Assembly (NCBI GenBank): GCA_051531975.1
Contig: JAOPTT010000006.1
Location: 398,870 to 462,869 of the forward strand
DNA length: 64,000 nt
From: Spirochaetaceae bacterium
GTDB lineage: Bacteria > Spirochaetota > Spirochaetia > DSM-2461
Direction of reading: 5' to 3'
Shown: positions 1 through 64,000 of the stretch, piece after piece
Layout: each line of letters starts with the position of its first letter
Numbering within the stretch: the stretch's first letter is position 1
The notes under the pieces: model-generated
The model's input: only the letters and a program-made list of their open reading frames with translations
What the model was told of the DNA's origin: nothing
Database searches by the model: none
Program-made: the position numbers and the translations under genes

Positions 1-3000
1 AATACTCAATAGAGTTGAGCCATTTAGTTTTACACGCTTATTTAAAACTGTGACACTAATGCCGATATTATCATTTATAATATTTATATCAACACTGTTA
101 GAGTATCCACTAATGTATAGTTTACCTTTGATAGTTTCATTAGGTAATAAATAAAAATTATTTTGAAAAGCATATAGATTAAAATTTTCAGTTATATAAG
201 TATATTTTATACTATTAGATACGTTTTCTAATGTTTGAACTTTAACAATACCATCGACCTCATTAGTTCCAGCACTAAAAGTTAAAGTGTCATTTTTATA
301 GTTTAAAACATCACACTCTTTATTATCCATATAAACTCTAGATTGTGGATTAAAACCAAATCCATAAATTATATTATCGTAAATAGTACTAATATGGGGT
401 TTTACAATGTTTTTAACTACTTCCACAAAATACTCAACATCTATTTCATTTACTTTTAATTTTATTGAATATACATCAGGAATAGTATTTTCTGGTATGT
501 ATATTTTTGTTGAAATAATATCTCCATCTATACTATTTGTAACTATCCAATTAATTGGAGAATTTTCTATTGATATGTTAATTTCATCATTAAAACGGTT
601 AATTCTATTAATTCTACTATAAAACCAAGAAAAGTTTTTTGGGTTTACTTTAGTTTTATATTTTAAATGTTCAAGTTTAATACTAGGTTTAATAAGTTCA
701 ACATCTTTTATTGTATATAGCGCATCAGAGTTTAATATTTTCAATTCTCCACTGTTTTGTTTGGACAACTTAGGAGCATAAATTTTTAAAGTTTTACTAT
801 TTGTATAATTAACAATACATAAAGTATCATCGATATAAGCTTTAGTACTTTTAGTAAATCCTGAACCTTTAACAAAAATAGTCGTATTATCATCTATATG
901 CCAAGTTTTAGGGCTGAAGTTTGTAACAATAGGACTAGGTTCTTTAACAATAATTTCCAATTTAAAACTTCTGAATACATCCACATTATTTACATTTTTT
1001 ATGATACCACTAATATAATAAATTCCTGGTAATACATCTGTTTTAGATTGATTAAATAATAGATCTATTTGGTAAGAACCTTCTTCTTTAAGACTTAATC
1101 TTTTATGTTTTATATTTAAGTCTAAAAATGATGGAGAACCGGATATTATTACTTCTGTGTAATCGTCTGTTAAATTAGTAGTTTCAGGTATAACATCAAT
1201 ATACAAAGTTGAATTATCTCCAATTGTTAATTCATGCTCCTGGTACTTTATTAAAAAGTTATTATCTGGATTATATACCTTACTTTCTATTTCAAGTAAA
1301 ACTACATTTGAAACAGGTCCAAATTCATTTTCAACGTTATATGGAATAATGGAAAACTCATAGATATCTCCAGGATTCAGTGTTGATAAAGATAATGATG
1401 TTAAATAACCTAAATCTATGGACTCTATAATATCTGTTGTTAAGTTATTTATTGTTAAATAGAAACCCTTAGATCTGTTAGGATAATTATCTGAAAAAGA
1501 GATATTTACATATTGTTCATCTCTGTTAATTACTAAATCATCTATTGCTTCTAATTCATTAAAATTATTATTAAGGATTATTGATCCAGAGATATGTTTA
1601 TAGAATTCTGGGTTTATTCCATCGTTTAGACCAACATATAGATAATACTCATTATTTGATAAAATTGTTAAGTTGGTTTTAATATCAAATTCACCTGATT
1701 CATTTAATATTACATCCCCTATTTTTAAACCTGTAAATGAACCTATTTTAGAAGAAGCATATACTGTAATTATAGGTTTAGACTCTGTATAAATTTTGAC
1801 CTTACCTGAAACAGTATAATTAGTATTTAATTCCTGGTGTTTATCTAGAACTGTTAATATATCCAATTCGGGATTTTTATTAATTCCAACTGCTTTTATA
1901 CTATAGAGACTCTCTTTTTTAAGATTGTCTACTTCTAATCTCCAGTTACCAGGAGCTGGGTCTTTTACTGCTAAGAGAATTTTATTCGATAGTCTTTCTA
2001 TTATTATATTGTCATCACCTTCTCTGAAAACTTCACCGGTAGGACTAACTACGGAAATATGTGGATCTCCTTCAGTATATTCAAGGCAAAATATGATTCG
2101 TTTATTAACTCTATTACTTCTTTTTTGAATTCTATTAAAAGTTCTATATACCAAACGATTACTATTTGGTTCACTTGAGTCTAATAGTGTATACTCTTCA
2201 ACATCACCTACATCAAAATATCCATCGGAACCTATAAAGAATCCAACACTACCTAAAATATTAAGTTCTATATAACCCTTAAAACCTTGTCTATCATCAT
2301 TAAAATCACCAACTTCTATTCCAAGACGACCAAGTGACATAGGATCCTCAGGAAAGCCAAATAGAATGTCTTGTACTGATACATCAACATAAGCTTCACC
2401 ACAAAATCTTGTTTTATCATCTTCATCAAATAGATGAGCTCTTATTGTTCCTTCTAAATAAATTTTATTAAAAAAGTCAATTTCTAACCCTGCGATCAAC
2501 TCTAAACCGTAACTCTTAGTATAGATCGCTGTTGAATATGCAGTAAATAGCCCATCTAAATATTCAAGTTCACCTTTTAGTGCAAAATCCAAATTAGTAG
2601 TATTTAACCAAAAGTCAGATTTACCAGTAACTGTTTTTTCTACATTAGTAATAGTTACACCTAATTCTATTCTCATTCCACTAGTAAACTTATCTCTTAT
2701 ATATTCTTCTAAATCATCACCAGGGGGTCCAAATGCTAAACCACCTCTTAAACCGGTTAATAAAAGACCTGTAGTACCTAAAGGTAGACCTCCAATATCC
2801 GCTTCAAACCCAAAATAAGCATACTTAAGACCTATTGGATAATCAGGATTTGAAATATTGACAAGGGATATTTTTGCTTCAACTTCACCTATACTTGCAA
2901 CAAAAACTTTACCTGAAGCACTAATCTCATAATCATCACCCGAAATAGCTAACAATGCACTCATATCTTTAAAAGTTAGTGCCCCTGTATTAATATCAGG

Positions 3001-6000
3001 AAGCTCAAACTCTCCTCCTGATATACTTAGACCATTTGAATCTATCTTAACATCATTTAATACAATAGAAGCAGAACCTAATGCAACTGGTAAAACTAAC
3101 TCAGACTTTGAACATGAAATTTGGTTATTATCTGAATCAATTTCAGGGGAATATAGAGATATTTTACAACCTAATAAATCAATATCAAGCTTTTCAACAT
3201 TAACATCTCCGTAGAATTTCCCTGTATTGTCTATCCCACCGTCAGTTATATCAATTTTTTGATTTCCTAATGATGAAGGTAGAGTAATAATACCTTTTGT
3301 AAATGAAAGTCCATCCTTATCAAAGCTAATATTATTAATGACACACTTCATATCAGCATACTCAATTTCTAACTCTTCTAAGGTAATCTCTGATTCAATG
3401 ATTTCTCCATCCCAGTCTATAAATATATAACCTCTAGTTTTGGTATTGCCTAATACTCCAACAAACCCATCCTCGATGGTTAAAGTTCCTTGAGCTGCAA
3501 TACCTCGACTATCTACAGATAAGTCCTCTAGTTCCAATGTTAGGCCATCTACAACCTCATATTTAAATAGCTCTCCGGAAGTTAAGCCTATGTTCATGGA
3601 AGTAAAACCATTATTTGCTGAATAAACGATATCTCCACTTAATTTTGAATTAGTTAATTCAGAAGGCAGATTAGTATCTACTAATTGCAAATCACCACTA
3701 ATGTTAAATAGTAGATCATTATCAATATCTGTTAATACACTAAGTTCACCATTAGTTAGGTGTAGTTTTTCAAAGATAATGGTATCTATATCAGATCGAC
3801 TTATATCAACATCTATAGTTCCGTCAGAGTGTATTGTGAAATTATTTATTAATAATTCAGTATCCCCAAAAGATTCAGGTAATATAATACTTCCACTAAT
3901 AGTAGTTTTAATATCATTATTATCAGGAGCAAGTAGTGATATTGTTCCATTTTTAAGTTTATATCCGGGGAATATTTCAAACTGTTCTGTTAAGGAATAG
4001 GTTAAATCGCAACTTTCAAATCCACCAAAACTATTTATAGTTAACTCATTAGTAATTATCTTCGAACCTTGTAATTTTTCAATTGAGAAATTTTCATCAA
4101 ATTCTATAACAGCACTGTTCAGTGAAAAGCTAATACTTTCTAAAATATTATTAGAATTAATAGATTCAATATTTGGTGTTATTGATATATTTGAACCTGA
4201 TTTTAGTATTAAATTATCTACTAATTGTTTGTCTTCAGTGATTGTTAATTCTGAATCAAAAACTAAAATATTACCTAAGGAATCAAATTGACCATTTACT
4301 GAGAAGATCTCTCCACCAATTCCTGGAAATGTTTCTGGTAAAATAATATTCCCACCAAGAGTAAAGTTTATTGGTGTATCTTCTACGTAATTAATACTAA
4401 ATACAAAGTCTGATATTGTTGAATCTAATACTCTTTTTTCTGATGATTCATACATTGCATTTAATGATTTAATTTTATTATTAGTGAGGTTATATTTAAA
4501 TTCAGATATTACTAAAGTATCTGCTTGCATATCTTCTATAAGAAAAGTATTACCTAGGACTAAAACTCCACTCAGATCAAAATCAATATCATCCTCAGTA
4601 ATAGAAGTCCTAATATTTCCACTAAAAAGTAACTCTTTATTAGCTGTTAAAGATAAGTTCTCTCCCTCAAAAGTTGCATCTAACTCTTTAATTCTATAAT
4701 CGTTATTAATTTGAAGTTTATGCACAGTGATAACTGGTGGGCTATCTTCACCATTAAATAGACCTGTTAATGGAAATATACCTCCAAATGTAAATCCCTC
4801 AGTTTCAGAGTATGAACCTGTTGTTATTGTAAAATTGTAATTTTCAATATCAACTTCAATATTATTAAAAAAGATCTCCTCTATTGAAAACTCTTTTGAT
4901 GAAAAATCTAAACTTAAATTTTTAAAACCAGTACTCTCAACCGAAATGTTATCTAACCAATCTGTTGGAAAATATATTAAACCCTGACCTATATTTATAC
5001 CATCATTATCAATATTTATATCTGATATTGTGGTTACCCATCCATCTGCAATTTCAACTTCTATATCTTCTAGTTGTAGCTCAAAAATTATTTCTTTTGT
5101 ATTCATATTATAATTAAATTTATTTATATCAACATAAAAATCCCTAAGTTCTTCAACAAAAAAGTCACTAGGAAATTGTACAGATCCTTCTATTTCTAAA
5201 TTATTTTCATTTATAATCAGATTATTTATATATAAATCTAAACCAAAAATATTTAATGGTTCTGAATTTGAATAAACAATATTAAAAGCTCCACTACTAA
5301 AAATTTCTATATTATTGAAACTTATAATTTCTCCACCAAAGATATCTCCATCAGGTAGTTTTATTGTTGAATTACTAATTTTAATTGATTCTGAAGTTAA
5401 TTTTATAGTTTTAAAATCAAATGCCATATCAAATATAGTCAAACTAAGATTATTAATAGTTGTATTTGATGTAAAAGAGATTTTGTCATTATCTTTAGTT
5501 AATTTAATGTCATCCAAATAAATTGTTGTATCACTGAAATCTTCTGGTAAAATAACATTTCCAGATAATGTAATGCCATCAGATTCAAAAGAGATACTAT
5601 CAATATCCATATTCCAACCTGCTATTGATATGTTTTTACTTTGCTTAATGTTTCCTGAATATATCTCTTCTCCTAATTTATTTAATAATACATTTTCGAT
5701 TTTAATACTGTTTTCTGCATCAATTTCTACAATACCACTTTGAATATAAATACCTTCATCAGTAAAAAAATAATCAATAATACTTATTGAAATACCATTG
5801 TTATAAATTGTAATAGGTACAGTAATAGTTTTACTTAAAACTATCCATGATGATGTTATTTCAAATGGTGAATTACTAAAATTAACTACTTTATCTGGAT
5901 TTAGGTTTTCTGGAAGATATATAGAACCAGTGGAAAACATTTTTTCATTGTCAAAATATATTGTATCGGACTGTACTTTAAATCCATTATTACTAGTAAA

Positions 6001-9000
6001 TACAACCTTAGAGTTACTATAAAGTTCTGATAATAGTTCACCTTTATTATTAAAGTTTATATCGTTAAATTGAATGTCAAAATTTTGACTTCTATTAAAT
6101 ATCGATATGTTATCAAAGATTAACTCATCGTTGATTATATTTATTCCCTTAGTTATAGCATTAAATCCATAGACAGTAATTTCTGATTCCATTGAAGTAA
6201 AGTTAGATAAAATTATATCTCCATTATATTTCATGTTAAATTCATGTAATTTTATCTGTTGTTTATCACCTAATAAAATTATCTCAATTTCAGTATCACC
6301 ACTTATTCCTAAATCAGTTATTTTAGGTTTATAAATATTAAAGTTCCAATTATTGTGGGAATAATTTATTGAATTTTCTAATATGGTATATGTTGTGTTT
6401 ATTTGATCTGATTCAAGATCCATAATATTTAGTGCATTATTTGGGGAACCTTCTGGTAATAATATTTTACTTTCAGGAATAACCAGTATTCCATTATTAT
6501 AATATATTTCAGAAAATTGTAGATCGAAACCACTTCGTAGTTTTAGTTTTGATATATTTTCATCAACATATCCAAACTGTATAAATCCAACATCTAGCTG
6601 TTCATCAATTCTCATATTCGAATTAAAAATATCAATTTCTATGTTATTAAAAAACTTGGATAGATTTACCGATAGTTTTTTTGCCACTAGGTTATTATCT
6701 GTTAGGACAATCTCTTTAATTTTGTATATTTCATTATCAGAATAGTTAATAGTGAGTTCATCAAAACTATAACCATCTTGTATTATGTTCTCTAATGTAA
6801 AACTTATTACCGTATTATATATTTTTGATGTAAGACCCTGTTGAAATGATGATAGATCAATATCGCAATTTTCTAATAAAAATCCCTTATTCGTTATTTT
6901 TATATTGTGCTTTTTTGCATATAAAAAGAATCCACTTTTTGATTGATATGTTATATCGTTATCAATATTTCCCTGTGCATTTGGGCTAATGCCATTCCCA
7001 TTAATTTGAAGATTATTAAAATATGATCTATTTTCATTAGAAATTATTTCTCCACTAGCCTGTATATGGTTATCATCAAATGTTAACTTGTTTATATAAA
7101 AACTAATTTCATTATTATGTTTTATATAAAATGGTGTTATGTCATCTGGATTATTTATTACGACCCCATTTCTTGAGATAATCAGATTTTTTAAATATAC
7201 ATTTATAGAGTTTCCATTTTCATCAACAGCTGTCTTCTCATCTTCAAATAAAAGTTCTGCATCTTTAATATGTAAATTATCAGCGACTAATTCAGAATCT
7301 AAAACTTTTAATTTTACTTCTTCTGGACCCCATTTTAATAATAATTCATCATCAATTTTAGATGATATAAAAGACCCATCATGTGTTAATAATGAATTAG
7401 ATATATTAATTGTTGAAATATTATCTATAAAACTAGTAATATTCAGGTTTTCATAATTTATAAAGTCGGTAATTGCTGCTGTTATTAATAATCTACTATT
7501 AAACAATTTAAAGATTGAAACGTTATTTAATATCCAAGATTTATTTATATTAACTTTTGAATTTATTGTTACTGGAGTTGATACTTCATATATTGAACTA
7601 TTAATAATGGGATTTATTGATGAACTTAAATGTATATTTTCAAATAGTAATTTAAGTTCATCATTCTCTGTTGTAAACTTTATAAATCTATTTATTAAAT
7701 TAACACCTAATAAGGAATCGATATATAATCCACTATAAAAATCTTCTTCCATGGATGACTTAATATTAAACCCGTTAATATCTATATCACTATAGGCATC
7801 AAAATTTTCACCATAATCAAATGTTTGGTTAAACTTTAAGTTAGTAAGTTCTAAGTTATTAATTTTATTGATATAACCTGGAACTACAATTGAAGCTGCT
7901 GATTTTTCATTTGAATTAAAGTGTTGTTCACCATAAACTTTGAATCCATCAATGTTATATATGAAATCAACATAATCTAATTCATTATCATTTATATCAT
8001 TATTAAATGTGAAACTCTGACTACTGATATTTTGTAGTACTGGGATAGTATCTGTAAAAGTCGATATTGAAACTTTGTATTTCTTATTTAGAACTAAACC
8101 ATCAATATTATAACTTCTAATTTTTTTATCTAGTAATATTGAGTAAAATTTATCTTCTTGGTTTATTATTATCTTTTGTGACTCTATATTTCCTATAACA
8201 TCCCAAGTAATTATGGATGACAATGTATCAAGATCTTTTTCGATATCAGTTATATTTATTATTGGTAAAGATCTATTATATTTTAATTTAAATAGATCTT
8301 CAGTCTGTTTATCCCCATAATCAGTAGCTATAACCTTTACATATTTGTCACCAATTATCTCATCCTTGGTTAAAGCTAATCGTATAAAACAACTATTTCC
8401 AACTCTTGTTATTAAAACATTACCTTCAATAAATGTATTGTTATCGTTACTAATATAATATTCATATTTTTTTACACCTGTCATATCTGTAGGTTTTTGC
8501 CAGTTTAATTCTATCTCTCCATGAGAATATTCTTGATCTGAGTCTGGATGTGTTTGTGATTGAATTAATAAGTTTTGAGGTGGTGTCGTATCAATTCTAA
8601 ATTTATGATCTAACGAAAACTCACTCTGTTGTTTACTATTTGTTAAAGCTCTAACTTTTAAAAAGTAATACTCATCAGTTAAGTTATCTTTTAAACTATT
8701 TAAATTTAATAATGTTATTCCTCCATCAAAATTAGTTATTTCACTATCTATTATTAACTGTTCTGGTGCCAATATACCTTTATATAATTGATATCTATAT
8801 TTATTAACAAAGGCTAAGGAATTATTAGAGTTATCAGGAGATATCTTAAAGGTAATATTATTCAAAGTCGTAACATCAGTAATATAATTTGCCTTTAGAT
8901 ATCCAGTTACCTTTGGTGGCAATATAGTTTTATTATTAATTCTGATAGTTTTATAGGTATAATTTTCTGATCTATTACCAGCATCATCAAATAAATAGAC

Positions 9001-12000
9001 ATATAGATAATAAAGTCCTCCTCCATCTTTAAAATCTAATACTGAATTATTGTTATATTTTGTATAATTATCTTTGTTATAATTCATATTAGATGGTAAA
9101 AGTTTTGTAAGGAAATATTCGTATCTTGGTATATCAATATCTTTTGAACTGTTTGTGAGAACTAGTTGTAAATTATTAGATGCTGTTATGCTATCTTCTA
9201 GAAGTGATGTTTCACCATTATTATTTTCAAACAGTGATATCTCTACTGTTTGAATGTCTGGGGATATTCTATCAATAATAAACTGCTTAACAAAATCTGT
9301 TGAAAATCCAACCTTGTCTGTCAATCTTACTGTTACATTAAACTTCCCATCGGGGATATCAGCAGAAAGAAAAATAGGTTCTGAAATTATTAATTTATTA
9401 AATTCATCATCTGTTTTATATTCTAATTTATCCTCATTCAGTTCTAATCTATCTACACCTATAAACGTTATTGAACTATTGGCTTTAGTATCTTCTAAAT
9501 TATTATTAAATTTTAAATCAATAAAGTTTATTACTGGTATTGTTGTATCCTTAATAAAATTAAATGATCTGATTGTTTTGTTTTCAACTTTATCAAAAGC
9601 TGCAATATTTATTGTATTTACCCCATCTACAATATTATGATCTGATAGTTTTATTGGGCCTATTATTTGCCTAAAGTCTTCAATGTTAAATGAAAACTTA
9701 ATCTTTGATAAATGTAAATCGGTAGCTATTAAACTACTATCTTTTAATGTGATATATTCTGTAATAAATATTTCATCTCCTAAAATTGGGTTTTCAGTTA
9801 TAATTTTTGGGGCTATTGAATCTATATTAACTATCTGATTTTTTGTTATTTTATTTCCAACAGAATCTGTGGCTGTTATCTGAACTTCATTTATTCCATT
9901 ATTAAAAATATCTAAAACATATTCATTATTTATATTTTTAACATATGTGACTTCTTTATTATTAATAAGACAAATAACATCATTTACTAATATATTGTCA
10001 GAGACATTAAACTTATAATAATAATGACTATATAATTTTATTGGCGTTGTAATTTCGTCTATTGTTGGTCTTACATTATCAATTTTTATCTCTTTTGTAA
10101 CATTTAAAATATTACCAGAAGTATCTTTAATATTTAATTCAACTTCAAAAATACCACTTTCTGAAAACTTTATTAAAAATTTATTATTATCTATTTGAGT
10201 CGGTTTTTTTAAAATTTTATTTATATAAATATCATGGTTATCAATTTTTATATTGTCAGAAATAGTGTATATATAGTCAAAAGTTTTATGGTAAGAATCG
10301 GTAATATTATCTATAAGAGCGGGAGGTGTATTATCAATAAATATTTGTTCATTTATAGTACTTCTATTTCCAGAATAATCTTTTGAAAAGATTTCTATAA
10401 AATTTATTCCTTCGTAATTTATTAAAACTGAATAGCTATTTAACCCATTATAAATTGGTATAACTTCAATTCCATTTTGTAAAACTTTGACAATACTAAT
10501 CTTATTATTATCAGTAATAGTAAACTCATAATTAAACTGTTTATAATAACCTAATGGTTTGGTTTTAACTTCAATATTTGGTGGAGTATTATCTAATCTA
10601 ATTGTTTGGTTGAAACTATTTTTATTCCCAGCCATATCTTCAATATTAACTAAAATTTCATTATCGCCATCGACATATACATTATTTAATTTATTATTTA
10701 ACAGTACAGAATAAATATCGCCTATAATACTAGGAATAACCGGCATATTGTTTACGTATATTATGTTTTTTAATATTTGATTATTATCAGATATTTTATA
10801 TTTAAACTCATAAAACACCTGACTTTCATCTGAATTATCTAATATTTCAATTAAGGGTTGTACAGTATCTATGTTTTCAACTTTATACATTATAACACCG
10901 GAGTTAAGCCCAACACCATTAACAGCTCTAAAATATATATCTTTGTTTTCTGATATATTTATCTTATAACCTTCAAACCAATTTACACTGTCATAACTAT
11001 ATTCTGTTAGGACTATTCCAGATTCCAGGTCTCTTGATTTTGCTGTAATTACTACAGATTTATTTGTCCAATTTTCATTACTGCTAATAACCTCAATTGT
11101 AGGAACTGAATTATCTATATTTGAGACTGAGTGATTAACGTAGGTAGTTAAACCAGATCCATTCCTAGTTTTAAAATAGACTATTTTATTTTCCGTAATA
11201 ACCGGAGATCCAGTTTTCCATTTATCCTTAGAATGATATCTATATAGTGTTTTTACAATACCGGACTCTATATCTGATGTAACTGCTGTAAGTATTACAG
11301 GTTCTGATGTATTCTCTATAATATTTTGTTTTATAGTTAATGATGGAGATGTATTATCGATAGTAAATTCTTTGTTATATACTGTTCTGTTTGAAACTTG
11401 GTCTAAGGCATGAACTGTTATTTTATAATCACCGTTACGTTCATTAGTAGTTAAACTATTAATATATTGTGCGAGTTTAAGTTTATAATTATCGTCTTCT
11501 GTTATGGATACTTTTGTACAATTATTATAACCAACTATTAAATTAGCTGCACTAATATTATTTAAGTATTTAACTTGTCCTTTAAGATTTGTAAACTCAA
11601 CTTTATAAAACAGTTCTTTAAGACTTGTACCAAGATCAGGACAGCTACTTGTATAATTTGCAGTATCATTTATTGAAACCTCTAAATTAGGTGTTGAGTT
11701 AAAATATTTTGATGAACCAATATTATCAGTTATTGCTGGTTTAATATTATCTTTATAAACCTTAAGTGTTCCAGATTTTTCAATGTTAAAATATTCATGC
11801 TTTATTTTATAGTTAAGATCTGTTGTAGTACTACAGTAAAAGTAATGTTTAAAACTACCCGTAGAGTAAGGAAATGGAACACCCTTTTTTCTAGACCTAC
11901 TATATCCATCAACATATACTCTGTAGTGTCCACCAGTAACACTAAACTTCACTAATATCTTAACATTATCTTTAAAATATAAATCATCACCAATAGCTTC

Positions 12001-12087
12001 AATACTATGACTGTTTATTTTATCAGAAAATGTATATTGAATACTAATAGACATAATGATTAAAAGAATAACAATCTTCTTATTCAT
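1..12087 (-). CDS. Giant secreted/surface protein (>4029 aa, 3' end beyond window): signal peptide, ~11 bacterial Ig-like repeats, long beta-rich region, IPT/TIG-like domains
   Basis: Not in ORF track, consistent with no stop inside the window. ATG at 12087 gives MNKKIVILLIIMSISIQYTFS; frame spot-checked and still open at position 1 (..VKLNGSTLLSI). Repeated xIDxTxP motifs; IPT-like PIVTNFSP...VKGSGFT near 850-940. Confidence 0.85.
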   Translation of the reverse strand, partial: MNKKIVILLIIMSISIQYTFSDKINSHSIEAIGDDLYFKDNVKILVKFSVTGGHYRVYVDGYSRSRKKGVPFPYSTGSFKHYFYCSTTTDLNYKIKHEYFNIEKSGTLKVYKDNIKPAITDNIGSSKYFNSTPNLEVSINDTANYTSSCPDLGTSLKELFYKVEFTNLKGQVKYLNNISAANLIVGYNNCTKVSITEDDNYKLKLAQYINSLTTNERNGDYKITVHALDQVSNRTVYNKEFTIDNTSPSLTIKQNIIENTSEPVILTAVTSDIESGIVKTLYRYHSKDKWKTGSPVITENKIVYFKTRNGSGLTTYVNHSVSNIDNSVPTIEVISSNENWTNKSVVITAKSRDLESGIVLTEYSYDSVNWFEGYKINISENKDIYFRAVNGVGLNSGVIMYKVENIDTVQPLIEILDNSDESQVFYEFKYKISDNNQILKNIIYVNNMPVIPSIIGDIYSVLLNNKLNNVYVDGDNEILVNIEDMAGNKNSFNQTIRLDNTPPNIEVKTKPLGYYKQFNYEFTITDNNKISIVKVLQNGIEVIPIYNGLNSYSVLINYEGINFIEIFSKDYSGNRSTINEQIFIDNTPPALIDNITDSYHKTFDYIYTISDNIKIDNHDIYINKILKKPTQIDNNKFLIKFSESGIFEVELNIKDTSGNILNVTKEIKIDNVRPTIDEITTPIKLYSHYYYKFNVSDNILVNDVICLINNKEVTYVKNINNEYVLDIFNNGINEVQITATDSVGNKITKNQIVNIDSIAPKIITENPILGDEIFITEYITLKDSSLIATDLHLSKIKFSFNIEDFRQIIGPIKLSDHNIVDGVNTINIAAFDKVENKTIRSFNFIKDTTIPVINFIDLKFNNNLEDTKANSSITFIGVDRLELNEDKLEYKTDDEFNKLIISEPIFLSADIPDGKFNVTVRLTDKVGFSTDFVKQFIIDRISPDIQTVEISLFENNNGETSLLEDSITASNNLQLVLTNSSKDIDIPRYEYFLTKLLPSNMNYNKDNYTKYNNNSVLDFKDGGGLYYLYVYLFDDAGNRSENYTYKTIRINNKTILPPKVTGYLKANYITDVTTLNNITFKISPDNSNNSLAFVNKYRYQLYKGILAPEQLIIDSEITNFDGGITLLNLNSLKDNLTDEYYFLKVRALTNSKQQSEFSLDHKFRIDTTPPQNLLIQSQTHPDSDQEYSHGEIELNWQKPTDMTGVKKYEYYISNDNNTFIEGNVLITRVGNSCFIRLALTKDEIIGDKYVKVIATDYGDKQTEDLFKLKYNRSLPIINITDIEKDLDTLSSIITWDVIGNIESQKIIINQEDKFYSILLDKKIRSYNIDGLVLNKKYKVSISTFTDTIPVLQNISSQSFTFNNDINDNELDYVDFIYNIDGFKVYGEQHFNSNEKSAASIVVPGYINKINNLELTNLKFNQTFDYGENFDAYSDIDINGFNIKSSMEEDFYSGLYIDSLLGVNLINRFIKFTTENDELKLLFENIHLSSSINPIINSSIYEVSTPVTINSKVNINKSWILNNVSIFKLFNSRLLITAAITDFINYENLNITSFIDNISTINISNSLLTHDGSFISSKIDDELLLKWGPEEVKLKVLDSELVADNLHIKDAELLFEDEKTAVDENGNSINVYLKNLIISRNGVVINNPDDITPFYIKHNNEISFYINKLTFDDNHIQASGEIISNENRSYFNNLQINGNGISPNAQGNIDNDITYQSKSGFFLYAKKHNIKITNKGFLLENCDIDLSSFQQGLTSKIYNTVISFTLENIIQDGYSFDELTINYSDNEIYKIKEIVLTDNNLVAKKLSVNLSKFFNNIEIDIFNSNMRIDEQLDVGFIQFGYVDENISKLKLRSGFDLQFSEIYYNNGILVIPESKILLPEGSPNNALNIMDLESDQINTTYTILENSINYSHNNWNFNIYKPKITDLGISGDTEIEIILLGDKQQIKLHEFNMKYNGDIILSNFTSMESEITVYGFNAITKGINIINDELIFDNISIFNRSQNFDIQFNDINFNNKGELLSELYSNSKVVFTSNNGFKVQSDTIYFDNEKMFSTGSIYLPENLNPDKVVNFSNSPFEITSSWIVLSKTITVPITIYNNGISISIIDYFFTDEGIYIQSGIVEIDAENSIKIENVLLNKLGEEIYSGNIKQSKNISIAGWNMDIDSISFESDGITLSGNVILPEDFSDTTIYLDDIKLTKDNDKISFTSNTTINNLSLTIFDMAFDFKTIKLTSESIKISNSTIKLPDGDIFGGEIISFNNIEIFSSGAFNIVYSNSEPLNIFGLDLYINNLIINENNLEIEGSVQFPSDFFVEELRDFYVDINKFNYNMNTKEIIFELQLEDIEVEIADGWVTTISDINIDNDGINIGQGLIYFPTDWLDNISVESTGFKNLSLDFSSKEFSIEEIFFNNIEVDIENYNFTITTGSYSETEGFTFGGIFPLTGLFNGEDSPPVITVHKLQINNDYRIKELDATFEGENLSLTANKELLFSGNIRTSITEDDIDFDLSGVLVLGNTFLIEDMQADTLVISEFKYNLTNNKIKSLNAMYESSEKRVLDSTISDFVFSINYVEDTPINFTLGGNIILPETFPGIGGEIFSVNGQFDSLGNILVFDSELTITEDKQLVDNLILKSGSNISITPNIESINSNNILESISFSLNSAVIEFDENFSIEKLQGSKIITNELTINSFGGFESCDLTYSLTEQFEIFPGYKLKNGTISLLAPDNNDIKTTISGSIILPESFGDTELLINNFTIHSDGTIDVDISRSDIDTIIFEKLHLTNGELSVLTDIDNDLLFNISGDLQLVDTNLPSELTNSKLSGDIVYSANNGFTSMNIGLTSGELFKYEVVDGLTLELEDLSVDSRGIAAQGTLTIEDGFVGVLGNTKTRGYIFIDWDGEIIESEITLEELEIEYADMKCVINNISFDKDGLSFTKGIITLPSSLGNQKIDITDGGIDNTGKFYGDVNVEKLDIDLLGCKISLYSPEIDSDNNQISCSKSELVLPVALGSASIVLNDVKIDSNGLSISGGEFELPDINTGALTFKDMSALLAISGDDYEISASGKVFVASIGEVEAKISLVNISNPDYPIGLKYAYFGFEADIGGLPLGTTGLLLTGLRGGLAFGPPGDDLEEYIRDKFTSGMRIELGVTITNVEKTVTGKSDFWLNTTNLDFALKGELEYLDGLFTAYSTAIYTKSYGLELIAGLEIDFFNKIYLEGTIRAHLFDEDDKTRFCGEAYVDVSVQDILFGFPEDPMSLGRLGIEVGDFNDDRQGFKGYIELNILGSVGFFIGSDGYFDVGDVEEYTLLDSSEPNSNRLVYRTFNRIQKRSNRVNKRIIFCLEYTEGDPHISVVSPTGEVFREGDDNIIIERLSNKILLAVKDPAPGNWRLEVDNLKKESLYSIKAVGINKNPELDILTVLDKHQELNTNYTVSGKVKIYTESKPIITVYASSKIGSFTGLKIGDVILNESGEFDIKTNLTILSNNEYYLYVGLNDGINPEFYKHISGSIILNNNFNELEAIDDLVINRDEQYVNISFSDNYPNRSKGFYLTINNLTTDIIESIDLGYLTSLSLSTLNPGDIYEFSIIPYNVENEFGPVSNVVLLEIESKVYNPDNNFLIKYQEHELTIGDNSTLYIDVIPETTNLTDDYTEVIISGSPSFLDLNIKHKRLSLKEEGSYQIDLLFNQSKTDVLPGIYYISGIIKNVNNVDVFRSFKLEIIVKEPSPIVTNFSPKTWHIDDNTTIFVKGSGFTKSTKAYIDDTLCIVNYTNSKTLKIYAPKLSKQNSGELKILNSDALYTIKDVELIKPSIKLEHLKYKTKVNPKNFSWFYSRINRINRFNDEINISIENSPINWIVTNSIDGDIISTKIYIPENTIPDVYSIKLKVNEIDVEYFVEVVKNIVKPHISTIYDNIIYGFGFNPQSRVYMDNKECDVLNYKNDTLTFSAGTNEVDGIVKVQTLENVSNSIKYTYITENFNLYAFQNNFYLLPNETIKGKLYISGYSNSVDINIINDNIGISVTVLNKRVKLNGSTLLSI

Positions 12088-13237
12088 AGGAAGTTCTCCC
12101 ATGAACTAATTGATAAATATTGTTCCTTTTGATTAATGTATAATCTTTGTAAAATACCGGAATGATTTCACTTTCAAATAGATAAAATTCTTTACCTGTA
12201 AAAAATACATCTGTTCCTTCAAAATTATGAAGATAAAAGTTTCCTATAAGTTTAAAATTGATATCTAATTCAGAAAACAGATGGCTTGTTATAATTTTAG
12301 TTTTATCTAGATTTGAATATAACTCTACTTCAACACTGTTATTACTTTTCTTTAAACTATAGAAATTATTTATAACCTTAATTTCAACAGGTAAAACATC
12401 TCTGATAATATAATCTGTTACTGAATAAGAAAACTCATCATAGTTGATATTTATAATTTTGTTATCTATAAAAAAAGCCTCTTTTTCACCTTCAATAATC
12501 TGCAAAAAATCATTTACAGAAAACTCTTTAACTTCAGTTATTTTTATATATTTAATCTGATTCTTAATAATTTTTACTAGATAAGCTTCATTATTTATAT
12601 TGTTTTCAACAATCATAATACCGATGTGTTCAACATATGTTGGATGAATCCTAGATATAAAAAAATCTTTTATATAATGACCTTCAATTGGAAATTTATT
12701 TATTGTAGAGAACTTTTGATTAATAAAATTATTATCAAAATAGACAGAGTATATAGAATTTGAATTATTAAAAATAACTTGAGCATTTTCACCAATATCT
12801 GAAATAACTAATAAGTTATCAATTGGACCAGAACTATCAATAGGTATAACTAAATCATCTCTAATAATTAGATTATCATTTTTTATACTAATTACATTAA
12901 TTGAATATTCATCTTCTTTTATACCTATAAAAAAGACCATATCCCTATTCCTAGAAAAATGTATAACTTCAACTTCAGTTATAGAATCAAACTGATGATA
13001 GTTAAAATCAAGGTAATAGTCTAAAAACTGTTCAGAATTTTTTAGTTTTTGTTTAATAATTAGATTGTTATCTTCAATACCAAAAAAATAGTCAGACCCA
13101 CTTTCAGATGAAATCATAACACTATCTGTAATGTTATTAATATCTAATAAATTGTATCTATTTTCAAAATTATTATCTAAAGAAAACAGACTAATCAAAC
13201 AAACTTTAAATAAAATTAGTACAACTATTCTTCTCAT
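12080..13237 (-). CDS. Hypothetical exported protein, 385 aa, coupled to giant protein gene
   Basis: Signal-peptide-like N-terminus; stop overlaps downstream start by 8 nt. Confidence 0.75.
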   Translation of the reverse strand: MRRIVVLILFKVCLISLFSLDNNFENRYNLLDINNITDSVMISSESGSDYFFGIEDNNLIIKQKLKNSEQFLDYYLDFNYHQFDSITEVEVIHFSRNRDMVFFIGIKEDEYSINVISIKNDNLIIRDDLVIPIDSSGPIDNLLVISDIGENAQVIFNNSNSIYSVYFDNNFINQKFSTINKFPIEGHYIKDFFISRIHPTYVEHIGIMIVENNINNEAYLVKIIKNQIKYIKITEVKEFSVNDFLQIIEGEKEAFFIDNKIININYDEFSYSVTDYIIRDVLPVEIKVINNFYSLKKSNNSVEVELYSNLDKTKIITSHLFSELDINFKLIGNFYLHNFEGTDVFFTGKEFYLFESEIIPVFYKDYTLIKRNNIYQLVHGRTSYE

Positions 13238-13398
13238 CTTGGCCTACCTATAAATCTCTATAACTTACACATAGGCTGTTAATATCTATTAATTCAAATC
13301 CAGATTAGACTGACAAATATAATTCTAGATTAATGAGATGTTTAATTTTTATTCTTGAAAAAAAGTTTTAATCTACTAAACTGTAATTAGGGGAAAAT

Positions 13399-13926
13399 AT
13401 GAAAGAAGTTAAATTTGTACACTCGATGATACCTGCCATTCAAAATATATCATCATTTAAGTTTTTATCAGAAACCGAAATGATAGATATGATTAGTAAA
13501 AGTTCTATTCTAATGTATGGTGAACATGAAAAGATTATTAACCAGGATGATGTAGACCAAAACCTTTTTGCAGTTATTAAAGGGTGTGTAAAAGTTACTG
13601 TAGAAGAGAATGATAAGGAAGCATATATATGTACCCTAGGTAAAGCAGAGATATTTGGGGAAGCTGGAATGTTTATGAATGTTAAAAGATCCGCCAATGT
13701 TATCGCTGCTGAAGATTCAATAATATTAAAAATTGATAGACATAGTATGTTAACGTTCATCAAGAATAACCCAAGTGCTGGGAATAAAATATTTATGGTC
13801 ATGATCCATGGACTTCTAAGTAAATTAAAAGAAGCAAATAGAGAATTAGCCTACGAAAGAAAAGAAGATATTGACCAGAATGATGTAGACGATTTAGTTG
13901 CAAATTTATTAAATAACAAGGAATAA
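13399..13926 (+). CDS. Cyclic nucleotide-binding domain protein (Crp-like, no clear HTH)
   Basis: IKGCVKV, IFGEAG and RSANVIA cNMP motifs; GGGG RBS upstream. Confidence 0.85.
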   Translation: MKEVKFVHSMIPAIQNISSFKFLSETEMIDMISKSSILMYGEHEKIINQDDVDQNLFAVIKGCVKVTVEENDKEAYICTLGKAEIFGEAGMFMNVKRSANVIAAEDSIILKIDRHSMLTFIKNNPSAGNKIFMVMIHGLLSKLKEANRELAYERKEDIDQNDVDDLVANLLNNKE

Positions 13927-14344
13927 TATAACTAAAAAGATACTTCCTCCTCTATAATTAAAAAGCCCAAACCGTAAAACTTCTAAAGACACTTTCATTT
14001 ACCATAACCTGTAAACTTCCAAAACTATTACACTCATAATCCCTCACCTGCAGCTACCACAACACCCTGCAAGCGAGTCCACATAGGGTGTTACCCTTGT
14101 CCCAAGGGTCAGGCTATCCACTTAAACTCCTCACCAAGCAAGCTTGCCTCCGGGGTAACGTTTCTATCCTTAACACAAAAGGTGGGACTTAAAGAATAGT
14201 AAGTATTAAGGGATTGATTTAATTCAAACTGGTTTAAAGAGTACTTATGTCAATAAACATAAACAAATGTATTAGGAATATTAGTAATTAATGATTGTAC
14301 AAATTGTAACAGATAACTACTAAAACCTTAAGTAAGGTCTTTTT

Positions 14345-14499
14345 AGAGTACATATCTTGCGCAAATATAACTAAAGATATGTATACGTAAGATGGTTTGT
14401 AGAGTTAATATTTTAATTATCTAGATTACATTATCGTTATTAAAATAATAATCTGTTAGTAGAATAAGATATATGAAAAACTAGTGATTTGGTATGTTA
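14345..14499 (+). repeat. 155-bp direct repeat, copy 1 (leader of NACHT gene)
   Basis: 6 mismatches by eye versus 18677-18831; weaker homology extends upstream to ~14060. Confidence 0.9.
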
Positions 14500-14667
14500 T
14501 ATTTATAAAGGGTACAGCCTAAGGACATCAGTGTCACCTTATATTATTTTATTTAAATCTACTCAGTTAACTATTATTTTGATTATTTTAATTGAGCATC
14601 ATACTTTATAATATAATAGTATAAATTAAATAGAAAACAATATATTATTGCTTATTTGGAGGTACTA

Positions 14668-16452
14668 ATGCTTGAAGAAGAGGTTATGATATCTGAAATT
14701 ACTGCTAATGTTATTATTTCACAATTAGAAGTTATGAAAACTTGGTTAAGTGGTAATATTAAAGATTTTTGGGTTAAAAATTTGCAAAGTTTTAATAGAT
14801 ATTTAACTAAAACATATGAAAAAAATAAAATGACGAAAACCCTTTTGTATAAAGATAAAGCTGTTAATATAAGTGACATTTATATTAATATCGATTTATC
14901 TATAAAAAATAAATCAAAAGTAATAAAAGACACAGAAGTTTTAGATAAAATAGAAGCAGGAAAAAAAATCCTAATCACAGCAAGCGCAGGTTCAGGTAAA
15001 TCCTTCTTTGCAAAATTTCTTTTCCTGTCATGTATCGCACGTAAAAATATAATTCCAATCATGATTGAGCTTAGAAATGTAGTAGATTTGTGTGAATCAA
15101 TAATTAGTATTATTACAACTGAACTACAGGATGGTGGAATAAAAATAAGTCTATCTCAAACAGAAGAACTAGTTAACACTTGTAAATTCTTAATAATACT
15201 TGATGGTTATGATGAGGTTCCTGCAAAACAACTAGAAACATTAAATTCAAATATTATGCAGTTTACTTCTAGAAATACTTCTTGTCCTTTAATAATTACT
15301 AGTCGACCTGATGAACGATTAGAATATTTTAGTCTATTTGAAATATATAAAATAAAACCTCTAAATTTAGATCAAGCGGTAAAGTTAATAAACAAAATTG
15401 ATTATCATGAAGACGTTAAACAAAAATTCTTATTAAAGTTAAAATCGGGTAAATTTAACAAACAAAGTGATTTTATTAGTAATCCATTATTATTATCAAT
15501 TTTACTAATGACATTTGAAGAGTTTGCTGATGTACCAGACAAAATGCATATTTTTTATGAAGATGCATTTGATACTTTATATTATAGGCATGATGTATCA
15601 AAAGGAATGTTTCGTAGAGAAGTAAGATCAAAACTAGCTATAGATGATTTTAAAAGTATTCTTTCTTGTATATCATCATCTGGATATGTACGTGGAAAAC
15701 TAAATTATTCAAATACAGAACTAATAGAATATATACGAAAAGCTAAAAAAATAACTGGGATTAACAATTTAAGTCCCGAAAAATATAAATTTGACTTATT
15801 AACAACAGTTTCACTATTTATACAAGATGGATTGAGATATACGTATAGCCATAGAACCTTTCAAGAATACTTTGCTGCATTATTTATAATTAACTTTTCA
15901 TTTGAGAATAAAATAAAATTGTACTATAAATATATTGAAAGAGGTTCATGGGATAGTGCCTTATTATTAGCTTTTGAAATGAATAGAGACACTGTAGAAA
16001 CAGAATTTATATTACCAGAACTTGAAAAAGTATTAAATAAATATGAAAGTGACCCTCTTGGATTATTGGAACATTGGTTTATTAATATATCTTTTAAATG
16101 GATTAAATTAGAAAATGGAAAATATAAGCAAAGTTATCGTATTGTGCCACGTAAAACAAATTATGGATTCACATTATTTATTGAAGAAGCATATCCAAAA
16201 GATAAAATTAAGGGTGCACTTTCATACCATAGATTACTTACAAAAAAAAGATTTAAAGTTATTTTCCCAAACTATAAAGACAACAGATTTATATCATTTA
16301 GAAATCTCAAAGAAATTGATAAAAAAATATTAAAAGATACTGGAATATTAGAATCTACAATTTATAGAATAGAACATATGAAATTAGTATTGAAACATAT
16401 AAAACAAAGACATAAACATCGATCTATTAGTAATATTGAGAATTGGTTGTAA
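14668..16452 (+). CDS. NACHT-family STAND NTPase (bacterial NLR-like, probable anti-phage)
   Basis: Walker A ASAGSGKS, Walker B LIILDGYDE, ITSRP, NPLLL, YSHRTFQEYFAA; GGAGGT RBS before ATG 14668. Confidence 0.85.
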   Translation: MLEEEVMISEITANVIISQLEVMKTWLSGNIKDFWVKNLQSFNRYLTKTYEKNKMTKTLLYKDKAVNISDIYINIDLSIKNKSKVIKDTEVLDKIEAGKKILITASAGSGKSFFAKFLFLSCIARKNIIPIMIELRNVVDLCESIISIITTELQDGGIKISLSQTEELVNTCKFLIILDGYDEVPAKQLETLNSNIMQFTSRNTSCPLIITSRPDERLEYFSLFEIYKIKPLNLDQAVKLINKIDYHEDVKQKFLLKLKSGKFNKQSDFISNPLLLSILLMTFEEFADVPDKMHIFYEDAFDTLYYRHDVSKGMFRREVRSKLAIDDFKSILSCISSSGYVRGKLNYSNTELIEYIRKAKKITGINNLSPEKYKFDLLTTVSLFIQDGLRYTYSHRTFQEYFAALFIINFSFENKIKLYYKYIERGSWDSALLLAFEMNRDTVETEFILPELEKVLNKYESDPLGLLEHWFINISFKWIKLENGKYKQSYRIVPRKTNYGFTLFIEEAYPKDKIKGALSYHRLLTKKRFKVIFPNYKDNRFISFRNLKEIDKKILKDTGILESTIYRIEHMKLVLKHIKQRHKHRSISNIENWL

Positions 16453-16500
16453 ATTAATAAGTTAGAATCAAGTAAGATCTAATGTGATAATTAAAATATA

Positions 16501-16543
16501 AATCGGGTAGCCAGAGGTTTCTCTCCTCAAGCCCCCACACCAC
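16501..16543 (-). ncRNA. Group II intron 3'-end remnant (D6 and part of D5), continued at 18434-18462 beyond the IS
   Basis: Rejoined minus strand reads accaccctgtgcggacccgcttgcagggtggtgtgggggc...ggctacccgatt, resembling class C intron D5/D6. Confidence 0.7.
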
Positions 16544-16572
16544 CATTCTATTACCCACAAATCTGACAACTA

Positions 16573-16886
16573 TTATTCTTTTGACTCTTGTTTCAAAATG
16601 GCAATGTTTACTATTTGTAAATCATTGATTATATTCTGAATCTTGGCATAATTAGCCACCATCTTCCTAACTTCTATTAGTTGTTTACGAGGTATATAGA
16701 CTGTATGAGTTTTTGATTAATATCTTTGTAGGTCAACCGATATGCTTTACTTTTAGATTTTACAGAGCAAATGCATCCAGCTCTGTTACATGTAGAGCAG
16801 ACACTTGTAATTGAACCTCTAAGAAAATCCGAACATCCTTCAATTTTACCCAACAGTGATTTTCGTTTTTTTGACAGTTTAATCAT
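16573..16886 (-). pseudogene. DUF6788-like IS passenger protein, frameshifted
   Basis: FLRGSI..CSTCNRAGCIC..YRLTYKD; another frame continues KTHTVYIPRKQLIEVRKMVANY to a stop at 16573. Confidence 0.65.
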
Positions 16887-16964
16887 TACTAATCCTTACT
16901 TTATAGGCAGACGTTTTATATACTTATATTTAGTAAGATTCAACTACTATTCAGGAGGGGATAA

Positions 16965-18416
16965 ATGAGCTGGTCTGACGATGATTTTAAAGAGATCGAT
17001 CTAGGTGACAAAAGATTGAATGCAATAATAATCAGGTTATGTGATACTCTCTCCGAATTACCAGAGAGTCCAATAAACCAGGCATGTGTAGATTAGACTG
17101 AGACAAAGGCTACTTATCGTTTATTTCATAACGAAAATGTTGATGCAGACCAAATTATGGCTACTCACCGAAATAAAACTGTAGAAAGGGCAAGTAAACT
17201 AAGTACTGTTCTTGTTATTCAGGATACTAGCTATCTTATTTACACCAGTAATACAAAGACAATAGGATTAGGGACAATATCACTGAAGAAGGGAGAGAAT
17301 ATCGATAAAATATATTCTCAAGGTCTAGTTATGCATACATGCCTTGCCTTAACTACTTCAGGGACTCCTTTGAGGCTAATCGATCAGAACATATTTGCTC
17401 GACAACTACGTCCAGAAAATCAGCGTCGATCAATGGGAGGAAAGTACATTCAAGATGTTTTACCAGTTGAAAGAAAGGAAAGTTTTCGTTGGATAAAAGC
17501 TTTACAGAAAACGATGAAAACTTCTATTGGTGAGAAGACTGTAACTGTATGTGACAGAGAATGTGATTTTTATGATTTTTTAAAGCAGCAAAAAACTATT
17601 GATACATCAGTTTTGGTACGTGCATTTCAAAATAGGACAATTAATCGGAGCAGTAGATATGCCCAATAAGGTGTACCGAAACTGTGGGCTTTTATGGAAT
17701 CTCAACCAGATGCAGGATCATACACTGTAGATATTACTGCAAGAAAGAAGAATAGATACTGCAAAGGTCGAATGGCAAGGAGTGCAGAAATGCCTGGTAT
17801 GTTTGCTCCATTTAGAATGAATCCCCACGAAATAATCCCAAGCATAATTCCGAACTACTTCCCGATATCATGATATATGCAATTCATGTACTAGAACAGA
17901 ACCCGCCTGAAGGAGAAAAACCCATAGAATGGATGTTACTTACAAACATACCTGTGACTACCTTGGAAGAGGCATCCGAAAAGGTTCGCTGGTACTGTTT
18001 GCGATGGCGAATAGAGATGTTTTTCAAATTTTAAAAAATCTGGATTTCATGTAGAGGCATACAGATTGGGAACTGCAAACCGTTTAATTCGTTATCTAAC
18101 AGTCATGAGTATTGTAGCATGGAGATTGTTCATGATCACATTGATCGCACGAACTGATCCTTTAATACCATGTTCGGTATTTCTTTCAGATAGCAAGTGG
18201 ACGGTATTGGTCCTCAAAGTATTTCGTAATAATATTCTTCCAAAGGAACCACCGACTGTTGCAGATGCTGTTAAATCAATAGCCATGCTCGGAGGATATC
18301 TGGACAGAAAGAACGATGCTCCACCAGGAATGTTTGTGTTATGGCGAGTTTGGAAGAGATTGATAGATCTAACTGAAGGCTGGAACTTAGCATGTAGAAT
18401 TAATACTTGTGGGTAA
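16965..18416 (+). pseudogene. IS4/Tn5-like transposase pseudogene
   Basis: MSWSDDDFKEIDLGDKRL, IQDTS, VCDRECD, WYCLRWRIE (YREK region), LGGYLDRKNDAPPG; stops at 17094 and 17667, frameshifts near 17825 and 18030. Confidence 0.9.
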
Positions 18417-18676
18417 TAGAATGATCACACCACCCTGCAAGCGGGTCCGCACAGGGTGGTACTTTTTCATTCCTACTATCTTTAATACCAACAAAAAATA
18501 CCAGTACAATTATTCTTTTCATCTTGGCTTACTATAAATCTCTATAAAACCCTATCCACTTAAATTCCTCAATAATAAAGCTTGAATCACGGGTACTGTT
18601 ACTATCATTAAAATAAAAGAAGGGACTTCAATGATATTAAGTATTCAGGGATGTATTCAATTCTATCTGGTTTAAA

Positions 18677-18831
18677 AGAGTACATACCTTGCGTAAATAT
18701 AACTAAAGATATGTATACGTAAGATGGTTTGTAGAGTTAATATTTTAATTATCTAGATTACATTATCATTATTAAAATAATAATCTGTTAGTATAATAAT
18801 ATATATGTAAAACTAGTGATTTGGTATGTTA
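18677..18831 (+). repeat. 155-bp direct repeat, copy 2 (leader of TPR-MBL gene)
   Basis: Near-identical to 14345-14499. Confidence 0.9.
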
Positions 18832-18880
18832 AATGTACAAAAAAATTAAAATTACGTGAACAAAAGTTTTATCTGATATC

Positions 18881-21136
18881 ATGTGCGAAATTAAAAGACG
18901 AATATTCTGTAGGGAGCATATTTTGAATAAAGAAAATACAATTAAAAAAATAAAAGAATTTTTTTTAACAGAATTAGTTAAGTTAAATCGGGATGAAGAT
19001 AGAATTAAATTATATGATAAAATAATCAAGTTAGCGAAAGATGCTGAATTAGAATCTTATACGCTCTGTTTTGAAGGTTTCAAAGCCCATTTAAAAAAGG
19101 AATATGATAAAGGTATAGAATTTTTTATTCAAACAGTAGCTATTGATGAAACATTTTTATATCCATACATTGGTCTGGGAAATATATATTTCGATAAAGA
19201 AAGTTATGATGAAGCAATCAATAATTATAATAAAGCAATAAATATAGATAACACAAATGCTACACCAAAGTATAACCTAGGACTAATATATACTGAAAAA
19301 CAAGAATATAACGAAGCGATTAAATACTTCAAAGAATCAATAGATATTGATAATACAAATATATATCAATGGAATGATCTTGGTAATGCATATCTAAATA
19401 TAGAAGACTATACTGAAGCAATTATATGCTATAAGAATTCAATTAAACTAGATGATAAATTCCCATATCCATGGTATGGATTAGGGAATGTGTATTTAGA
19501 TTTAAATAATTATAAAGAGTCAATTATATCATTTATGAAAGCAATAGAACTCAATGACAAATTTTCAGATTCATGGTTTGGTGCTGGAAATGTATATTTT
19601 AAAACAAAGCTATATGAGGAATCAATTGAGTATTTTGAAAAGGCAATTGAACTTGATGATAAAGATATATATAAAAATCAAAAAACAAATGAATTATTAG
19701 AAAAAATTAGAATTTCAACAAAATCAGCAGCTTCTGTTAAAAGTATATCTGAAAATGGTAATAGAATTGGAAGAATACTTGAAAAAACAGCCAATATATT
19801 TAAATATTCAGAAAATAAGAAAAGTGAGTTCTTAGATTTTATTCAAGAAGAAAAAATTAAATCGACTGATTCAGAATATAATCTAGAGGTTCTACGTCGC
19901 TGGAACTCCTATACTCCTATAGTAGCTAATGACTACCATATTAGTAAAGGAGGAGGTTATTTCATAAAAGCTGGCGGGTATGGTATTGTTATTGACCCTG
20001 GTTTTAACTTCATAGATAATTTTAAGGGAGCAGGTCATAATTTTAATGAAATTGATGTGGTTATTATATCTCATGCTCACAATGACCATACTGCAGATTT
20101 GGAATCAATTCTGACTCTTTTATATAAATATAATGATAATATAAAAAAATCGGATGATCCACTAAAAGAGGATACAATCTACAGAATCATTGAAAAAAAA
20201 CAAATAGAAAATAAAGAAGATATAAATAAAGAAATAAGACCTAAGGATATAGAAGATGAGTTCGATAAATCAGGGAGACGCAAGATAATTAATATTTTTA
20301 TGCCTCAGAGTGTATTTAAAAAACATGGAGGTTTGTTTGATCTATTTGAAAGAGCCGACTATCGACCTCGGATTATAGAAAAAGGTAGAACAGGTATTGA
20401 GCTGCTCCCTGATTGTCCTTTAAAAATGGATGTACTGACAGCAAAACACTATGATATTTTATCTGATTATTCATCGGTGGGTATGGTTTTATATACTGAT
20501 AATAGCGCTATTGTTTATACAGGAGACACTGGTTGGAGTAATGATATTGAAAAAGAATACAAGGATATTGCTGAAAGTATAAAAGACAAAAAATCTGTTC
20601 TTATTGCACATTTAGGTGGATTTAAAGAATATGAGAATGAATATGCAAAATATGTCTTGGAAGAAGATTTTTGTAAACAAGAAAAATCATATTATAAAAA
20701 TCACCTAGGTAGAATTGGCGTTGCCAAAGTTGCTGAGATTATAAAACCAACTTTATGTCTAATTTCAGAATTTGGAGAAGAATTTAAAGGACGTCGTCAG
20801 GAGATAGCAGAAATCTACAATGATGCATTTAATATTAAAGATAATACTGAAGATAATATTAATATAAAATTCCTACCAGCAGATATTGGACTTATATACC
20901 ATCTTGAGGATAGTATTACAGATAAAAAAGACAAGGTTAAAGCTATACAAAATATAGATATTGATAATTACAAAACTCCTTTAGTAGAAGATAATTATGC
21001 ATTTGTAGATAAGGACAAGATTGAAACTATTCTATTAAGAGATGACTATTCACTTCATTATTACCATAAAGATTTGGTAAAACCAGAAGAGCTTATCCAG
21101 ATACTACAAAAAGAATATAGAGATAGTATTAAATAA
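18881..21136 (+). CDS. TPR-repeat plus metallo-beta-lactamase-fold hydrolase fusion
   Basis: About six TPRs (LGNxY..Y.EAI..Y.KAI.ID); VIDPG, ISHAHNDH (HxHxDH), YTGDT. Confidence 0.85.
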   Translation: MCEIKRRIFCREHILNKENTIKKIKEFFLTELVKLNRDEDRIKLYDKIIKLAKDAELESYTLCFEGFKAHLKKEYDKGIEFFIQTVAIDETFLYPYIGLGNIYFDKESYDEAINNYNKAINIDNTNATPKYNLGLIYTEKQEYNEAIKYFKESIDIDNTNIYQWNDLGNAYLNIEDYTEAIICYKNSIKLDDKFPYPWYGLGNVYLDLNNYKESIISFMKAIELNDKFSDSWFGAGNVYFKTKLYEESIEYFEKAIELDDKDIYKNQKTNELLEKIRISTKSAASVKSISENGNRIGRILEKTANIFKYSENKKSEFLDFIQEEKIKSTDSEYNLEVLRRWNSYTPIVANDYHISKGGGYFIKAGGYGIVIDPGFNFIDNFKGAGHNFNEIDVVIISHAHNDHTADLESILTLLYKYNDNIKKSDDPLKEDTIYRIIEKKQIENKEDINKEIRPKDIEDEFDKSGRRKIINIFMPQSVFKKHGGLFDLFERADYRPRIIEKGRTGIELLPDCPLKMDVLTAKHYDILSDYSSVGMVLYTDNSAIVYTGDTGWSNDIEKEYKDIAESIKDKKSVLIAHLGGFKEYENEYAKYVLEEDFCKQEKSYYKNHLGRIGVAKVAEIIKPTLCLISEFGEEFKGRRQEIAEIYNDAFNIKDNTEDNINIKFLPADIGLIYHLEDSITDKKDKVKAIQNIDIDNYKTPLVEDNYAFVDKDKIETILLRDDYSLHYYHKDLVKPEELIQILQKEYRDSIK

Positions 21137-21226
21137 TATTTGTAATGAATTAAAAGTTATTATATCTTATAATAAACTAGTGTTAATAATTAACATTTAT
21201 TTATGTTAAAAAAGGAGGTAAAGAGT

Positions 21227-21343
21227 ATGGTTTATATAAAGCCCGAAGTTTTGGCAAAAAGTACTATATATATGGCAGAATGCCGTCCAAATAGTAAGCC
21301 AAGTGGAAGACCTTGTAACCCACCAGGTCCAGGTGGAAGATAA
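21227..21343 (+). CDS. Putative RiPP precursor peptide, 38 aa: MVYIKPEVLAKSTIYMAECRPNSKPSGRPCNPPGPGGR
   Basis: AAGGAGGT RBS; YxKPxV leader; Cys/Pro/Gly-rich tail; locally higher GC; directly upstream of RRE-rSAM; below the ORF track size cutoff. Confidence 0.85.
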   Translation: MVYIKPEVLAKSTIYMAECRPNSKPSGRPCNPPGPGGR

Positions 21344-21351
21344 AAATTTAC

Positions 21352-21386
21352 GGTGACGATTGTAATTTAAATAAACAGTCGTTACC
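21352..21386 (+). other. Stem-loop between precursor and maturase
   Basis: ggtgacgattgt pairs with acagtcgttacc (two G-U pairs), 11-nt loop, no U-tract. Confidence 0.65.
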
Positions 21387-21406
21387 AACTTACTATGGAG
21401 ACAATA

Positions 21407-22876
21407 ATGTTTTTCAAACTAAAATCTAATGTTATGTTTAGAAATTATGAATCCTTTGGATATATAACAGATAATAGGAATTTTGGATATAAACTAGAAA
21501 ATACCGAAGATAATAATATTGGAGACAAAATTATTTCTCAAAGTGGATCGTTATTTTATTCAGTATTAGATAAAAAACCACAATCGTTAGATGAATTAAC
21601 AGCAAAAATTTATCGCTGCTTTAAAGATATTGACTTTGGAATTATATTGAATGATTCTAAAGAATTTTATTTTATGCTTGAACGTGATGGATTTATTATT
21701 TCAGGTGAGACACAAGATGAATGTATAAAAAAAGATATCAAATTTTCTTACAAAAAATTAAAACCAGAAATATTAAGAAATGTTTCGAAATTGATTGAAG
21801 TACAACAAGAAAAATTAACACAGGATTTTTTTGAGGAGTATTTTAAAGGAAAACCTCAACTTACAAGTATTCATATGGAAATAATAAGTAAATGCAATGA
21901 AAGATGTATACACTGTTATATCCCTCATGATAAGAAAGTAAATGTTATGGAATCTGATTTATTTTATGATATACTAGAACAATGTAAGAAAATGAAGCTA
22001 TTACATATAACTATCACTGGTGGAGAACCAATGATGCATAAGAATTTCTGTAATTTCTTAAGAAAATGTAATGAATATGGTTTCTCAGTTAATGTTCTAA
22101 GTAATTTAACATTACTTAATGAAGAAATAATTACAGAAATTAAGCAAAATCCTCTTTTAGGTGTTCAAGTATCACTATATTCAATGGATTCAAGTATTCA
22201 TGATGAAATAACACAAGTGACAGGAAGTTTTGAAAAAACAACAAAATCAATTTTGAAACTCATAGAAAATGATATTCCTCTACAAATAAGCTGTCCTATC
22301 TTAAAACAAAATAAAAACTGTTATGATAATGTTAGAATGTGGGCACAAAAACATAAAATTCATGTCGGAGCTGATTTTGTTATATTTGGAAAGTATGATA
22401 ATAATACAGAAAACCTGAGTAACCGTTTATCAATTGATGAAATAGGAGAAGTAATAACTGAAATATCAAATAAAGATATAAATTATTTAGATCAATTAAA
22501 AAAAGAAGCTGAAGAAAAAAAAGATATATCAGCTAACGATAAAGTATGTAGTATTTGTCATTCTTCATTATGTATCTCAGAGAATGGGATTGCGTACCCA
22601 TGTGCAGGTTGGCAAGGTTATATTTTAGGTAATTTAAATGAAACCTCACTTAATGAGATTTGGACTAATTCAAATAAAATCGAATATTTAAGGGGTTTAT
22701 GTAAAAACGATTTTCATAAATGCCTAAAATGCTCAGACAAAGAATATTGTACTATGTGTATGGTGAGAAATGCAAATGAACATCCAAATGGTGATCCATT
22801 AGTTGTTAATGATTTTTTCTGTAATATAGCTAAACTAAATAAAAAAATAGTACTAGAAAGAAATATACTCATTTAA
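21407..22876 (+). CDS. Radical SAM/SPASM peptide maturase with N-terminal PqqD-like RRE
   Basis: CNERCIHC, ITGGEP, SPASM cysteines CSIC..YPC..CLKCSDKEYCTMC..FFC; N-terminal winged-helix RRE-like pattern; GGAG RBS favours ATG 21407 over 21395. Confidence 0.9.
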   Translation: MFFKLKSNVMFRNYESFGYITDNRNFGYKLENTEDNNIGDKIISQSGSLFYSVLDKKPQSLDELTAKIYRCFKDIDFGIILNDSKEFYFMLERDGFIISGETQDECIKKDIKFSYKKLKPEILRNVSKLIEVQQEKLTQDFFEEYFKGKPQLTSIHMEIISKCNERCIHCYIPHDKKVNVMESDLFYDILEQCKKMKLLHITITGGEPMMHKNFCNFLRKCNEYGFSVNVLSNLTLLNEEIITEIKQNPLLGVQVSLYSMDSSIHDEITQVTGSFEKTTKSILKLIENDIPLQISCPILKQNKNCYDNVRMWAQKHKIHVGADFVIFGKYDNNTENLSNRLSIDEIGEVITEISNKDINYLDQLKKEAEEKKDISANDKVCSICHSSLCISENGIAYPCAGWQGYILGNLNETSLNEIWTNSNKIEYLRGLCKNDFHKCLKCSDKEYCTMCMVRNANEHPNGDPLVVNDFFCNIAKLNKKIVLERNILI

Positions 22877-23269
22877 ATAATTCTCATAGAATTGGAATAA
22901 CCCTTAGTATTGACTCAACTATAAATGTCAAGCCATTTTATGTTTCCTACAACGCGGTTCGTTCAGTGACCTCTTTATAGTCGATTTCAATCCATTGTTT
23001 CTACAAAGCAAAGTCATAATTGACAATATAGGGTATTATTTAAAAATTATAGGATTATGCAATAGCAAGAGATTCTTGTAAATAATATTTAATATAAAGC
23101 TTTATAGCTCTAAATTTTTCTTAGTAAGTATACATGTACAAACTCCTTAAAGTACAGATTTTTGTCCGCATCTCCATATGGGGAAAAGCATTTTCCATTT
23201 CCAAAGTTTACAGGGTAGTATGAATAACCTGGAAACGGCAAGTCCTTTTACTCACCTAATATAAAAAAA

Positions 23270-23424
23270 TAATCCTCCTTCCTTTGTATCATGCTATAAG
23301 AATCTCCACTAAGGGAGAAAACTCTAGCATGGTGTAAAAGTTGATCTAACATGGCCGTTGTCATTATCTCATCATCCATAATTTCAGACCACTGATCGAA
23401 TCCTGTATTTGATGTAATAATAAT
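23270..23424 (-). pseudogene. IS21-family IstB ATPase C-terminal fragment
   Basis: IITSNTGFDQWSEIMDDEIMTTAMLDQLLHHARVFSLSGDSY. Confidence 0.75.
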
Positions 23425-23794
23425 CAATGTTGTGGATATAAATCAGGTCTCCAGAGCTTTATCCTATGAAACTGTTGATTTAGCAACTAACAGGGTAAAT
23501 TGAATATTTATATCCAAGTGCATAATTCTGTAATTTCCCAAATATAACTTTAGTTATGTATACGATTGTTGGATTATACAAGTAATATAAATGAATACTA
23601 AATATATAACAATCTAGAATATAAAAAGGCATACGATAAACTAGGGATATAATTTAGGTGAATTATATTTGGGAATTGATTTATATGGTAATGGTTATGT
23701 AACACACACAAATTTTGTTTTAATAGTTTTCTGTGAGTTGCCTTTCCAGATTGATATGTAGAAAACATCAGAAATTATATTTATTGGAGTTAAA

Positions 23795-25477
23795 ATGGTT
23801 GAAGGAATTATTTATGTTGTTGTAGGTATACTAGTAGGATCTGTGATTGGTTGGTTATCATGCAAATTAATACAGAGTAAATTATATTCTAATAAAACAA
23901 GCAATGATCTTAATAAAATTCTAGTATTAGAAAAGGAATTATCAACTAACCAGGCTAATTTAATTACAACAAAAGAAGCTCTAGATGATCAAATAAAGAT
24001 TACTAGTGAAAAGCAGATTGAAATTGATTTAATAAAAGAAGATATCGCAGAAATAAGAACTAAAATAACACAAATGAATGCTGAAAAAGAATACTCAGAT
24101 AAAAAGTTGAAAGATAATATAAAAGTAAATGAACAACTTGACCAAGAGTATAAATCCAATATTGAGATAATAAATAATGCTAATATTATAATCTCAACGA
24201 AAGATGGAGAAAATAAAGCATTAAGTTTAGAAATAGAAAATTTAAAAGCTTATTTATTTGATAAAAAGAATGAGATTACAGAGATAAAAAATGAAATTAA
24301 AGAGATTACTAATTCTGCTAATATTCAAAATATTGATCTTGCAGCATCCCTAGCTGAAAATAGTTCGTTAAATGATAAACTCAAGAATCAAAAAAAAGAA
24401 ATTGAAGAAATTGGAACAAAATTTAAACTAGAATTTGAAAATATTGCTTCTAAGATTCTAGAGACAAATACAGAAAAGTTTACAGAGATAAACAAAACTA
24501 ATATTAAGGGAATACTAGATCCCCTTTCCACAAATTTAGAACAGTTCAAAAATAAAATTAATGAAACTTACGATAAAGAATCGAAAGAGCGATTTTCATT
24601 AGGTGAAAAAGTAAAAGAATTAGCTAGTTTAAATAAGATAATCAGTGAAGAAGCAAAAAATCTTACAAACGCACTAAAAGGTGACTCGAAAACTCAAGGA
24701 CGTTGGGGTGAAATGATTTTAGAAAGTATTTTAGAACGTTCAGGTCTAACCAAGGATCAAGAATATTTTGTAGAATATCAGCTAGAAGATTCGGAAGGTA
24801 ATCCCTTAAAGTCTGAATCTGAAAATAAAAAAATGCGTCCAGATGTGGTTATAAAATACCCAGATAATAGATGTATTATAATTGATTCAAAGGTTTCACT
24901 AAATTCTTTTGTAAGATATATGTCTTCCGATAATTTAGAAGAGCAAAAGAAAGAACTAGATGACCATATAAAAGCTGTAAAAACCCATATTATTTCATTG
25001 AGTAAAAAGGGTTATGATGATTATGACCAATCATTAGATTTTGTAATGATGTTTATTCCAAATGAACCTGCATATATGGCTGCACTTAAAGGTGATCCTG
25101 ATTTGTGGAATTTTGCTTATGATAAAAGAATCCTACTAATAAACCCTACAAATCTAATAATATCATTAAAACTAATAGTTGATTTATGGAAGAGAGAATA
25201 TCAAAATAAGAACGCACAAGACATAGCTGAAAGAGGTGCAAAACTTTACGATAAGTTTGTTGGTTTTTTAACTAACTTTTCAAATATTGAAAAATATTTA
25301 GATAAATCTAAGGAGGCATATAACTCCTCCTTAAAACAATTAAATACAGGTAACGATAATTTAATAATTCAAACTACAAAATTAAAAAATCTAGGAATAA
25401 AAAACAAAAAATCACTACCAGAAAATTTTATACAAAAAAACGATCAAAATATGTTGATTGATAATAAACAAAATTAA
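23795..25477 (+). CDS. rmuC: RmuC family protein with extended coiled coil
   Basis: N-terminal TM helix, QGRWGEMILE, RPDVVI..P, IIIDSKVSL, DFVMMFIPNE. Confidence 0.92.
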   Translation: MVEGIIYVVVGILVGSVIGWLSCKLIQSKLYSNKTSNDLNKILVLEKELSTNQANLITTKEALDDQIKITSEKQIEIDLIKEDIAEIRTKITQMNAEKEYSDKKLKDNIKVNEQLDQEYKSNIEIINNANIIISTKDGENKALSLEIENLKAYLFDKKNEITEIKNEIKEITNSANIQNIDLAASLAENSSLNDKLKNQKKEIEEIGTKFKLEFENIASKILETNTEKFTEINKTNIKGILDPLSTNLEQFKNKINETYDKESKERFSLGEKVKELASLNKIISEEAKNLTNALKGDSKTQGRWGEMILESILERSGLTKDQEYFVEYQLEDSEGNPLKSESENKKMRPDVVIKYPDNRCIIIDSKVSLNSFVRYMSSDNLEEQKKELDDHIKAVKTHIISLSKKGYDDYDQSLDFVMMFIPNEPAYMAALKGDPDLWNFAYDKRILLINPTNLIISLKLIVDLWKREYQNKNAQDIAERGAKLYDKFVGFLTNFSNIEKYLDKSKEAYNSSLKQLNTGNDNLIIQTTKLKNLGIKNKKSLPENFIQKNDQNMLIDNKQN

Positions 25478-25488
25478 TTAGGGGTTAT

Positions 25489-25959
25489 ATGAAATATATA
25501 TTACAAGCTAAAAGTAGCTCAGGGAAACCATACAAAGTAGAGATTGGTGAAAGTAATGGTTTAATGACTGCTAAGTGCAGTTGTCCTGCTGGTGTATGGG
25601 GAAAGTTATGTAAACATAAAATGAACCTATTAAAAGGTGATCAGACATTTTTATTTGATATTTCAGAACTAGATACACTAAAAGAAGTTGAAGTAAAAGT
25701 TAGAAATAGTTCCTTGTATGATTTAATTGAAAAAGTTGATATTTCGACTAAGTGCGTGAAAATAATAGAAGCAAAGAAGAAAAAAGATCAAAAGAAACTA
25801 TTAGATAAAATGACAACAAGTAATATTGAACTAGAACTTGATACATTTAAATTAGCGTATTCAGATATTGCTGAATTAGAGATAGAACTTGCTTTTAATA
25901 AATATGTTGTTTCACGTTATAAATCAGATGTTGAGACTAAATTTAAAGTAGGTTTTTAA
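25489..25959 (+). CDS. SWIM zinc-finger protein
   Basis: SSSGKPYKV...CSCPAGVWGKLCKH. Confidence 0.8.
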   Translation: MKYILQAKSSSGKPYKVEIGESNGLMTAKCSCPAGVWGKLCKHKMNLLKGDQTFLFDISELDTLKEVEVKVRNSSLYDLIEKVDISTKCVKIIEAKKKKDQKKLLDKMTTSNIELELDTFKLAYSDIAELEIELAFNKYVVSRYKSDVETKFKVGF

Positions 25960-25983
25960 TTTATTGGAATAGAGGATTATAAT

Positions 25984-26844
25984 ATGATGGATTTGAATAA
26001 TAAAATTGATATTGAAAAATATAAAGAAATACAGAGACGATATACTGAAAAAGTTACAGTTATAGTTAATAAGGGTAAAGAAAAAGAAAGACATGAAGTT
26101 GTGACAGATTTACCAGAACCTAGTTTCAAGGAATGGAAAGTATCAGTTATTAACAATGATGGTTTAGGTAATATTTTAATAAGTAAGTGTGTATATGGGG
26201 AATCACGCTCTACAATAAAAAAGAAGTTATATTCATCAGAGTCATGGACTATTCTTTGTGATTGCCGTAATAAGGGTGAATTTGGTTTGTTTTGTAACCA
26301 TAAGAAGGAAATTGCTCAGTTAAATTTTAATAACATAATAGGTTGGAATCCAGTTATACAAAAATATGTGGATAGTTGTAAGAATGATATAGTAGATAAA
26401 AATCTTATATACTTACCAACTGATATTACAGAACCTTATATCAGATATTTAAAAATGAATAAGTTAATAGGCGATGTGAAGACCGAGGAAAAAAGCAAAA
26501 TCATTTTAGACATTGGTTTACTTGGGTTTACTAGTCTACCTCAATTTAAAAACTTTATATTATACTTCTCTCTCAATAAATCATTAAATAAAGAGAGTGA
26601 TATTAAAATAGAACCAGCTGATATCCATCAGTATATAAAATCACCAAAATTTAATAACTTCATCGATTTAAAACAATTTGTTGATATGAGATTAGGACAA
26701 ACTATAAGGTTTAACATACTTAATGAAAAGTTAGAGAAATTAGAAAATAAATTGGGTGTAAATATAGAAGAATTCGAGACAATTAAAGAAATTAAATTAG
26801 ATTTTTGGAACTTCGGAGATGATATTAATAAGCACTATATTTAA
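25984..26844 (+). CDS. Hypothetical protein with SWIM-like motif
   Basis: CDCRNKGEFGLFCNH (CxC..CxH). Confidence 0.6.
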   Translation: MMDLNNKIDIEKYKEIQRRYTEKVTVIVNKGKEKERHEVVTDLPEPSFKEWKVSVINNDGLGNILISKCVYGESRSTIKKKLYSSESWTILCDCRNKGEFGLFCNHKKEIAQLNFNNIIGWNPVIQKYVDSCKNDIVDKNLIYLPTDITEPYIRYLKMNKLIGDVKTEEKSKIILDIGLLGFTSLPQFKNFILYFSLNKSLNKESDIKIEPADIHQYIKSPKFNNFIDLKQFVDMRLGQTIRFNILNEKLEKLENKLGVNIEEFETIKEIKLDFWNFGDDINKHYI

Positions 26845-26873
26845 GATTAGAAATATATACTAAAGAGGTAGCA

Positions 26874-28184
26874 ATGAGTTATATCATCATCATAGAAGCG
26901 TTAGTTATACTAATATTATTTGTTTTATTAGTAGTAACATTGATTGGTAAGTTTAAGATCAAAAAGAAATATTCACCTATTATTGATATGGAAAAAGAAG
27001 TCAATAAAAGGTTAAAAGAAAAAAAATATGCTGAAATGGAAATTGAAGATCTTAGAACATCATATAAAGAGAAAAGAATAATATATGATCAATTAGTACA
27101 AGAAGCAGCAATATATAATGAACAAATTGAATTAGCAGAGTTAGGTTTTTATTCTCCACAATACTCTTATGATACATCTGAAAAAATTAAAGATACCATT
27201 GATAATGTAAAAAATAAACAAAAGTTAATGATAAAAGATAAAAGTGCTATTTATTGTAATACAGAGTGGACTGTAGAAGGTAGTAAAGCTAAAGGTAGAA
27301 CAATGACTAATAGAAATATTAGGATGACAGCTAGAGCTTTCAATAACGAATGTGATTCAGCCATTTCCAGTACGAAATGGAATAACGTATCAAGAATGGT
27401 TTCTAGAATTGAAAAAGCTTTTAGTGCAATTAACAAACTTAACGATTCCAATAAAATATATATTTCACCTGAATATTTATCTCTAAAGTTGGAGGAGCTA
27501 ACCCTAACTCACGAATATAAAGAAAAAAAACAAGAAGAGAAAGAAGAACAAGCAGAATTAAAACGTCAAATGAAAGAAGAAGCTAAAATAGTTAAAGAAG
27601 CTGAGATAGCTGAAAAAGAGCTCTTAAAACAAGAAGAACTATTAAATAAAATAAGAAGAGAAGTAGAAGATGCTACAGGTGACAAATTAAATCAACTGCA
27701 AAAACAAATTAACGATTATGAAGACGAAATAGAAAAGAACAAACGAAAAATATCATTAGCTCAACAAACTAAAAGAGGTGTAGTTTATATAATTTCAAAT
27801 ATTGGATCATTTGGAGATAATATATATAAGATTGGAATGACTAGAAGAGAGGATCCAATGGAAAGAGTAAAGGAATTAAGCAGTGCTAGTGTTCCTTTTT
27901 CATTTGATATTCATGCTAAAATTAAGTCGGAAGATGCTCCAGCGTTAGAAAAATCACTACATAAGATATTTAAAGATAAACGAGTCAATTTAGTAAATAA
28001 TCGTAAAGAATTTTTCAATGTTAACTTTGATAAAATCAGAAAAGAAGTTGATCAATTAGAGCTTAATGCAGAAATATTTGAAACAATTGAAGCTAGGGAA
28101 TATCGTGAAACCCAGGCATTACGTAAGGAAAAAGTATTAATTGAAAATGAGAAGAATACTGTAGAACTACCACAAAGCATCTAA
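26874..28184 (+). CDS. DUF4041 plus T5orf172/GIY-YIG-like domain protein, membrane anchored
   Basis: RAFNNECD; GVVYIISNIGSFGDNIYKIGMTRR..PMERVKELSSASVPF; N-terminal TM. Confidence 0.88.
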   Translation: MSYIIIIEALVILILFVLLVVTLIGKFKIKKKYSPIIDMEKEVNKRLKEKKYAEMEIEDLRTSYKEKRIIYDQLVQEAAIYNEQIELAELGFYSPQYSYDTSEKIKDTIDNVKNKQKLMIKDKSAIYCNTEWTVEGSKAKGRTMTNRNIRMTARAFNNECDSAISSTKWNNVSRMVSRIEKAFSAINKLNDSNKIYISPEYLSLKLEELTLTHEYKEKKQEEKEEQAELKRQMKEEAKIVKEAEIAEKELLKQEELLNKIRREVEDATGDKLNQLQKQINDYEDEIEKNKRKISLAQQTKRGVVYIISNIGSFGDNIYKIGMTRREDPMERVKELSSASVPFSFDIHAKIKSEDAPALEKSLHKIFKDKRVNLVNNRKEFFNVNFDKIRKEVDQLELNAEIFETIEAREYRETQALRKEKVLIENEKNTVELPQSI

Positions 28185-28240
28185 AAAGGCAGGGATTTGC
28201 TAGGAGAAATTATTATATTATTTAACAATGGGGGAATCAA

Positions 28241-29182
28241 TTGCCATACGACTTAACTAAAAGATTAGTAATTGGGTTATCATCAAGTGCGCTTTTTGAT
28301 CTACAGGATGCTGATTATATCTTTAGAACTAAAGGTGAAGAAAGCTATAGAGAGTACCAATTTACAAATAAAAATATCCCACTAAGTAAAGGTGTTGCTT
28401 TTCCTTTTATTAGAAGATTATTGCAATTAAATAAGTTAAGGCCAGATGATCCTCTGGTTGAAGTTATACTTATGTCTAGAAATGACCCTGATACAGGACT
28501 AAGAGTAATGAACTCAATAGAGCATTATGGCTTGGGTATTACTAGGGCTATTTTTACACAAGGAAGATCTCCTAAAAAATTCATACCAGCTTTTGATATA
28601 GAACTATTTTTATCTTCTAGTTCCACTGATGTAAATGAAGCTACTCTCGCAGGTTACCCTGCAGGTCAAATATTAACAAACTCAACGATAAATATAGTAG
28701 ATGATGAAGTTGATAAAGAATTAAGAATTGCATTCGACTTTGATGGTGTTATTGCTGATGATGAATCTGAAAAAGTTTTAAAAGAACATAATAATCTTAA
28801 TGAATTTCATGAACATGAAATATTGAATAATGATAAATCACATAATCCAGGTCCATTAAAAAAATTTTTAGAAAGGATTTCCTATATACAGAAATTGGAA
28901 CTTGAAAAGAAAAAGGTAGATTCTTCATATATTCCAATGTTAAGGATTTCAATAGTGACAGCTAGAAATGCACCCTCACATAAGAGAGTTATTCAAACAA
29001 TGAGAGATTGGAATATAATGATAAATGAAGCTTATTTTATGGGTGGTATTGCTAAAAACAATGTTCTTGAAGTACTTAGACCTCATATTTATTTTGATGA
29101 CCAAAAATTACATTTAGATCCAAGTTCTAAAGTCTTTACTTCAGTACACATCCCTTTTGGGGTTACAAATTCAAAATTATAA
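28241..29182 (+). CDS. 5'-nucleotidase (cN-I-like, HAD fold)
   Basis: LVIGLSSSALFDL, LRIAFDFDGV, VTARNAPSH, PHIYFDDQ; TTG start. Confidence 0.88.
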   Translation: MPYDLTKRLVIGLSSSALFDLQDADYIFRTKGEESYREYQFTNKNIPLSKGVAFPFIRRLLQLNKLRPDDPLVEVILMSRNDPDTGLRVMNSIEHYGLGITRAIFTQGRSPKKFIPAFDIELFLSSSSTDVNEATLAGYPAGQILTNSTINIVDDEVDKELRIAFDFDGVIADDESEKVLKEHNNLNEFHEHEILNNDKSHNPGPLKKFLERISYIQKLELEKKKVDSSYIPMLRISIVTARNAPSHKRVIQTMRDWNIMINEAYFMGGIAKNNVLEVLRPHIYFDDQKLHLDPSSKVFTSVHIPFGVTNSKL

Positions 29183-29224
29183 AAATGAAATTAAAAAGAA
29201 ATTAACAAAGGAAAAAACAACAGA

Positions 29225-30346
29225 ATGAAAAAGGTATTGTATCTAGTAATTATAGCAGTTAGTTTATTTGGATTTTCATGTTCAAGTAAGAAAGAAGTAA
29301 TATCACAGGACATGGTTGTGATAACTGATGTTATGGGTAGAGAAGTTTCTATTCCTGTTCGTCCAGAGCGTATAGTAATTGGAGATCATTATTGGGAGAC
29401 CTTTATGGTTGGTGGTGACGATGTATTTGATAACGTTGTAGGCTGGAGTGCAACAACTTGGGTAAAGTGGAGGAACAGTATCTATAAAGAGTTTGCTAAG
29501 GCTGTTCCTCGTTTATATGAATTAGTAGATGTAGGACTTACATTTAATCAGACATTTGATATTGAAAAGTTTTTATCGTTAGATCCAGATTTATTAATCC
29601 TTCCTGTATATCAATATGAACCACTAGATGCAGGTATAAAAGAAGCTATAACTTTTGCAGGTGTTCCAATTGTATTAATAGATTTTTCAGCAGGAACTAA
29701 AGAACTTCACAACAGAAGCATCGATATCTTAGGGCAAATATTTAATCAAAATGAAAGAGCAACAGAGATAAATAGTATTTATAATAAGTATCTAGGTATT
29801 ATTGAAACAAGATTATCAGAGTTAACAGAACAACCTACAGTTTATCTTGAAAAAGGTTCAAAAGGACCTGCAATATTTGACGAAACATGGGGAAGTTCAA
29901 ACTGGGCGCCAGTACTAACAAGAGCTGGTGGTTTTAATATCTCCCAAAAAATAATCAAAGGTGTTGGAAATGCTGATAACGAATTTATGTTAACAGAAAA
30001 CCCAGATTTTATATTTTTTACAGGATCCACATGGCCAACAAAAACCGAAGCTATTCAATTAGGTTTTAATATTAACAAAGCTGATACTAAAAAAACTGCT
30101 ATGCGATATGTAGATGAAAGAGAAGGATGGAATCAATTAAATGCTATACAAAATAAAAATGTATATGTAATGCATCATGGATTCATAAGATCTGTATTGG
30201 ATTTTCTACCATCAATTTATATAGCTGAAAAGATTCATCCAGAACTGTTTACAGACTTAAATGCAGAAGAGATAGCTATGCAATTCTTTAATGACTATTT
30301 ACCAGTTGATTTTCATGGATCTTGGCTCTGCTCATTATATGAATAA
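29225..30346 (+). CDS. Iron-complex/cobalamin ABC substrate-binding lipoprotein
   Basis: Lipobox FGFSC; TDVMGREV..P..PERIV; W..LNAIQNKNVY. Confidence 0.85.
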   Translation: MKKVLYLVIIAVSLFGFSCSSKKEVISQDMVVITDVMGREVSIPVRPERIVIGDHYWETFMVGGDDVFDNVVGWSATTWVKWRNSIYKEFAKAVPRLYELVDVGLTFNQTFDIEKFLSLDPDLLILPVYQYEPLDAGIKEAITFAGVPIVLIDFSAGTKELHNRSIDILGQIFNQNERATEINSIYNKYLGIIETRLSELTEQPTVYLEKGSKGPAIFDETWGSSNWAPVLTRAGGFNISQKIIKGVGNADNEFMLTENPDFIFFTGSTWPTKTEAIQLGFNINKADTKKTAMRYVDEREGWNQLNAIQNKNVYVMHHGFIRSVLDFLPSIYIAEKIHPELFTDLNAEEIAMQFFNDYLPVDFHGSWLCSLYE

Positions 30347-31292
30347 AAATATAAGGTTTTTAACTATAATTTCAATATTAATTGTAACACTTTTAGTCTT
30401 TTCATTCATTGTTCTCTTTATGGGGATAAATTTTGAGAATCAAAAAGTAGCAGCAATAATATTCGGAATACGTAAAAAACAGTTATTAGGGGCTATCTCT
30501 ATTGGAGGTGGCTTAGCTATAGCTGGTACAGTACTTCAAACCTACTTCAATAATAGTTTAGCATCCCCTCATACATTAGGAATTATCTCATTATCAGGTG
30601 TTGGTGCCGCCCTATCTATTGTATTTGGATTATCTACAGTTTATCAGTTTGGTTTTGCATTAGGTGGTGCCCTACTCTTATTTATTTTGATCTCATATTC
30701 TAAAATGAAACACTCTAATATTATCTTTATAGGTATTTTTTTAAACTTTGTAGGAGATAGTCTTATAATGTGGATAAAATATTTATTTGCGAAAATTGAA
30801 GATTACGCATCAATTGACTATTGGTTCTGGGGAAGTTTAGAAAAGATAACATCTAAGTCACAATGGTGGCTGCTCATATTAATAATACCAATATTAGTGA
30901 TCATATTTAAATCATCAAATTTTCTAGATCTGATATCCCAGGGAATTGAACATCAGAAAAATATCAGTTTTGATAGAAAAAGATTTAATATACATGAGAG
31001 AGTATTAATTTTAATGACTGCAATAATAGTTGCAATCTCAACAATAACAACAGGTAAAATAGGTTTTATCGGATTAATGGCACCTCATATAGCTAAAAAA
31101 ATTGGATATGGGTTTGAGCATAAAAAATTACTTATAATCTCTCTGTTAGTTGGAGCAAATATTCTAACAATTAGTCTATTTTTACAAATACTACTTAAAA
31201 ACATAGAGCTAGGAAAGTTTCCAATAGGTCTACTACTATCAATCCCAGGTATTATTACATTCTTTTATATATTAAGAGGTAATAACAGGTGA
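30339..31292 (+). CDS. FecCD/BtuC-family ABC permease
   Basis: GGGLAIAGTVLQ..NSLASPHTLG; GKIGFIGLMAPH. Confidence 0.85.
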   Translation: MNKNIRFLTIISILIVTLLVFSFIVLFMGINFENQKVAAIIFGIRKKQLLGAISIGGGLAIAGTVLQTYFNNSLASPHTLGIISLSGVGAALSIVFGLSTVYQFGFALGGALLLFILISYSKMKHSNIIFIGIFLNFVGDSLIMWIKYLFAKIEDYASIDYWFWGSLEKITSKSQWWLLILIIPILVIIFKSSNFLDLISQGIEHQKNISFDRKRFNIHERVLILMTAIIVAISTITTGKIGFIGLMAPHIAKKIGYGFEHKKLLIISLLVGANILTISLFLQILLKNIELGKFPIGLLLSIPGIITFFYILRGNNR

Positions 31293-31978
31293 TCTACATA
31301 GATGAAATAAATATTAATTACAAAGAAAAAAAACTACTAACAAATACAAGTCTAAAATTAGACAATGGAATATTTTACTGTTTTATTGGTAGAAATGGAT
31401 CTGGTAAAACTTCACTATTCAACTATTTTAAAAAAAATTATTCTAACAAGTTTAATATTAGGATGCTAAAGCAGAATCAGAACATTGAATCTTCATATGG
31501 AATATCTCTATGGGATTTTTTAAAATCATATTGTATCTTTGAACGTATATTGGAATGGGAACAGCTTATCATTAAATATTTAACAAAGTTTGATCTATAT
31601 GATAAAAGATTTCAATTAATTGATAGCTTAAGTGGTGGAGAAAAACAGAGAATGTTCTTGGCTCAAATACTTTTAGGTGAATCTGAACTGATACTCTTAG
31701 ATGAATCTTTCTCCAACTTAGATATTGGACATAAAATTGAATATTACGGTTTATTCAAAGAAGAAGCAAAGTGTCGTGACATACCTATAATACTAATTGA
31801 ACACGATTTAAGGTTTGCATTGGAATTTTCAAAGAACATACTTTTTTGTCATACAAAAGGACAATCACTAGAAGCTTATTTATCAGATTCAACAGAGTTG
31901 CCTATGATTATTAAACAGGAGTTTGGAATATCAATTTCATCAGAAAACAGATATCTTTTGTTAGATAAAAATATATAA
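31289..31978 (+). CDS. ABC transporter ATP-binding protein
   Basis: GRNGSGKT, LSGGEKQR, LLDE, EHD. Confidence 0.9.
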   Translation: MIYIDEININYKEKKLLTNTSLKLDNGIFYCFIGRNGSGKTSLFNYFKKNYSNKFNIRMLKQNQNIESSYGISLWDFLKSYCIFERILEWEQLIIKYLTKFDLYDKRFQLIDSLSGGEKQRMFLAQILLGESELILLDESFSNLDIGHKIEYYGLFKEEAKCRDIPIILIEHDLRFALEFSKNILFCHTKGQSLEAYLSDSTELPMIIKQEFGISISSENRYLLLDKNI

Positions 31979-32023
31979 CATCTAAATACACAAAAAGTAA
32001 TTGTTAAAATCAAATCCACCCAA

Positions 32024-32056
32024 TAGAACCAAGATCACCAAATGAGCTTGGTTCTA
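32024..32056. terminator. Hairpin between convergent units
   Basis: tagaaccaag...cttggttcta 10-bp perfect stem; no clear U-tract. Confidence 0.45.
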
Positions 32057-32336
32057 CGAGATCTTTGGGAATTTGTCATCTATTATTCAGGTGTAGTATA
32101 AATATTTCTGACAACTCAAAATCCTATCCCAACTACTCCATCACTTGCTTCTTATTATGTCTTTTACAATCCGATATGGTTTAACTCAAGATTAACCCCA
32201 CAGACTAAATCATTAACTAATAAAAGCAGATGAATCTTTGAAATGAATCCCAAATACAACTATCTAATTGAACCAATTAGTTCATATAATATAGAAATAA
32301 AATATGATTATTAGACAATTAGATTTATGTATTCTT

Positions 32337-32534
32337 TCAATATATTGGATTTATAGATATTAAGGGGATGCCTAGATCACGTAACTGCTTTAATAAACCA
32401 TGTAGTGCTACCTGATCTTTTACATCCCCTGATAATACCGTTTCATCTTTATTATCTAGCTTCATAGCCATTCCATAAAACCTATCAGAACAGCTAATAT
32501 TTAGGTGACCTTTAACTTTTATCTGATAATTCAT
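32337..32534 (-). CDS. Small conserved hypothetical protein
   Basis: YQIKVKGHL...DQVALHGLLKQLRDLG; from recall, a family often found next to MalT/LuxR regulators. Confidence 0.65.
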   Translation of the reverse strand: MNYQIKVKGHLNISCSDRFYGMAMKLDNKDETVLSGDVKDQVALHGLLKQLRDLGIPLISINPIY

Positions 32535-33159
32535 AAATCCCAAGCCATATAAACCATACAATTTGTATCATTCCAAAAATAATAGCTGTAATAGCTGCTA
32601 AAGGAGGTATCGTAGAAAGAACTCCTGCACAACCGACAATTATTCCTATTATATTAAGAGCTTTTGGTAATTTTTTTATTTTAAGGGCAGCTATACTAAC
32701 CAGAAGAATCCATAAACCTCCAACTATTTCATTTCCACCTCCAATTCCATCTGCAATAGATTCTATGGCGAGCCAAACTGTTCCTGCCTGTTCGGGGTTT
32801 TCAGAATAAAGATTAATAACTGTTTCCATTCCAATATTATGGATCATACCAGCAGCAATAACTAAAGTACTCCAAATGAGTCCTAAACTAGTTGCTATTA
32901 GCATAATAACTTGTGATCCCTCTTTTAGACGATTATAAAGAGCAAGTGATAGAATAATCATAAACACACCAAAAAAAACATAAATAATTAAATTCAGTAT
33001 ATAAATGGTTGTCTGGTTATCAATAAAAAAAGCTACTTTTTTTACAGAGCTGTCAATTCCTGAATAGTCTAATAGGAAAATAAAGAATAACATTCCAATT
33101 ATGTATGCAGCCCCTTCATATAGTGCGGCAATCCCACCCAATTTTTTTAAATTTTTCAT
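32512..33159 (-). CDS. DUF4386-like integral membrane protein
   Basis: About six hydrophobic helices; GGGNEIVGGLW; WFIWLG. Confidence 0.7.
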   Translation of the reverse strand: MKNLKKLGGIAALYEGAAYIIGMLFFIFLLDYSGIDSSVKKVAFFIDNQTTIYILNLIIYVFFGVFMIILSLALYNRLKEGSQVIMLIATSLGLIWSTLVIAAGMIHNIGMETVINLYSENPEQAGTVWLAIESIADGIGGGNEIVGGLWILLVSIAALKIKKLPKALNIIGIIVGCAGVLSTIPPLAAITAIIFGMIQIVWFIWLGIYELSDKS

Positions 33160-33210
33160 AATAAATCTCCTTGATATATATAAAATATAAGTCAGGTCAA
33201 GAGATATTTA

Positions 33211-33231
33211 TAGACACTAAAGTGTTGTTTT
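33211..33231 (-). promoter_or_regulatory. 21-bp motif copy A, putative operator
   Basis: Minus strand aaaacaacactttagtgtcta, identical to 35869-35889. Confidence 0.7.
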
Positions 33232-35799
33232 TTATTTGAGGATTTTAAGTTCTCTAGCTCTGCTTATGGCTAGAGTCCTAGTTTTTACACCAAGTTTTCC
33301 ATAAATTCTTCTATTATGGCCCTTAACTGTATCCAGAGCAAGAAATAGTTTATCGCAGATTTCTCTGTTGGATAATCCTTTTGAAAGGAGATTAAGAACC
33401 TCAATCTCTCTTTTACTTAAAGACTCAACTAGGGTTTGATTTTCTATATCAAATAATGGAAGTATTTTACTTATAAATGAGTTTGTTATTCCAACTGTTT
33501 CAGCTTCTAACAATAAATCGTACATCATTTTACCTTCATCGATAAATATTCGAATGAAATTTTCTGTTTCTGCTAATTTAAATACCTTCTGGAGAGTATC
33601 AAAAGCAGTTTGTTTATCCCCGTTTATATAATGAGCAACTGTTTGAAGAATCTGAATATTCAAACTATGTTTTTCATTCTTTAATATTTCCAAAACTTCT
33701 AATGGTTTATGTGCTGCAAGTAGAACCCTTGCTTTAGAAATTGGAAGGTTGTGCTCCCTAGCAATTTGTAAAGCAGATTCGAGATCACCTTGTTTTATAT
33801 TTAATTCTACCATCATCTCTATTAGATCTGGAATTCTGTGAGTATAATTATCCTGATATACGGTGTCTTTTACAACTTTTAGCATTATTGAAGCTTCATC
33901 TAGATCACCTGTCACTATTTTTAAACGGATTGAAAATAGGTCGGCAATGATAAAACGGTCAATAACTTTTTCAAATTTTCGTGCTAGATTAACACCTCTT
34001 TCACAATATTCATTGGCTTTTTCTAAGTTGTTCCACAGATAGTGAATTCTTGCCAAACCTAAATAAACATCACATAAAACTGGTAATGGTTGTTTACCTA
34101 CCTGTTTAAGCACATTGTTATATGTTTCTGCTGCCTTATGAAGTCTGTTCTCCATTTCCTGTATAAAACCAAGACCAGCTTCTGATAATATTGCAAAAAG
34201 ATAATTTCCAGATGTATTACCAATTGATATAGCTGTATTATAACTCTTTTCTGCATTTCTATAATCACACTTAATTTCATAAGACTGTGCTAATGTCCAG
34301 TTTGATACAGTCCTAGAAGACATATTTTTAGGGTGTAGGTATTTAAGAGCCTTTAATGATTGTATATAAATAGTTTCATCATCATATGTAGTAACTGCTA
34401 ATATCGCCCTTAAAGAGGCTATACGGCCTATTAGATCTTTAACATCATCTGTAATAATGTCTCCAATAGCCTGCTCTGCAGCCTGTAATTTTTCTTCAAT
34501 ACCTGTAATTATTCCAATTCCAATTAAGGCCGATGCATATGTTATCCAGAGTAGAGGTTTTTCATCCTTAACTTTAGTGGGAAGAGACTGTAACCAATCT
34601 ATAATAAGTTTAACCGTCCTCTGATCGTGCCGGGGTATTCCATTCCCTTCAAGAAGATATATTGTTCTGTCTATATCCCCGGCTATTGTGGATTGTTTAA
34701 ATGACTCGATATAAAATCCATTCTCTTCGTACCACAAACTGGCTCTAATATGTAACTCATTAGAAACTATTTTACTCTTTATTAATCGATGTTTAAGAAG
34801 TTCTGCAAAAAGATGATGATATCTATACCACTCTCTTTCATTATCCAATGGGATAATAAACATATTTAACTGTTCAAGTTTTTCTAACATATCCTGCCCA
34901 GAAGTTGTGTGGTTCAGAATTATCCCATCACACAGTGATCCACACATACGATCAAGTATAGAAGTTTGAAGAAGAAAAGTTAAAACCTCATCATTTTGCA
35001 AATTCAATACCTCTTCTATAAGATAATCGAGGACAAAGTTGTGGCTTGCACCAAATGTCTCAATGAAATTAGAAGAGTTATCTTTTCCCTCTATGGATAT
35101 AGCTGCCAGTTGTAGGCCGGTGATCCAACCTTCTGTTTTACTTTCCAATATTGAAATATCACTCTGTATAAGATTTAGTTTCATAACCTTATTTAGAAAA
35201 TCTGTGGTTTCTAAAGCAGTAAATCGCAAATCAGAAGCCCTAAGTTCTATCATTTTCCCAGTTGCTCTTAATTTTGCTAGTTGTAAATTAGGATCTTCCC
35301 TTGAAACAATAGTAAGGTGCATTTTATTAGGCATATTTTTTAATAAATAGTTAATAATATTATCAATTTCTTTGGAATCCACAACATGATAATCATCTAG
35401 AATAAAGATAAAGTCTTCAGTTATTAGTGCTATTTCATTTATAATCTTAGACAGAGATATATCAGTTTCCGGAGGATCTGGTGATTGAAGTTCCATTAAC
35501 AGTTCCAATCCTATATCTTTATATACTCTGTTTATTCCGCAGACAAAATAAGTCAAAAATACCAGAGGGTCACTGTGTTCTTCGTCTAACGATAACCACA
35601 TTACAGGTCGGTTTAACCCCGAAACCCATTCACTAACTATAGTAGTTTTTCCAAATCCTGCAGAAGCAGAAATTAGAATAAACTTAGCTTGTTGTCCATC
35701 ATTCAGTTTCTTAATTAAATGAGGTCTTGGAATAGTTTTTGACTGAAAAGGAGGTATATACAGCTTTGTAGTTAAGATAGGTATGGGCATTTGTTTCAT
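33232..35799 (-). CDS. MalT-like STAND/LuxR transcriptional regulator
   Basis: TKLYIPP, ASAGFGKTT, ILDDYH, TEGW, WYRYHHLF, C-terminal LSKREIEVL..GLSNREI HTH; GGAG RBS before 35799. Confidence 0.92.
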   Translation of the reverse strand: MKQMPIPILTTKLYIPPFQSKTIPRPHLIKKLNDGQQAKFILISASAGFGKTTIVSEWVSGLNRPVMWLSLDEEHSDPLVFLTYFVCGINRVYKDIGLELLMELQSPDPPETDISLSKIINEIALITEDFIFILDDYHVVDSKEIDNIINYLLKNMPNKMHLTIVSREDPNLQLAKLRATGKMIELRASDLRFTALETTDFLNKVMKLNLIQSDISILESKTEGWITGLQLAAISIEGKDNSSNFIETFGASHNFVLDYLIEEVLNLQNDEVLTFLLQTSILDRMCGSLCDGIILNHTTSGQDMLEKLEQLNMFIIPLDNEREWYRYHHLFAELLKHRLIKSKIVSNELHIRASLWYEENGFYIESFKQSTIAGDIDRTIYLLEGNGIPRHDQRTVKLIIDWLQSLPTKVKDEKPLLWITYASALIGIGIITGIEEKLQAAEQAIGDIITDDVKDLIGRIASLRAILAVTTYDDETIYIQSLKALKYLHPKNMSSRTVSNWTLAQSYEIKCDYRNAEKSYNTAISIGNTSGNYLFAILSEAGLGFIQEMENRLHKAAETYNNVLKQVGKQPLPVLCDVYLGLARIHYLWNNLEKANEYCERGVNLARKFEKVIDRFIIADLFSIRLKIVTGDLDEASIMLKVVKDTVYQDNYTHRIPDLIEMMVELNIKQGDLESALQIAREHNLPISKARVLLAAHKPLEVLEILKNEKHSLNIQILQTVAHYINGDKQTAFDTLQKVFKLAETENFIRIFIDEGKMMYDLLLEAETVGITNSFISKILPLFDIENQTLVESLSKREIEVLNLLSKGLSNREICDKLFLALDTVKGHNRRIYGKLGVKTRTLAISRARELKILK

Positions 35800-35868
35800 T
35801 ATACTCCTGTTTCTGCTTTCATTCACATAAAATATACTAATATTAAAGTATAAATTTTATGTAACATC

Positions 35869-35889
35869 AAAACAACACTTTAGTGTCTA
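35869..35889 (+). promoter_or_regulatory. 21-bp motif copy B, putative operator
   Basis: aaaacaacactttagtgtcta upstream of ATG 35947. Confidence 0.7.
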
Positions 35890-35946
35890 AGTATAGAAGG
35901 ACACAGAGTATATAATTAGAAATATATAACATTATAGGAGATTTTA

Positions 35947-36600
35947 ATGATAAAAAAGACATTGTTGGTTTTGCTGATATTAACAGCTTCAACTATTTTT
36001 TCTAATAATATTGCAGTTTTAAATAGAGCAATGGACAAGATAAGTATTGATGATAATAAGTTTAGTTTTGAATTAACTACAAAGACAATAGAGGATGATA
36101 AAACAGATATTATTACTGTATCTTTTAATCCCCAGGATAATCCACAATACCAACTTCTTTTGAAGAATGGTGAAAAACCAACACAAAAAGAGATTAAAGC
36201 TTATTATAAAGAACTTGAAGAAGAAGATGAATCCGGAATGGATGGCATGTTTGGTGATGATAACTATGTTTTTATTTCTGAGGAAGATGGAATAATGCAA
36301 TATAGTTTTGATACAGTGCTTGATTTCATGCCTGGAAAAGCTTCAAAGATGACAGGTCTTATATGGGTCGATGAAAAACTAGAAATAATCACAAAAATAA
36401 AGTTAATAAATGAAGAGAAAATGAAAATAGCTTTAGGTATATCATTGTCAGAGTTTGTTTTAGAATTTAGTTTTGAACCATTTAATAATGAGTTATGTGT
36501 AATGACAAGTACAAATATGGATATGAAGGGAAAAGCTGTCTTATTTGATTTTGAAATGAGATCCATAAGTCGAATGTATAATTACGCTTTAGTTAACTGA
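35947..36600 (+). CDS. Exported hypothetical protein, beta-rich
   Basis: Signal peptide; AGGAG RBS. Confidence 0.75.
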   Translation: MIKKTLLVLLILTASTIFSNNIAVLNRAMDKISIDDNKFSFELTTKTIEDDKTDIITVSFNPQDNPQYQLLLKNGEKPTQKEIKAYYKELEEEDESGMDGMFGDDNYVFISEEDGIMQYSFDTVLDFMPGKASKMTGLIWVDEKLEIITKIKLINEEKMKIALGISLSEFVLEFSFEPFNNELCVMTSTNMDMKGKAVLFDFEMRSISRMYNYALVN

Positions 36601-36709
36601 TGGATTATCTGGTTTTTAGCTATTATGAATTCCTAATATGATTTTAAAATTTATTTGCTTTGTTTTTAGCTCTTTTTGTGATAAAAATTATTTAATAAAA
36701 GGAATAAAA

Positions 36710-37270
36710 ATGAAAAAATCTATTTTTTTAGTATTACTAATTTCAATATCAATTAATGCTTATTCAGAAATTCTGAAGATACATTTTTCTAATGAAGAGT
36801 TTGCTGAGAATACATATGTTATTAGATATAATCCAGATGATCAGAAATTAGTAGAACCATTACAATTGGAGTCACATAGGTATAACTATTGCATCGAAGA
36901 TAAAGATAAACAATATGTCATAAAATACATATTGTTTTCTGAAACCCCTGAAATTGAAAAGCATGATATTGAGTTTACAGTTTTATCATCAACAGTGTTA
37001 TTTAATATTCATGGTACTGATGAGTTCGAAAGTAATTCTACAATGTTCAAAGCTGAAGATGTAAAAAATGAATTTAACGCTGACAAAGGTTTTACTAATT
37101 TTGCATATGATATTAAGTCAGATTATGCTGGTGAATATAAATTTATTATGACAAATTTTTTATATAAAAAAGGTCTTGGTATTATGTGCCAAACTATTCA
37201 GTTTAATGATATGGAATTTGCTAAGACAGAGAAATTCTTTGAAATTTTCCATGGTTTTAATTTCTACTAA
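36710..37270 (+). CDS. Exported hypothetical protein
   Basis: MKKSIFLVLLISISINAYS signal peptide; AAGGA RBS. Confidence 0.7.
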   Translation: MKKSIFLVLLISISINAYSEILKIHFSNEEFAENTYVIRYNPDDQKLVEPLQLESHRYNYCIEDKDKQYVIKYILFSETPEIEKHDIEFTVLSSTVLFNIHGTDEFESNSTMFKAEDVKNEFNADKGFTNFAYDIKSDYAGEYKFIMTNFLYKKGLGIMCQTIQFNDMEFAKTEKFFEIFHGFNFY

Positions 37271-37384
37271 CAAGAATATATTAGCTATGTCAATTTACCT
37301 TGTTACTAAGCTAAATTTACGATTACTTAGTATTGTTCAAAAGATAATTAATTATAATAATGTAGACTACAAGTAGGAGTTTCT

Positions 37385-37906
37385 ATGTATACTGAATACC
37401 AAAATAAAGAAATTAAAAAAATGAATATGATTCTTAACTTTACTTGGATTGGGAGCTTTATAGTTAACTTCTTTTATTTCAATATTGTATCAAACAGGAC
37501 AGATATAAATAGCCAATTTAATATTGAAATTTTTAAGGAGGATATTGTTATCATTTACTTAATAATTATCTTAATTTCTCTGTTTATCTCATTAACTCTT
37601 TATAAAAGGTTATTCAGTGATAAACATTTTATAGATTCCAAATTTTCAAAATTACTTCAGAGCTATCAACAAAATTCAGATAGGATTGTAACAAATTCAG
37701 AAACTAAAATTAAAGTTGACCTAACTGTCATCTATACAAGTTATACGATCTGTTTAGGACTAATACATTCAGCATCATTATACGGACTTGTTTCATCAAT
37801 AAATTTAGAAACTCCGTATCCATTTTATCTGTTTATCTTGATATCATTAACAGGTACAGTTTTATTAAAACCAAAATTAAAAAATCTTATTGAACTAGTA
37901 GGTTAA
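37385..37906 (+). CDS. Membrane hypothetical protein (about 4 TM)
   Basis: AGGAG RBS, hydrophobic segments. Confidence 0.7.
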   Translation: MYTEYQNKEIKKMNMILNFTWIGSFIVNFFYFNIVSNRTDINSQFNIEIFKEDIVIIYLIIILISLFISLTLYKRLFSDKHFIDSKFSKLLQSYQQNSDRIVTNSETKIKVDLTVIYTSYTICLGLIHSASLYGLVSSINLETPYPFYLFILISLTGTVLLKPKLKNLIELVG

Positions 37907-38050
37907 TCTTACACACTCACCTACTAGACAAAATAAATCGATAGAATCGAGTTGGGCTTTCTCGCATTTCTTGCTTGTGATAAATAACAATAACCTGATA
38001 ATATTAAAAACTTATTAACATTTTTTAATGTATTTATAAATGGAGAAACT

Positions 38051-38917
38051 ATGAAAAAATTATTCTTAATATCACTACTATTAATATTTACAACCTTATA
38101 TTCAAATAACTCTGATCAAGAGAAATATCAGAAACTTCTTCAAAGTAATAAGATGGATGAACTGTTTACTCACCTACAAGAATGGGATAAAAATAGTGAA
38201 AAAGATGTAGAATTATATATCGCTTACTTTAATTATTATCTGAGACTTGGACAATCATCTAAAACAATTATAGGACCTCTTGGAGAAGGAGGTTATGGTT
38301 TATATGAAAAGCAATTTTATGATAAAAAACCGACTGAAGTAGCCTTACATTATCTTGATGAAGCTTTAGTATTCGCTCCAAATAGGTTAGATATTCACTT
38401 TGGTAAGTCAAATATATTAGCTCAAACTTATCAGTATGAGAAACTAAGGGATTCAATACTTATTTATCTTAATTATTCTAAAGATATTAAAAGTGATTGG
38501 TTATGGGCGAATAATAATAGTTTCAAAAAACATGGTTGGAATGTTGAGGACGCAATGATAAGTTCTACAACTGATTATATAAATTATATGTTTGAGTATT
38601 TTGATAATAGTAAAATCTATATCAAAGATATAGTTGAAGCTTATTTGGATATATATCCTCAAAATATTACAGGATTAAATGTTGCAGCTCGATATTATGA
38701 CCTTAATGATGATATTACAACTAAGATAATGTTATTAGAAAAAGCGTATAAAATAGATCCATCAGATTATATTATTATTGGAAATTTAGCATATACGTTT
38801 GAAAATATAAAAGATTATGACAACGCGAGATTTTATTATAATCTGATGTCTGAAATTGATAATGAAAGTTCGAAAAAATATGCAACAGATGGATTAAAAA
38901 GAATAGAGAATAAATAA
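38051..38917 (+). CDS. Exported TPR-containing protein
   Basis: Signal peptide; PNRLDIHFGK; C-terminal TPR-like helices. Confidence 0.75.
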   Translation: MKKLFLISLLLIFTTLYSNNSDQEKYQKLLQSNKMDELFTHLQEWDKNSEKDVELYIAYFNYYLRLGQSSKTIIGPLGEGGYGLYEKQFYDKKPTEVALHYLDEALVFAPNRLDIHFGKSNILAQTYQYEKLRDSILIYLNYSKDIKSDWLWANNNSFKKHGWNVEDAMISSTTDYINYMFEYFDNSKIYIKDIVEAYLDIYPQNITGLNVAARYYDLNDDITTKIMLLEKAYKIDPSDYIIIGNLAYTFENIKDYDNARFYYNLMSEIDNESSKKYATDGLKRIENK

Positions 38918-39017
38918 TAATTGTAGGTAGTTAAATGCTTTACCCCAAAGATTGTCTAGACTAAGAATAACATACCATTATATAGATATTAGTATTTAGA
39001 TGTTTTATATTAGTTAT

Positions 39018-39980
39018 ATGAAAAATATATCAATATTTATAATTCTAATGGTTTCAAATAGTCTCTTTTCTGATAACTTACCTACTTCATTTCCTGTTAA
39101 AGGTTATTATAGGATTACTTTAGCATACGGTAATCAAAAAGAACCTTTTACAGGTAAGAAGTTTTTTCATGATTCAATAGATATCGCTGCTTATCGAGGA
39201 GCTGTTATTTTAGCAAGTGGAGATGGAGTTGTAGAAGAAATTGGAGTTAATACTAAATATCTTGGTAATTATATTCTAATCAATCACAACAATGGTTTTA
39301 AAACTAGATATGACCATCTAGAGGATGTTTTAGTAATAAAGAATCAGGAAGTGAATAAAAAAGAAGTTATTGGAACAATGGGTAGTTCTGGAAGATCAAC
39401 TGGACCACATCTAGGTTATTCTGTTGTAAATAATACTATTCCAATTAACCCAGAGTTTTTATGGAGTATAAAATTTAATAATGATATAAATATAATATTT
39501 GATAACATAGCAGAACTAGAAGGATCCCAAAATCTATATAGTGATTATATAATTGAAAATGATGATATTTTTATATTTAAAGATTCCAATATTATAGATG
39601 TTGAAGAAATATTATCAAATAATGTAGATCCAAATAAAATGGGTATTATAGTCCATAAAAATAAGATTGGTGATATTACTTCTATAGAATTACAAAATGA
39701 TCTGTATATGACTAATAGAAATATACAGATAGGTAGTTCAATTCTTGAAGTTTTACAAAATTATGGGAAATCATATTTTATTAAATCGGTAGAAAATCGT
39801 AGTAATGACTTTTTATTAAGATCAGCTGGTTTTAATTATATTAAAGATGATTGCAAGATAACTTCTATGTCCTACATCATAAAAGAAGCTATAACAGTTG
39901 ATGATTATGAGTTAAGACTAAACTTCATTTTTGAAAACTCTAGAGTTCAACAGATTCATTATTATAAATATGTAAATTGA
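39018..39980 (+). CDS. M23 family metallopeptidase with C-terminal extension
   Basis: HDSID, YDHL, GSSGRSTGPHLGY (HxH second His replaced by Gly). Confidence 0.82.
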   Translation: MKNISIFIILMVSNSLFSDNLPTSFPVKGYYRITLAYGNQKEPFTGKKFFHDSIDIAAYRGAVILASGDGVVEEIGVNTKYLGNYILINHNNGFKTRYDHLEDVLVIKNQEVNKKEVIGTMGSSGRSTGPHLGYSVVNNTIPINPEFLWSIKFNNDINIIFDNIAELEGSQNLYSDYIIENDDIFIFKDSNIIDVEEILSNNVDPNKMGIIVHKNKIGDITSIELQNDLYMTNRNIQIGSSILEVLQNYGKSYFIKSVENRSNDFLLRSAGFNYIKDDCKITSMSYIIKEAITVDDYELRLNFIFENSRVQQIHYYKYVN

Positions 39981-40150
39981 ATATAGATATAATATTGATT
40001 TTAATGATGAGTATATGAAGAAGCTTGAATCTGATGGAAGTTATTATTAGAAATATTTTTACTCTTATTAGATGATATCTAGAACATTGATTAATAATAA
40101 AATAGTAACCATATCTATTCTGATATGGTAAAGTATAAAAGAGGTTAAAT

Positions 40151-40636
40151 ATGATAAAAAAGAACTTTGTTTTTATATTTGTTTTAATGATAATTACTAC
40201 AGATTTAATATTTTCTGGAGACTTTTTAAGAGTAAATTATAAAAAGCAATCGTTAGCATATAATGAATCAAAATATTTCACGATTGAAATAGAAAATCAA
40301 TTTACAGAATCTATCGAGGACATTTCAATTATCGTACTAGATGATGATGTATTTAAAGTTGAAATATTAGATGAAAATGATTTTTCACTATTCCCTAAAG
40401 AAGATTATACCGTTGGAATAAATATCGTTTCAGAAAAGAAAACATTATTTACTGAAAGTAGATCTATACTACTTGAAATAGAGACAGATAAAAAAAATAT
40501 ACAAAAAAGAGTCTATATAAATATTATTGCTGCTCCATACATTTGGCCAATTTGGGGAATACTGCTAGGGACAATAATGATCATGGTAATAATATTTGTT
40601 TACCGTAAATTAGAAAAAGGAGAAAGCCGTGATTGA
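40151..40636 (+). CDS. Hypothetical protein: signal peptide, Ig-like region, C-terminal TM
   Basis: Hydrophobic termini; GAGG RBS. Confidence 0.65.
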   Translation: MIKKNFVFIFVLMIITTDLIFSGDFLRVNYKKQSLAYNESKYFTIEIENQFTESIEDISIIVLDDDVFKVEILDENDFSLFPKEDYTVGINIVSEKKTLFTESRSILLEIETDKKNIQKRVYINIIAAPYIWPIWGILLGTIMIMVIIFVYRKLEKGESRD

Positions 40637-41027
40637 AAAGGTACATGAACATATATTAGAGGAACTAAAAATTAATGCACGAGCAGATACACATTTTATT
40701 CTAGCAGCCATTACTCTTAACTTAATAACACTAGCAATCAATTCGTCCATATCAGGAACTGAGTTTAAAAATGTAATAACCATGATAATTTTTTCCTTTT
40801 TAACAATAGTAATAAGTATTATAGCTGAGATTGGATTAATTAAAGGTCGCCAAGCAAGTCGTAAATTATTAATTGGTTTAATTGATATATACAAAGATAA
40901 TGATGTATCTAAATACTACAACGTAACATTATTAGATCATTATAAATCGAGATATAATTTATTTATTATTATAATATTATTTACAGGAATAATTTCAGTT
41001 ATTGTACCATTTATAAATATTAACTAA
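40629..41027 (+). CDS. Membrane hypothetical protein (about 3 TM)
   Basis: GTG start overlapping upstream stop. Confidence 0.7.
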   Translation: MIEKVHEHILEELKINARADTHFILAAITLNLITLAINSSISGTEFKNVITMIIFSFLTIVISIIAEIGLIKGRQASRKLLIGLIDIYKDNDVSKYYNVTLLDHYKSRYNLFIIIILFTGIISVIVPFININ

Positions 41028-41270
41028 ATAAAACAGCTTGATGGATGTTAGTAAATTTATAAATTAGTAGAAATCGGACCTCATCATCTTCTTGATATGT
41101 TAAGAGATTATGCATATAAGGACTCTACCTATCAATAGACAAACTTCTCCCTGATTTTTTACTTCTGTTATTTAAGTCTGCACAATTTTTTGATCAATAA
41201 ATTAAAATATATTCTAAATCTCATCAGGTTTCAATCTCTACTTTTTTGATGTTTATGATATAATTAAAGT

Positions 41271-41969
41271 ATGAACAAAATAATTATTAAAATATTGTTT
41301 ATAATGTTTATATCAACCAATCCACTATTTACCGAAGAATTAAATATTGTTATACCATTTGAAAAGAGTACTACATTATATAAAAGGACAATGGTTTTAT
41401 TTAAAGAAATTGAAAACCTCACTGAAGGTATTGAATTTAAATTTACTAATATCCCTTTCCTTCGCGCAAAAAGTCAACTTATAGCAGGTGATATTGATGG
41501 GGACTTTCCAAGATTCCGTAATGTTTATGAACCTTATAAGAATGTTATTATTATTGACCATCCTATACTAAATGCAGATTTTCACGGTTTTCATAAAAAA
41601 GAGCTTAATTATAGTGGAATTGAGTCTCTAAAGAACATCAGAGTAGTAATACTTAGAGGAAATGTTATTATGAAAAAATTTATTGATGATAATGACCTTG
41701 AATCAATTTATGTTGATCAATCATCCCAAGGTATTAAAATGATAATTCATGGAAGAGCTGATTTTTTTATAACAAGTAAACAAACATACTATGCCCTTTC
41801 AGATTCAGACAGGTATGAAAATTCAATTAAAATTTCTGGACCTCTTTTTTCAGAAGGTTTATACCTTTTTTTAAATTCAAAACATTTAAAATATGTATCT
41901 GAACTTGAGAAAGCTATTAAACAATTATCTGACTCAGGTCGTATTAAGCAGATCTATTCATTAAACTAA
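41271..41969 (+). CDS. Family 3 (amino acid-type) substrate-binding protein, orphan
   Basis: PFLRA..QLIAGDIDG; KMIIHGRADF; SGRIKQI. Confidence 0.75.
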   Translation: MNKIIIKILFIMFISTNPLFTEELNIVIPFEKSTTLYKRTMVLFKEIENLTEGIEFKFTNIPFLRAKSQLIAGDIDGDFPRFRNVYEPYKNVIIIDHPILNADFHGFHKKELNYSGIESLKNIRVVILRGNVIMKKFIDDNDLESIYVDQSSQGIKMIIHGRADFFITSKQTYYALSDSDRYENSIKISGPLFSEGLYLFLNSKHLKYVSELEKAIKQLSDSGRIKQIYSLN

Positions 41970-42063
41970 AATATAATATTTCCACGATTCTTGATAATTA
42001 TATATTAAATATCTATTGATATAGTTTGCTCATTTTTAACCTATCAATCAGAGTGGAAGATAA

Positions 42064-43656
42064 CTAAAAGTTCCTTGATTTATTATTTAACTTTTTTATT
42101 CTTATAGATACTCCAACTACTAATAGATATAAAAGCAGTGAAAACAGAAAGATTCCAGCTCTATAATAGATAAGCAATAAATCTCTATCTGTTTCAACAA
42201 TATCAATTTCTATATGTGTTGATTGTTCTGCATCAATATAACCTGTAAAAAAGAAATTTATTGAGATCATTTCACTTATTTTAAGCTGCTCCTCTATCTC
42301 TTTAATATAACTATAACCATCTAGCTTATAGTCTGGTTTAAAAGGTTCATCAAAATATTCAATATATAACTGCTCTTTGTCCATTTCAAAACTATCGTCT
42401 GTAGTTGAAGGGTAGAATTTAATATAATTATTTGTATAAATGGCTTCAGTAATTGTTGAGCTTAATTGATTTTTTATAACATCTACCTGATTCTCAATAA
42501 ATGTATCAAGGTCTGTTTCTGCCTGGGGTATATCTACCCATAGCTCATTGTTTAAGTATCCATTCCACTGATTTAGAGCATCTAAAAAATTATCATCTTC
42601 TAAAAATAATAAGAAGTCACTTTTATGGAATTCTTTAGAGAAAGAGAAGTTCATTTCATCCATATAGTAATATTTTAGTGTATTAAACATTAGAGTACCT
42701 TGTAACTCTTTTAACTTTTGTAATCGATAATATATTTGAGCCAAATCTAATTCAATACCGTTATTATCTGGTAGTAAGACTCTATAACTCTGGACCATAT
42801 CGTTAACTATAATAGAATCTATATTCTTGACCTGTATATACTGCCCTTTGGTAAAACTTTTTGTAAGTAATGACTCATAGCTATCTTCAACAATACTTTC
42901 TGAACTTATACTATAAACTGCTAGTAATTTATTTAATGACCAACCTCCTTCATATACCAATCCCGAAAGAAATAGGTTAAAAAAGAGAAAAATTGAAAGC
43001 ATAACCCACTTCCCTCTCTTTTTTATATTTGAACCATCAATACTGTTATATCCCATATTAAGTGCTATTACACTTCCAGCATAACTCTCATATCCCTCTA
43101 TAGAAACTTTATCGCCATCCTTCACCCTCCAATTCTTTGGTAAAGTAATTGAATATTCTCCCATATGAACAATGTTTGAAGTAGTAAATTTTTCAGCTGT
43201 ACCTTCAAGTTTTAAGATCTTACCATTGTTCTTCTTATTAGAAGATTTTAAGAAAGTTAAAGTTGCAAGTAGTAGGAAAAATAGAGATATATACCATGCA
43301 TATATAGTGATATCTAACATCTGTATATATATTTCTCTATCTAAATTTAGTGATAAGTTTATGAGAGATCCTGTTATAAAAAGTGATGATAAAAACCTTA
43401 TATTAAACGATACGTACTGAGTCTCATTCTTTGTTAAATCTCTTATAACAGTTGTAACATTGATATCTTCATTTTCTTCATCTTCATAATCATCATCTTC
43501 TTCTAATGTGGAATAATCTTCTTGGACATCTTTTTTAGTACTTTTATCTTTATTTTTAAGATGCTGGATAGCACCGTTAAATGACCCAGTTTTTTTATAT
43601 GCTTTAGCAAAAGATATTAAAACAACAATAAATATAAATAATATGATCTCTAACAT
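42064..43656 (-). CDS. Multi-pass membrane hypothetical protein, 530 aa
   Basis: About five TM segments, acidic linker, large soluble loop. Confidence 0.7.
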   Translation of the reverse strand: MLEIILFIFIVVLISFAKAYKKTGSFNGAIQHLKNKDKSTKKDVQEDYSTLEEDDDYEDEENEDINVTTVIRDLTKNETQYVSFNIRFLSSLFITGSLINLSLNLDREIYIQMLDITIYAWYISLFFLLLATLTFLKSSNKKNNGKILKLEGTAEKFTTSNIVHMGEYSITLPKNWRVKDGDKVSIEGYESYAGSVIALNMGYNSIDGSNIKKRGKWVMLSIFLFFNLFLSGLVYEGGWSLNKLLAVYSISSESIVEDSYESLLTKSFTKGQYIQVKNIDSIIVNDMVQSYRVLLPDNNGIELDLAQIYYRLQKLKELQGTLMFNTLKYYYMDEMNFSFSKEFHKSDFLLFLEDDNFLDALNQWNGYLNNELWVDIPQAETDLDTFIENQVDVIKNQLSSTITEAIYTNNYIKFYPSTTDDSFEMDKEQLYIEYFDEPFKPDYKLDGYSYIKEIEEQLKISEMISINFFFTGYIDAEQSTHIEIDIVETDRDLLLIYYRAGIFLFSLLLYLLVVGVSIRIKKLNNKSRNF

Positions 43657-43874
43657 TCTGAATTTCTCCGATTAAATGATTTTGACATGTTATATAAATA
43701 TAGAACCTATACTAAGACATTACAACAAAGTGTTCATCATCAATTTTACAAAAATTACTGTATCAAACTGATTCATATCATTAGGATACCCAATTCACAC
43801 TAATTTTTAAAGGTGACTAAATGTGATATAGACTGTACCATTTATAAATATTAACTTAATGGATGTTAACAAAA

Positions 43875-44318
43875 ATGAATAATACAGTAAAAATCAGACC
43901 TCATCATCTTCTTGATATGTTAAGAGATTATGGTAATAAAGTAGTACATCACACTCACCCATTTGGTGCTTCTGTAAAAGAGGTTACCAATATAGTAATG
44001 AGTTCAACAGAATCATTTGTGATGGTTCCAAGAGTTGATTCTATCTGTGAAACTTGTAGCATGTTAGAAGATGAAATCTGCCAGGCTAAGATAAGAGAAG
44101 ATCTTTTAATGAGTGAATATAACGATGACCTAGATGATAAACTGTTTCAAGTTATGAAGCTTAAACCATTTATGAAGTTAACATTGCTAGATTTTACACT
44201 AATTATTGATGGAATGCTTGATACAATACTGGAGCAGTTTACAAGCCCTGATAATAATAAAGGACTTAGATATATTGGTACAAAAAAAGCTATTAGTGAT
44301 ATCTTATATAATAATTAA
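43875..44318 (+). CDS. DUF1284-like putative Fe-S/metal-binding protein
   Basis: RPHHLLD and DSICETC motifs. Confidence 0.65.
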   Translation: MNNTVKIRPHHLLDMLRDYGNKVVHHTHPFGASVKEVTNIVMSSTESFVMVPRVDSICETCSMLEDEICQAKIREDLLMSEYNDDLDDKLFQVMKLKPFMKLTLLDFTLIIDGMLDTILEQFTSPDNNKGLRYIGTKKAISDILYNN

Positions 44319-44334
44319 AATATAAGTCTTGGAC

Positions 44335-45210
44335 CTACTCTATATTTTTTGAATGAAAATAAGGTTTGCATGCTTCTAATAATTCTATTCTTCTATAAAT
44401 ACCTACTTTTTTGAATATATTATTAAAGTGTTGCTTAATTGAAGGAACAGAAACATTAAAGTGGAAAGCTAGTTCTTTATTGGTAGAGTTCTTTTCACAG
44501 AAGTACTCTATAAGACTATATTCTCTAATTGTAAAATCAAAGTCATCAAGATTAATACTGTTGCTATAATATAGTTTTATTTTATCATCATTATTTTTTA
44601 GCTCTTCTGATAATTCTAACATCTGTTGTTTTAGATCAATCTTTTGTTGGTTTAGAAATACTATTTCAGATTTTAATTTTTTATCATTTTGAATAATTTT
44701 AAAAAATTCATCCTTAAATAATATAAATAAAAACAGTATAAAAAAACATAGAAAAATGAAAACACTTAAAAGATCAGTTTCTGATAGGGATTTATCTCTT
44801 AAAATTGAAATTTCAATAATAGAAAAAATATAAATTATAGTTAACAACGATTTTATAATAATTTTTCTCTTAAAAAAGTTATATTTATAAAGAAGTAATG
44901 TCATTATTATATATAAGTTTAATCCATAAAATGAATTATATAATACTAATATTGCAGCTGTAGAATAAAGCAGTAGTGGTACTATGTGGAATATTTTAAT
45001 TATATAATATGTCTTATTAAAAGTTAGGATAAAAAATACAACAAAGAATATTACAGGATAGACAGTAATTGAACTAATTATTTCAATAAAACTCATTTTT
45101 CTTGTAATAATCCCTGCAACTATATTTAAACATATAGTTAAAATACCAATTATAATATATAGAAGAGAAATTCTTTGTTGTATTTTATATTTTGAAACTA
45201 TATTGCCCAA
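44335..45210 (-). CDS. Membrane-bound LuxR-type HTH regulator
   Basis: 5-6 TM helices, coiled coil, FTIRE..TNKELA..VSVPSIKQHFNNIFKKVGI. Confidence 0.78.
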   Translation of the reverse strand: MGNIVSKYKIQQRISLLYIIIGILTICLNIVAGIITRKMSFIEIISSITVYPVIFFVVFFILTFNKTYYIIKIFHIVPLLLYSTAAILVLYNSFYGLNLYIIMTLLLYKYNFFKRKIIIKSLLTIIYIFSIIEISILRDKSLSETDLLSVFIFLCFFILFLFILFKDEFFKIIQNDKKLKSEIVFLNQQKIDLKQQMLELSEELKNNDDKIKLYYSNSINLDDFDFTIREYSLIEYFCEKNSTNKELAFHFNVSVPSIKQHFNNIFKKVGIYRRIELLEACKPYFHSKNIE

Positions 45211-45764
45211 GGTTCTTCTGTAGCTCCATCAGTATCTAATATTTTATCCATTTCAGTACATATTATACTGTTATTCTCTTTGATTATATCTGCTTTTATA
45301 GTCTCATAATTCCAAATTGAACTACTTAGAGGATTGTACTTGTTAGTGATTCTATCTACATCTAAATCTCTTTTATAGTCCGATACCATTGCTAAGATTA
45401 GTAAGTTCATACCTTTTTGAATAATGTTTTTATCACCACCATCAAAATGGTTAATAACATCTAACCTCTTTTCTAGATATTCATTGTCTGAAAAATTGTG
45501 AATAAATAACTCTTTCCCTGAAGTTGCAGCTATTAAAAAAGCACTCATGTTCATCACTGCAGTTCTTGATGGATTATTACTGTTTGCTAAAAAAGGAATC
45601 ATTCCAATTAATTTAAATATTTTATTTTTTAATAATTTATTTTCTACCTTTGCTGAGTAATTGAATTGCTTAGTTACAATGTTTACTAATTCAATCCATT
45701 TATCCTCTAATACTACATTTGAAATCTGATTGTTGTTAATTTTACATGTATTTTCTTTTGTCAT
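45198..45764 (-). CDS. Hypothetical protein coupled to the LuxR-type regulator
   Basis: AGGAG RBS; 13-nt overlap with next gene. Confidence 0.72.
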   Translation of the reverse strand: MTKENTCKINNNQISNVVLEDKWIELVNIVTKQFNYSAKVENKLLKNKIFKLIGMIPFLANSNNPSRTAVMNMSAFLIAATSGKELFIHNFSDNEYLEKRLDVINHFDGGDKNIIQKGMNLLILAMVSDYKRDLDVDRITNKYNPLSSSIWNYETIKADIIKENNSIICTEMDKILDTDGATEEPWAI

Positions 45765-45959
45765 CTAATAATCTCCTAAAAAAATACTACCATAGCAATT
45801 TAAATAATAGTATATAAAACGTATGATGAATTTTCATCATTCTCCATAACTTGTTTTGTGGTATTAAGTTATGAACAACATAACTTTGGTTATGTTACCA
45901 TTAGAATGTATTTTTAGTCCATTAAAGCTTAATTATAACTTAAGATATGTAGAACGATA

Positions 45960-46337
45960 ATGAAAACAAGTATATTTAAACGTAAAAATATATACAAGGT
46001 TTTAGTAATAATGTCTAAGAAAACTTTTGGTATAAGTTCACATCAAATCTTATTAATTATCATGATAATGATCGTTAGCACTATTGAAGGTGAAGAGAAA
46101 GTTAAACTAGAAAGTGGTAAGACAGCTATTCTATATGATGATAAGACTTGGGCTATTATGGATTTTAACGACTTAAGTATTAATGATCTAAATAGTAAAA
46201 ATAAGTCTAAATTACGTAAGAATATAGAAGCTACTGAATCTGAAATTGTAATTGCGTGTGAAATGTTTGAACAGGGTTGGCTCTATACTATGCCTACTCC
46301 TAAAAGTTCTAAAGCTGTATGGGAAATCAGACGGTAG
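45960..46337 (+). CDS. Hypothetical protein, possibly truncated
   Basis: LESGKTAILYDDKTW; start uncertain, abrupt end. Confidence 0.45.
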   Translation: MKTSIFKRKNIYKVLVIMSKKTFGISSHQILLIIMIMIVSTIEGEEKVKLESGKTAILYDDKTWAIMDFNDLSINDLNSKNKSKLRKNIEATESEIVIACEMFEQGWLYTMPTPKSSKAVWEIRR

Positions 46338-46413
46338 AAGCCACCTATAACATAATCCGTTTGCTCTATTATTTATTTATCTTACTCTCTAGATCAATGT
46401 ATGAAAAGAGCTT

Positions 46414-46704
46414 TTATATTCGATCTTTCCAATATTCTGGATCTCTATGAAGATGCATAACTCCCAAAATTAATAATTCATCTTCTGTATGAGAATAAAT
46501 TACACCATATGGAAATCTATTTGTTCGTGCTCTTCTAGTATTAAGGGATAAATTTGCCCATGCTTCTGGAAAATCTAGAATTCTCTTTATTGTACGTTTT
46601 ACTTCATTTGCAAACTCGAACCCTAGACCTTCACTCTGTTCATTAAAATATGAAACAGCATCATTTAATTCAAGCTCTGAAACTCTTAAAAAGTTTACTT
46701 TCAT
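46414..46704 (-). CDS. RelE/ParE family toxin
   Basis: ELNDAVSYF..QSEGLG.EF; RFPYGVIY; VMHLHRDPEYW. Confidence 0.85.
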   Translation of the reverse strand: MKVNFLRVSELELNDAVSYFNEQSEGLGFEFANEVKRTIKRILDFPEAWANLSLNTRRARTNRFPYGVIYSHTEDELLILGVMHLHRDPEYWKDRI

Positions 46705-46705
46705 A

Positions 46706-46927
46706 TTAAATATCTAACGATGAAAATACATCTTCCATTGAGACTTTTTCAATAAGACCATTCTTGGAAGCTTCTAATCTGTTTTCAGCTTCTACAGCCC
46801 ACTTAGCATCTATATCTGCCCTACCTTTGTAGTTAAAGCTGGATAAAAGTAGCTCTACTAATTGTGCTTTATCTAGCGGTGATAAGTTAACAGCTTCTTT
46901 ATACAGTTCATCTCTTGAAATTACCAT
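46706..46927 (-). CDS. Addiction-module antitoxin
   Basis: LSPLDKAQLVELLLSS..IDAKWAVEAENR; GAGG RBS; 1 nt from toxin gene. Confidence 0.8.
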   Translation of the reverse strand: MVISRDELYKEAVNLSPLDKAQLVELLLSSFNYKGRADIDAKWAVEAENRLEASKNGLIEKVSMEDVFSSLDI

Positions 46928-47070
46928 AACAACCTCTTTTGGTTTAATCTTATCAGAATAAAAATACATAGTCAAAAACGAACTACCTAATTTCTTTCCT
47001 TTCTAAATATCATCCTATTTTAAATACTCTTTTCTGTCTTTTAATTTCTTTAACTGTTATGGCCAAGAAA

Positions 47071-47166
47071 TTAAGACACAAATGTTGCTTCCATTAATCT
47101 TATAAAGAATTCTTGGGTAAGTCCTGTTGGGTCATACCATCTGGTATTGTAGTAATATAAGCCTAT
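47071..47166 (-). pseudogene. RHS-core remnant
   Basis: IGLYYYNTRWYDPTGL. Confidence 0.55.
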
Positions 47167-47226
47167 TTACTGATCCCAGAATATTCAATCGCCTACTTTC
47201 TTATGTCTAAATATTTTAGTATATTT

Positions 47227-48066
47227 TTATTTCAAGAGTTTCTCAGGGTTGATGTATTGTCCTTCAAGAGAAATTCTATACTCCAAATAAGATGAAACAT
47301 TATCATCACTTTTAGCTAAAGATCCTATTATATCTCCTTGTTTCACAAAATCCTCTACTTTAAAAGTTGTACCAGAAACATTTATATATTCAGTTATAAC
47401 CCCCCATTCATGTTTTATAACTATTTTTTGATTAATAATACTAATAATTGTACCAGAAGATGTAGAATAAACTTCGGCTCCTATATTATTTATTATTCTC
47501 ACTCCTGATTTATTAATTTTATTTCCATAATCAATTCTTTTTAATTTTTCATTATTTCTAAATGGACTAATTATTGGAAATTTTTCTAAATTAACTTTCT
47601 CGTCCGAAACAATATGATCTAAAAAAATACTTAAACTAAATGTAGATTCTTCTAGTAGATCATCTGTGTATATGTTATTAAGATATTCGTCCATGATTAC
47701 AGAATGTAATTTTTTCATGTTAAGTTCTTTGCTTGCATTCAATTCTTTAGGATTTAAAGTGTCAGTAAAAGCATTTACTGGAAACAAAAAAATAGAGACA
47801 ATTAGGAATGTATATATTAAATATGAACTAAACTTCGTAATCCTACTCTGTTTGGATATCTTATTATCTACTATTTCTAATATTCTCTTTTTTATACTCA
47901 ATTTATTCCTCCACTTAGCATCTAGTATATTTTTATTGTATTTGAAATTATTTGTAAATGATAATAATGCCATACCATATTCATTTTTATTAATCGGATC
48001 ATTTCCCAACGTATGCATATCAGTTTGTAGAATCTCTTCTAGTGATAACTGTATAATCAGCATCAT
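47227..48066 (-). pseudogene. 5'-truncated M56(BlaR1-like)-M23 fusion
   Basis: Begins in an M56-like tail (EYGMALL..IKKRILEI), then TM, then M23 fold lacking the Zn-binding His motifs. Confidence 0.6.
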
Positions 48067-48127
48067 TTACAACCTGATCTAAGATACCTTTTAAATGTTT
48101 TCTAGTTTCTGAAAAGTTTACTACTCA

Positions 48128-48400
48128 CTAAACAGCGTTCATTTTTATATCACCCTCAACATATCTATGTATTAATCCAGATATTAGGGTTTGATAAGGT
48201 ATTCCCATTTCCATTGCTTTTTTTTGAATACCGTTATAATCATGTTCATATAATCTGATTGTTATACTTTTATTTTTTTTGAAAGTATTCTTCGCTGTTT
48301 GCTGGAAATAATCTAACTCTTTTTCTGTTGGTGTTCTTAAATCAAGTTCATCATTATCTATAGCATCAATAATCATCTGTTCTTCTTCATCAAATTTCAT
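48128..48400 (-). CDS. Antitoxin, BrnA/CopG-like
   Basis: KSITIRL..IQKKAMEMGIPYQTLISGLIHRY. Confidence 0.82.
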   Translation of the reverse strand: MKFDEEEQMIIDAIDNDELDLRTPTEKELDYFQQTAKNTFKKNKSITIRLYEHDYNGIQKKAMEMGIPYQTLISGLIHRYVEGDIKMNAV

Positions 48401-48404
48401 TTTC

Positions 48405-48686
48405 TTACTCCTTCTCCTTCTCTGTACTATATTCTCTTGTTGCTTTTCTACTAGGGATTATTGTTTTAAGGAATATATAATCCTCATCCTCAACAAAAGG
48501 AACAATATAAATATAACCTTCAATTATTACATAAAAAAGTTTCTGATTAGTATATAGTTCTTTGTTTGAATGATCTGTAATCTTCCAAACATCTCTTCTC
48601 TTAATATGAAAACAAACCTTTTCAAATGATATATCACGTTCACTCTTTAGAAACTCATTTTTTTCAGGATTCCATTCAAATCTCAT
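48405..48686 (-). CDS. BrnT-family toxin
   Basis: FEWNPEKNE.LK.ERDISFE; LKTIIPSRKAT. Confidence 0.82.
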   Translation of the reverse strand: MRFEWNPEKNEFLKSERDISFEKVCFHIKRRDVWKITDHSNKELYTNQKLFYVIIEGYIYIVPFVEDEDYIFLKTIIPSRKATREYSTEKEKE

Positions 48687-48694
48687 ATCTTAAT

Positions 48695-48711
48695 TGTACA
48701 TCGATTGTACA
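48695..48711. promoter_or_regulatory. TGTACA-N5-TGTACA putative antitoxin operator
   Basis: Tandem palindromes just upstream of the toxin start, which lacks an RBS. Confidence 0.5.
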
Positions 48712-48857
48712 TACATATCAATTTCTCCAATTCTGGATATAGCTTAATTTCTTTTATATGGTATTTTTTTATGAAACTTTTAATTTCTTAATCATTATTT
48801 CTATGTATTAATTCTTATATTCTGAATCAATACAAATCATAGCACTAAAGATTACAT

Positions 48858-51008
48858 ATGAATAAAGTGAGAATATATTTAATATTTATAATTCTAATTT
48901 GTAATTTCTTCATCTTTTCAGAAGAGAAACAAATATTAGAGTTTAACAATAAACCTATAACAGATGTTTTAATGGTATTAGCTGATTTGAGTGAAAAAAA
49001 TATTATTGTAGATAATACCGTTGGTGGGAACTGTAGTTATTATTTTACTACTACTGATTTAGATGAAGCATTAAAATTGTTTTTAACAAGTCAGAATTTA
49101 TATATGTTTGAAATTGATGGAGCACTGTTAGTCTCTAAAATATTTAGTATAAATGATGGGGAACTTATTAGTCTGAATTGCACCGATGTGGATATTAAGC
49201 AGGTATTAGATCGATTAACAGCTGACACTGGAATTACTATATTGTACGATAACTTACCTAGGACAAATATAAATCTAAACATTAAAAAATTAACACTTAA
49301 AGTTGTATTAGAAATTATTATTAAGAAGTTTACTGATTATAATATTGAAGAAGCTAAAGACTACTTTTATATTAAAAAGAATGTATCATCTAATAAAAAA
49401 GATGTCATAAATAAGACAAATGGAATAATTGTTAATAACTTAGGGTTTTATTCAGTGAACTTAAAGAAAGTACGATTTTCTGCTGTTATTGGGGAGTTTT
49501 TTAGTAAAGAAGATATTGAGTACTCTATACAAGGTAGAAACGATAATATAATTGATCGGTTAGAATATAAGGATAAAACATTTGATGAAATGTTAAACCT
49601 TCTGCTTGAAAGTGGAAGCTGCGATTATGTTAAATCAAATGACATATATTACATCTTTGATATTAATAAAAATGAAATAGCAAACAGACATATAGAGACA
49701 CAGATTATTAAATTAAACAGTATAAATGTGAAAGAACTACTTAAACTAATGCCTGGAAGCTTTATGAGTAACAATGTATTAAAGGTAGATGAAGTTACAA
49801 ATTCAGTTATTGTTTATGGTACTGAGATTAAAATAGCCCCTATCGTATCCTTTATTAAACTAGTGGATAAAGATCGACATAAAAAACCATACTGGATACA
49901 AATGAGTTTTGTTTCTGCAGAACTGTTTAAAAATATGTTGTTAAAAAGTTATTCTGGAACCTCTATAGTTAATGTTGATAAAAACTCATTTTTAATAGTA
50001 TTAACAGCAAAAGAATATAATGAAGTATTAGAATTAAAAGAGATTATTGATATTCCTGTGAAACGTTTTAAAGTTACACTCAAATATATTACAACACAGG
50101 AACTACTAGATAATCTACCTAAATCTGCTATGGCTGAACAGATAGTAAAAACACCAATCTCTTCAGTATTCTTTTATTATGGGCAGAAAGAAGCATACAA
50201 AGCTTTCATGGTGGATCTTAATTTTATAGATAAACCTAAACCTCAGATCAAATATAAGATATTAGTACTTCAAAATACAATTGGAGATGGTGTTAGCTAT
50301 GATTTTGGTATGACATCCCACAGTGAAGAGAATGGTGATATAACACTGCCTGAAGATGAATGGAGCTCATTCTCTGGAAGCTTGGGAAGTTTATTAGGAC
50401 TTAACTTTAACCTTATATCAGCCCTAGGACCACTTTTTAGTTTTGAATTAAATGCATCTATAAATAATAACAGATCTAAAATATTAGTTGATACAACACT
50501 GCAAGGTCTTTCTGGAAGTAAAGTTTCATTTAGAAATACAACTACAAGTCGTTTTTATCAATCTAGTACCAATTCAGATGGTGAAACTGAACAGACTGGA
50601 GCGACCCAAGAAGTCTCCTGGGGTATCATTTTAGATATCGAAGGTTGGACAAGTGGAGATGGTATGGTAACTGTTAAAGTTCAATCTACATTATCCGATG
50701 AAACTACAGTTTCAGGAGACAGTTCTGGGATACCATCAACTTCAGAAAAAATTGTTAATACTGAGGTTAGAACACCAGAAGGTATTCCAGTTGTTATTGG
50801 TGGATTAATTAGTAGTAAAATTGAAGTATCAGAAGATAAAACCCCAATTTTAGGTGATATTCCTCTATTAGGAAGACTCTTTAGGAAAACTGTAAAAAGG
50901 GAAACTGAGTCTGAGTTTGTAATCTATCTATTACCTTATGTAGAAGATTCAGAAGAAGTAAACTTAGAAGCAAAATTTGAAAGAGCTTATACGGAGTTTA
51001 TTAATTAG
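48858..51008 (+). CDS. gspD: Type II secretion secretin
   Basis: N-domains (VDEVTNSVIVYGT); C-terminal VVIGGLI..KTPILGDIPLLGRLF. Confidence 0.88.
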   Translation: MNKVRIYLIFIILICNFFIFSEEKQILEFNNKPITDVLMVLADLSEKNIIVDNTVGGNCSYYFTTTDLDEALKLFLTSQNLYMFEIDGALLVSKIFSINDGELISLNCTDVDIKQVLDRLTADTGITILYDNLPRTNINLNIKKLTLKVVLEIIIKKFTDYNIEEAKDYFYIKKNVSSNKKDVINKTNGIIVNNLGFYSVNLKKVRFSAVIGEFFSKEDIEYSIQGRNDNIIDRLEYKDKTFDEMLNLLLESGSCDYVKSNDIYYIFDINKNEIANRHIETQIIKLNSINVKELLKLMPGSFMSNNVLKVDEVTNSVIVYGTEIKIAPIVSFIKLVDKDRHKKPYWIQMSFVSAELFKNMLLKSYSGTSIVNVDKNSFLIVLTAKEYNEVLELKEIIDIPVKRFKVTLKYITTQELLDNLPKSAMAEQIVKTPISSVFFYYGQKEAYKAFMVDLNFIDKPKPQIKYKILVLQNTIGDGVSYDFGMTSHSEENGDITLPEDEWSSFSGSLGSLLGLNFNLISALGPLFSFELNASINNNRSKILVDTTLQGLSGSKVSFRNTTTSRFYQSSTNSDGETEQTGATQEVSWGIILDIEGWTSGDGMVTVKVQSTLSDETTVSGDSSGIPSTSEKIVNTEVRTPEGIPVVIGGLISSKIEVSEDKTPILGDIPLLGRLFRKTVKRETESEFVIYLLPYVEDSEEVNLEAKFERAYTEFIN

Positions 51009-52424
51009 ATGGTAGAAGTAAGTCTAGAGTATTATAAAGAGGAACTTAAAACTGTAAAACAGTATCCTATTCAATATATACAAAACAGTAACGTTATAAA
51101 GTTATCTGAGGATGATGAAAATATTATATTAGGAATTTTAGAAACTACTGAACACCATATAATTGAGCAACTACAGGAGCTACATAAAAATAAACAGATA
51201 AAAACATTTTATATTAATTCAAGTGAATTAACTTCCTTCATTTCTAAATCCGGTAGTAATTTAGGTGGTGATGTAACTATACATTCTACAGAAAATGATC
51301 TTAACCGATTAGCAAACGATGCCCCAATTATAAACCTAGTTAACTCAATTATAATAGATGGAATAAACAAAGGTGCATCAGATATTCATATAGAGTGTTA
51401 CAAAGATGAAGTAGCACTTAGATATAGAATAGATGGTGTTTTAATAGAATCAGATAAAATAAATAGGACACTATTTACTGCCATAAGTTCTAGAATAAAG
51501 ATAATGTCAAATCTTAATATAATGGAGAGACGATTACCCCAGGATGGCCGTTGCAGTGTAACTTTAGAAGCGAACCCAGTTGATCTGCGTATATCAATTA
51601 TTCCTCTATCAAATGGTGAGTCTATTGTATTAAGACTGTTTGTTAAAAAGAGCAAACTATTAACATTAGAGGACTTAGGTTTTACTCTGGGCAATATAGA
51701 TATATTAAATAAGGTTAGTAATCTACCCCACGGTCTGATATTAATTACAGGGCCTACAGGTTCAGGAAAAACTACAACTTTAAATGCTCTACTGCAAAGA
51801 ATAAACTCGGCAGAGAAAAAGATCATAACTATAGAAGACCCTGTAGAATACTCAATACCTGGTGTTAACCAAATTCAAGTTAATCAAGATATAGATCTGA
51901 GTTTTAGTGCAATTTTACGTCGTGTATTACGACAGGATCCAGATGTAATAATGATAGGTGAAATTCGGGATAAAGAGACAGCTGATCTTGTAATTAGAGC
52001 AGCTTTGACAGGACATTTAGTTCTCTCCACACTTCATACAAACGATGCAACATCATCTTTATCTAGGTTAAAGGATATGGGAATTCCAGATTACCTTTTA
52101 ACTTCTGTATTAAAAGCTACTTTTGCTCAAAGACTTGTTCGAACATTGTGCCCTGAGTGTAAAAAACTTGACTCCGATGGTAGTTTTATTTCAGTTGGTT
52201 GTAATCGATGTTTTCATACTGGATTTAAAGGTCGAATTGCAATTTCTGAGGGTTTTGTTGTTGATAGTAAACTTGAGAACTTAATTTTAGATGGTGCAAA
52301 ACCTTACCAAATATCAGAGTATTTAACAAAAAATGGAATGCAGAGTTTATATAATTCAGGTTTAAATAGTGCAAAACAAGGTCTAACTACAATTAAAGAG
52401 ATAAACAGGGTATTATCGTGTTAA
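51009..52424 (+). CDS. gspE: T2SS ATPase
   Basis: ASDIHIE, ERRLPQDG, GPTGSGKT, LRQDPD, STLHTND, CxxC pairs. Confidence 0.93.
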   Translation: MVEVSLEYYKEELKTVKQYPIQYIQNSNVIKLSEDDENIILGILETTEHHIIEQLQELHKNKQIKTFYINSSELTSFISKSGSNLGGDVTIHSTENDLNRLANDAPIINLVNSIIIDGINKGASDIHIECYKDEVALRYRIDGVLIESDKINRTLFTAISSRIKIMSNLNIMERRLPQDGRCSVTLEANPVDLRISIIPLSNGESIVLRLFVKKSKLLTLEDLGFTLGNIDILNKVSNLPHGLILITGPTGSGKTTTLNALLQRINSAEKKIITIEDPVEYSIPGVNQIQVNQDIDLSFSAILRRVLRQDPDVIMIGEIRDKETADLVIRAALTGHLVLSTLHTNDATSSLSRLKDMGIPDYLLTSVLKATFAQRLVRTLCPECKKLDSDGSFISVGCNRCFHTGFKGRIAISEGFVVDSKLENLILDGAKPYQISEYLTKNGMQSLYNSGLNSAKQGLTTIKEINRVLSC

Positions 52425-53602
52425 CTTATAAATGTCGTGTAGTAAATGAATTAGGCCAGATAGCTGAAGTTTTTATACAAGCTTCAGATAACACCCAGTT
52501 AAAAGAAGTTGTAAATAATAGACATCTGACTCTATTATCTAGTAATAAAAGTGCATCAAACGGATTAAAAATTAAAAAGAATGATCTATTAACATTTACA
52601 CAAACTCTTAGTCTATTACTAAGCTCAAACCTCTCATTAAAAGATTCTATATCAGTATCAATTTCAACCTTTAAAGAGAAAAAATTGATATCCTTATGTC
52701 AAACTATTTTAAACGAACTAAATAAAGGTAATAGCTTTTGTAAAATATTAAAAGAAAACACCGTAGGTATTCCATCCCTGTATTTAGGTCTTATTGGGGT
52801 CGGAGAAAAAACTGGGACGCTTAAAAGTGTACTTTTACAGCTAGATAAATATTTAGAACGAAATAAAAAGTTTCAAGATAAATTAATTGGAGCACTTATA
52901 TACCCATGTATCATTATCTTAATGACAATTATATTTAGTATTGTTTTTGTACTCTTTATATTACCAAAGTTTAACCAGATGTTTTTAACCTTAGGTGGTA
53001 GTGTTGCAGATGTATTAGAAAATAGAGGCGCAATTTTAAGTAATATTATGATTCTTTCGAGCTCTATATTTATAATATTATCTATAATTATATTTTATTT
53101 TGAAAAATTAGGAAAAGTTGATTACAAAAAAGTAGCTATGTTCCATAGATTTTATTTTAAAATACCAATATTTGGAAAGTTATTATTAGAAAATGAAACA
53201 CTTAATCTCATTTTTGCACTTTCAGTATTAACCGATAGCTCTCTGAATATAGAAGAATCATTAGAATATGGAAAAAATGTACTAAATAATTGCCAACTTA
53301 AAACAGAGGTTGATGAAATAAAAGAGGATATAGTTAGTGGAATAACTATGTCTGAAGCTTTTAATAACAGAACATTTCCATTTAAAATTTCTGCATTTGT
53401 AAAAGTTGGTGAGAAGACTGGAGATATTAGTAAAATATTTAACCAGTTAACAAGTTATTATTTAAAAGAGACAGATAAAAAATTAGATAGATTTATGACT
53501 ATTATCGATCCTTTGTTTACACTATTAATTGGTGCAGCTCTTTTTTCAATTATTTTACTGTTTATATTACCAGTATTAACTAAAATGGGTGATCTACTGT
53601 GA
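52418..53602 (+). CDS. gspF: T2SS inner membrane platform protein
   Basis: Two VGEKTG motifs, ALIYP. Confidence 0.9.
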   Translation: MLTYKCRVVNELGQIAEVFIQASDNTQLKEVVNNRHLTLLSSNKSASNGLKIKKNDLLTFTQTLSLLLSSNLSLKDSISVSISTFKEKKLISLCQTILNELNKGNSFCKILKENTVGIPSLYLGLIGVGEKTGTLKSVLLQLDKYLERNKKFQDKLIGALIYPCIIILMTIIFSIVFVLFILPKFNQMFLTLGGSVADVLENRGAILSNIMILSSSIFIILSIIIFYFEKLGKVDYKKVAMFHRFYFKIPIFGKLLLENETLNLIFALSVLTDSSLNIEESLEYGKNVLNNCQLKTEVDEIKEDIVSGITMSEAFNNRTFPFKISAFVKVGEKTGDISKIFNQLTSYYLKETDKKLDRFMTIIDPLFTLLIGAALFSIILLFILPVLTKMGDLL

Positions 53603-54542
53603 TAGATTCAATAAAAAGTATATTAATGGATTTTTCAGGAATTAAAAATAGTGAAATCCCTATCTATATAGAAAGTCAATTAATTAAATATTACCCTGAG
53701 CCTAAAAGTTTAGTTTACGACTACATATTAACTAAGCGTGGTAACAGTAAAAAGGCATTGGTAAGTTATGTTCTTAAAAATAGTTTAATTAAAACAGATA
53801 TTAAAGAACTTTATCACCCTCACCTTCTTTTTACTAAATTACTTAAAAGAGATGGTTTTTATTTTATTATTTATGGTGACAACTTATTAGAAGTTGAAAT
53901 ATCTTTAGGTCTTTTTAAAACAGTAAAACAATCAAAATTAAGAACATTAGATTTACAAAAGATTGATACTAAACATATAGTAATTTCAGATAATATTAAT
54001 TACGGTAAATGTTCTACTTTTAAACCCAAAAAGTTGTTAAAATTAGAACAGCTATATAAACGTTGTAAAGCCGATCTATTTACTAAAAAAAAAATTCAAA
54101 TTACAAAAAAGTTATATATTTATTACCTATTATTATATTATTACTAGTAGCCATTAAAGCTTTAAATATTTATGAAACTCAAAACCGGTTATTATCAGAA
54201 TTAGAACAACAGTATAACCAGCTAGTAATTATTAACAAACAAAGTAGTGAAATTGAACAAAGATATATAAAGTTACAAAACGATCTTAATATAATTCAAT
54301 CCCAAGTAATTCCAGACTTATATACAATCTTTTTTGAATTAAATAGATACGGTTCAAACTTTAAAGTTCCAGATTTGACATATACAAGTGGAGTTATTCG
54401 ATTTAATGCATTATCAACAAATAGTATTACACTAGTAAAAAAGTTAAATGAATCAGGTTATCTATCTTTAATACAAAACTCAACAATAAATAAAAACGAT
54501 TATGAATGGGTCAATATAAGTGGAGATGTATTATGCCCATAG
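53599..54542 (+). pseudogene. GspL/PilN-like protein split by a frameshift at A10 (54085-54094)
   Basis: Adding one A joins 53599 to a TM plus coiled-coil frame ending TAG 54542 (314 aa). Confidence 0.7.
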
Positions 54543-55381
54543 AGAGAAAAATACTGATTTTTATCTTAATTTCAATAATTCTCCTGTTTAGTGGTTACCT
54601 GATTTATGATGGCTATATTAAAAGTTATTTTGATACATCAGATAAAATTGAAAAATATAAGATTTTAATAGATAAAGTATCTGAACCTAACAATGAAATA
54701 ACTGAATTGCAAATAGAAGAGTTAACCACTTTAATAGAAAGATATAACGGTATGTTTTTTTATGAGGCTGATAGAGAGATAACTAATTTAACTCCACATA
54801 TTAAACAAGTGATTATAGACAGTGGTATGGATATCTCACAATATCAAGGTTTAGGAAACTCTGTGCAATTCTCTATAAAGGGTAATAAAACATCACTTGC
54901 AAATTTCTTATATATTCTTTATTCAGAATCTAGAATATACGATATACCTCTACTAAATATTAGAATGATTAATAACTACGAATTTCAGGGAATAATTGAA
55001 ATATCAAGACCAGAATTAAAAGCTGAACCAAATGCAAAGTATTACAAAGAATTTCCTAGATTAGAAATTGAATCAATACCTTATATATCAGACCTTTTTA
55101 ATTTTTTAGGAACTAGTTTATTTGAAGCGACCTCCACCGATATACCAGTAGTTATGAAAATTGAAGTCAAAAAAGTAAAAAATAAGACAACCAATAAGTT
55201 TAGTTTTATTGGTTGCCTCAAAAAAAATGGAGAAACCATCACAATGTTTAAAGAGAGTAAAAACGGAAGGATATTTCGTTTTAAAGAGTTAGAAACCATA
55301 TCTGAATGGACTTACCTAGGTTTAGAAAGTGATACATATATGTTTAGTAAAGATAAAATTATATACGAGGTAACACCATGA
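54533..55381 (+). CDS. GspM/PilO-like T2SS component with possible GspC-like C-terminus
   Basis: N-terminal TM and coiled coil; operon position; GGAG RBS before ATG 54533. Confidence 0.6.
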   Translation: MPIERKILIFILISIILLFSGYLIYDGYIKSYFDTSDKIEKYKILIDKVSEPNNEITELQIEELTTLIERYNGMFFYEADREITNLTPHIKQVIIDSGMDISQYQGLGNSVQFSIKGNKTSLANFLYILYSESRIYDIPLLNIRMINNYEFQGIIEISRPELKAEPNAKYYKEFPRLEIESIPYISDLFNFLGTSLFEATSTDIPVVMKIEVKKVKNKTTNKFSFIGCLKKNGETITMFKESKNGRIFRFKELETISEWTYLGLESDTYMFSKDKIIYEVTP

Positions 55382-56058
55382 AAAAATTATTGTTTATGAT
55401 ATTAGTAACAGCACTATTTAGTTGTAAAACGACACAAGTTCCAACCCCAGGTATTTCAACATCTTTGTTAGGTGTAGTATTTGATAATAAAAGTAATGCT
55501 GTACAAAATGCTAAACTCTCTTTTACAACACCAGCCGATGTTGAGTTCCTAATTACAGTTAATAGTGACATCGATGGTAAATTTTTAATCCCTGAATTGG
55601 ATTTTGGAGAGTATGACGTTGTAATCAGTGCTAAGAACTGTAAACCAACAACAACGGTTGTAGATCACTTTGATATCGAAAATGTTCTAATTGTTAAAAT
55701 ATATACATTTGATGACCTTTTAATTGATTTTGAAAAAAACATTAACAATAAAAATCTAGATGTTGCAAAAATTAAAATGCAGCAATTAGATGAAATTAAT
55801 TCAGAGGATATTTACCTAAATTATATTAGATCTACATATTACATAAAAATAGAAGAATATGTAAAAGCTGAAAATATACTTATTAAGCTGCTTACTAAAA
55901 CTGAAAATAGCCCATATGTGAACCTACTATTAGCAGACATATACCAACATTATTTAATAGATACCGATAAATCAATTTTTCATTTAGAACAATTTTTAAA
56001 CAATAAATACAGATTAAAAGAGACAAATAGATTAGAGGAGTTAAAAAGTGCTATTTAA
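55378..56058 (+). CDS. Lipoprotein with carboxypeptidase-regulatory-like domain and TPR
   Basis: Lipobox LFSC; SDIDGKF.IPEL.FGEY. Confidence 0.72.
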   Translation: MKKLLFMILVTALFSCKTTQVPTPGISTSLLGVVFDNKSNAVQNAKLSFTTPADVEFLITVNSDIDGKFLIPELDFGEYDVVISAKNCKPTTTVVDHFDIENVLIVKIYTFDDLLIDFEKNINNKNLDVAKIKMQQLDEINSEDIYLNYIRSTYYIKIEEYVKAENILIKLLTKTENSPYVNLLLADIYQHYLIDTDKSIFHLEQFLNNKYRLKETNRLEELKSAI

Positions 56059-56485
56059 AATATTTAAACAAGATGATGGTTGGACATTTATTGAGACAAT
56101 AATTGGTATCGCAATTGTACTTTTATTAACAACTGGTGTTGGTGTTGTTGCAATAAAACAGATGGGCAAAGCCAATGTAACAGCTGCAACAAGTCAGATA
56201 GGTAACTTTAAATTAGCCTTAGAAATGTATAGACAGGATTGCACGAGATACCCTACTGAGGAACAAGGTTTACAATCCTTATGGGAAGAACCTATATTAA
56301 GTCCTATTCCTAAAAACTGGGATGGACCTTATATTGATAAAAAGATTCCTTTAGATCCATGGGATAATAGTTTTAAATACTTTGTTCCTGGAACTAATGG
56401 ACTGCCATTTACAATTACTAGTTTAGGTGCAGATAGTGCCTCTGGTGGAATTAAATTAAACAAAGATATTAATTCCTATGACTAA
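56048..56485 (+). CDS. gspG: Major pseudopilin
   Basis: GWTFIET prepilin site; YPTEEQGL..L; WDGPY..PLDPW. Confidence 0.92.
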   Translation: MLFKIFKQDDGWTFIETIIGIAIVLLLTTGVGVVAIKQMGKANVTAATSQIGNFKLALEMYRQDCTRYPTEEQGLQSLWEEPILSPIPKNWDGPYIDKKIPLDPWDNSFKYFVPGTNGLPFTITSLGADSASGGIKLNKDINSYD

Positions 56486-56669
56486 AAAAGATGAAGGTTT
56501 TATATTAGTTGATACTATTATTGCACTATTAATTTTAAGTATCTCACTAACATCTGTTTACGGTCTAATTATTAAAACAATAGATTTTGAACTTAAACTT
56601 ACGGACAAAGTTGAACTAATAATTGATACCATAGAAGATTATGATGAAAGCCTTAAAAATATTATATAA
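56478..56669 (+). CDS. Minor pseudopilin (GspI-like)
   Basis: GFILVDTIIAL. Confidence 0.65.
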   Translation: MTKKDEGFILVDTIIALLILSISLTSVYGLIIKTIDFELKLTDKVELIIDTIEDYDESLKNII

Positions 56670-57108
56670 CGATAAAGGATATACATTTATTGAGGTCTTT
56701 ATAACTGTATTAATTGTAAGTCTAATTAGTACAGTTTTATATACTAATAGTAATCAGATTTTAACCTCTCTTAATAAAGGTACACATAATTTAAAAAGAA
56801 GTTATGACCTTCTAAATTTGCGTCATACACTATTTTTTGAAGCACAGAATATAATGACGCCATGGTTTTATACGGAACACTCTATAGTCCAAGAACAAGG
56901 TTTTATAGAAGTTTTTTATTATATGGGATTACCAGATTATTCTATAAAAATTAGTTCCTCAGAAAGTGGTACTTTTATATATATAAATGACAATATAATT
57001 TATGAATCTAAGTATTTAGTTGGAAGTTTTACAATAACTGAATCGGCTATAAAGTTTGTTTCAGAGGATATAGAGTTTAGCTTTGTTTTAGGAGTAATAC
57101 TTGCGTAG
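56641..57108 (+). CDS. Minor pseudopilin (GspJ-like)
   Basis: GYTFIEV. Confidence 0.7.
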   Translation: MMKALKILYNDKGYTFIEVFITVLIVSLISTVLYTNSNQILTSLNKGTHNLKRSYDLLNLRHTLFFEAQNIMTPWFYTEHSIVQEQGFIEVFYYMGLPDYSIKISSSESGTFIYINDNIIYESKYLVGSFTITESAIKFVSEDIEFSFVLGVILA

Positions 57109-58075
57109 TTCTGTTATAGCTTTTATTTTTATTATATCAATTTCAGCAATAATTACGGTTTATAGTTCAAATGTTTTAACTTTATCTAAAGGTATAAATA
57201 AATTATCAGGTAAAATAGATAGGTCATTAACAAACCTTGATATTATAGAACAGATAACTGAAGTTTTAAATTCAGAGACAGATAAAAGTTACGAGTTAAT
57301 AGTTCGTGAGCTAAATGAATTAAATAATTCAGATAGAATAATTACAATTAAAGATATATCATCGAAATTAAATCCTAACTTTGTTGATTTTACTCTTTTC
57401 AAACAGACTGGATTAAAAAGTAAATTAGCAGATAATATTACATGGTTAACACTGCAACAATACAGGGATGATAATGGTTTTATCTCAGATTTAACACCAT
57501 ATAATCAATTTCTTAAAAACCATGATGAAGATATATTTACTCTATACAATATACCTAACTTAAATAATGCATCGGACATATCTCTAAAAAATTATTATTA
57601 TCATTTTACCCAGGATGAATATAAAGCTACACAATTTAAAGAACATATTGTTTCTAAACGATTAAAACAATTATTAGTTGATGACCAAAATATAAATAAG
57701 TTTTTTTTTCTATTTGATAAAGATTTTAAAGATAGAGTTACAATCATTCCAACTTGGAATGTTAATTTTTTAACTGATGATCTATTAACAGTAATTATAA
57801 GTAAAAAATATGGTGGAACTAATATTGAATATTTTAATAATAAATTAGGTACAATAAAAACACTTCGTAAATCTGAATATATAACTTCTGCAAAATTAAA
57901 AAGAATACTAGAATTAAAAGACAATCAGAAAAGTATATTGACCTACGTAGGTGATAAAACAACATTTTGGGAAGTTAATATTACTGACAATGTTAAAAAA
58001 TCTGAAACTAAAATAGTTTTTGGTCTTTATTTAGAACAATATAGAGTCGTTTCTTTAAAAGTTGAACTACTATGA
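57101..58075 (+). CDS. GspK-like minor pseudopilin
   Basis: DISSKLNPN, NLNNAS; size and operon position. Confidence 0.68.
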   Translation: MRSSVIAFIFIISISAIITVYSSNVLTLSKGINKLSGKIDRSLTNLDIIEQITEVLNSETDKSYELIVRELNELNNSDRIITIKDISSKLNPNFVDFTLFKQTGLKSKLADNITWLTLQQYRDDNGFISDLTPYNQFLKNHDEDIFTLYNIPNLNNASDISLKNYYYHFTQDEYKATQFKEHIVSKRLKQLLVDDQNINKFFFLFDKDFKDRVTIIPTWNVNFLTDDLLTVIISKKYGGTNIEYFNNKLGTIKTLRKSEYITSAKLKRILELKDNQKSILTYVGDKTTFWEVNITDNVKKSETKIVFGLYLEQYRVVSLKVELL

Positions 58076-58530
58076 TCAGTGTTCTTATTTTAGTGTCCAT
58101 TTATCTAGTTTTTTATGATATGAAATATCAAAGAGTTCCAAACTTAGTTAACCTGTTATTGTTTTTATCAGTTATAATTTATAAGTTAATAACTACGAGT
58201 GATCTTATTACAAGTTTAATAAGTGGTTTTATAGCTTTTATTACATTTCTATTTGTATATTTTGTAAGTGGTAAAAAATTAGGAATGGGAGACTGTAAAT
58301 ATACAGCAATAATAGCTATCTTTTTTGGATACCTCTTTTGGTTACAAAGTATAGTTTACTGCTCAATTTTAGCCTTATTAATTTCAGGAATACTTATTAT
58401 TTTTAAAAAGATTAATAGAAATACTAAATTACCTTTTATGCCGTTTTTAGTTAGTGGGTGGTTGTTGAACTTTTATTTTATTTTCCATCCCACATATAAA
58501 TTTTTAAATCTATCTGGTCTTTATGGTTAA
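58072..58530 (+). CDS. A24 prepilin peptidase (short form)
   Basis: YDMKYQRVPN, LGMGD, LPFMPFL. Confidence 0.85.
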   Translation: MISVLILVSIYLVFYDMKYQRVPNLVNLLLFLSVIIYKLITTSDLITSLISGFIAFITFLFVYFVSGKKLGMGDCKYTAIIAIFFGYLFWLQSIVYCSILALLISGILIIFKKINRNTKLPFMPFLVSGWLLNFYFIFHPTYKFLNLSGLYG

Positions 58531-58786
58531 AAACAATACCTTCATTTTCTAGTAACTCTTTTTGCATTAAATATCCTTCTGAATCTTTAATGGAAATTGT
58601 TCCTTTACTATTTATAACTCTAAACCAAGGTAAATTTAACCTTTTAGTTTGTGAATTAAGAAGCCATGATACTTGTCTAGCAGCCCCTGGGTGCCCAGCT
58701 AAGGCAGCTACAGCACCATATGATAAAACTTTTCCATTAGGGATATTTAGTATTGTATTAACTATTTTCTCTGACAGTTCTGTCAT
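58478..58786 (-). CDS. Alkyltransferase-like (ATL/MGMT family) protein
   Basis: IPNGKVLSYG, ARQV, PWFRV (Trp in place of catalytic Cys). Confidence 0.88.
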   Translation of the reverse strand: MTELSEKIVNTILNIPNGKVLSYGAVAALAGHPGAARQVSWLLNSQTKRLNLPWFRVINSKGTISIKDSEGYLMQKELLENEGIVFNHKDQIDLKIYMWDGK

Positions 58787-59300
58787 CTAACTCTTTCCTT
58801 AATTCTGCAGCTTTCTTATCTTCTTTATACTGAAAAACAAACAAAGTTATTGCTCCAAAAGTTATAGATAAATCTGCTACATTTAACACACCTGTTCTTA
58901 ATGGACCTATTCCAAAAAGTAGAAAATCTGTTACAGCACCAAGATGTACTATTCTGTCGTAAACATTTCCAATTCCACCACCAATAATACATGCTATGGC
59001 TACAGATTGATTAAAGGAGACATTTTTTCCAAAAATCAGATATAAAATTGCGACCACAATTGCTACAGTTGGAAAAAATACTAATACTATTGTCTTCCAA
59101 GGTTGTCCTAAATCAGAAAACATACTTAAAAAGGCGCCATCATTTTCTGCGTATACTAATATAAAAAAATCACCAATAACATTAATCATTCCCTGACCTT
59201 GAATGAAAATCCTTGCAAGTATTTTTGTTATTTGATCTGCTGCTAAGTTAATAATTATGACTAATGATAATATTATATTTCTTTTAATTTTTTCTGTCAT
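58758..59300 (-). CDS. lspA: Signal peptidase II
   Basis: DQITK, NDGAF, GNVYDR, VTDF, NVAD. Confidence 0.93.
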   Translation of the reverse strand: MTEKIKRNIILSLVIIINLAADQITKILARIFIQGQGMINVIGDFFILVYAENDGAFLSMFSDLGQPWKTIVLVFFPTVAIVVAILYLIFGKNVSFNQSVAIACIIGGGIGNVYDRIVHLGAVTDFLLFGIGPLRTGVLNVADLSITFGAITLFVFQYKEDKKAAELRKELDDRTVRENS

Positions 59301-59326
59301 CTATACCTCTGATTCAAATTATATAT

Positions 59327-60514
59327 TTAGTTTTTCAAGATGTCTATCTCTACCCTACGGTTTCGACTACGACCCTCTTTAGTATCGTTTGTATCAACTG
59401 GCCTACTTCCACCTAAACCTATAACTTCAATACTATTTTTATCTAGATAATCCATCTCTAATAGATACTCGGCTACTGCTCTAGCCCTTCGAGTTGAAAG
59501 ATTTGTTAAATATTTAGGATCATTTTCTCCAAAAAGAGCTGTGTGGCCAATGATACGAATATTAATATCATCTATCTCTTTTAAAGCTGAACCAATGTTA
59601 TCTAAATGATTTTTTACACTATCTTTAAGAATATCTGATTCAGGATCAAACAACATAGAGTTAAACGTAATTTTTAGATAATCTTCTTCCTCATCTACAG
59701 TAGTCTGTGGAGTAATCTCTAAAGTTTCTTTTAAAGCTAACATGCGTTTTGATCTTAGATCATTTTTAGGCCAACTTTTAGATTCGGTTCTACCATTAAA
59801 TGTATAAAGATCGCCTGTTGAAGTTGTAAACTCAATAAAAAAGTCATCATCAACTGAGTGTGGTCTTCCTTTTTCTATATCCCATAACAGAGTTTGTTTT
59901 GATCCACCAGATATTTTAAGTGGATAAAAGTCCCCCCATTCTATATACGGTTTTACTTTTTCAAAAATATTGTAGCTCATTTTAATAATTGCCATCTCCT
60001 GGCCGTCAACTAACTTATTACCATGATAGGTATAAAATACTCTAAACTCTGTTTTAATATAATCCTCTATACCAAATCCATTTTTCAGATCAAAATATTC
60101 TATTGCCATTCCAGTCCAACTCTCTCCAATTTTAACATCTCTATTAGGAAAAAGTGGAATATTTTGAACTGCAGGGAAAATAAGATTATCAATTGGATCT
60201 ATATAACCATCTGAATACTGAATTATAGTACCTTTGGTAGTTTGATGATTAGTGTAAAAACCAGAAGTCAAACCTTTGGATTCTTGAAATACATCCTGGG
60301 TGACATTAAGTTCTGCACTATCGTTATATGTATCATTAATTTCTACTCTATATTTGTTTTGAATTACACTACTTAATTGTATCTTTCTATTTAATTTAAC
60401 ATTTTGATAAACAATAGATTCAATTCTATAACTCTCAGAAAAATTGTATTTGAATTCGATGGAGTATAATTGAATTGTTATAAAATAGAATAATAGTATA
60501 TAAAGGTTTCTCAT
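59327..60514 (-). CDS. OmpA-family peptidoglycan-binding protein
   Basis: GHTA, LSTRRARAVAEYL, GRSRNRRVEI. Confidence 0.88.
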   Translation of the reverse strand: MRNLYILLFYFITIQLYSIEFKYNFSESYRIESIVYQNVKLNRKIQLSSVIQNKYRVEINDTYNDSAELNVTQDVFQESKGLTSGFYTNHQTTKGTIIQYSDGYIDPIDNLIFPAVQNIPLFPNRDVKIGESWTGMAIEYFDLKNGFGIEDYIKTEFRVFYTYHGNKLVDGQEMAIIKMSYNIFEKVKPYIEWGDFYPLKISGGSKQTLLWDIEKGRPHSVDDDFFIEFTTSTGDLYTFNGRTESKSWPKNDLRSKRMLALKETLEITPQTTVDEEEDYLKITFNSMLFDPESDILKDSVKNHLDNIGSALKEIDDINIRIIGHTALFGENDPKYLTNLSTRRARAVAEYLLEMDYLDKNSIEVIGLGGSRPVDTNDTKEGRSRNRRVEIDILKN

Positions 60515-61389
60515 CTATTACTAACAAATAGATATTTGGATCTACCATCAACGTTATTAATCATGGCTATAAACTCTTTATCTTGTGTAAAAAGTGCGAT
60601 ATCACCATTTTCAAACTTAGGTGAACTGTTTATAAAGAAGTCACTTTTAATCTGTTTTCCTGTACATATCTCGGTCGCTCCAGCTTCAGTAACATAGGAT
60701 ACTTGTCGTCCAAGATTAGTAATTAGTTCATAAGGAGTTGTTAAATTTAAATTCGTGAACTCTTCACCTGTTACAGCTTTATCTATTTGAAATGGTCCAA
60801 CAACAGATCTACTTAATTTTACAACATATGCTAGGGAATTAGTTAATTCTCCAAGATCTCTAGCAATTGAACGTATATAAGTTCCTTTACTGCAAGAAAT
60901 TTCTACTTCTAAATCTTTACCATCCCAATTAATAATATTAAAACTATTAATTGTAATATCTCTTGGAGGAATTTTAACCTCTTTTCCTTTTAATTTAAGC
61001 TGATAAGCTCTTTGACCATCTATATGTACAGCTGAAAAATCAGGAGGTATTTGAGAAATTGTTCCAGTAAATTGATTATTTATAACTTCTTTAATTTTTA
61101 AAATATCTGGGATAGGTTTTTCATCTAAAAAATCACCTTCAGGATCCAAGGTAGTAGTAGTAGTACCAAATCTGAATGTTGCTTGGTAAGTTTTATCCAT
61201 ACCTGTTATGTAGGGAGCAAACTTTGTCATCTTTCCAGTTAATATTACTAATAACCCGGAAGCAAACTTATCTAAAGTTCCTGTATGACCAACTTTTTTT
61301 GTGTTTAGTTTTCGTTTTAAAATACCAAGAGCCCGAAAGGATGTAATTCCCTCGGGCTTCTTTAGTAGAATCATACCATCATTATTCAT
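60511..61389 (-). CDS. truB: tRNA pseudouridine(55) synthase
   Basis: KVGHTGTLD, CSKGTYIRS. Confidence 0.95.
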   Translation of the reverse strand: MNNDGMILLKKPEGITSFRALGILKRKLNTKKVGHTGTLDKFASGLLVILTGKMTKFAPYITGMDKTYQATFRFGTTTTTLDPEGDFLDEKPIPDILKIKEVINNQFTGTISQIPPDFSAVHIDGQRAYQLKLKGKEVKIPPRDITINSFNIINWDGKDLEVEISCSKGTYIRSIARDLGELTNSLAYVVKLSRSVVGPFQIDKAVTGEEFTNLNLTTPYELITNLGRQVSYVTEAGATEICTGKQIKSDFFINSSPKFENGDIALFTQDKEFIAMINNVDGRSKYLFVSNR

Positions 61390-61738
61390 CAACCTGGGCA
61401 ATCTCATCAATAATTTTATTTACTTCAAAACCTTGCTCAATAGCATCGTCAAAAATAAACTCTAATTTTGGTATGGTTCTCATATGTAATTTTTTACCAA
61501 GTCTTCCTTGGATAAACCCACAGGCACGGTTTAAACCACCAACTGCCTGTTTAGCTTTACCATGACTCTCGAAAGAAGAAACATAAAGTTTAGCATGTGA
61601 TAGATCTTTTGAAACTATCACACGGGAGATAGAAACTAGTGTATTAACATTTGGGTTTTTAATAATACCCTTCATGATCATTGTACTAATCTCATCTCTT
61701 ATTAAACTTTCTACTCGGCGAATTCTAACATCACTCAC
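61382..61738 (-). CDS. rbfA: Ribosome-binding factor A
   Basis: SKDLSHAK, MRTIPKLEF..D; lies between infB and truB. Confidence 0.95.
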   Translation of the reverse strand: MSDVRIRRVESLIRDEISTMIMKGIIKNPNVNTLVSISRVIVSKDLSHAKLYVSSFESHGKAKQAVGGLNRACGFIQGRLGKKLHMRTIPKLEFIFDDAIEQGFEVNKIIDEIAQVDE

Positions 61739-61739
61739 G

Positions 61740-64000
61740 TTATTTGCTATCTCCTAACTTTCGAGCTATCTCTCTGATTTCGATAACTTCTAAAGTATCA
61801 CCAACTTGTACATCGGTAAATGAATCAAGACCAACACCACACTCAAATCCTTTTTTAACCTCTTTAACATCATCTTTAAATCGTTTAAGAGATCCAACAG
61901 GACCACTATGTGTCATAACTTCTTCTCGATAAAGGTTAATTGTGCTTCCACGTTTAATAAAACCATCAGTAACATAACAACCAGCAACAAAACCAAGTTT
62001 AGGTACTTTAAATACCTCTCTGATTTCAACAGAACCAACTATTTCCTCTTTAAGTTCAGGAGCAAGCATACCTTCCATTGCGTTTCTAATGTCTTCTACT
62101 GCATCGTAGATAATATTATATTTTTTGATCTCAACTTTTTCTTGGTCAGCAATAAATTGTGCTTTTGCTGTAGGTCTAACATGGAAACCAACAATAATTG
62201 CACTAGATGCTGCTGCAAACATTACATTATTTTCAGTAATAGCACCTGTAGATGCTTCAATAACGTTTAGTCTAATTTCTGGTGTACTTAATTTTTCTAA
62301 TGAAGCAGTTAAAGCCTCAACAGATCCATGAACATCACCTCTAATAATAACCTTAAGTTCCTGAACAGTACCGTCAGATATAGAGTCAAATAGGTTATCA
62401 AGTGTAATCTTTTTAACGTTCTTAGCACTCTCCACTTTTTTAAGCTCTAATCGTTTCTCTCCAAATTGTCTAGAAACTTTTTCACTCTCAGTTACCTGGA
62501 ATGGGTCACCTGAATCAGGAACACCAGACATACCGATAACCTCAACTGGAGTTGAAGGAAGAGCTTCTTTTACTCTATTTCCTCTATCATCAAACATTGC
62601 TCTAATTTTACCTGAGTAAACACCTGCAATAAATGGATCTCCAACTCTTAAAGTACCACGTTGAACTAATATTGTAGAAACAACACCTCGTCCCTGATCA
62701 ACTTTAGATTCAATAACTTTACCTTCAGCTTTACAGTCGTAGTTTGCTGTTAGTTCTAACATCTCTGCTTCTAACATAACAGCATCTAATAGTTCATCAA
62801 TTCCTTCACCTTTAAGTGCTGAAATATGTATGAACTGGTTTGAACCACCCCAATCTTCTGACATTATCTCAAGTTCAGCTAACTGTTGCTTAACTTTTTC
62901 AGGGTTAGCGTCAGGTAAATCACACTTATTTACAGCAACAATAATTGGACATTTAGCCTCTTTTGCATGTAAAACAGCTTCTCTAGTCTGTGGCATAACA
63001 CCATCGTTAGCAGCTACAACTAAAATAACAATATCTGTTACCTGTGCACCACGAGCTCTCATTAATGTAAAAGCTTCATGACCAGGAGTATCTAAGAATG
63101 CAATTCTACCTTTAGACGTTTCAGTTGTATATGCACCGATATGCTGGGTAATTCCACCTGATTCTCCATCTGCAACAGTTGCGTTTCTTATGGTATCTAA
63201 TAACTTAGTTTTACCATGGTCAACATGACCCATAACTGTAACTATTGGTGCTCTATGTCTAAGGTCTGCACCTTCGTCAGTATCACCTTCAATAATTGTT
63301 TCGTCGTATAATGATACAATTTTAACCTCACAACCATACTCCTGAGCTAACAATGAAGCAGTTTCAGAGTCTATTTGTTGGTTAATTGTAACCATCATAC
63401 CCATACCCATTAATTTTCCGATTAAATCAGATGCTTTTAAGTTCATCTTTCGTGCTAATTCAGAAACAGTAATAACTTCCATTATGTCAATTGACTTAGG
63501 AATTGGGTTTGTATTGTTAACAGTCTTTTTAACGTAGTTATATGCTTTTTCAGCATTAGCTCGTTTTTTCTTGTCGTATGAAGTTTTCTTTTTAGCTTTA
63601 AAGAACTTTTTAGGTCCCGCAGCATTTTTAGTAATTGGTGCAGCTTCTTTTTCTGGAGGTCTTCCACCACCGCCACCTGGTCTACCTTGGTATCCACCGC
63701 CACCACCTGGTCTGCCTTGGTATCCACCACCGCCACCTGGTCTGCCTTGGTATCCACCGCCGCCACCTGGTCTGCCTTGGTATCCACCACCGCCACCTGG
63801 TCGACCTTGGTATCCACCTTGTCCTGGAGGTCTATTTCCTTGATAACCACCCTGTCCTGGAGGTCTATTTCCTTGGTAACCACCTTGTCCTGGAGGTCTA
63901 TTTCCTTGATAACCACCCTGTCCTGGAGGTCTATTCCCTTGGTATCCACCTTGTCCTGGAGGTCTGTTACCTTGATAACCACCACCACCTTGTCCTTGGG
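61740..64000 (-). CDS. infB: Translation initiation factor IF-2 (start beyond window)
   Basis: GHVDHGKT, GGITQHIG, DTPGH, NKCD; frame continues upstream of 63482 to the window edge. Confidence 0.97.
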   Translation of the reverse strand, partial: QGQGGGGYQGNRPPGQGGYQGNRPPGQGGYQGNRPPGQGGYQGNRPPGQGGYQGNRPPGQGGYQGRPGGGGGYQGRPGGGGGYQGRPGGGGGYQGRPGGGGGYQGRPGGGGGRPPEKEAAPITKNAAGPKKFFKAKKKTSYDKKKRANAEKAYNYVKKTVNNTNPIPKSIDIMEVITVSELARKMNLKASDLIGKLMGMGMMVTINQQIDSETASLLAQEYGCEVKIVSLYDETIIEGDTDEGADLRHRAPIVTVMGHVDHGKTKLLDTIRNATVADGESGGITQHIGAYTTETSKGRIAFLDTPGHEAFTLMRARGAQVTDIVILVVAANDGVMPQTREAVLHAKEAKCPIIVAVNKCDLPDANPEKVKQQLAELEIMSEDWGGSNQFIHISALKGEGIDELLDAVMLEAEMLELTANYDCKAEGKVIESKVDQGRGVVSTILVQRGTLRVGDPFIAGVYSGKIRAMFDDRGNRVKEALPSTPVEVIGMSGVPDSGDPFQVTESEKVSRQFGEKRLELKKVESAKNVKKITLDNLFDSISDGTVQELKVIIRGDVHGSVEALTASLEKLSTPEIRLNVIEASTGAITENNVMFAAASSAIIVGFHVRPTAKAQFIADQEKVEIKKYNIIYDAVEDIRNAMEGMLAPELKEEIVGSVEIREVFKVPKLGFVAGCYVTDGFIKRGSTINLYREEVMTHSGPVGSLKRFKDDVKEVKKGFECGVGLDSFTDVQVGDTLEVIEIREIARKLGDSK
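63664..63978 (-). repeat. Coding tandem repeats in the IF-2 N-terminal region
   Basis: About 5 x 33 bp (YQGNRPPGQGG) followed by about 5 x 30 bp (YQGRPGGGGG). Confidence 0.9.

What the first reader, a model, noticed from the sequence alone, without database searches (positions are those of the whole stretch)
21211..22876. Unannotated 38-aa RiPP precursor directly upstream of an RRE-radical SAM/SPASM enzyme
Seen: a strong AAGGAGGT RBS precedes MVYIKPEVLAKSTIYMAECRPNSKPSGRPCNPPGPGGR (21227-21343), absent from the ORF track, followed by a hairpin and a rSAM with CxxxCxxC, SPASM cysteines and a PqqD-like N-terminus. Established: YxxP-type leaders are bound by RRE domains, and RRE/SPASM rSAMs form Cys thioether crosslinks (sactipeptides, ranthipeptides). 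Inference: a minimal RiPP system with a two-Cys, Pro/Gly/Arg-rich core that I cannot match to a characterised class. No Trp/Phe/His is present, which argues against triceptide-type cyclophanes. No dedicated peptidase or exporter is adjacent, so the product could act intracellularly.
Basis: partly seen in the sequence, partly recalled or inferred. Interest (0 to 1): 0.88.

Follow-up and report, generated by a model that had tools for sequence, protein, structure and literature searches.

The report
Mobile radical-SAM peptide cassette, defence island
A real 38-codon peptide gene sits in front of the radical-SAM enzyme that most likely cross-links it, and this two-gene unit, still uncharacterised, travels between distant bacteria inside phage-defence islands.

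Summary
The 38-aa ORF (21227-21343), its Shine-Dalgarno site, the hairpin after it and an RRE/radical-SAM/SPASM enzyme (21407-22876) are all present. The ORF is a real gene: an equivalent peptide lies directly upstream of the enzyme in 18 of 18 genome loci and 63 of 80 metagenome loci, under purifying selection (pN/pS 0.25; core 0.16). The hairpin is kept in 46 of 46 close loci.

The enzyme family is large (3419 50%-identity clusters at E<=1e-30). It shares one leader (Y-x-K-P...) and has at least five Cys-containing core types. No curated NCBIfam or Pfam model names the peptide, and none names the enzyme beyond generic Radical_SAM and SPASM. Five full-text searches found no paper on it.

Best reading: a leader-guided RiPP-type maturation, probably Cys thioether cross-links (chemistry not shown). 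No exporter or peptidase is linked. The cassette is mobile and sits in defence islands, here and in 22 of 35 related loci. In 10-11 of 31 loci it is followed at once by a TPR protein with an ADP-ribosyltransferase-like DUF2971 domain. In this window a TPR/metallo-beta-lactamase protein lies just upstream.

Role and chemistry remain unknown. This scan met the same cassette before on another genome (e1-2457450). I class it as a new variant of a known kind.

The parts
21212..21219 (+). Shine-Dalgarno site AAGGAGGT, 7 nt before the peptide start codon
   Evidence: Read directly.
21227..21343 (+). Precursor peptide gene, 38 aa plus stop. Residues 1-18 form the leader with Y3-x-K5-P6. Residues 19-38 form the core with C19 and C30.
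   Evidence: Translation. Conserved upstream ORF in 18 of 18 and 63 of 80 loci. pS 0.53 against pN 0.13 over 28 distinct genes.
21352..21386 (+). Intercistronic hairpin (12-bp stem, 11-nt loop) between the peptide and enzyme genes
   Evidence: dG -16.5, z -4.3. A hairpin at the same place in 37 of 37 type-A and 9 of 9 type-A' loci, with different stem sequences.
21407..22876 (+). RRE/radical SAM/SPASM maturase gene. The ORF is open from 21395; the likely start is 21407.
   Evidence: AlphaFold model pLDDT 93.6. Foldseek: SuiB 8e-18, CteB 1.5e-14.
21407..21733 (+). N-terminal PqqD-like RRE domain (residues 5-113, ORF numbering)
   Evidence: Strands 6-9, 13-17, 22-26 and 44-47, and helices 49-56, 65-73 and 81-97 in the model. 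Pfam PqqD in 29 of 36 relatives.
21860..22384 (+). Radical SAM core with C167-x3-C171-x2-C174
   Evidence: Pfam PF04055 over residues 162-307. C167, C171 and C174 invariant in 80 sequences.
22547..22822 (+). SPASM domain (residues 385-476): C-x9-G-x4-C, then C-x2-C-x5-C-x2-C, then a last C
   Evidence: Pfam PF13186 E 1.8e-7. Conserved cysteines.
18881..21136 (+). TPR + metallo-beta-lactamase-fold protein (751 aa), same strand, ending 90 nt before the peptide gene. Possible effector partner; membership uncertain.
   Evidence: Pfam TPR 1e-38 and Lactamase_B_2 4.6e-11. C-terminal part resembles Apyc1-like MBL clusters. That part was not found in the other 400 genomes sampled from the phylum. Its TPR similarity to the recurrent TPR-DUF2971 partner is only generic, 27-31%.
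23251..23442 (-). Remnant of an IS21 IstB gene (last 52 profile positions) in the 919-nt gap after the enzyme gene
   Evidence: Pfam IstB_IS21 E 2.8e-16. Frames read.
18066..18416 (+). Tn5-type transposase fragment (dimerisation domain only) left of the TPR-MBL gene
   Evidence: Pfam Dimer_Tnp_Tn5 2.6e-8.
13399..29182 (.). Surrounding defence island: TIR (13399-13926), NACHT NTPase (14656-16452), RmuC-like (23795-25477), PD-Lambda-1-like DUF4041/T5orf172 (26874-28184), PDC-S08-like 5'-nucleotidase (28241-29182)
   Evidence: Pfam. PADLOC. None of 28 ORFs beyond 32.5 kb in the window hit PADLOC at 1e-10.

Best explanation
This is a two-gene RiPP-type cassette on mobile DNA.

Shown: a translated 38-aa peptide gene is always coupled to an enzyme built of a PqqD-like peptide-binding (RRE) domain, a radical SAM core and a SPASM domain with two auxiliary cluster sites. 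A conserved hairpin separates the two genes.

Inferred mechanism:
1. The RRE grips the conserved leader (Y3-x-K5-P6-x-V-L-A).
2. This places the core, whose first Cys lies a fixed 13 residues after K-P, in the active site.
3. The 5'-deoxyadenosyl radical abstracts a hydrogen from a core residue.
4. A Cys sulfur (C19, C30) is joined to that carbon, giving one or two thioether rings in the Pro/Gly/Arg-rich core.
5. The hairpin keeps peptide mRNA in excess over enzyme mRNA.

With no linked exporter, peptidase or immunity gene, the product most likely stays in the producing cell. The cassette's home is the defence island, so its role is most likely in genetic conflict (phage defence or a related toxin-control function) and not in secreted antibiosis.

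My odds: peptide is the enzyme's substrate 0.85; the modification is a Cys thioether 0.5; conflict or defence role 0.5.
For: Coupling: the peptide ORF lies directly upstream in 18 of 18 genome loci, 63 of 80 metagenome loci, 7 of 8 loci from the window's own phylum and 3 of 5 viral-collection loci.

Translation: 28 distinct type-A genes give pS 0.53 and pN 0.13, and invariant residues use up to 5 codons.

Leader and core logic: one leader motif is shared by at least five core types, all with 2 or more Cys and an A-x-C at the first Cys.

Enzyme: CxxxCxxC and SPASM. PqqD in 29 of 36 relatives. Model pLDDT 93.6. The best folds are SuiB with bound peptide (8e-18, 491 columns), CteB, anSME and SkfB. 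The best PDB sequence match is the thioether-forming SkfB, 2.6e-24.

Hairpin: 46 of 46 loci, all z<-2, with varying stems.

Expression hint: a 326-nt contig from an RNA library matches 21199-21524 at 100%.

Mobility and defence context: IS remnants lie on both sides. Distribution is patchy: 9 of 401 genomes in the window's phylum and 1 of 401 (the centre genome only) in a Bacteroidota sample. Identity across phyla is 60-70%. PADLOC hits 33 of 119 neighbouring ORFs, in 22 of 35 loci, against 3 of 34 in the rest of this window.

Precedent: the rSAM-matured HXS effector in phage defence (abstract of PMC13128918), and the prediction of rSAM-SPASM peptide systems coupled to TPR effectors (passages of PMC7159879).
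Against: No chemistry is shown. Every curated thioether-maturase model scores far below its cut-off: PapB 53 against 340, SkfB 57 against 300, AlbA 51 against 850, StsB 58 against 625.

The Ser26 to Cys exchange between core types, and the C-x-P context of both Cys, would also fit other chemistry such as anSME-like oxidation.

Nine metagenome loci with upstream DNA show no peptide within about 400 nt. All but one of them belong to the divergent branch at 44-50% identity.

The window's own protein misses Pfam PqqD.

The defence-island setting is guilt by association, and my background control is small and from one genome.

The RNA contig may derive from DNA in the library, and it says nothing about level.
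Confidence: 0.6

Rival explanations
1. Three-part defence module. The rSAM-modified peptide is a ligand or regulator, or a restrained toxin partner, of the adjacent variable effector. That effector is TPR-DUF2971 (ADP-ribosyltransferase-like) in many loci, and FRG, kinase, KAP NTPase or GmrSD in others. Here it would be the TPR/metallo-beta-lactamase protein. The TPR array would read the peptide and switch the effector.
For: A TPR protein follows at once on the same strand (gap 56-134 nt) in 10 of 31 type-A loci with 1 kb or more downstream, or 11 counting the L013 fragment. Seven full-length ones are orthologues at 50-62% identity, while the flanking genes differ.

Both genes are rare: cassette 1 of 401 and this DUF2971 type 3 of 401 genomes in the same sample. 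Chance adjacency is therefore negligible.

On the rSAM tree the TPR state needs 7 changes, at least 3 of them forced. Other loci have a defence-type gene 6-137 nt after the enzyme gene.

DUF2971 is ART-like, and a DUF2971 protein (Aristaios) is a tested abortive-infection gene (passages of PMC12522546 and PMC11381338). TPR effectors coupled to rSAM-SPASM peptide systems were predicted for Fxs-type systems.
Against: About two thirds of type-A loci have no TPR neighbour.

The two further DUF2971 homologues found in 400 genomes (48-56% identity) have no cassette nearby, so this effector type can stand alone.

In this window the TPR protein lies upstream, carries a different domain, has only generic TPR similarity and has no relatives to test.

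Defence genes cluster anyway.
Confidence: 0.22
2. Ordinary secreted RiPP (bacteriocin or signal). The modified peptide is exported and trimmed by unlinked general transporters and peptidases and acts on other cells.
For: Most characterised RRE/rSAM-SPASM products are secreted antimicrobials or signals (general knowledge, recalled). Core diversity between subfamilies is typical of natural-product families. One divergent relative has an ABC-type gene downstream, L091.
Against: None of the 38 type-A loci shows a consistent exporter, C39 peptidase or immunity gene.

Within type A the core is more conserved than the leader across at least five phyla, pN/pS 0.16 against 0.37. That is unusual for an arms-race antimicrobial.

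The peptide has no signal sequence or double-glycine motif.
Confidence: 0.12
3. Peptide-derived cofactor or metal-binding peptide. The strictly conserved core is processed into a small redox cofactor, as for PQQ or mycofactocin, or its two Cys bind a metal.
For: The core is extremely conserved and the set is a minimal two genes. PqqE and MftC appear among the sequence and fold neighbours.
Against: PqqE scores 69 against a cut-off of 381 and MftC 68 against 265.

No partner dehydrogenase or further pathway genes are conserved.

The patchy, mobile distribution, 9 of 401 and 1 of 401 genomes, does not suit a metabolic cofactor.

Other subfamilies have quite different cores.
Confidence: 0.05
4. 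The small ORF is not the substrate. It is a chance ORF or a regulatory leader for the enzyme gene, and the enzyme acts on something else.
For: A 38-codon ORF is easy to find by chance in 28% G+C DNA. The hairpin could belong to an attenuator.
Against: The amino-acid sequence is conserved with free synonymous change. It is present in 18 of 18 and 63 of 80 loci. The leader/core layout matches the enzyme's RRE domain. No Rfam family matches the region.
Confidence: 0.02

Closest known systems
CteB/CteA (SCIFF, thermocellin) and other ranthipeptide or sactipeptide cassettes (SkfB, AlbA, PapB)
   Same: A small Cys-containing precursor lies directly upstream of an RRE + radical SAM + SPASM enzyme. 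CteB is a top fold match (1.5e-14) and SkfB is the best PDB sequence match (2.6e-24). A leader-guided thioether is the most economical chemistry.
   Different: The core has two Cys, not six, and is rich in Pro, Gly and Arg. All curated models score far below cut-off. No peptide model matches. The setting is a mobile defence island and not a conserved clostridial housekeeping locus. The chemistry is untested.
SuiB/SuiA (streptide-type Lys-Trp cyclase)
   Same: It is the best overall structural match, full length including the RRE (Foldseek 8e-18, 491 columns).
   Different: There is no Trp or any aromatic residue in the core. Identity is 14-15%. No linked transporter is present.
Fxs (FxSxx-COOH) peptide-processing systems attached to TPR/STAND conflict systems (Kaur et al. 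2020, PMC7159879; passages read)
   Same: An rSAM-SPASM enzyme plus a small peptide is genetically coupled to TPR-bearing effector proteins in predicted conflict systems. Those authors suggested the peptide is a toxin or signal.
   Different: Different peptide (no FxS motif), no zincin peptidase, no vWA-MoxR core, and a different effector (TPR-DUF2971, and here TPR-MBL). The taxa are anaerobic Bacteroidota and others, not Actinobacteria. FxsB does not appear among the 25 NCBIfam matches shown of 57.
HXS antiphage system (HxsA-D; PMC13128918, abstract read)
   Same: It is an experimentally shown case where radical SAM enzymes mature a ribosomal product that serves phage defence.
   Different: HxsA is a periplasmic protein with HxS repeats, matured by two rSAMs and a small protein. 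HxsC scores 71 against a cut-off of 268 here. The gene set and substrate are unrelated.
Lasso-peptide leaders bound by PqqD-like RRE proteins (Y-x-x-P-x-L leader motif; recalled, not checked in a call)
   Same: The leader here reads Y3-x-x-P6-x-V8-L9, and the enzyme has a PqqD-like domain.
   Different: There is no lasso cyclase or leader peptidase, and the RRE is fused to a radical SAM enzyme.

Membership tests
RRE-dependent radical SAM/SPASM RiPP maturase with its precursor (general class) | CxxxCxxC radical SAM cluster motif | tested here: met
   C167, C171 and C174 are invariant in 80 sequences. Pfam Radical_SAM 4.2e-18.
RRE-dependent radical SAM/SPASM RiPP maturase with its precursor (general class) | C-terminal SPASM domain with the seven-Cys pattern | tested here: met
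   Pfam SPASM 1.8e-7. C385, C403, C443, C446, C452, C455 and C476 are at least 90% conserved.
RRE-dependent radical SAM/SPASM RiPP maturase with its precursor (general class) | PqqD-like RRE domain | tested here: met
   Pfam PqqD in 29 of 36 relatives, though not in the window's own protein at E<=0.01. The model shows a three-strand, three-helix N-terminal domain. Full-length fold matches to SuiB and CteB.
RRE-dependent radical SAM/SPASM RiPP maturase with its precursor (general class) | Co-located small precursor with a conserved leader and a variable core | tested here: met
   18 of 18 and 63 of 80 loci. One leader motif and at least five core types.
RRE-dependent radical SAM/SPASM RiPP maturase with its precursor (general class) | Enzyme modifies the peptide | not testable with these tools
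   Needs co-expression and mass spectrometry.
Sactipeptide/ranthipeptide | Cys sulfur to carbon cross-link in the product | not testable with these tools
   Only the donors are seen: C19 and C30, invariant in 28 of 28.
Sactipeptide/ranthipeptide | Membership of a curated maturase family (SCIFF, PapB, SkfB, AlbA, StsB) | tested here: not met
   PapB 53 against 340, SkfB 57 against 300, AlbA 51 against 850, StsB 58 against 625. The SCIFF maturase is not among the 25 shown of 57.
SCIFF peptide | Six Cys in about 45 residues | tested here: not met
   Two Cys in 38 residues. No NCBIfam peptide model matches.
Triceptide/cyclophane (3-residue aromatic cross-link) | Aromatic residue in the core motif | tested here: not met
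   No Trp, Phe, Tyr or His at positions 17-38 in 28 of 28 type-A genes.
anSME-type formylglycine formation | C/S-x-P-x-R target motif (recalled) | tested here: inconclusive
   The window has C-R-P-N-S and C-N-P-P-G, which is C-x-P without the Arg. Some type-A' peptides have C-R-P-N-R. anSME is a fold neighbour at 2e-14.
PQQ / mycofactocin cofactor systems | PqqE or MftC equivalog score and the matching peptide | tested here: not met
   PqqE 68.6 against 381 and MftC 68.1 against 265. The peptide has no Glu...Tyr or C-terminal Val-Tyr.
Known anti-phage systems (PADLOC 2.0; HXS) | Match of the cassette proteins to a system model | tested here: not met
   The enzyme gives only a generic hit of its rSAM core to the pVip models (64 bits, residues 159-307). 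The peptide and TPR-DUF2971 give none. HxsC scores 71 against 268.
Fxs-type peptide-processing conflict system | FxSxx-COOH peptide, zincin peptidase, TPR/STAND effector | tested here: not met
   There is no FxS motif and no zincin next to the cassette. Only the TPR-effector feature is shared, in 10-11 of 31 loci.

The most novel reading that the evidence does not exclude
The cassette is the conserved core of an undescribed peptide-based defence system. On infection or stress the radical SAM enzyme converts the strictly conserved Pro/Arg-rich peptide into a cross-linked intracellular effector or messenger. That product would act in one of two ways. It could switch on the adjacent exchangeable effector through its TPR array (the DarT-like DUF2971 ADP-ribosyltransferase elsewhere, the TPR/metallo-beta-lactamase hydrolase here). 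Or it could itself hit a universally conserved target such as the translation machinery, which would explain why the core is nearly invariant from Bacteroidota to Bacillota.
Probability: 0.22. Interest if true: 0.9.

Novelty: new variant of a known kind. Interest (0 to 1): 0.7.

Why it matters
RRE/radical-SAM/SPASM cassettes are a known kind. This family differs from the described ones in four ways.
- It is large: 3419 clusters at 50% identity with E<=1e-30.
- It has no name in curated libraries, and I found no paper on it in the text I could search.
- Its core is conserved more strictly than its leader across phyla.
- It lives in defence islands with effector genes placed right behind it.

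If the peptide proves to be a defence effector or an intracellular signal for TPR-bearing toxins, that would add peptide chemistry to the signalling repertoire of bacterial immunity. So far this has been predicted only in silico for Fxs-type systems, and shown for one unrelated rSAM-matured protein (HXS).

Even on the ordinary reading, it offers an easily testable two-gene system for new radical SAM chemistry on a Pro/Gly-rich scaffold.

Tried and rejected
- Complex prediction of the recurrent TPR-DUF2971 protein (L018, alignment A4) with its peptide (A5): score 0.02, verdict 'no answer'. It counts neither way.
- The first AlphaFold run, on a shallow alignment, gave pLDDT 50 and was discarded.
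- Rfam: nothing in 20800-24000 at E<=1.
- A pseudogene of a usual downstream partner in the 919-nt gap: no tblastn hit better than E 0.4. The gap holds an IstB remnant instead.
- Relatives of the TPR-MBL C-terminal part that would show whether it travels with the cassette: none in 400 other genomes, so this is untestable here.
- Phage carriage: only 5 loci among 2.9 million viral contigs, so this is not a phage gene set.
- Literature: peptide strings gave 0 papers. Keyword searches and passages of PMC10352776 and PMC10288494 do not mention this family. The rSAM defence system Ophion (bioRxiv 10.1101/2025.09.30.679545) is unrelated. Supplements of these papers were not opened, and the Clark and Seyedsayamdost 2022 atlas is not in the searchable library, so a listing of this family in a supplementary network cannot be excluded.
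- RNA evidence: one metatranscriptome run holds one 326-nt contig over 21199-21524. The parts without cover mean nothing.
- My ORF script ignored ORFs running off a locus end, which hid the L045 partner until. Other neighbour counts may be slightly low for the same reason.
Full report
OBSERVATION

- AAGGAGGT lies at 21212-21219, 7 nt before the ATG at 21227.
- The ORF 21227-21343 gives MVYIKPEVLAKSTIYMAECRPNSKPSGRPCNPPGPGGR.
- A 12-bp hairpin lies at 21352-21386: dG -16.5 kcal/mol, z -4.3, with 0 of 200 shuffles folding as well. No T-run follows it.
- An ORF of 493 aa runs 21395-22876. Its likely start is M5 at 21407, because relatives begin MFFK and an identical 489-aa database entry exists.

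The enzyme carries C167-x3-C171-x2-C174. Pfam gives Radical_SAM 4.2e-18 and SPASM 1.8e-7. The SPASM cysteines are kept in 90% or more of 80 relatives. Pfam PqqD is not reached by the window's own protein, but 29 of 36 diverse relatives reach it, best 3.6e-9.

A first structure model on a shallow alignment was poor, pLDDT 50. With an 80-sequence alignment drawn from the representative search the model reached pLDDT 93.6 and pTM 0.92. It shows an N-terminal three-strand, three-helix domain, a disordered linker at 127-138, the radical SAM barrel and a SPASM domain. Foldseek places it next to SuiB with bound peptide (8e-18, 491 columns), CteB (1.5e-14), anSME, SkfB, TigE, ChlB and PqqE. By sequence profile the nearest solved protein is SkfB at 2.6e-24.

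IS THE SMALL ORF A GENE?

Yes.

In 18 of 18 genome loci found with the enzyme, a 36-39-aa ORF of the same kind lies directly upstream.

Among 80 metagenome loci I found it in 63. Of the 17 misses:
- 8 lack the upstream DNA or the 5' end of the enzyme gene;
- 9 have upstream DNA but no such ORF within about 400 nt. All but one of these belong to the divergent branch at 44-50% identity, where the peptide can lie further away, as in L110 and L111.

It is also present in 7 of 8 loci from the window's own phylum and in 3 of 5 loci from the viral collection.

Twenty-eight distinct type-A genes give pS 0.53 against pN 0.13. The core (residues 18-38) has pN/pS 0.16 and the leader 0.37. Invariant residues use up to five codons. 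Invariant positions are Y3, K5, P6, A10, A17, C19, P21, N22, P25, S26, G27, R28, P29, C30, P35, G37 and R38.

The hairpin recurs in 37 of 37 type-A and 9 of 9 type-A' loci. Median dG is -22 kcal/mol, every z is below -2, and the stems differ in sequence. It is therefore a selected structure. I read it as a transcript-end or stability element that sets the peptide-to-enzyme ratio, as in other RiPP operons (recalled knowledge, not tested).

A 326-nt contig from one marine metatranscriptome matches 21199-21524 exactly. This is compatible with transcription but does not prove it.

THE FAMILY

The enzyme has more than 2800 word-sharing homologues. The best 120 are 64-70% identical, apart from two fused forms of about 825 aa at 51-53% and the window's own entry. 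They come from Bacteroidota, Dehalobacter, Desulfitobacterium and others. Record titles add Spirochaetota, Deferribacterota and a gammaproteobacterial MAG. At 50% clustering there are 3419 clusters at E<=1e-30.

All relatives share the leader M-x-Y-x-K-P-x-[VI]-[LIV]-A. The cores differ:
- type A, as here, with CRPNSKPSGRPC;
- type A', with the Ser before G-R-P replaced by Cys (PCGRPC);
- a human-gut type with CGDGPCGRPC;
- a type with GSFAAGCP and a later C-x-x-C;
- a type with C...PCGRPSC.

Every type has an A-x-C at the first Cys, 13-16 residues after K-P.

No NCBIfam or Pfam model matches any of the peptides. For the enzyme, every NCBIfam equivalog is far below cut-off, the best being AhbD at 92 against 500. 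Public collections hold the peptides unnamed or as 'hypothetical protein'. The window's exact peptide is there too, under sources NCBI and Logan.

CONTEXT

In the window the cassette is flanked by a Tn5-type transposase fragment (18066-18416) and an IS21 IstB remnant (23251-23442, minus strand). It lies in an island with five defence-type genes:
- TIR (13399-13926)
- NACHT (14656-16452)
- RmuC-like (23795-25477)
- PD-Lambda-1-like (26874-28184)
- PDC-S08-like (28241-29182)

None of 28 ORFs beyond 32.5 kb hits PADLOC at 1e-10.

Around type-A cassettes elsewhere, 33 of 119 ORFs of 150 aa or more within 4 kb hit PADLOC at 1e-10, in 22 of the 35 loci that had such ORFs. The hits include LmuB, TIR, Old/Gabija-like, type I and II restriction, GmrSD, RmrTA, ShosA, SoFic and AbiH. 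My control is small (34 ORFs, one genome), so the enrichment is indicative only.

The distribution is patchy:
- 9 of 401 genomes in the window's phylum, counting the window's own;
- 1 of 401 genomes in a Bacteroidota sample, the one being the centre genome itself;
- one copy in the window's genome.

The window's enzyme is at most 70% identical to any other and branches early among type A.

THE GENE BEHIND THE CASSETTE

Of the 38 type-A loci, 31 have 1 kb or more of downstream DNA. In 10 of those 31 the next gene is a TPR protein on the same strand, 56-134 nt away: L001, L002, L005, L009, L018, L030, L031, L043, L045 and L095. L013 has a TPR fragment seen by BLAST clustering only.

Seven full-length ones are orthologues at 50-62% identity. 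They carry a C-terminal DUF2971 domain: five at E<=2e-5, L095 at 1.5e-6 and L031 at 2e-3.

DUF2971 has been assigned to the ADP-ribosyltransferase fold, close to DarT and AbiGi (passages of PMC12522546). A lactococcal DUF2971 protein, Aristaios, is an experimentally tested abortive-infection gene (passages of PMC11381338).

The flanks of these three-gene units differ. On the enzyme tree the TPR state needs 7 changes, at least 3 of them forced by well-supported branches. This DUF2971 type occurs in only 3 of 401 sampled genomes. The linkage is therefore not chance.

Other type-A loci have, at the same place, one of the following:
- an FRG/PDC-S15 protein (L007, 69 nt)
- a PD-T4-6-like kinase (L008, 137 nt)
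- a KAP/QatA-like NTPase (L027, 6 nt)
- GmrSD (L032, 22 nt)
- DUF4238 (L014)
- a protein of more than 1229 aa with a trypsin-like start (L015)

Against an obligate partnership:
- About two thirds of loci lack a TPR neighbour.
- The two further DUF2971 homologues in the sample (48-56% identity) have no cassette within several kb.

In this window there is no gene directly downstream. Instead, a TPR + metallo-beta-lactamase protein (18881-21136) ends 90 nt before the peptide gene. Its TPRs resemble the recurrent partner only generically, at 27-31%. Its hydrolase part resembles Apyc1-like MBL clusters and has no relatives in 400 genomes. Whether it belongs to the system cannot be decided here.

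The other subfamilies have their own followers. The human-gut type is followed by a UvrA-like ABC protein of about 785 aa, which I saw in L073, L074, L077, L079, L081 and L083 of the loci sent to Pfam. Eight loci of the GSFAAGCP-type enzyme branch are followed by an Amidohydro_2/TatD-like protein of about 250 aa.

HOW IT MOST LIKELY WORKS

Shown: gene coupling, purifying selection, enzyme architecture, conserved hairpin, and a mobile defence-island setting.

Inferred:
1. The RRE binds the leader. The Y-x-x-P-x-V/L spacing recalls lasso leaders bound by PqqD-like domains (recalled, not checked).
2. The core enters the active site.
3. Radical hydrogen abstraction is followed by capture by a Cys sulfur, giving one or two thioether rings.

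The nearest solved relatives by sequence and fold include the thioether formers SkfB and CteB. The absence of aromatic residues argues against cyclophane or Lys-Trp chemistry. But no curated thioether family is reached. The Ser/Cys exchange before G-R-P and the C-x-P context leave other chemistry open.

No exporter, peptidase or immunity gene is linked, and within type A the core is more conserved than the leader across phyla. I therefore think the product acts inside the producer on a conserved target or partner, in a conflict role.

My odds are 0.85 for substrate status, 0.5 for thioether, and 0.5 for a conflict or defence role.

WHAT IS KNOWN

As a class, RRE/rSAM/SPASM with precursor, this is known.

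As a family I found no description:
- Peptide strings gave no paper.
- Keyword searches gave none.
- Passages of a Bacteroidales RiPP survey and of an rSAM-RiPP compendium do not mention it.

Supplements were not opened, and the 2022 rSAM-RiPP atlas is not in the searchable library. A silent listing in a network or table therefore remains possible.

Conceptual precedents are the Fxs-type rSAM-SPASM peptide systems coupled to TPR/STAND effectors, predicted in silico, and the HXS system, where rSAM enzymes mature a defence effector.

An earlier agent of this scan met the same cassette on another genome and reached the same general verdict (e1-2457450). My calls reproduce that verdict independently. 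They add the subfamily structure, the conserved hairpin, the selection figures, a confident structure model and the TPR-DUF2971 linkage.

VERDICT

It is a new variant of a known kind: an unnamed, widespread, mobile RiPP-type cassette whose chemistry and role are open, with a credible but unproven link to phage defence.

The one complex prediction I could run gave no answer and counts neither way.

Noticed in passing
window 1-12102 (- strand): One open reading frame of more than 4034 aa runs off the start of the window. It is a giant protein gene directly left of the defence island. I did not identify it.
   Followed up: no
window 13399-16452: A 175-aa TIR-domain ORF (PADLOC TIR effector, 6.7e-12) is followed after 730 nt by a 598-aa NACHT NTPase. 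With the TPR protein further right, this looks like the parts of a STAND/NLR-type defence gene set, perhaps broken up by the Tn5-type insertion remnants at 17157-18416.
   Followed up: partly
window 23795-28184: An RmuC-family protein matches the PADLOC model for RmuC associated with defence reverse transcriptases (1.6e-105). It is followed by two small unknown ORFs (one with a weak SWIM zinc finger) and a PD-Lambda-1-like DUF4041/T5orf172 protein (1.9e-153).
   Followed up: partly
L073-L083, L101 (human-gut metagenome loci), e.g. L077:1287-5347: A sister cassette has the core CGDGPCGRPC. In 6 of the 6 such loci sent to Pfam it is followed by a UvrA-like ABC protein of about 785 aa (UvrA DNA-binding domain plus ABC ATPase). 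UvrA paralogues are known as self-resistance proteins against DNA-binding natural products (recalled). These loci are close relatives of one another.
   Followed up: partly
L040, L054, L055, L062, L087, L098, L099, L100: In eight loci of the sister enzyme branch that goes with the GSFAAGCP-type peptide, an Amidohydro_2/TatD-like protein of about 250 aa follows 20-250 nt after the enzyme gene. In L055, L062 and L099 no peptide was seen within about 400 nt, and L087 lacks the upstream DNA. Some loci have two peptide genes (L040) or two radical SAM genes in tandem (L046, L100). P0004 and P0005 are 825-aa fusions of two radical SAM modules.
   Followed up: partly
G000:C6:611026-611274 (own genome, outside the window): A second, partial paralogue of the metallo-beta-lactamase part of the TPR-MBL protein (51% identity over 82 residues) lies inside a 932-aa frame about 190 kb away.
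   Followed up: no
L015:5768-9455: Directly after a type-A cassette lies an open frame of more than 1229 aa whose start looks like a trypsin-type serine peptidase (T-A-S-H-C). It is possibly a protease-STAND defence protein.
   Followed up: no
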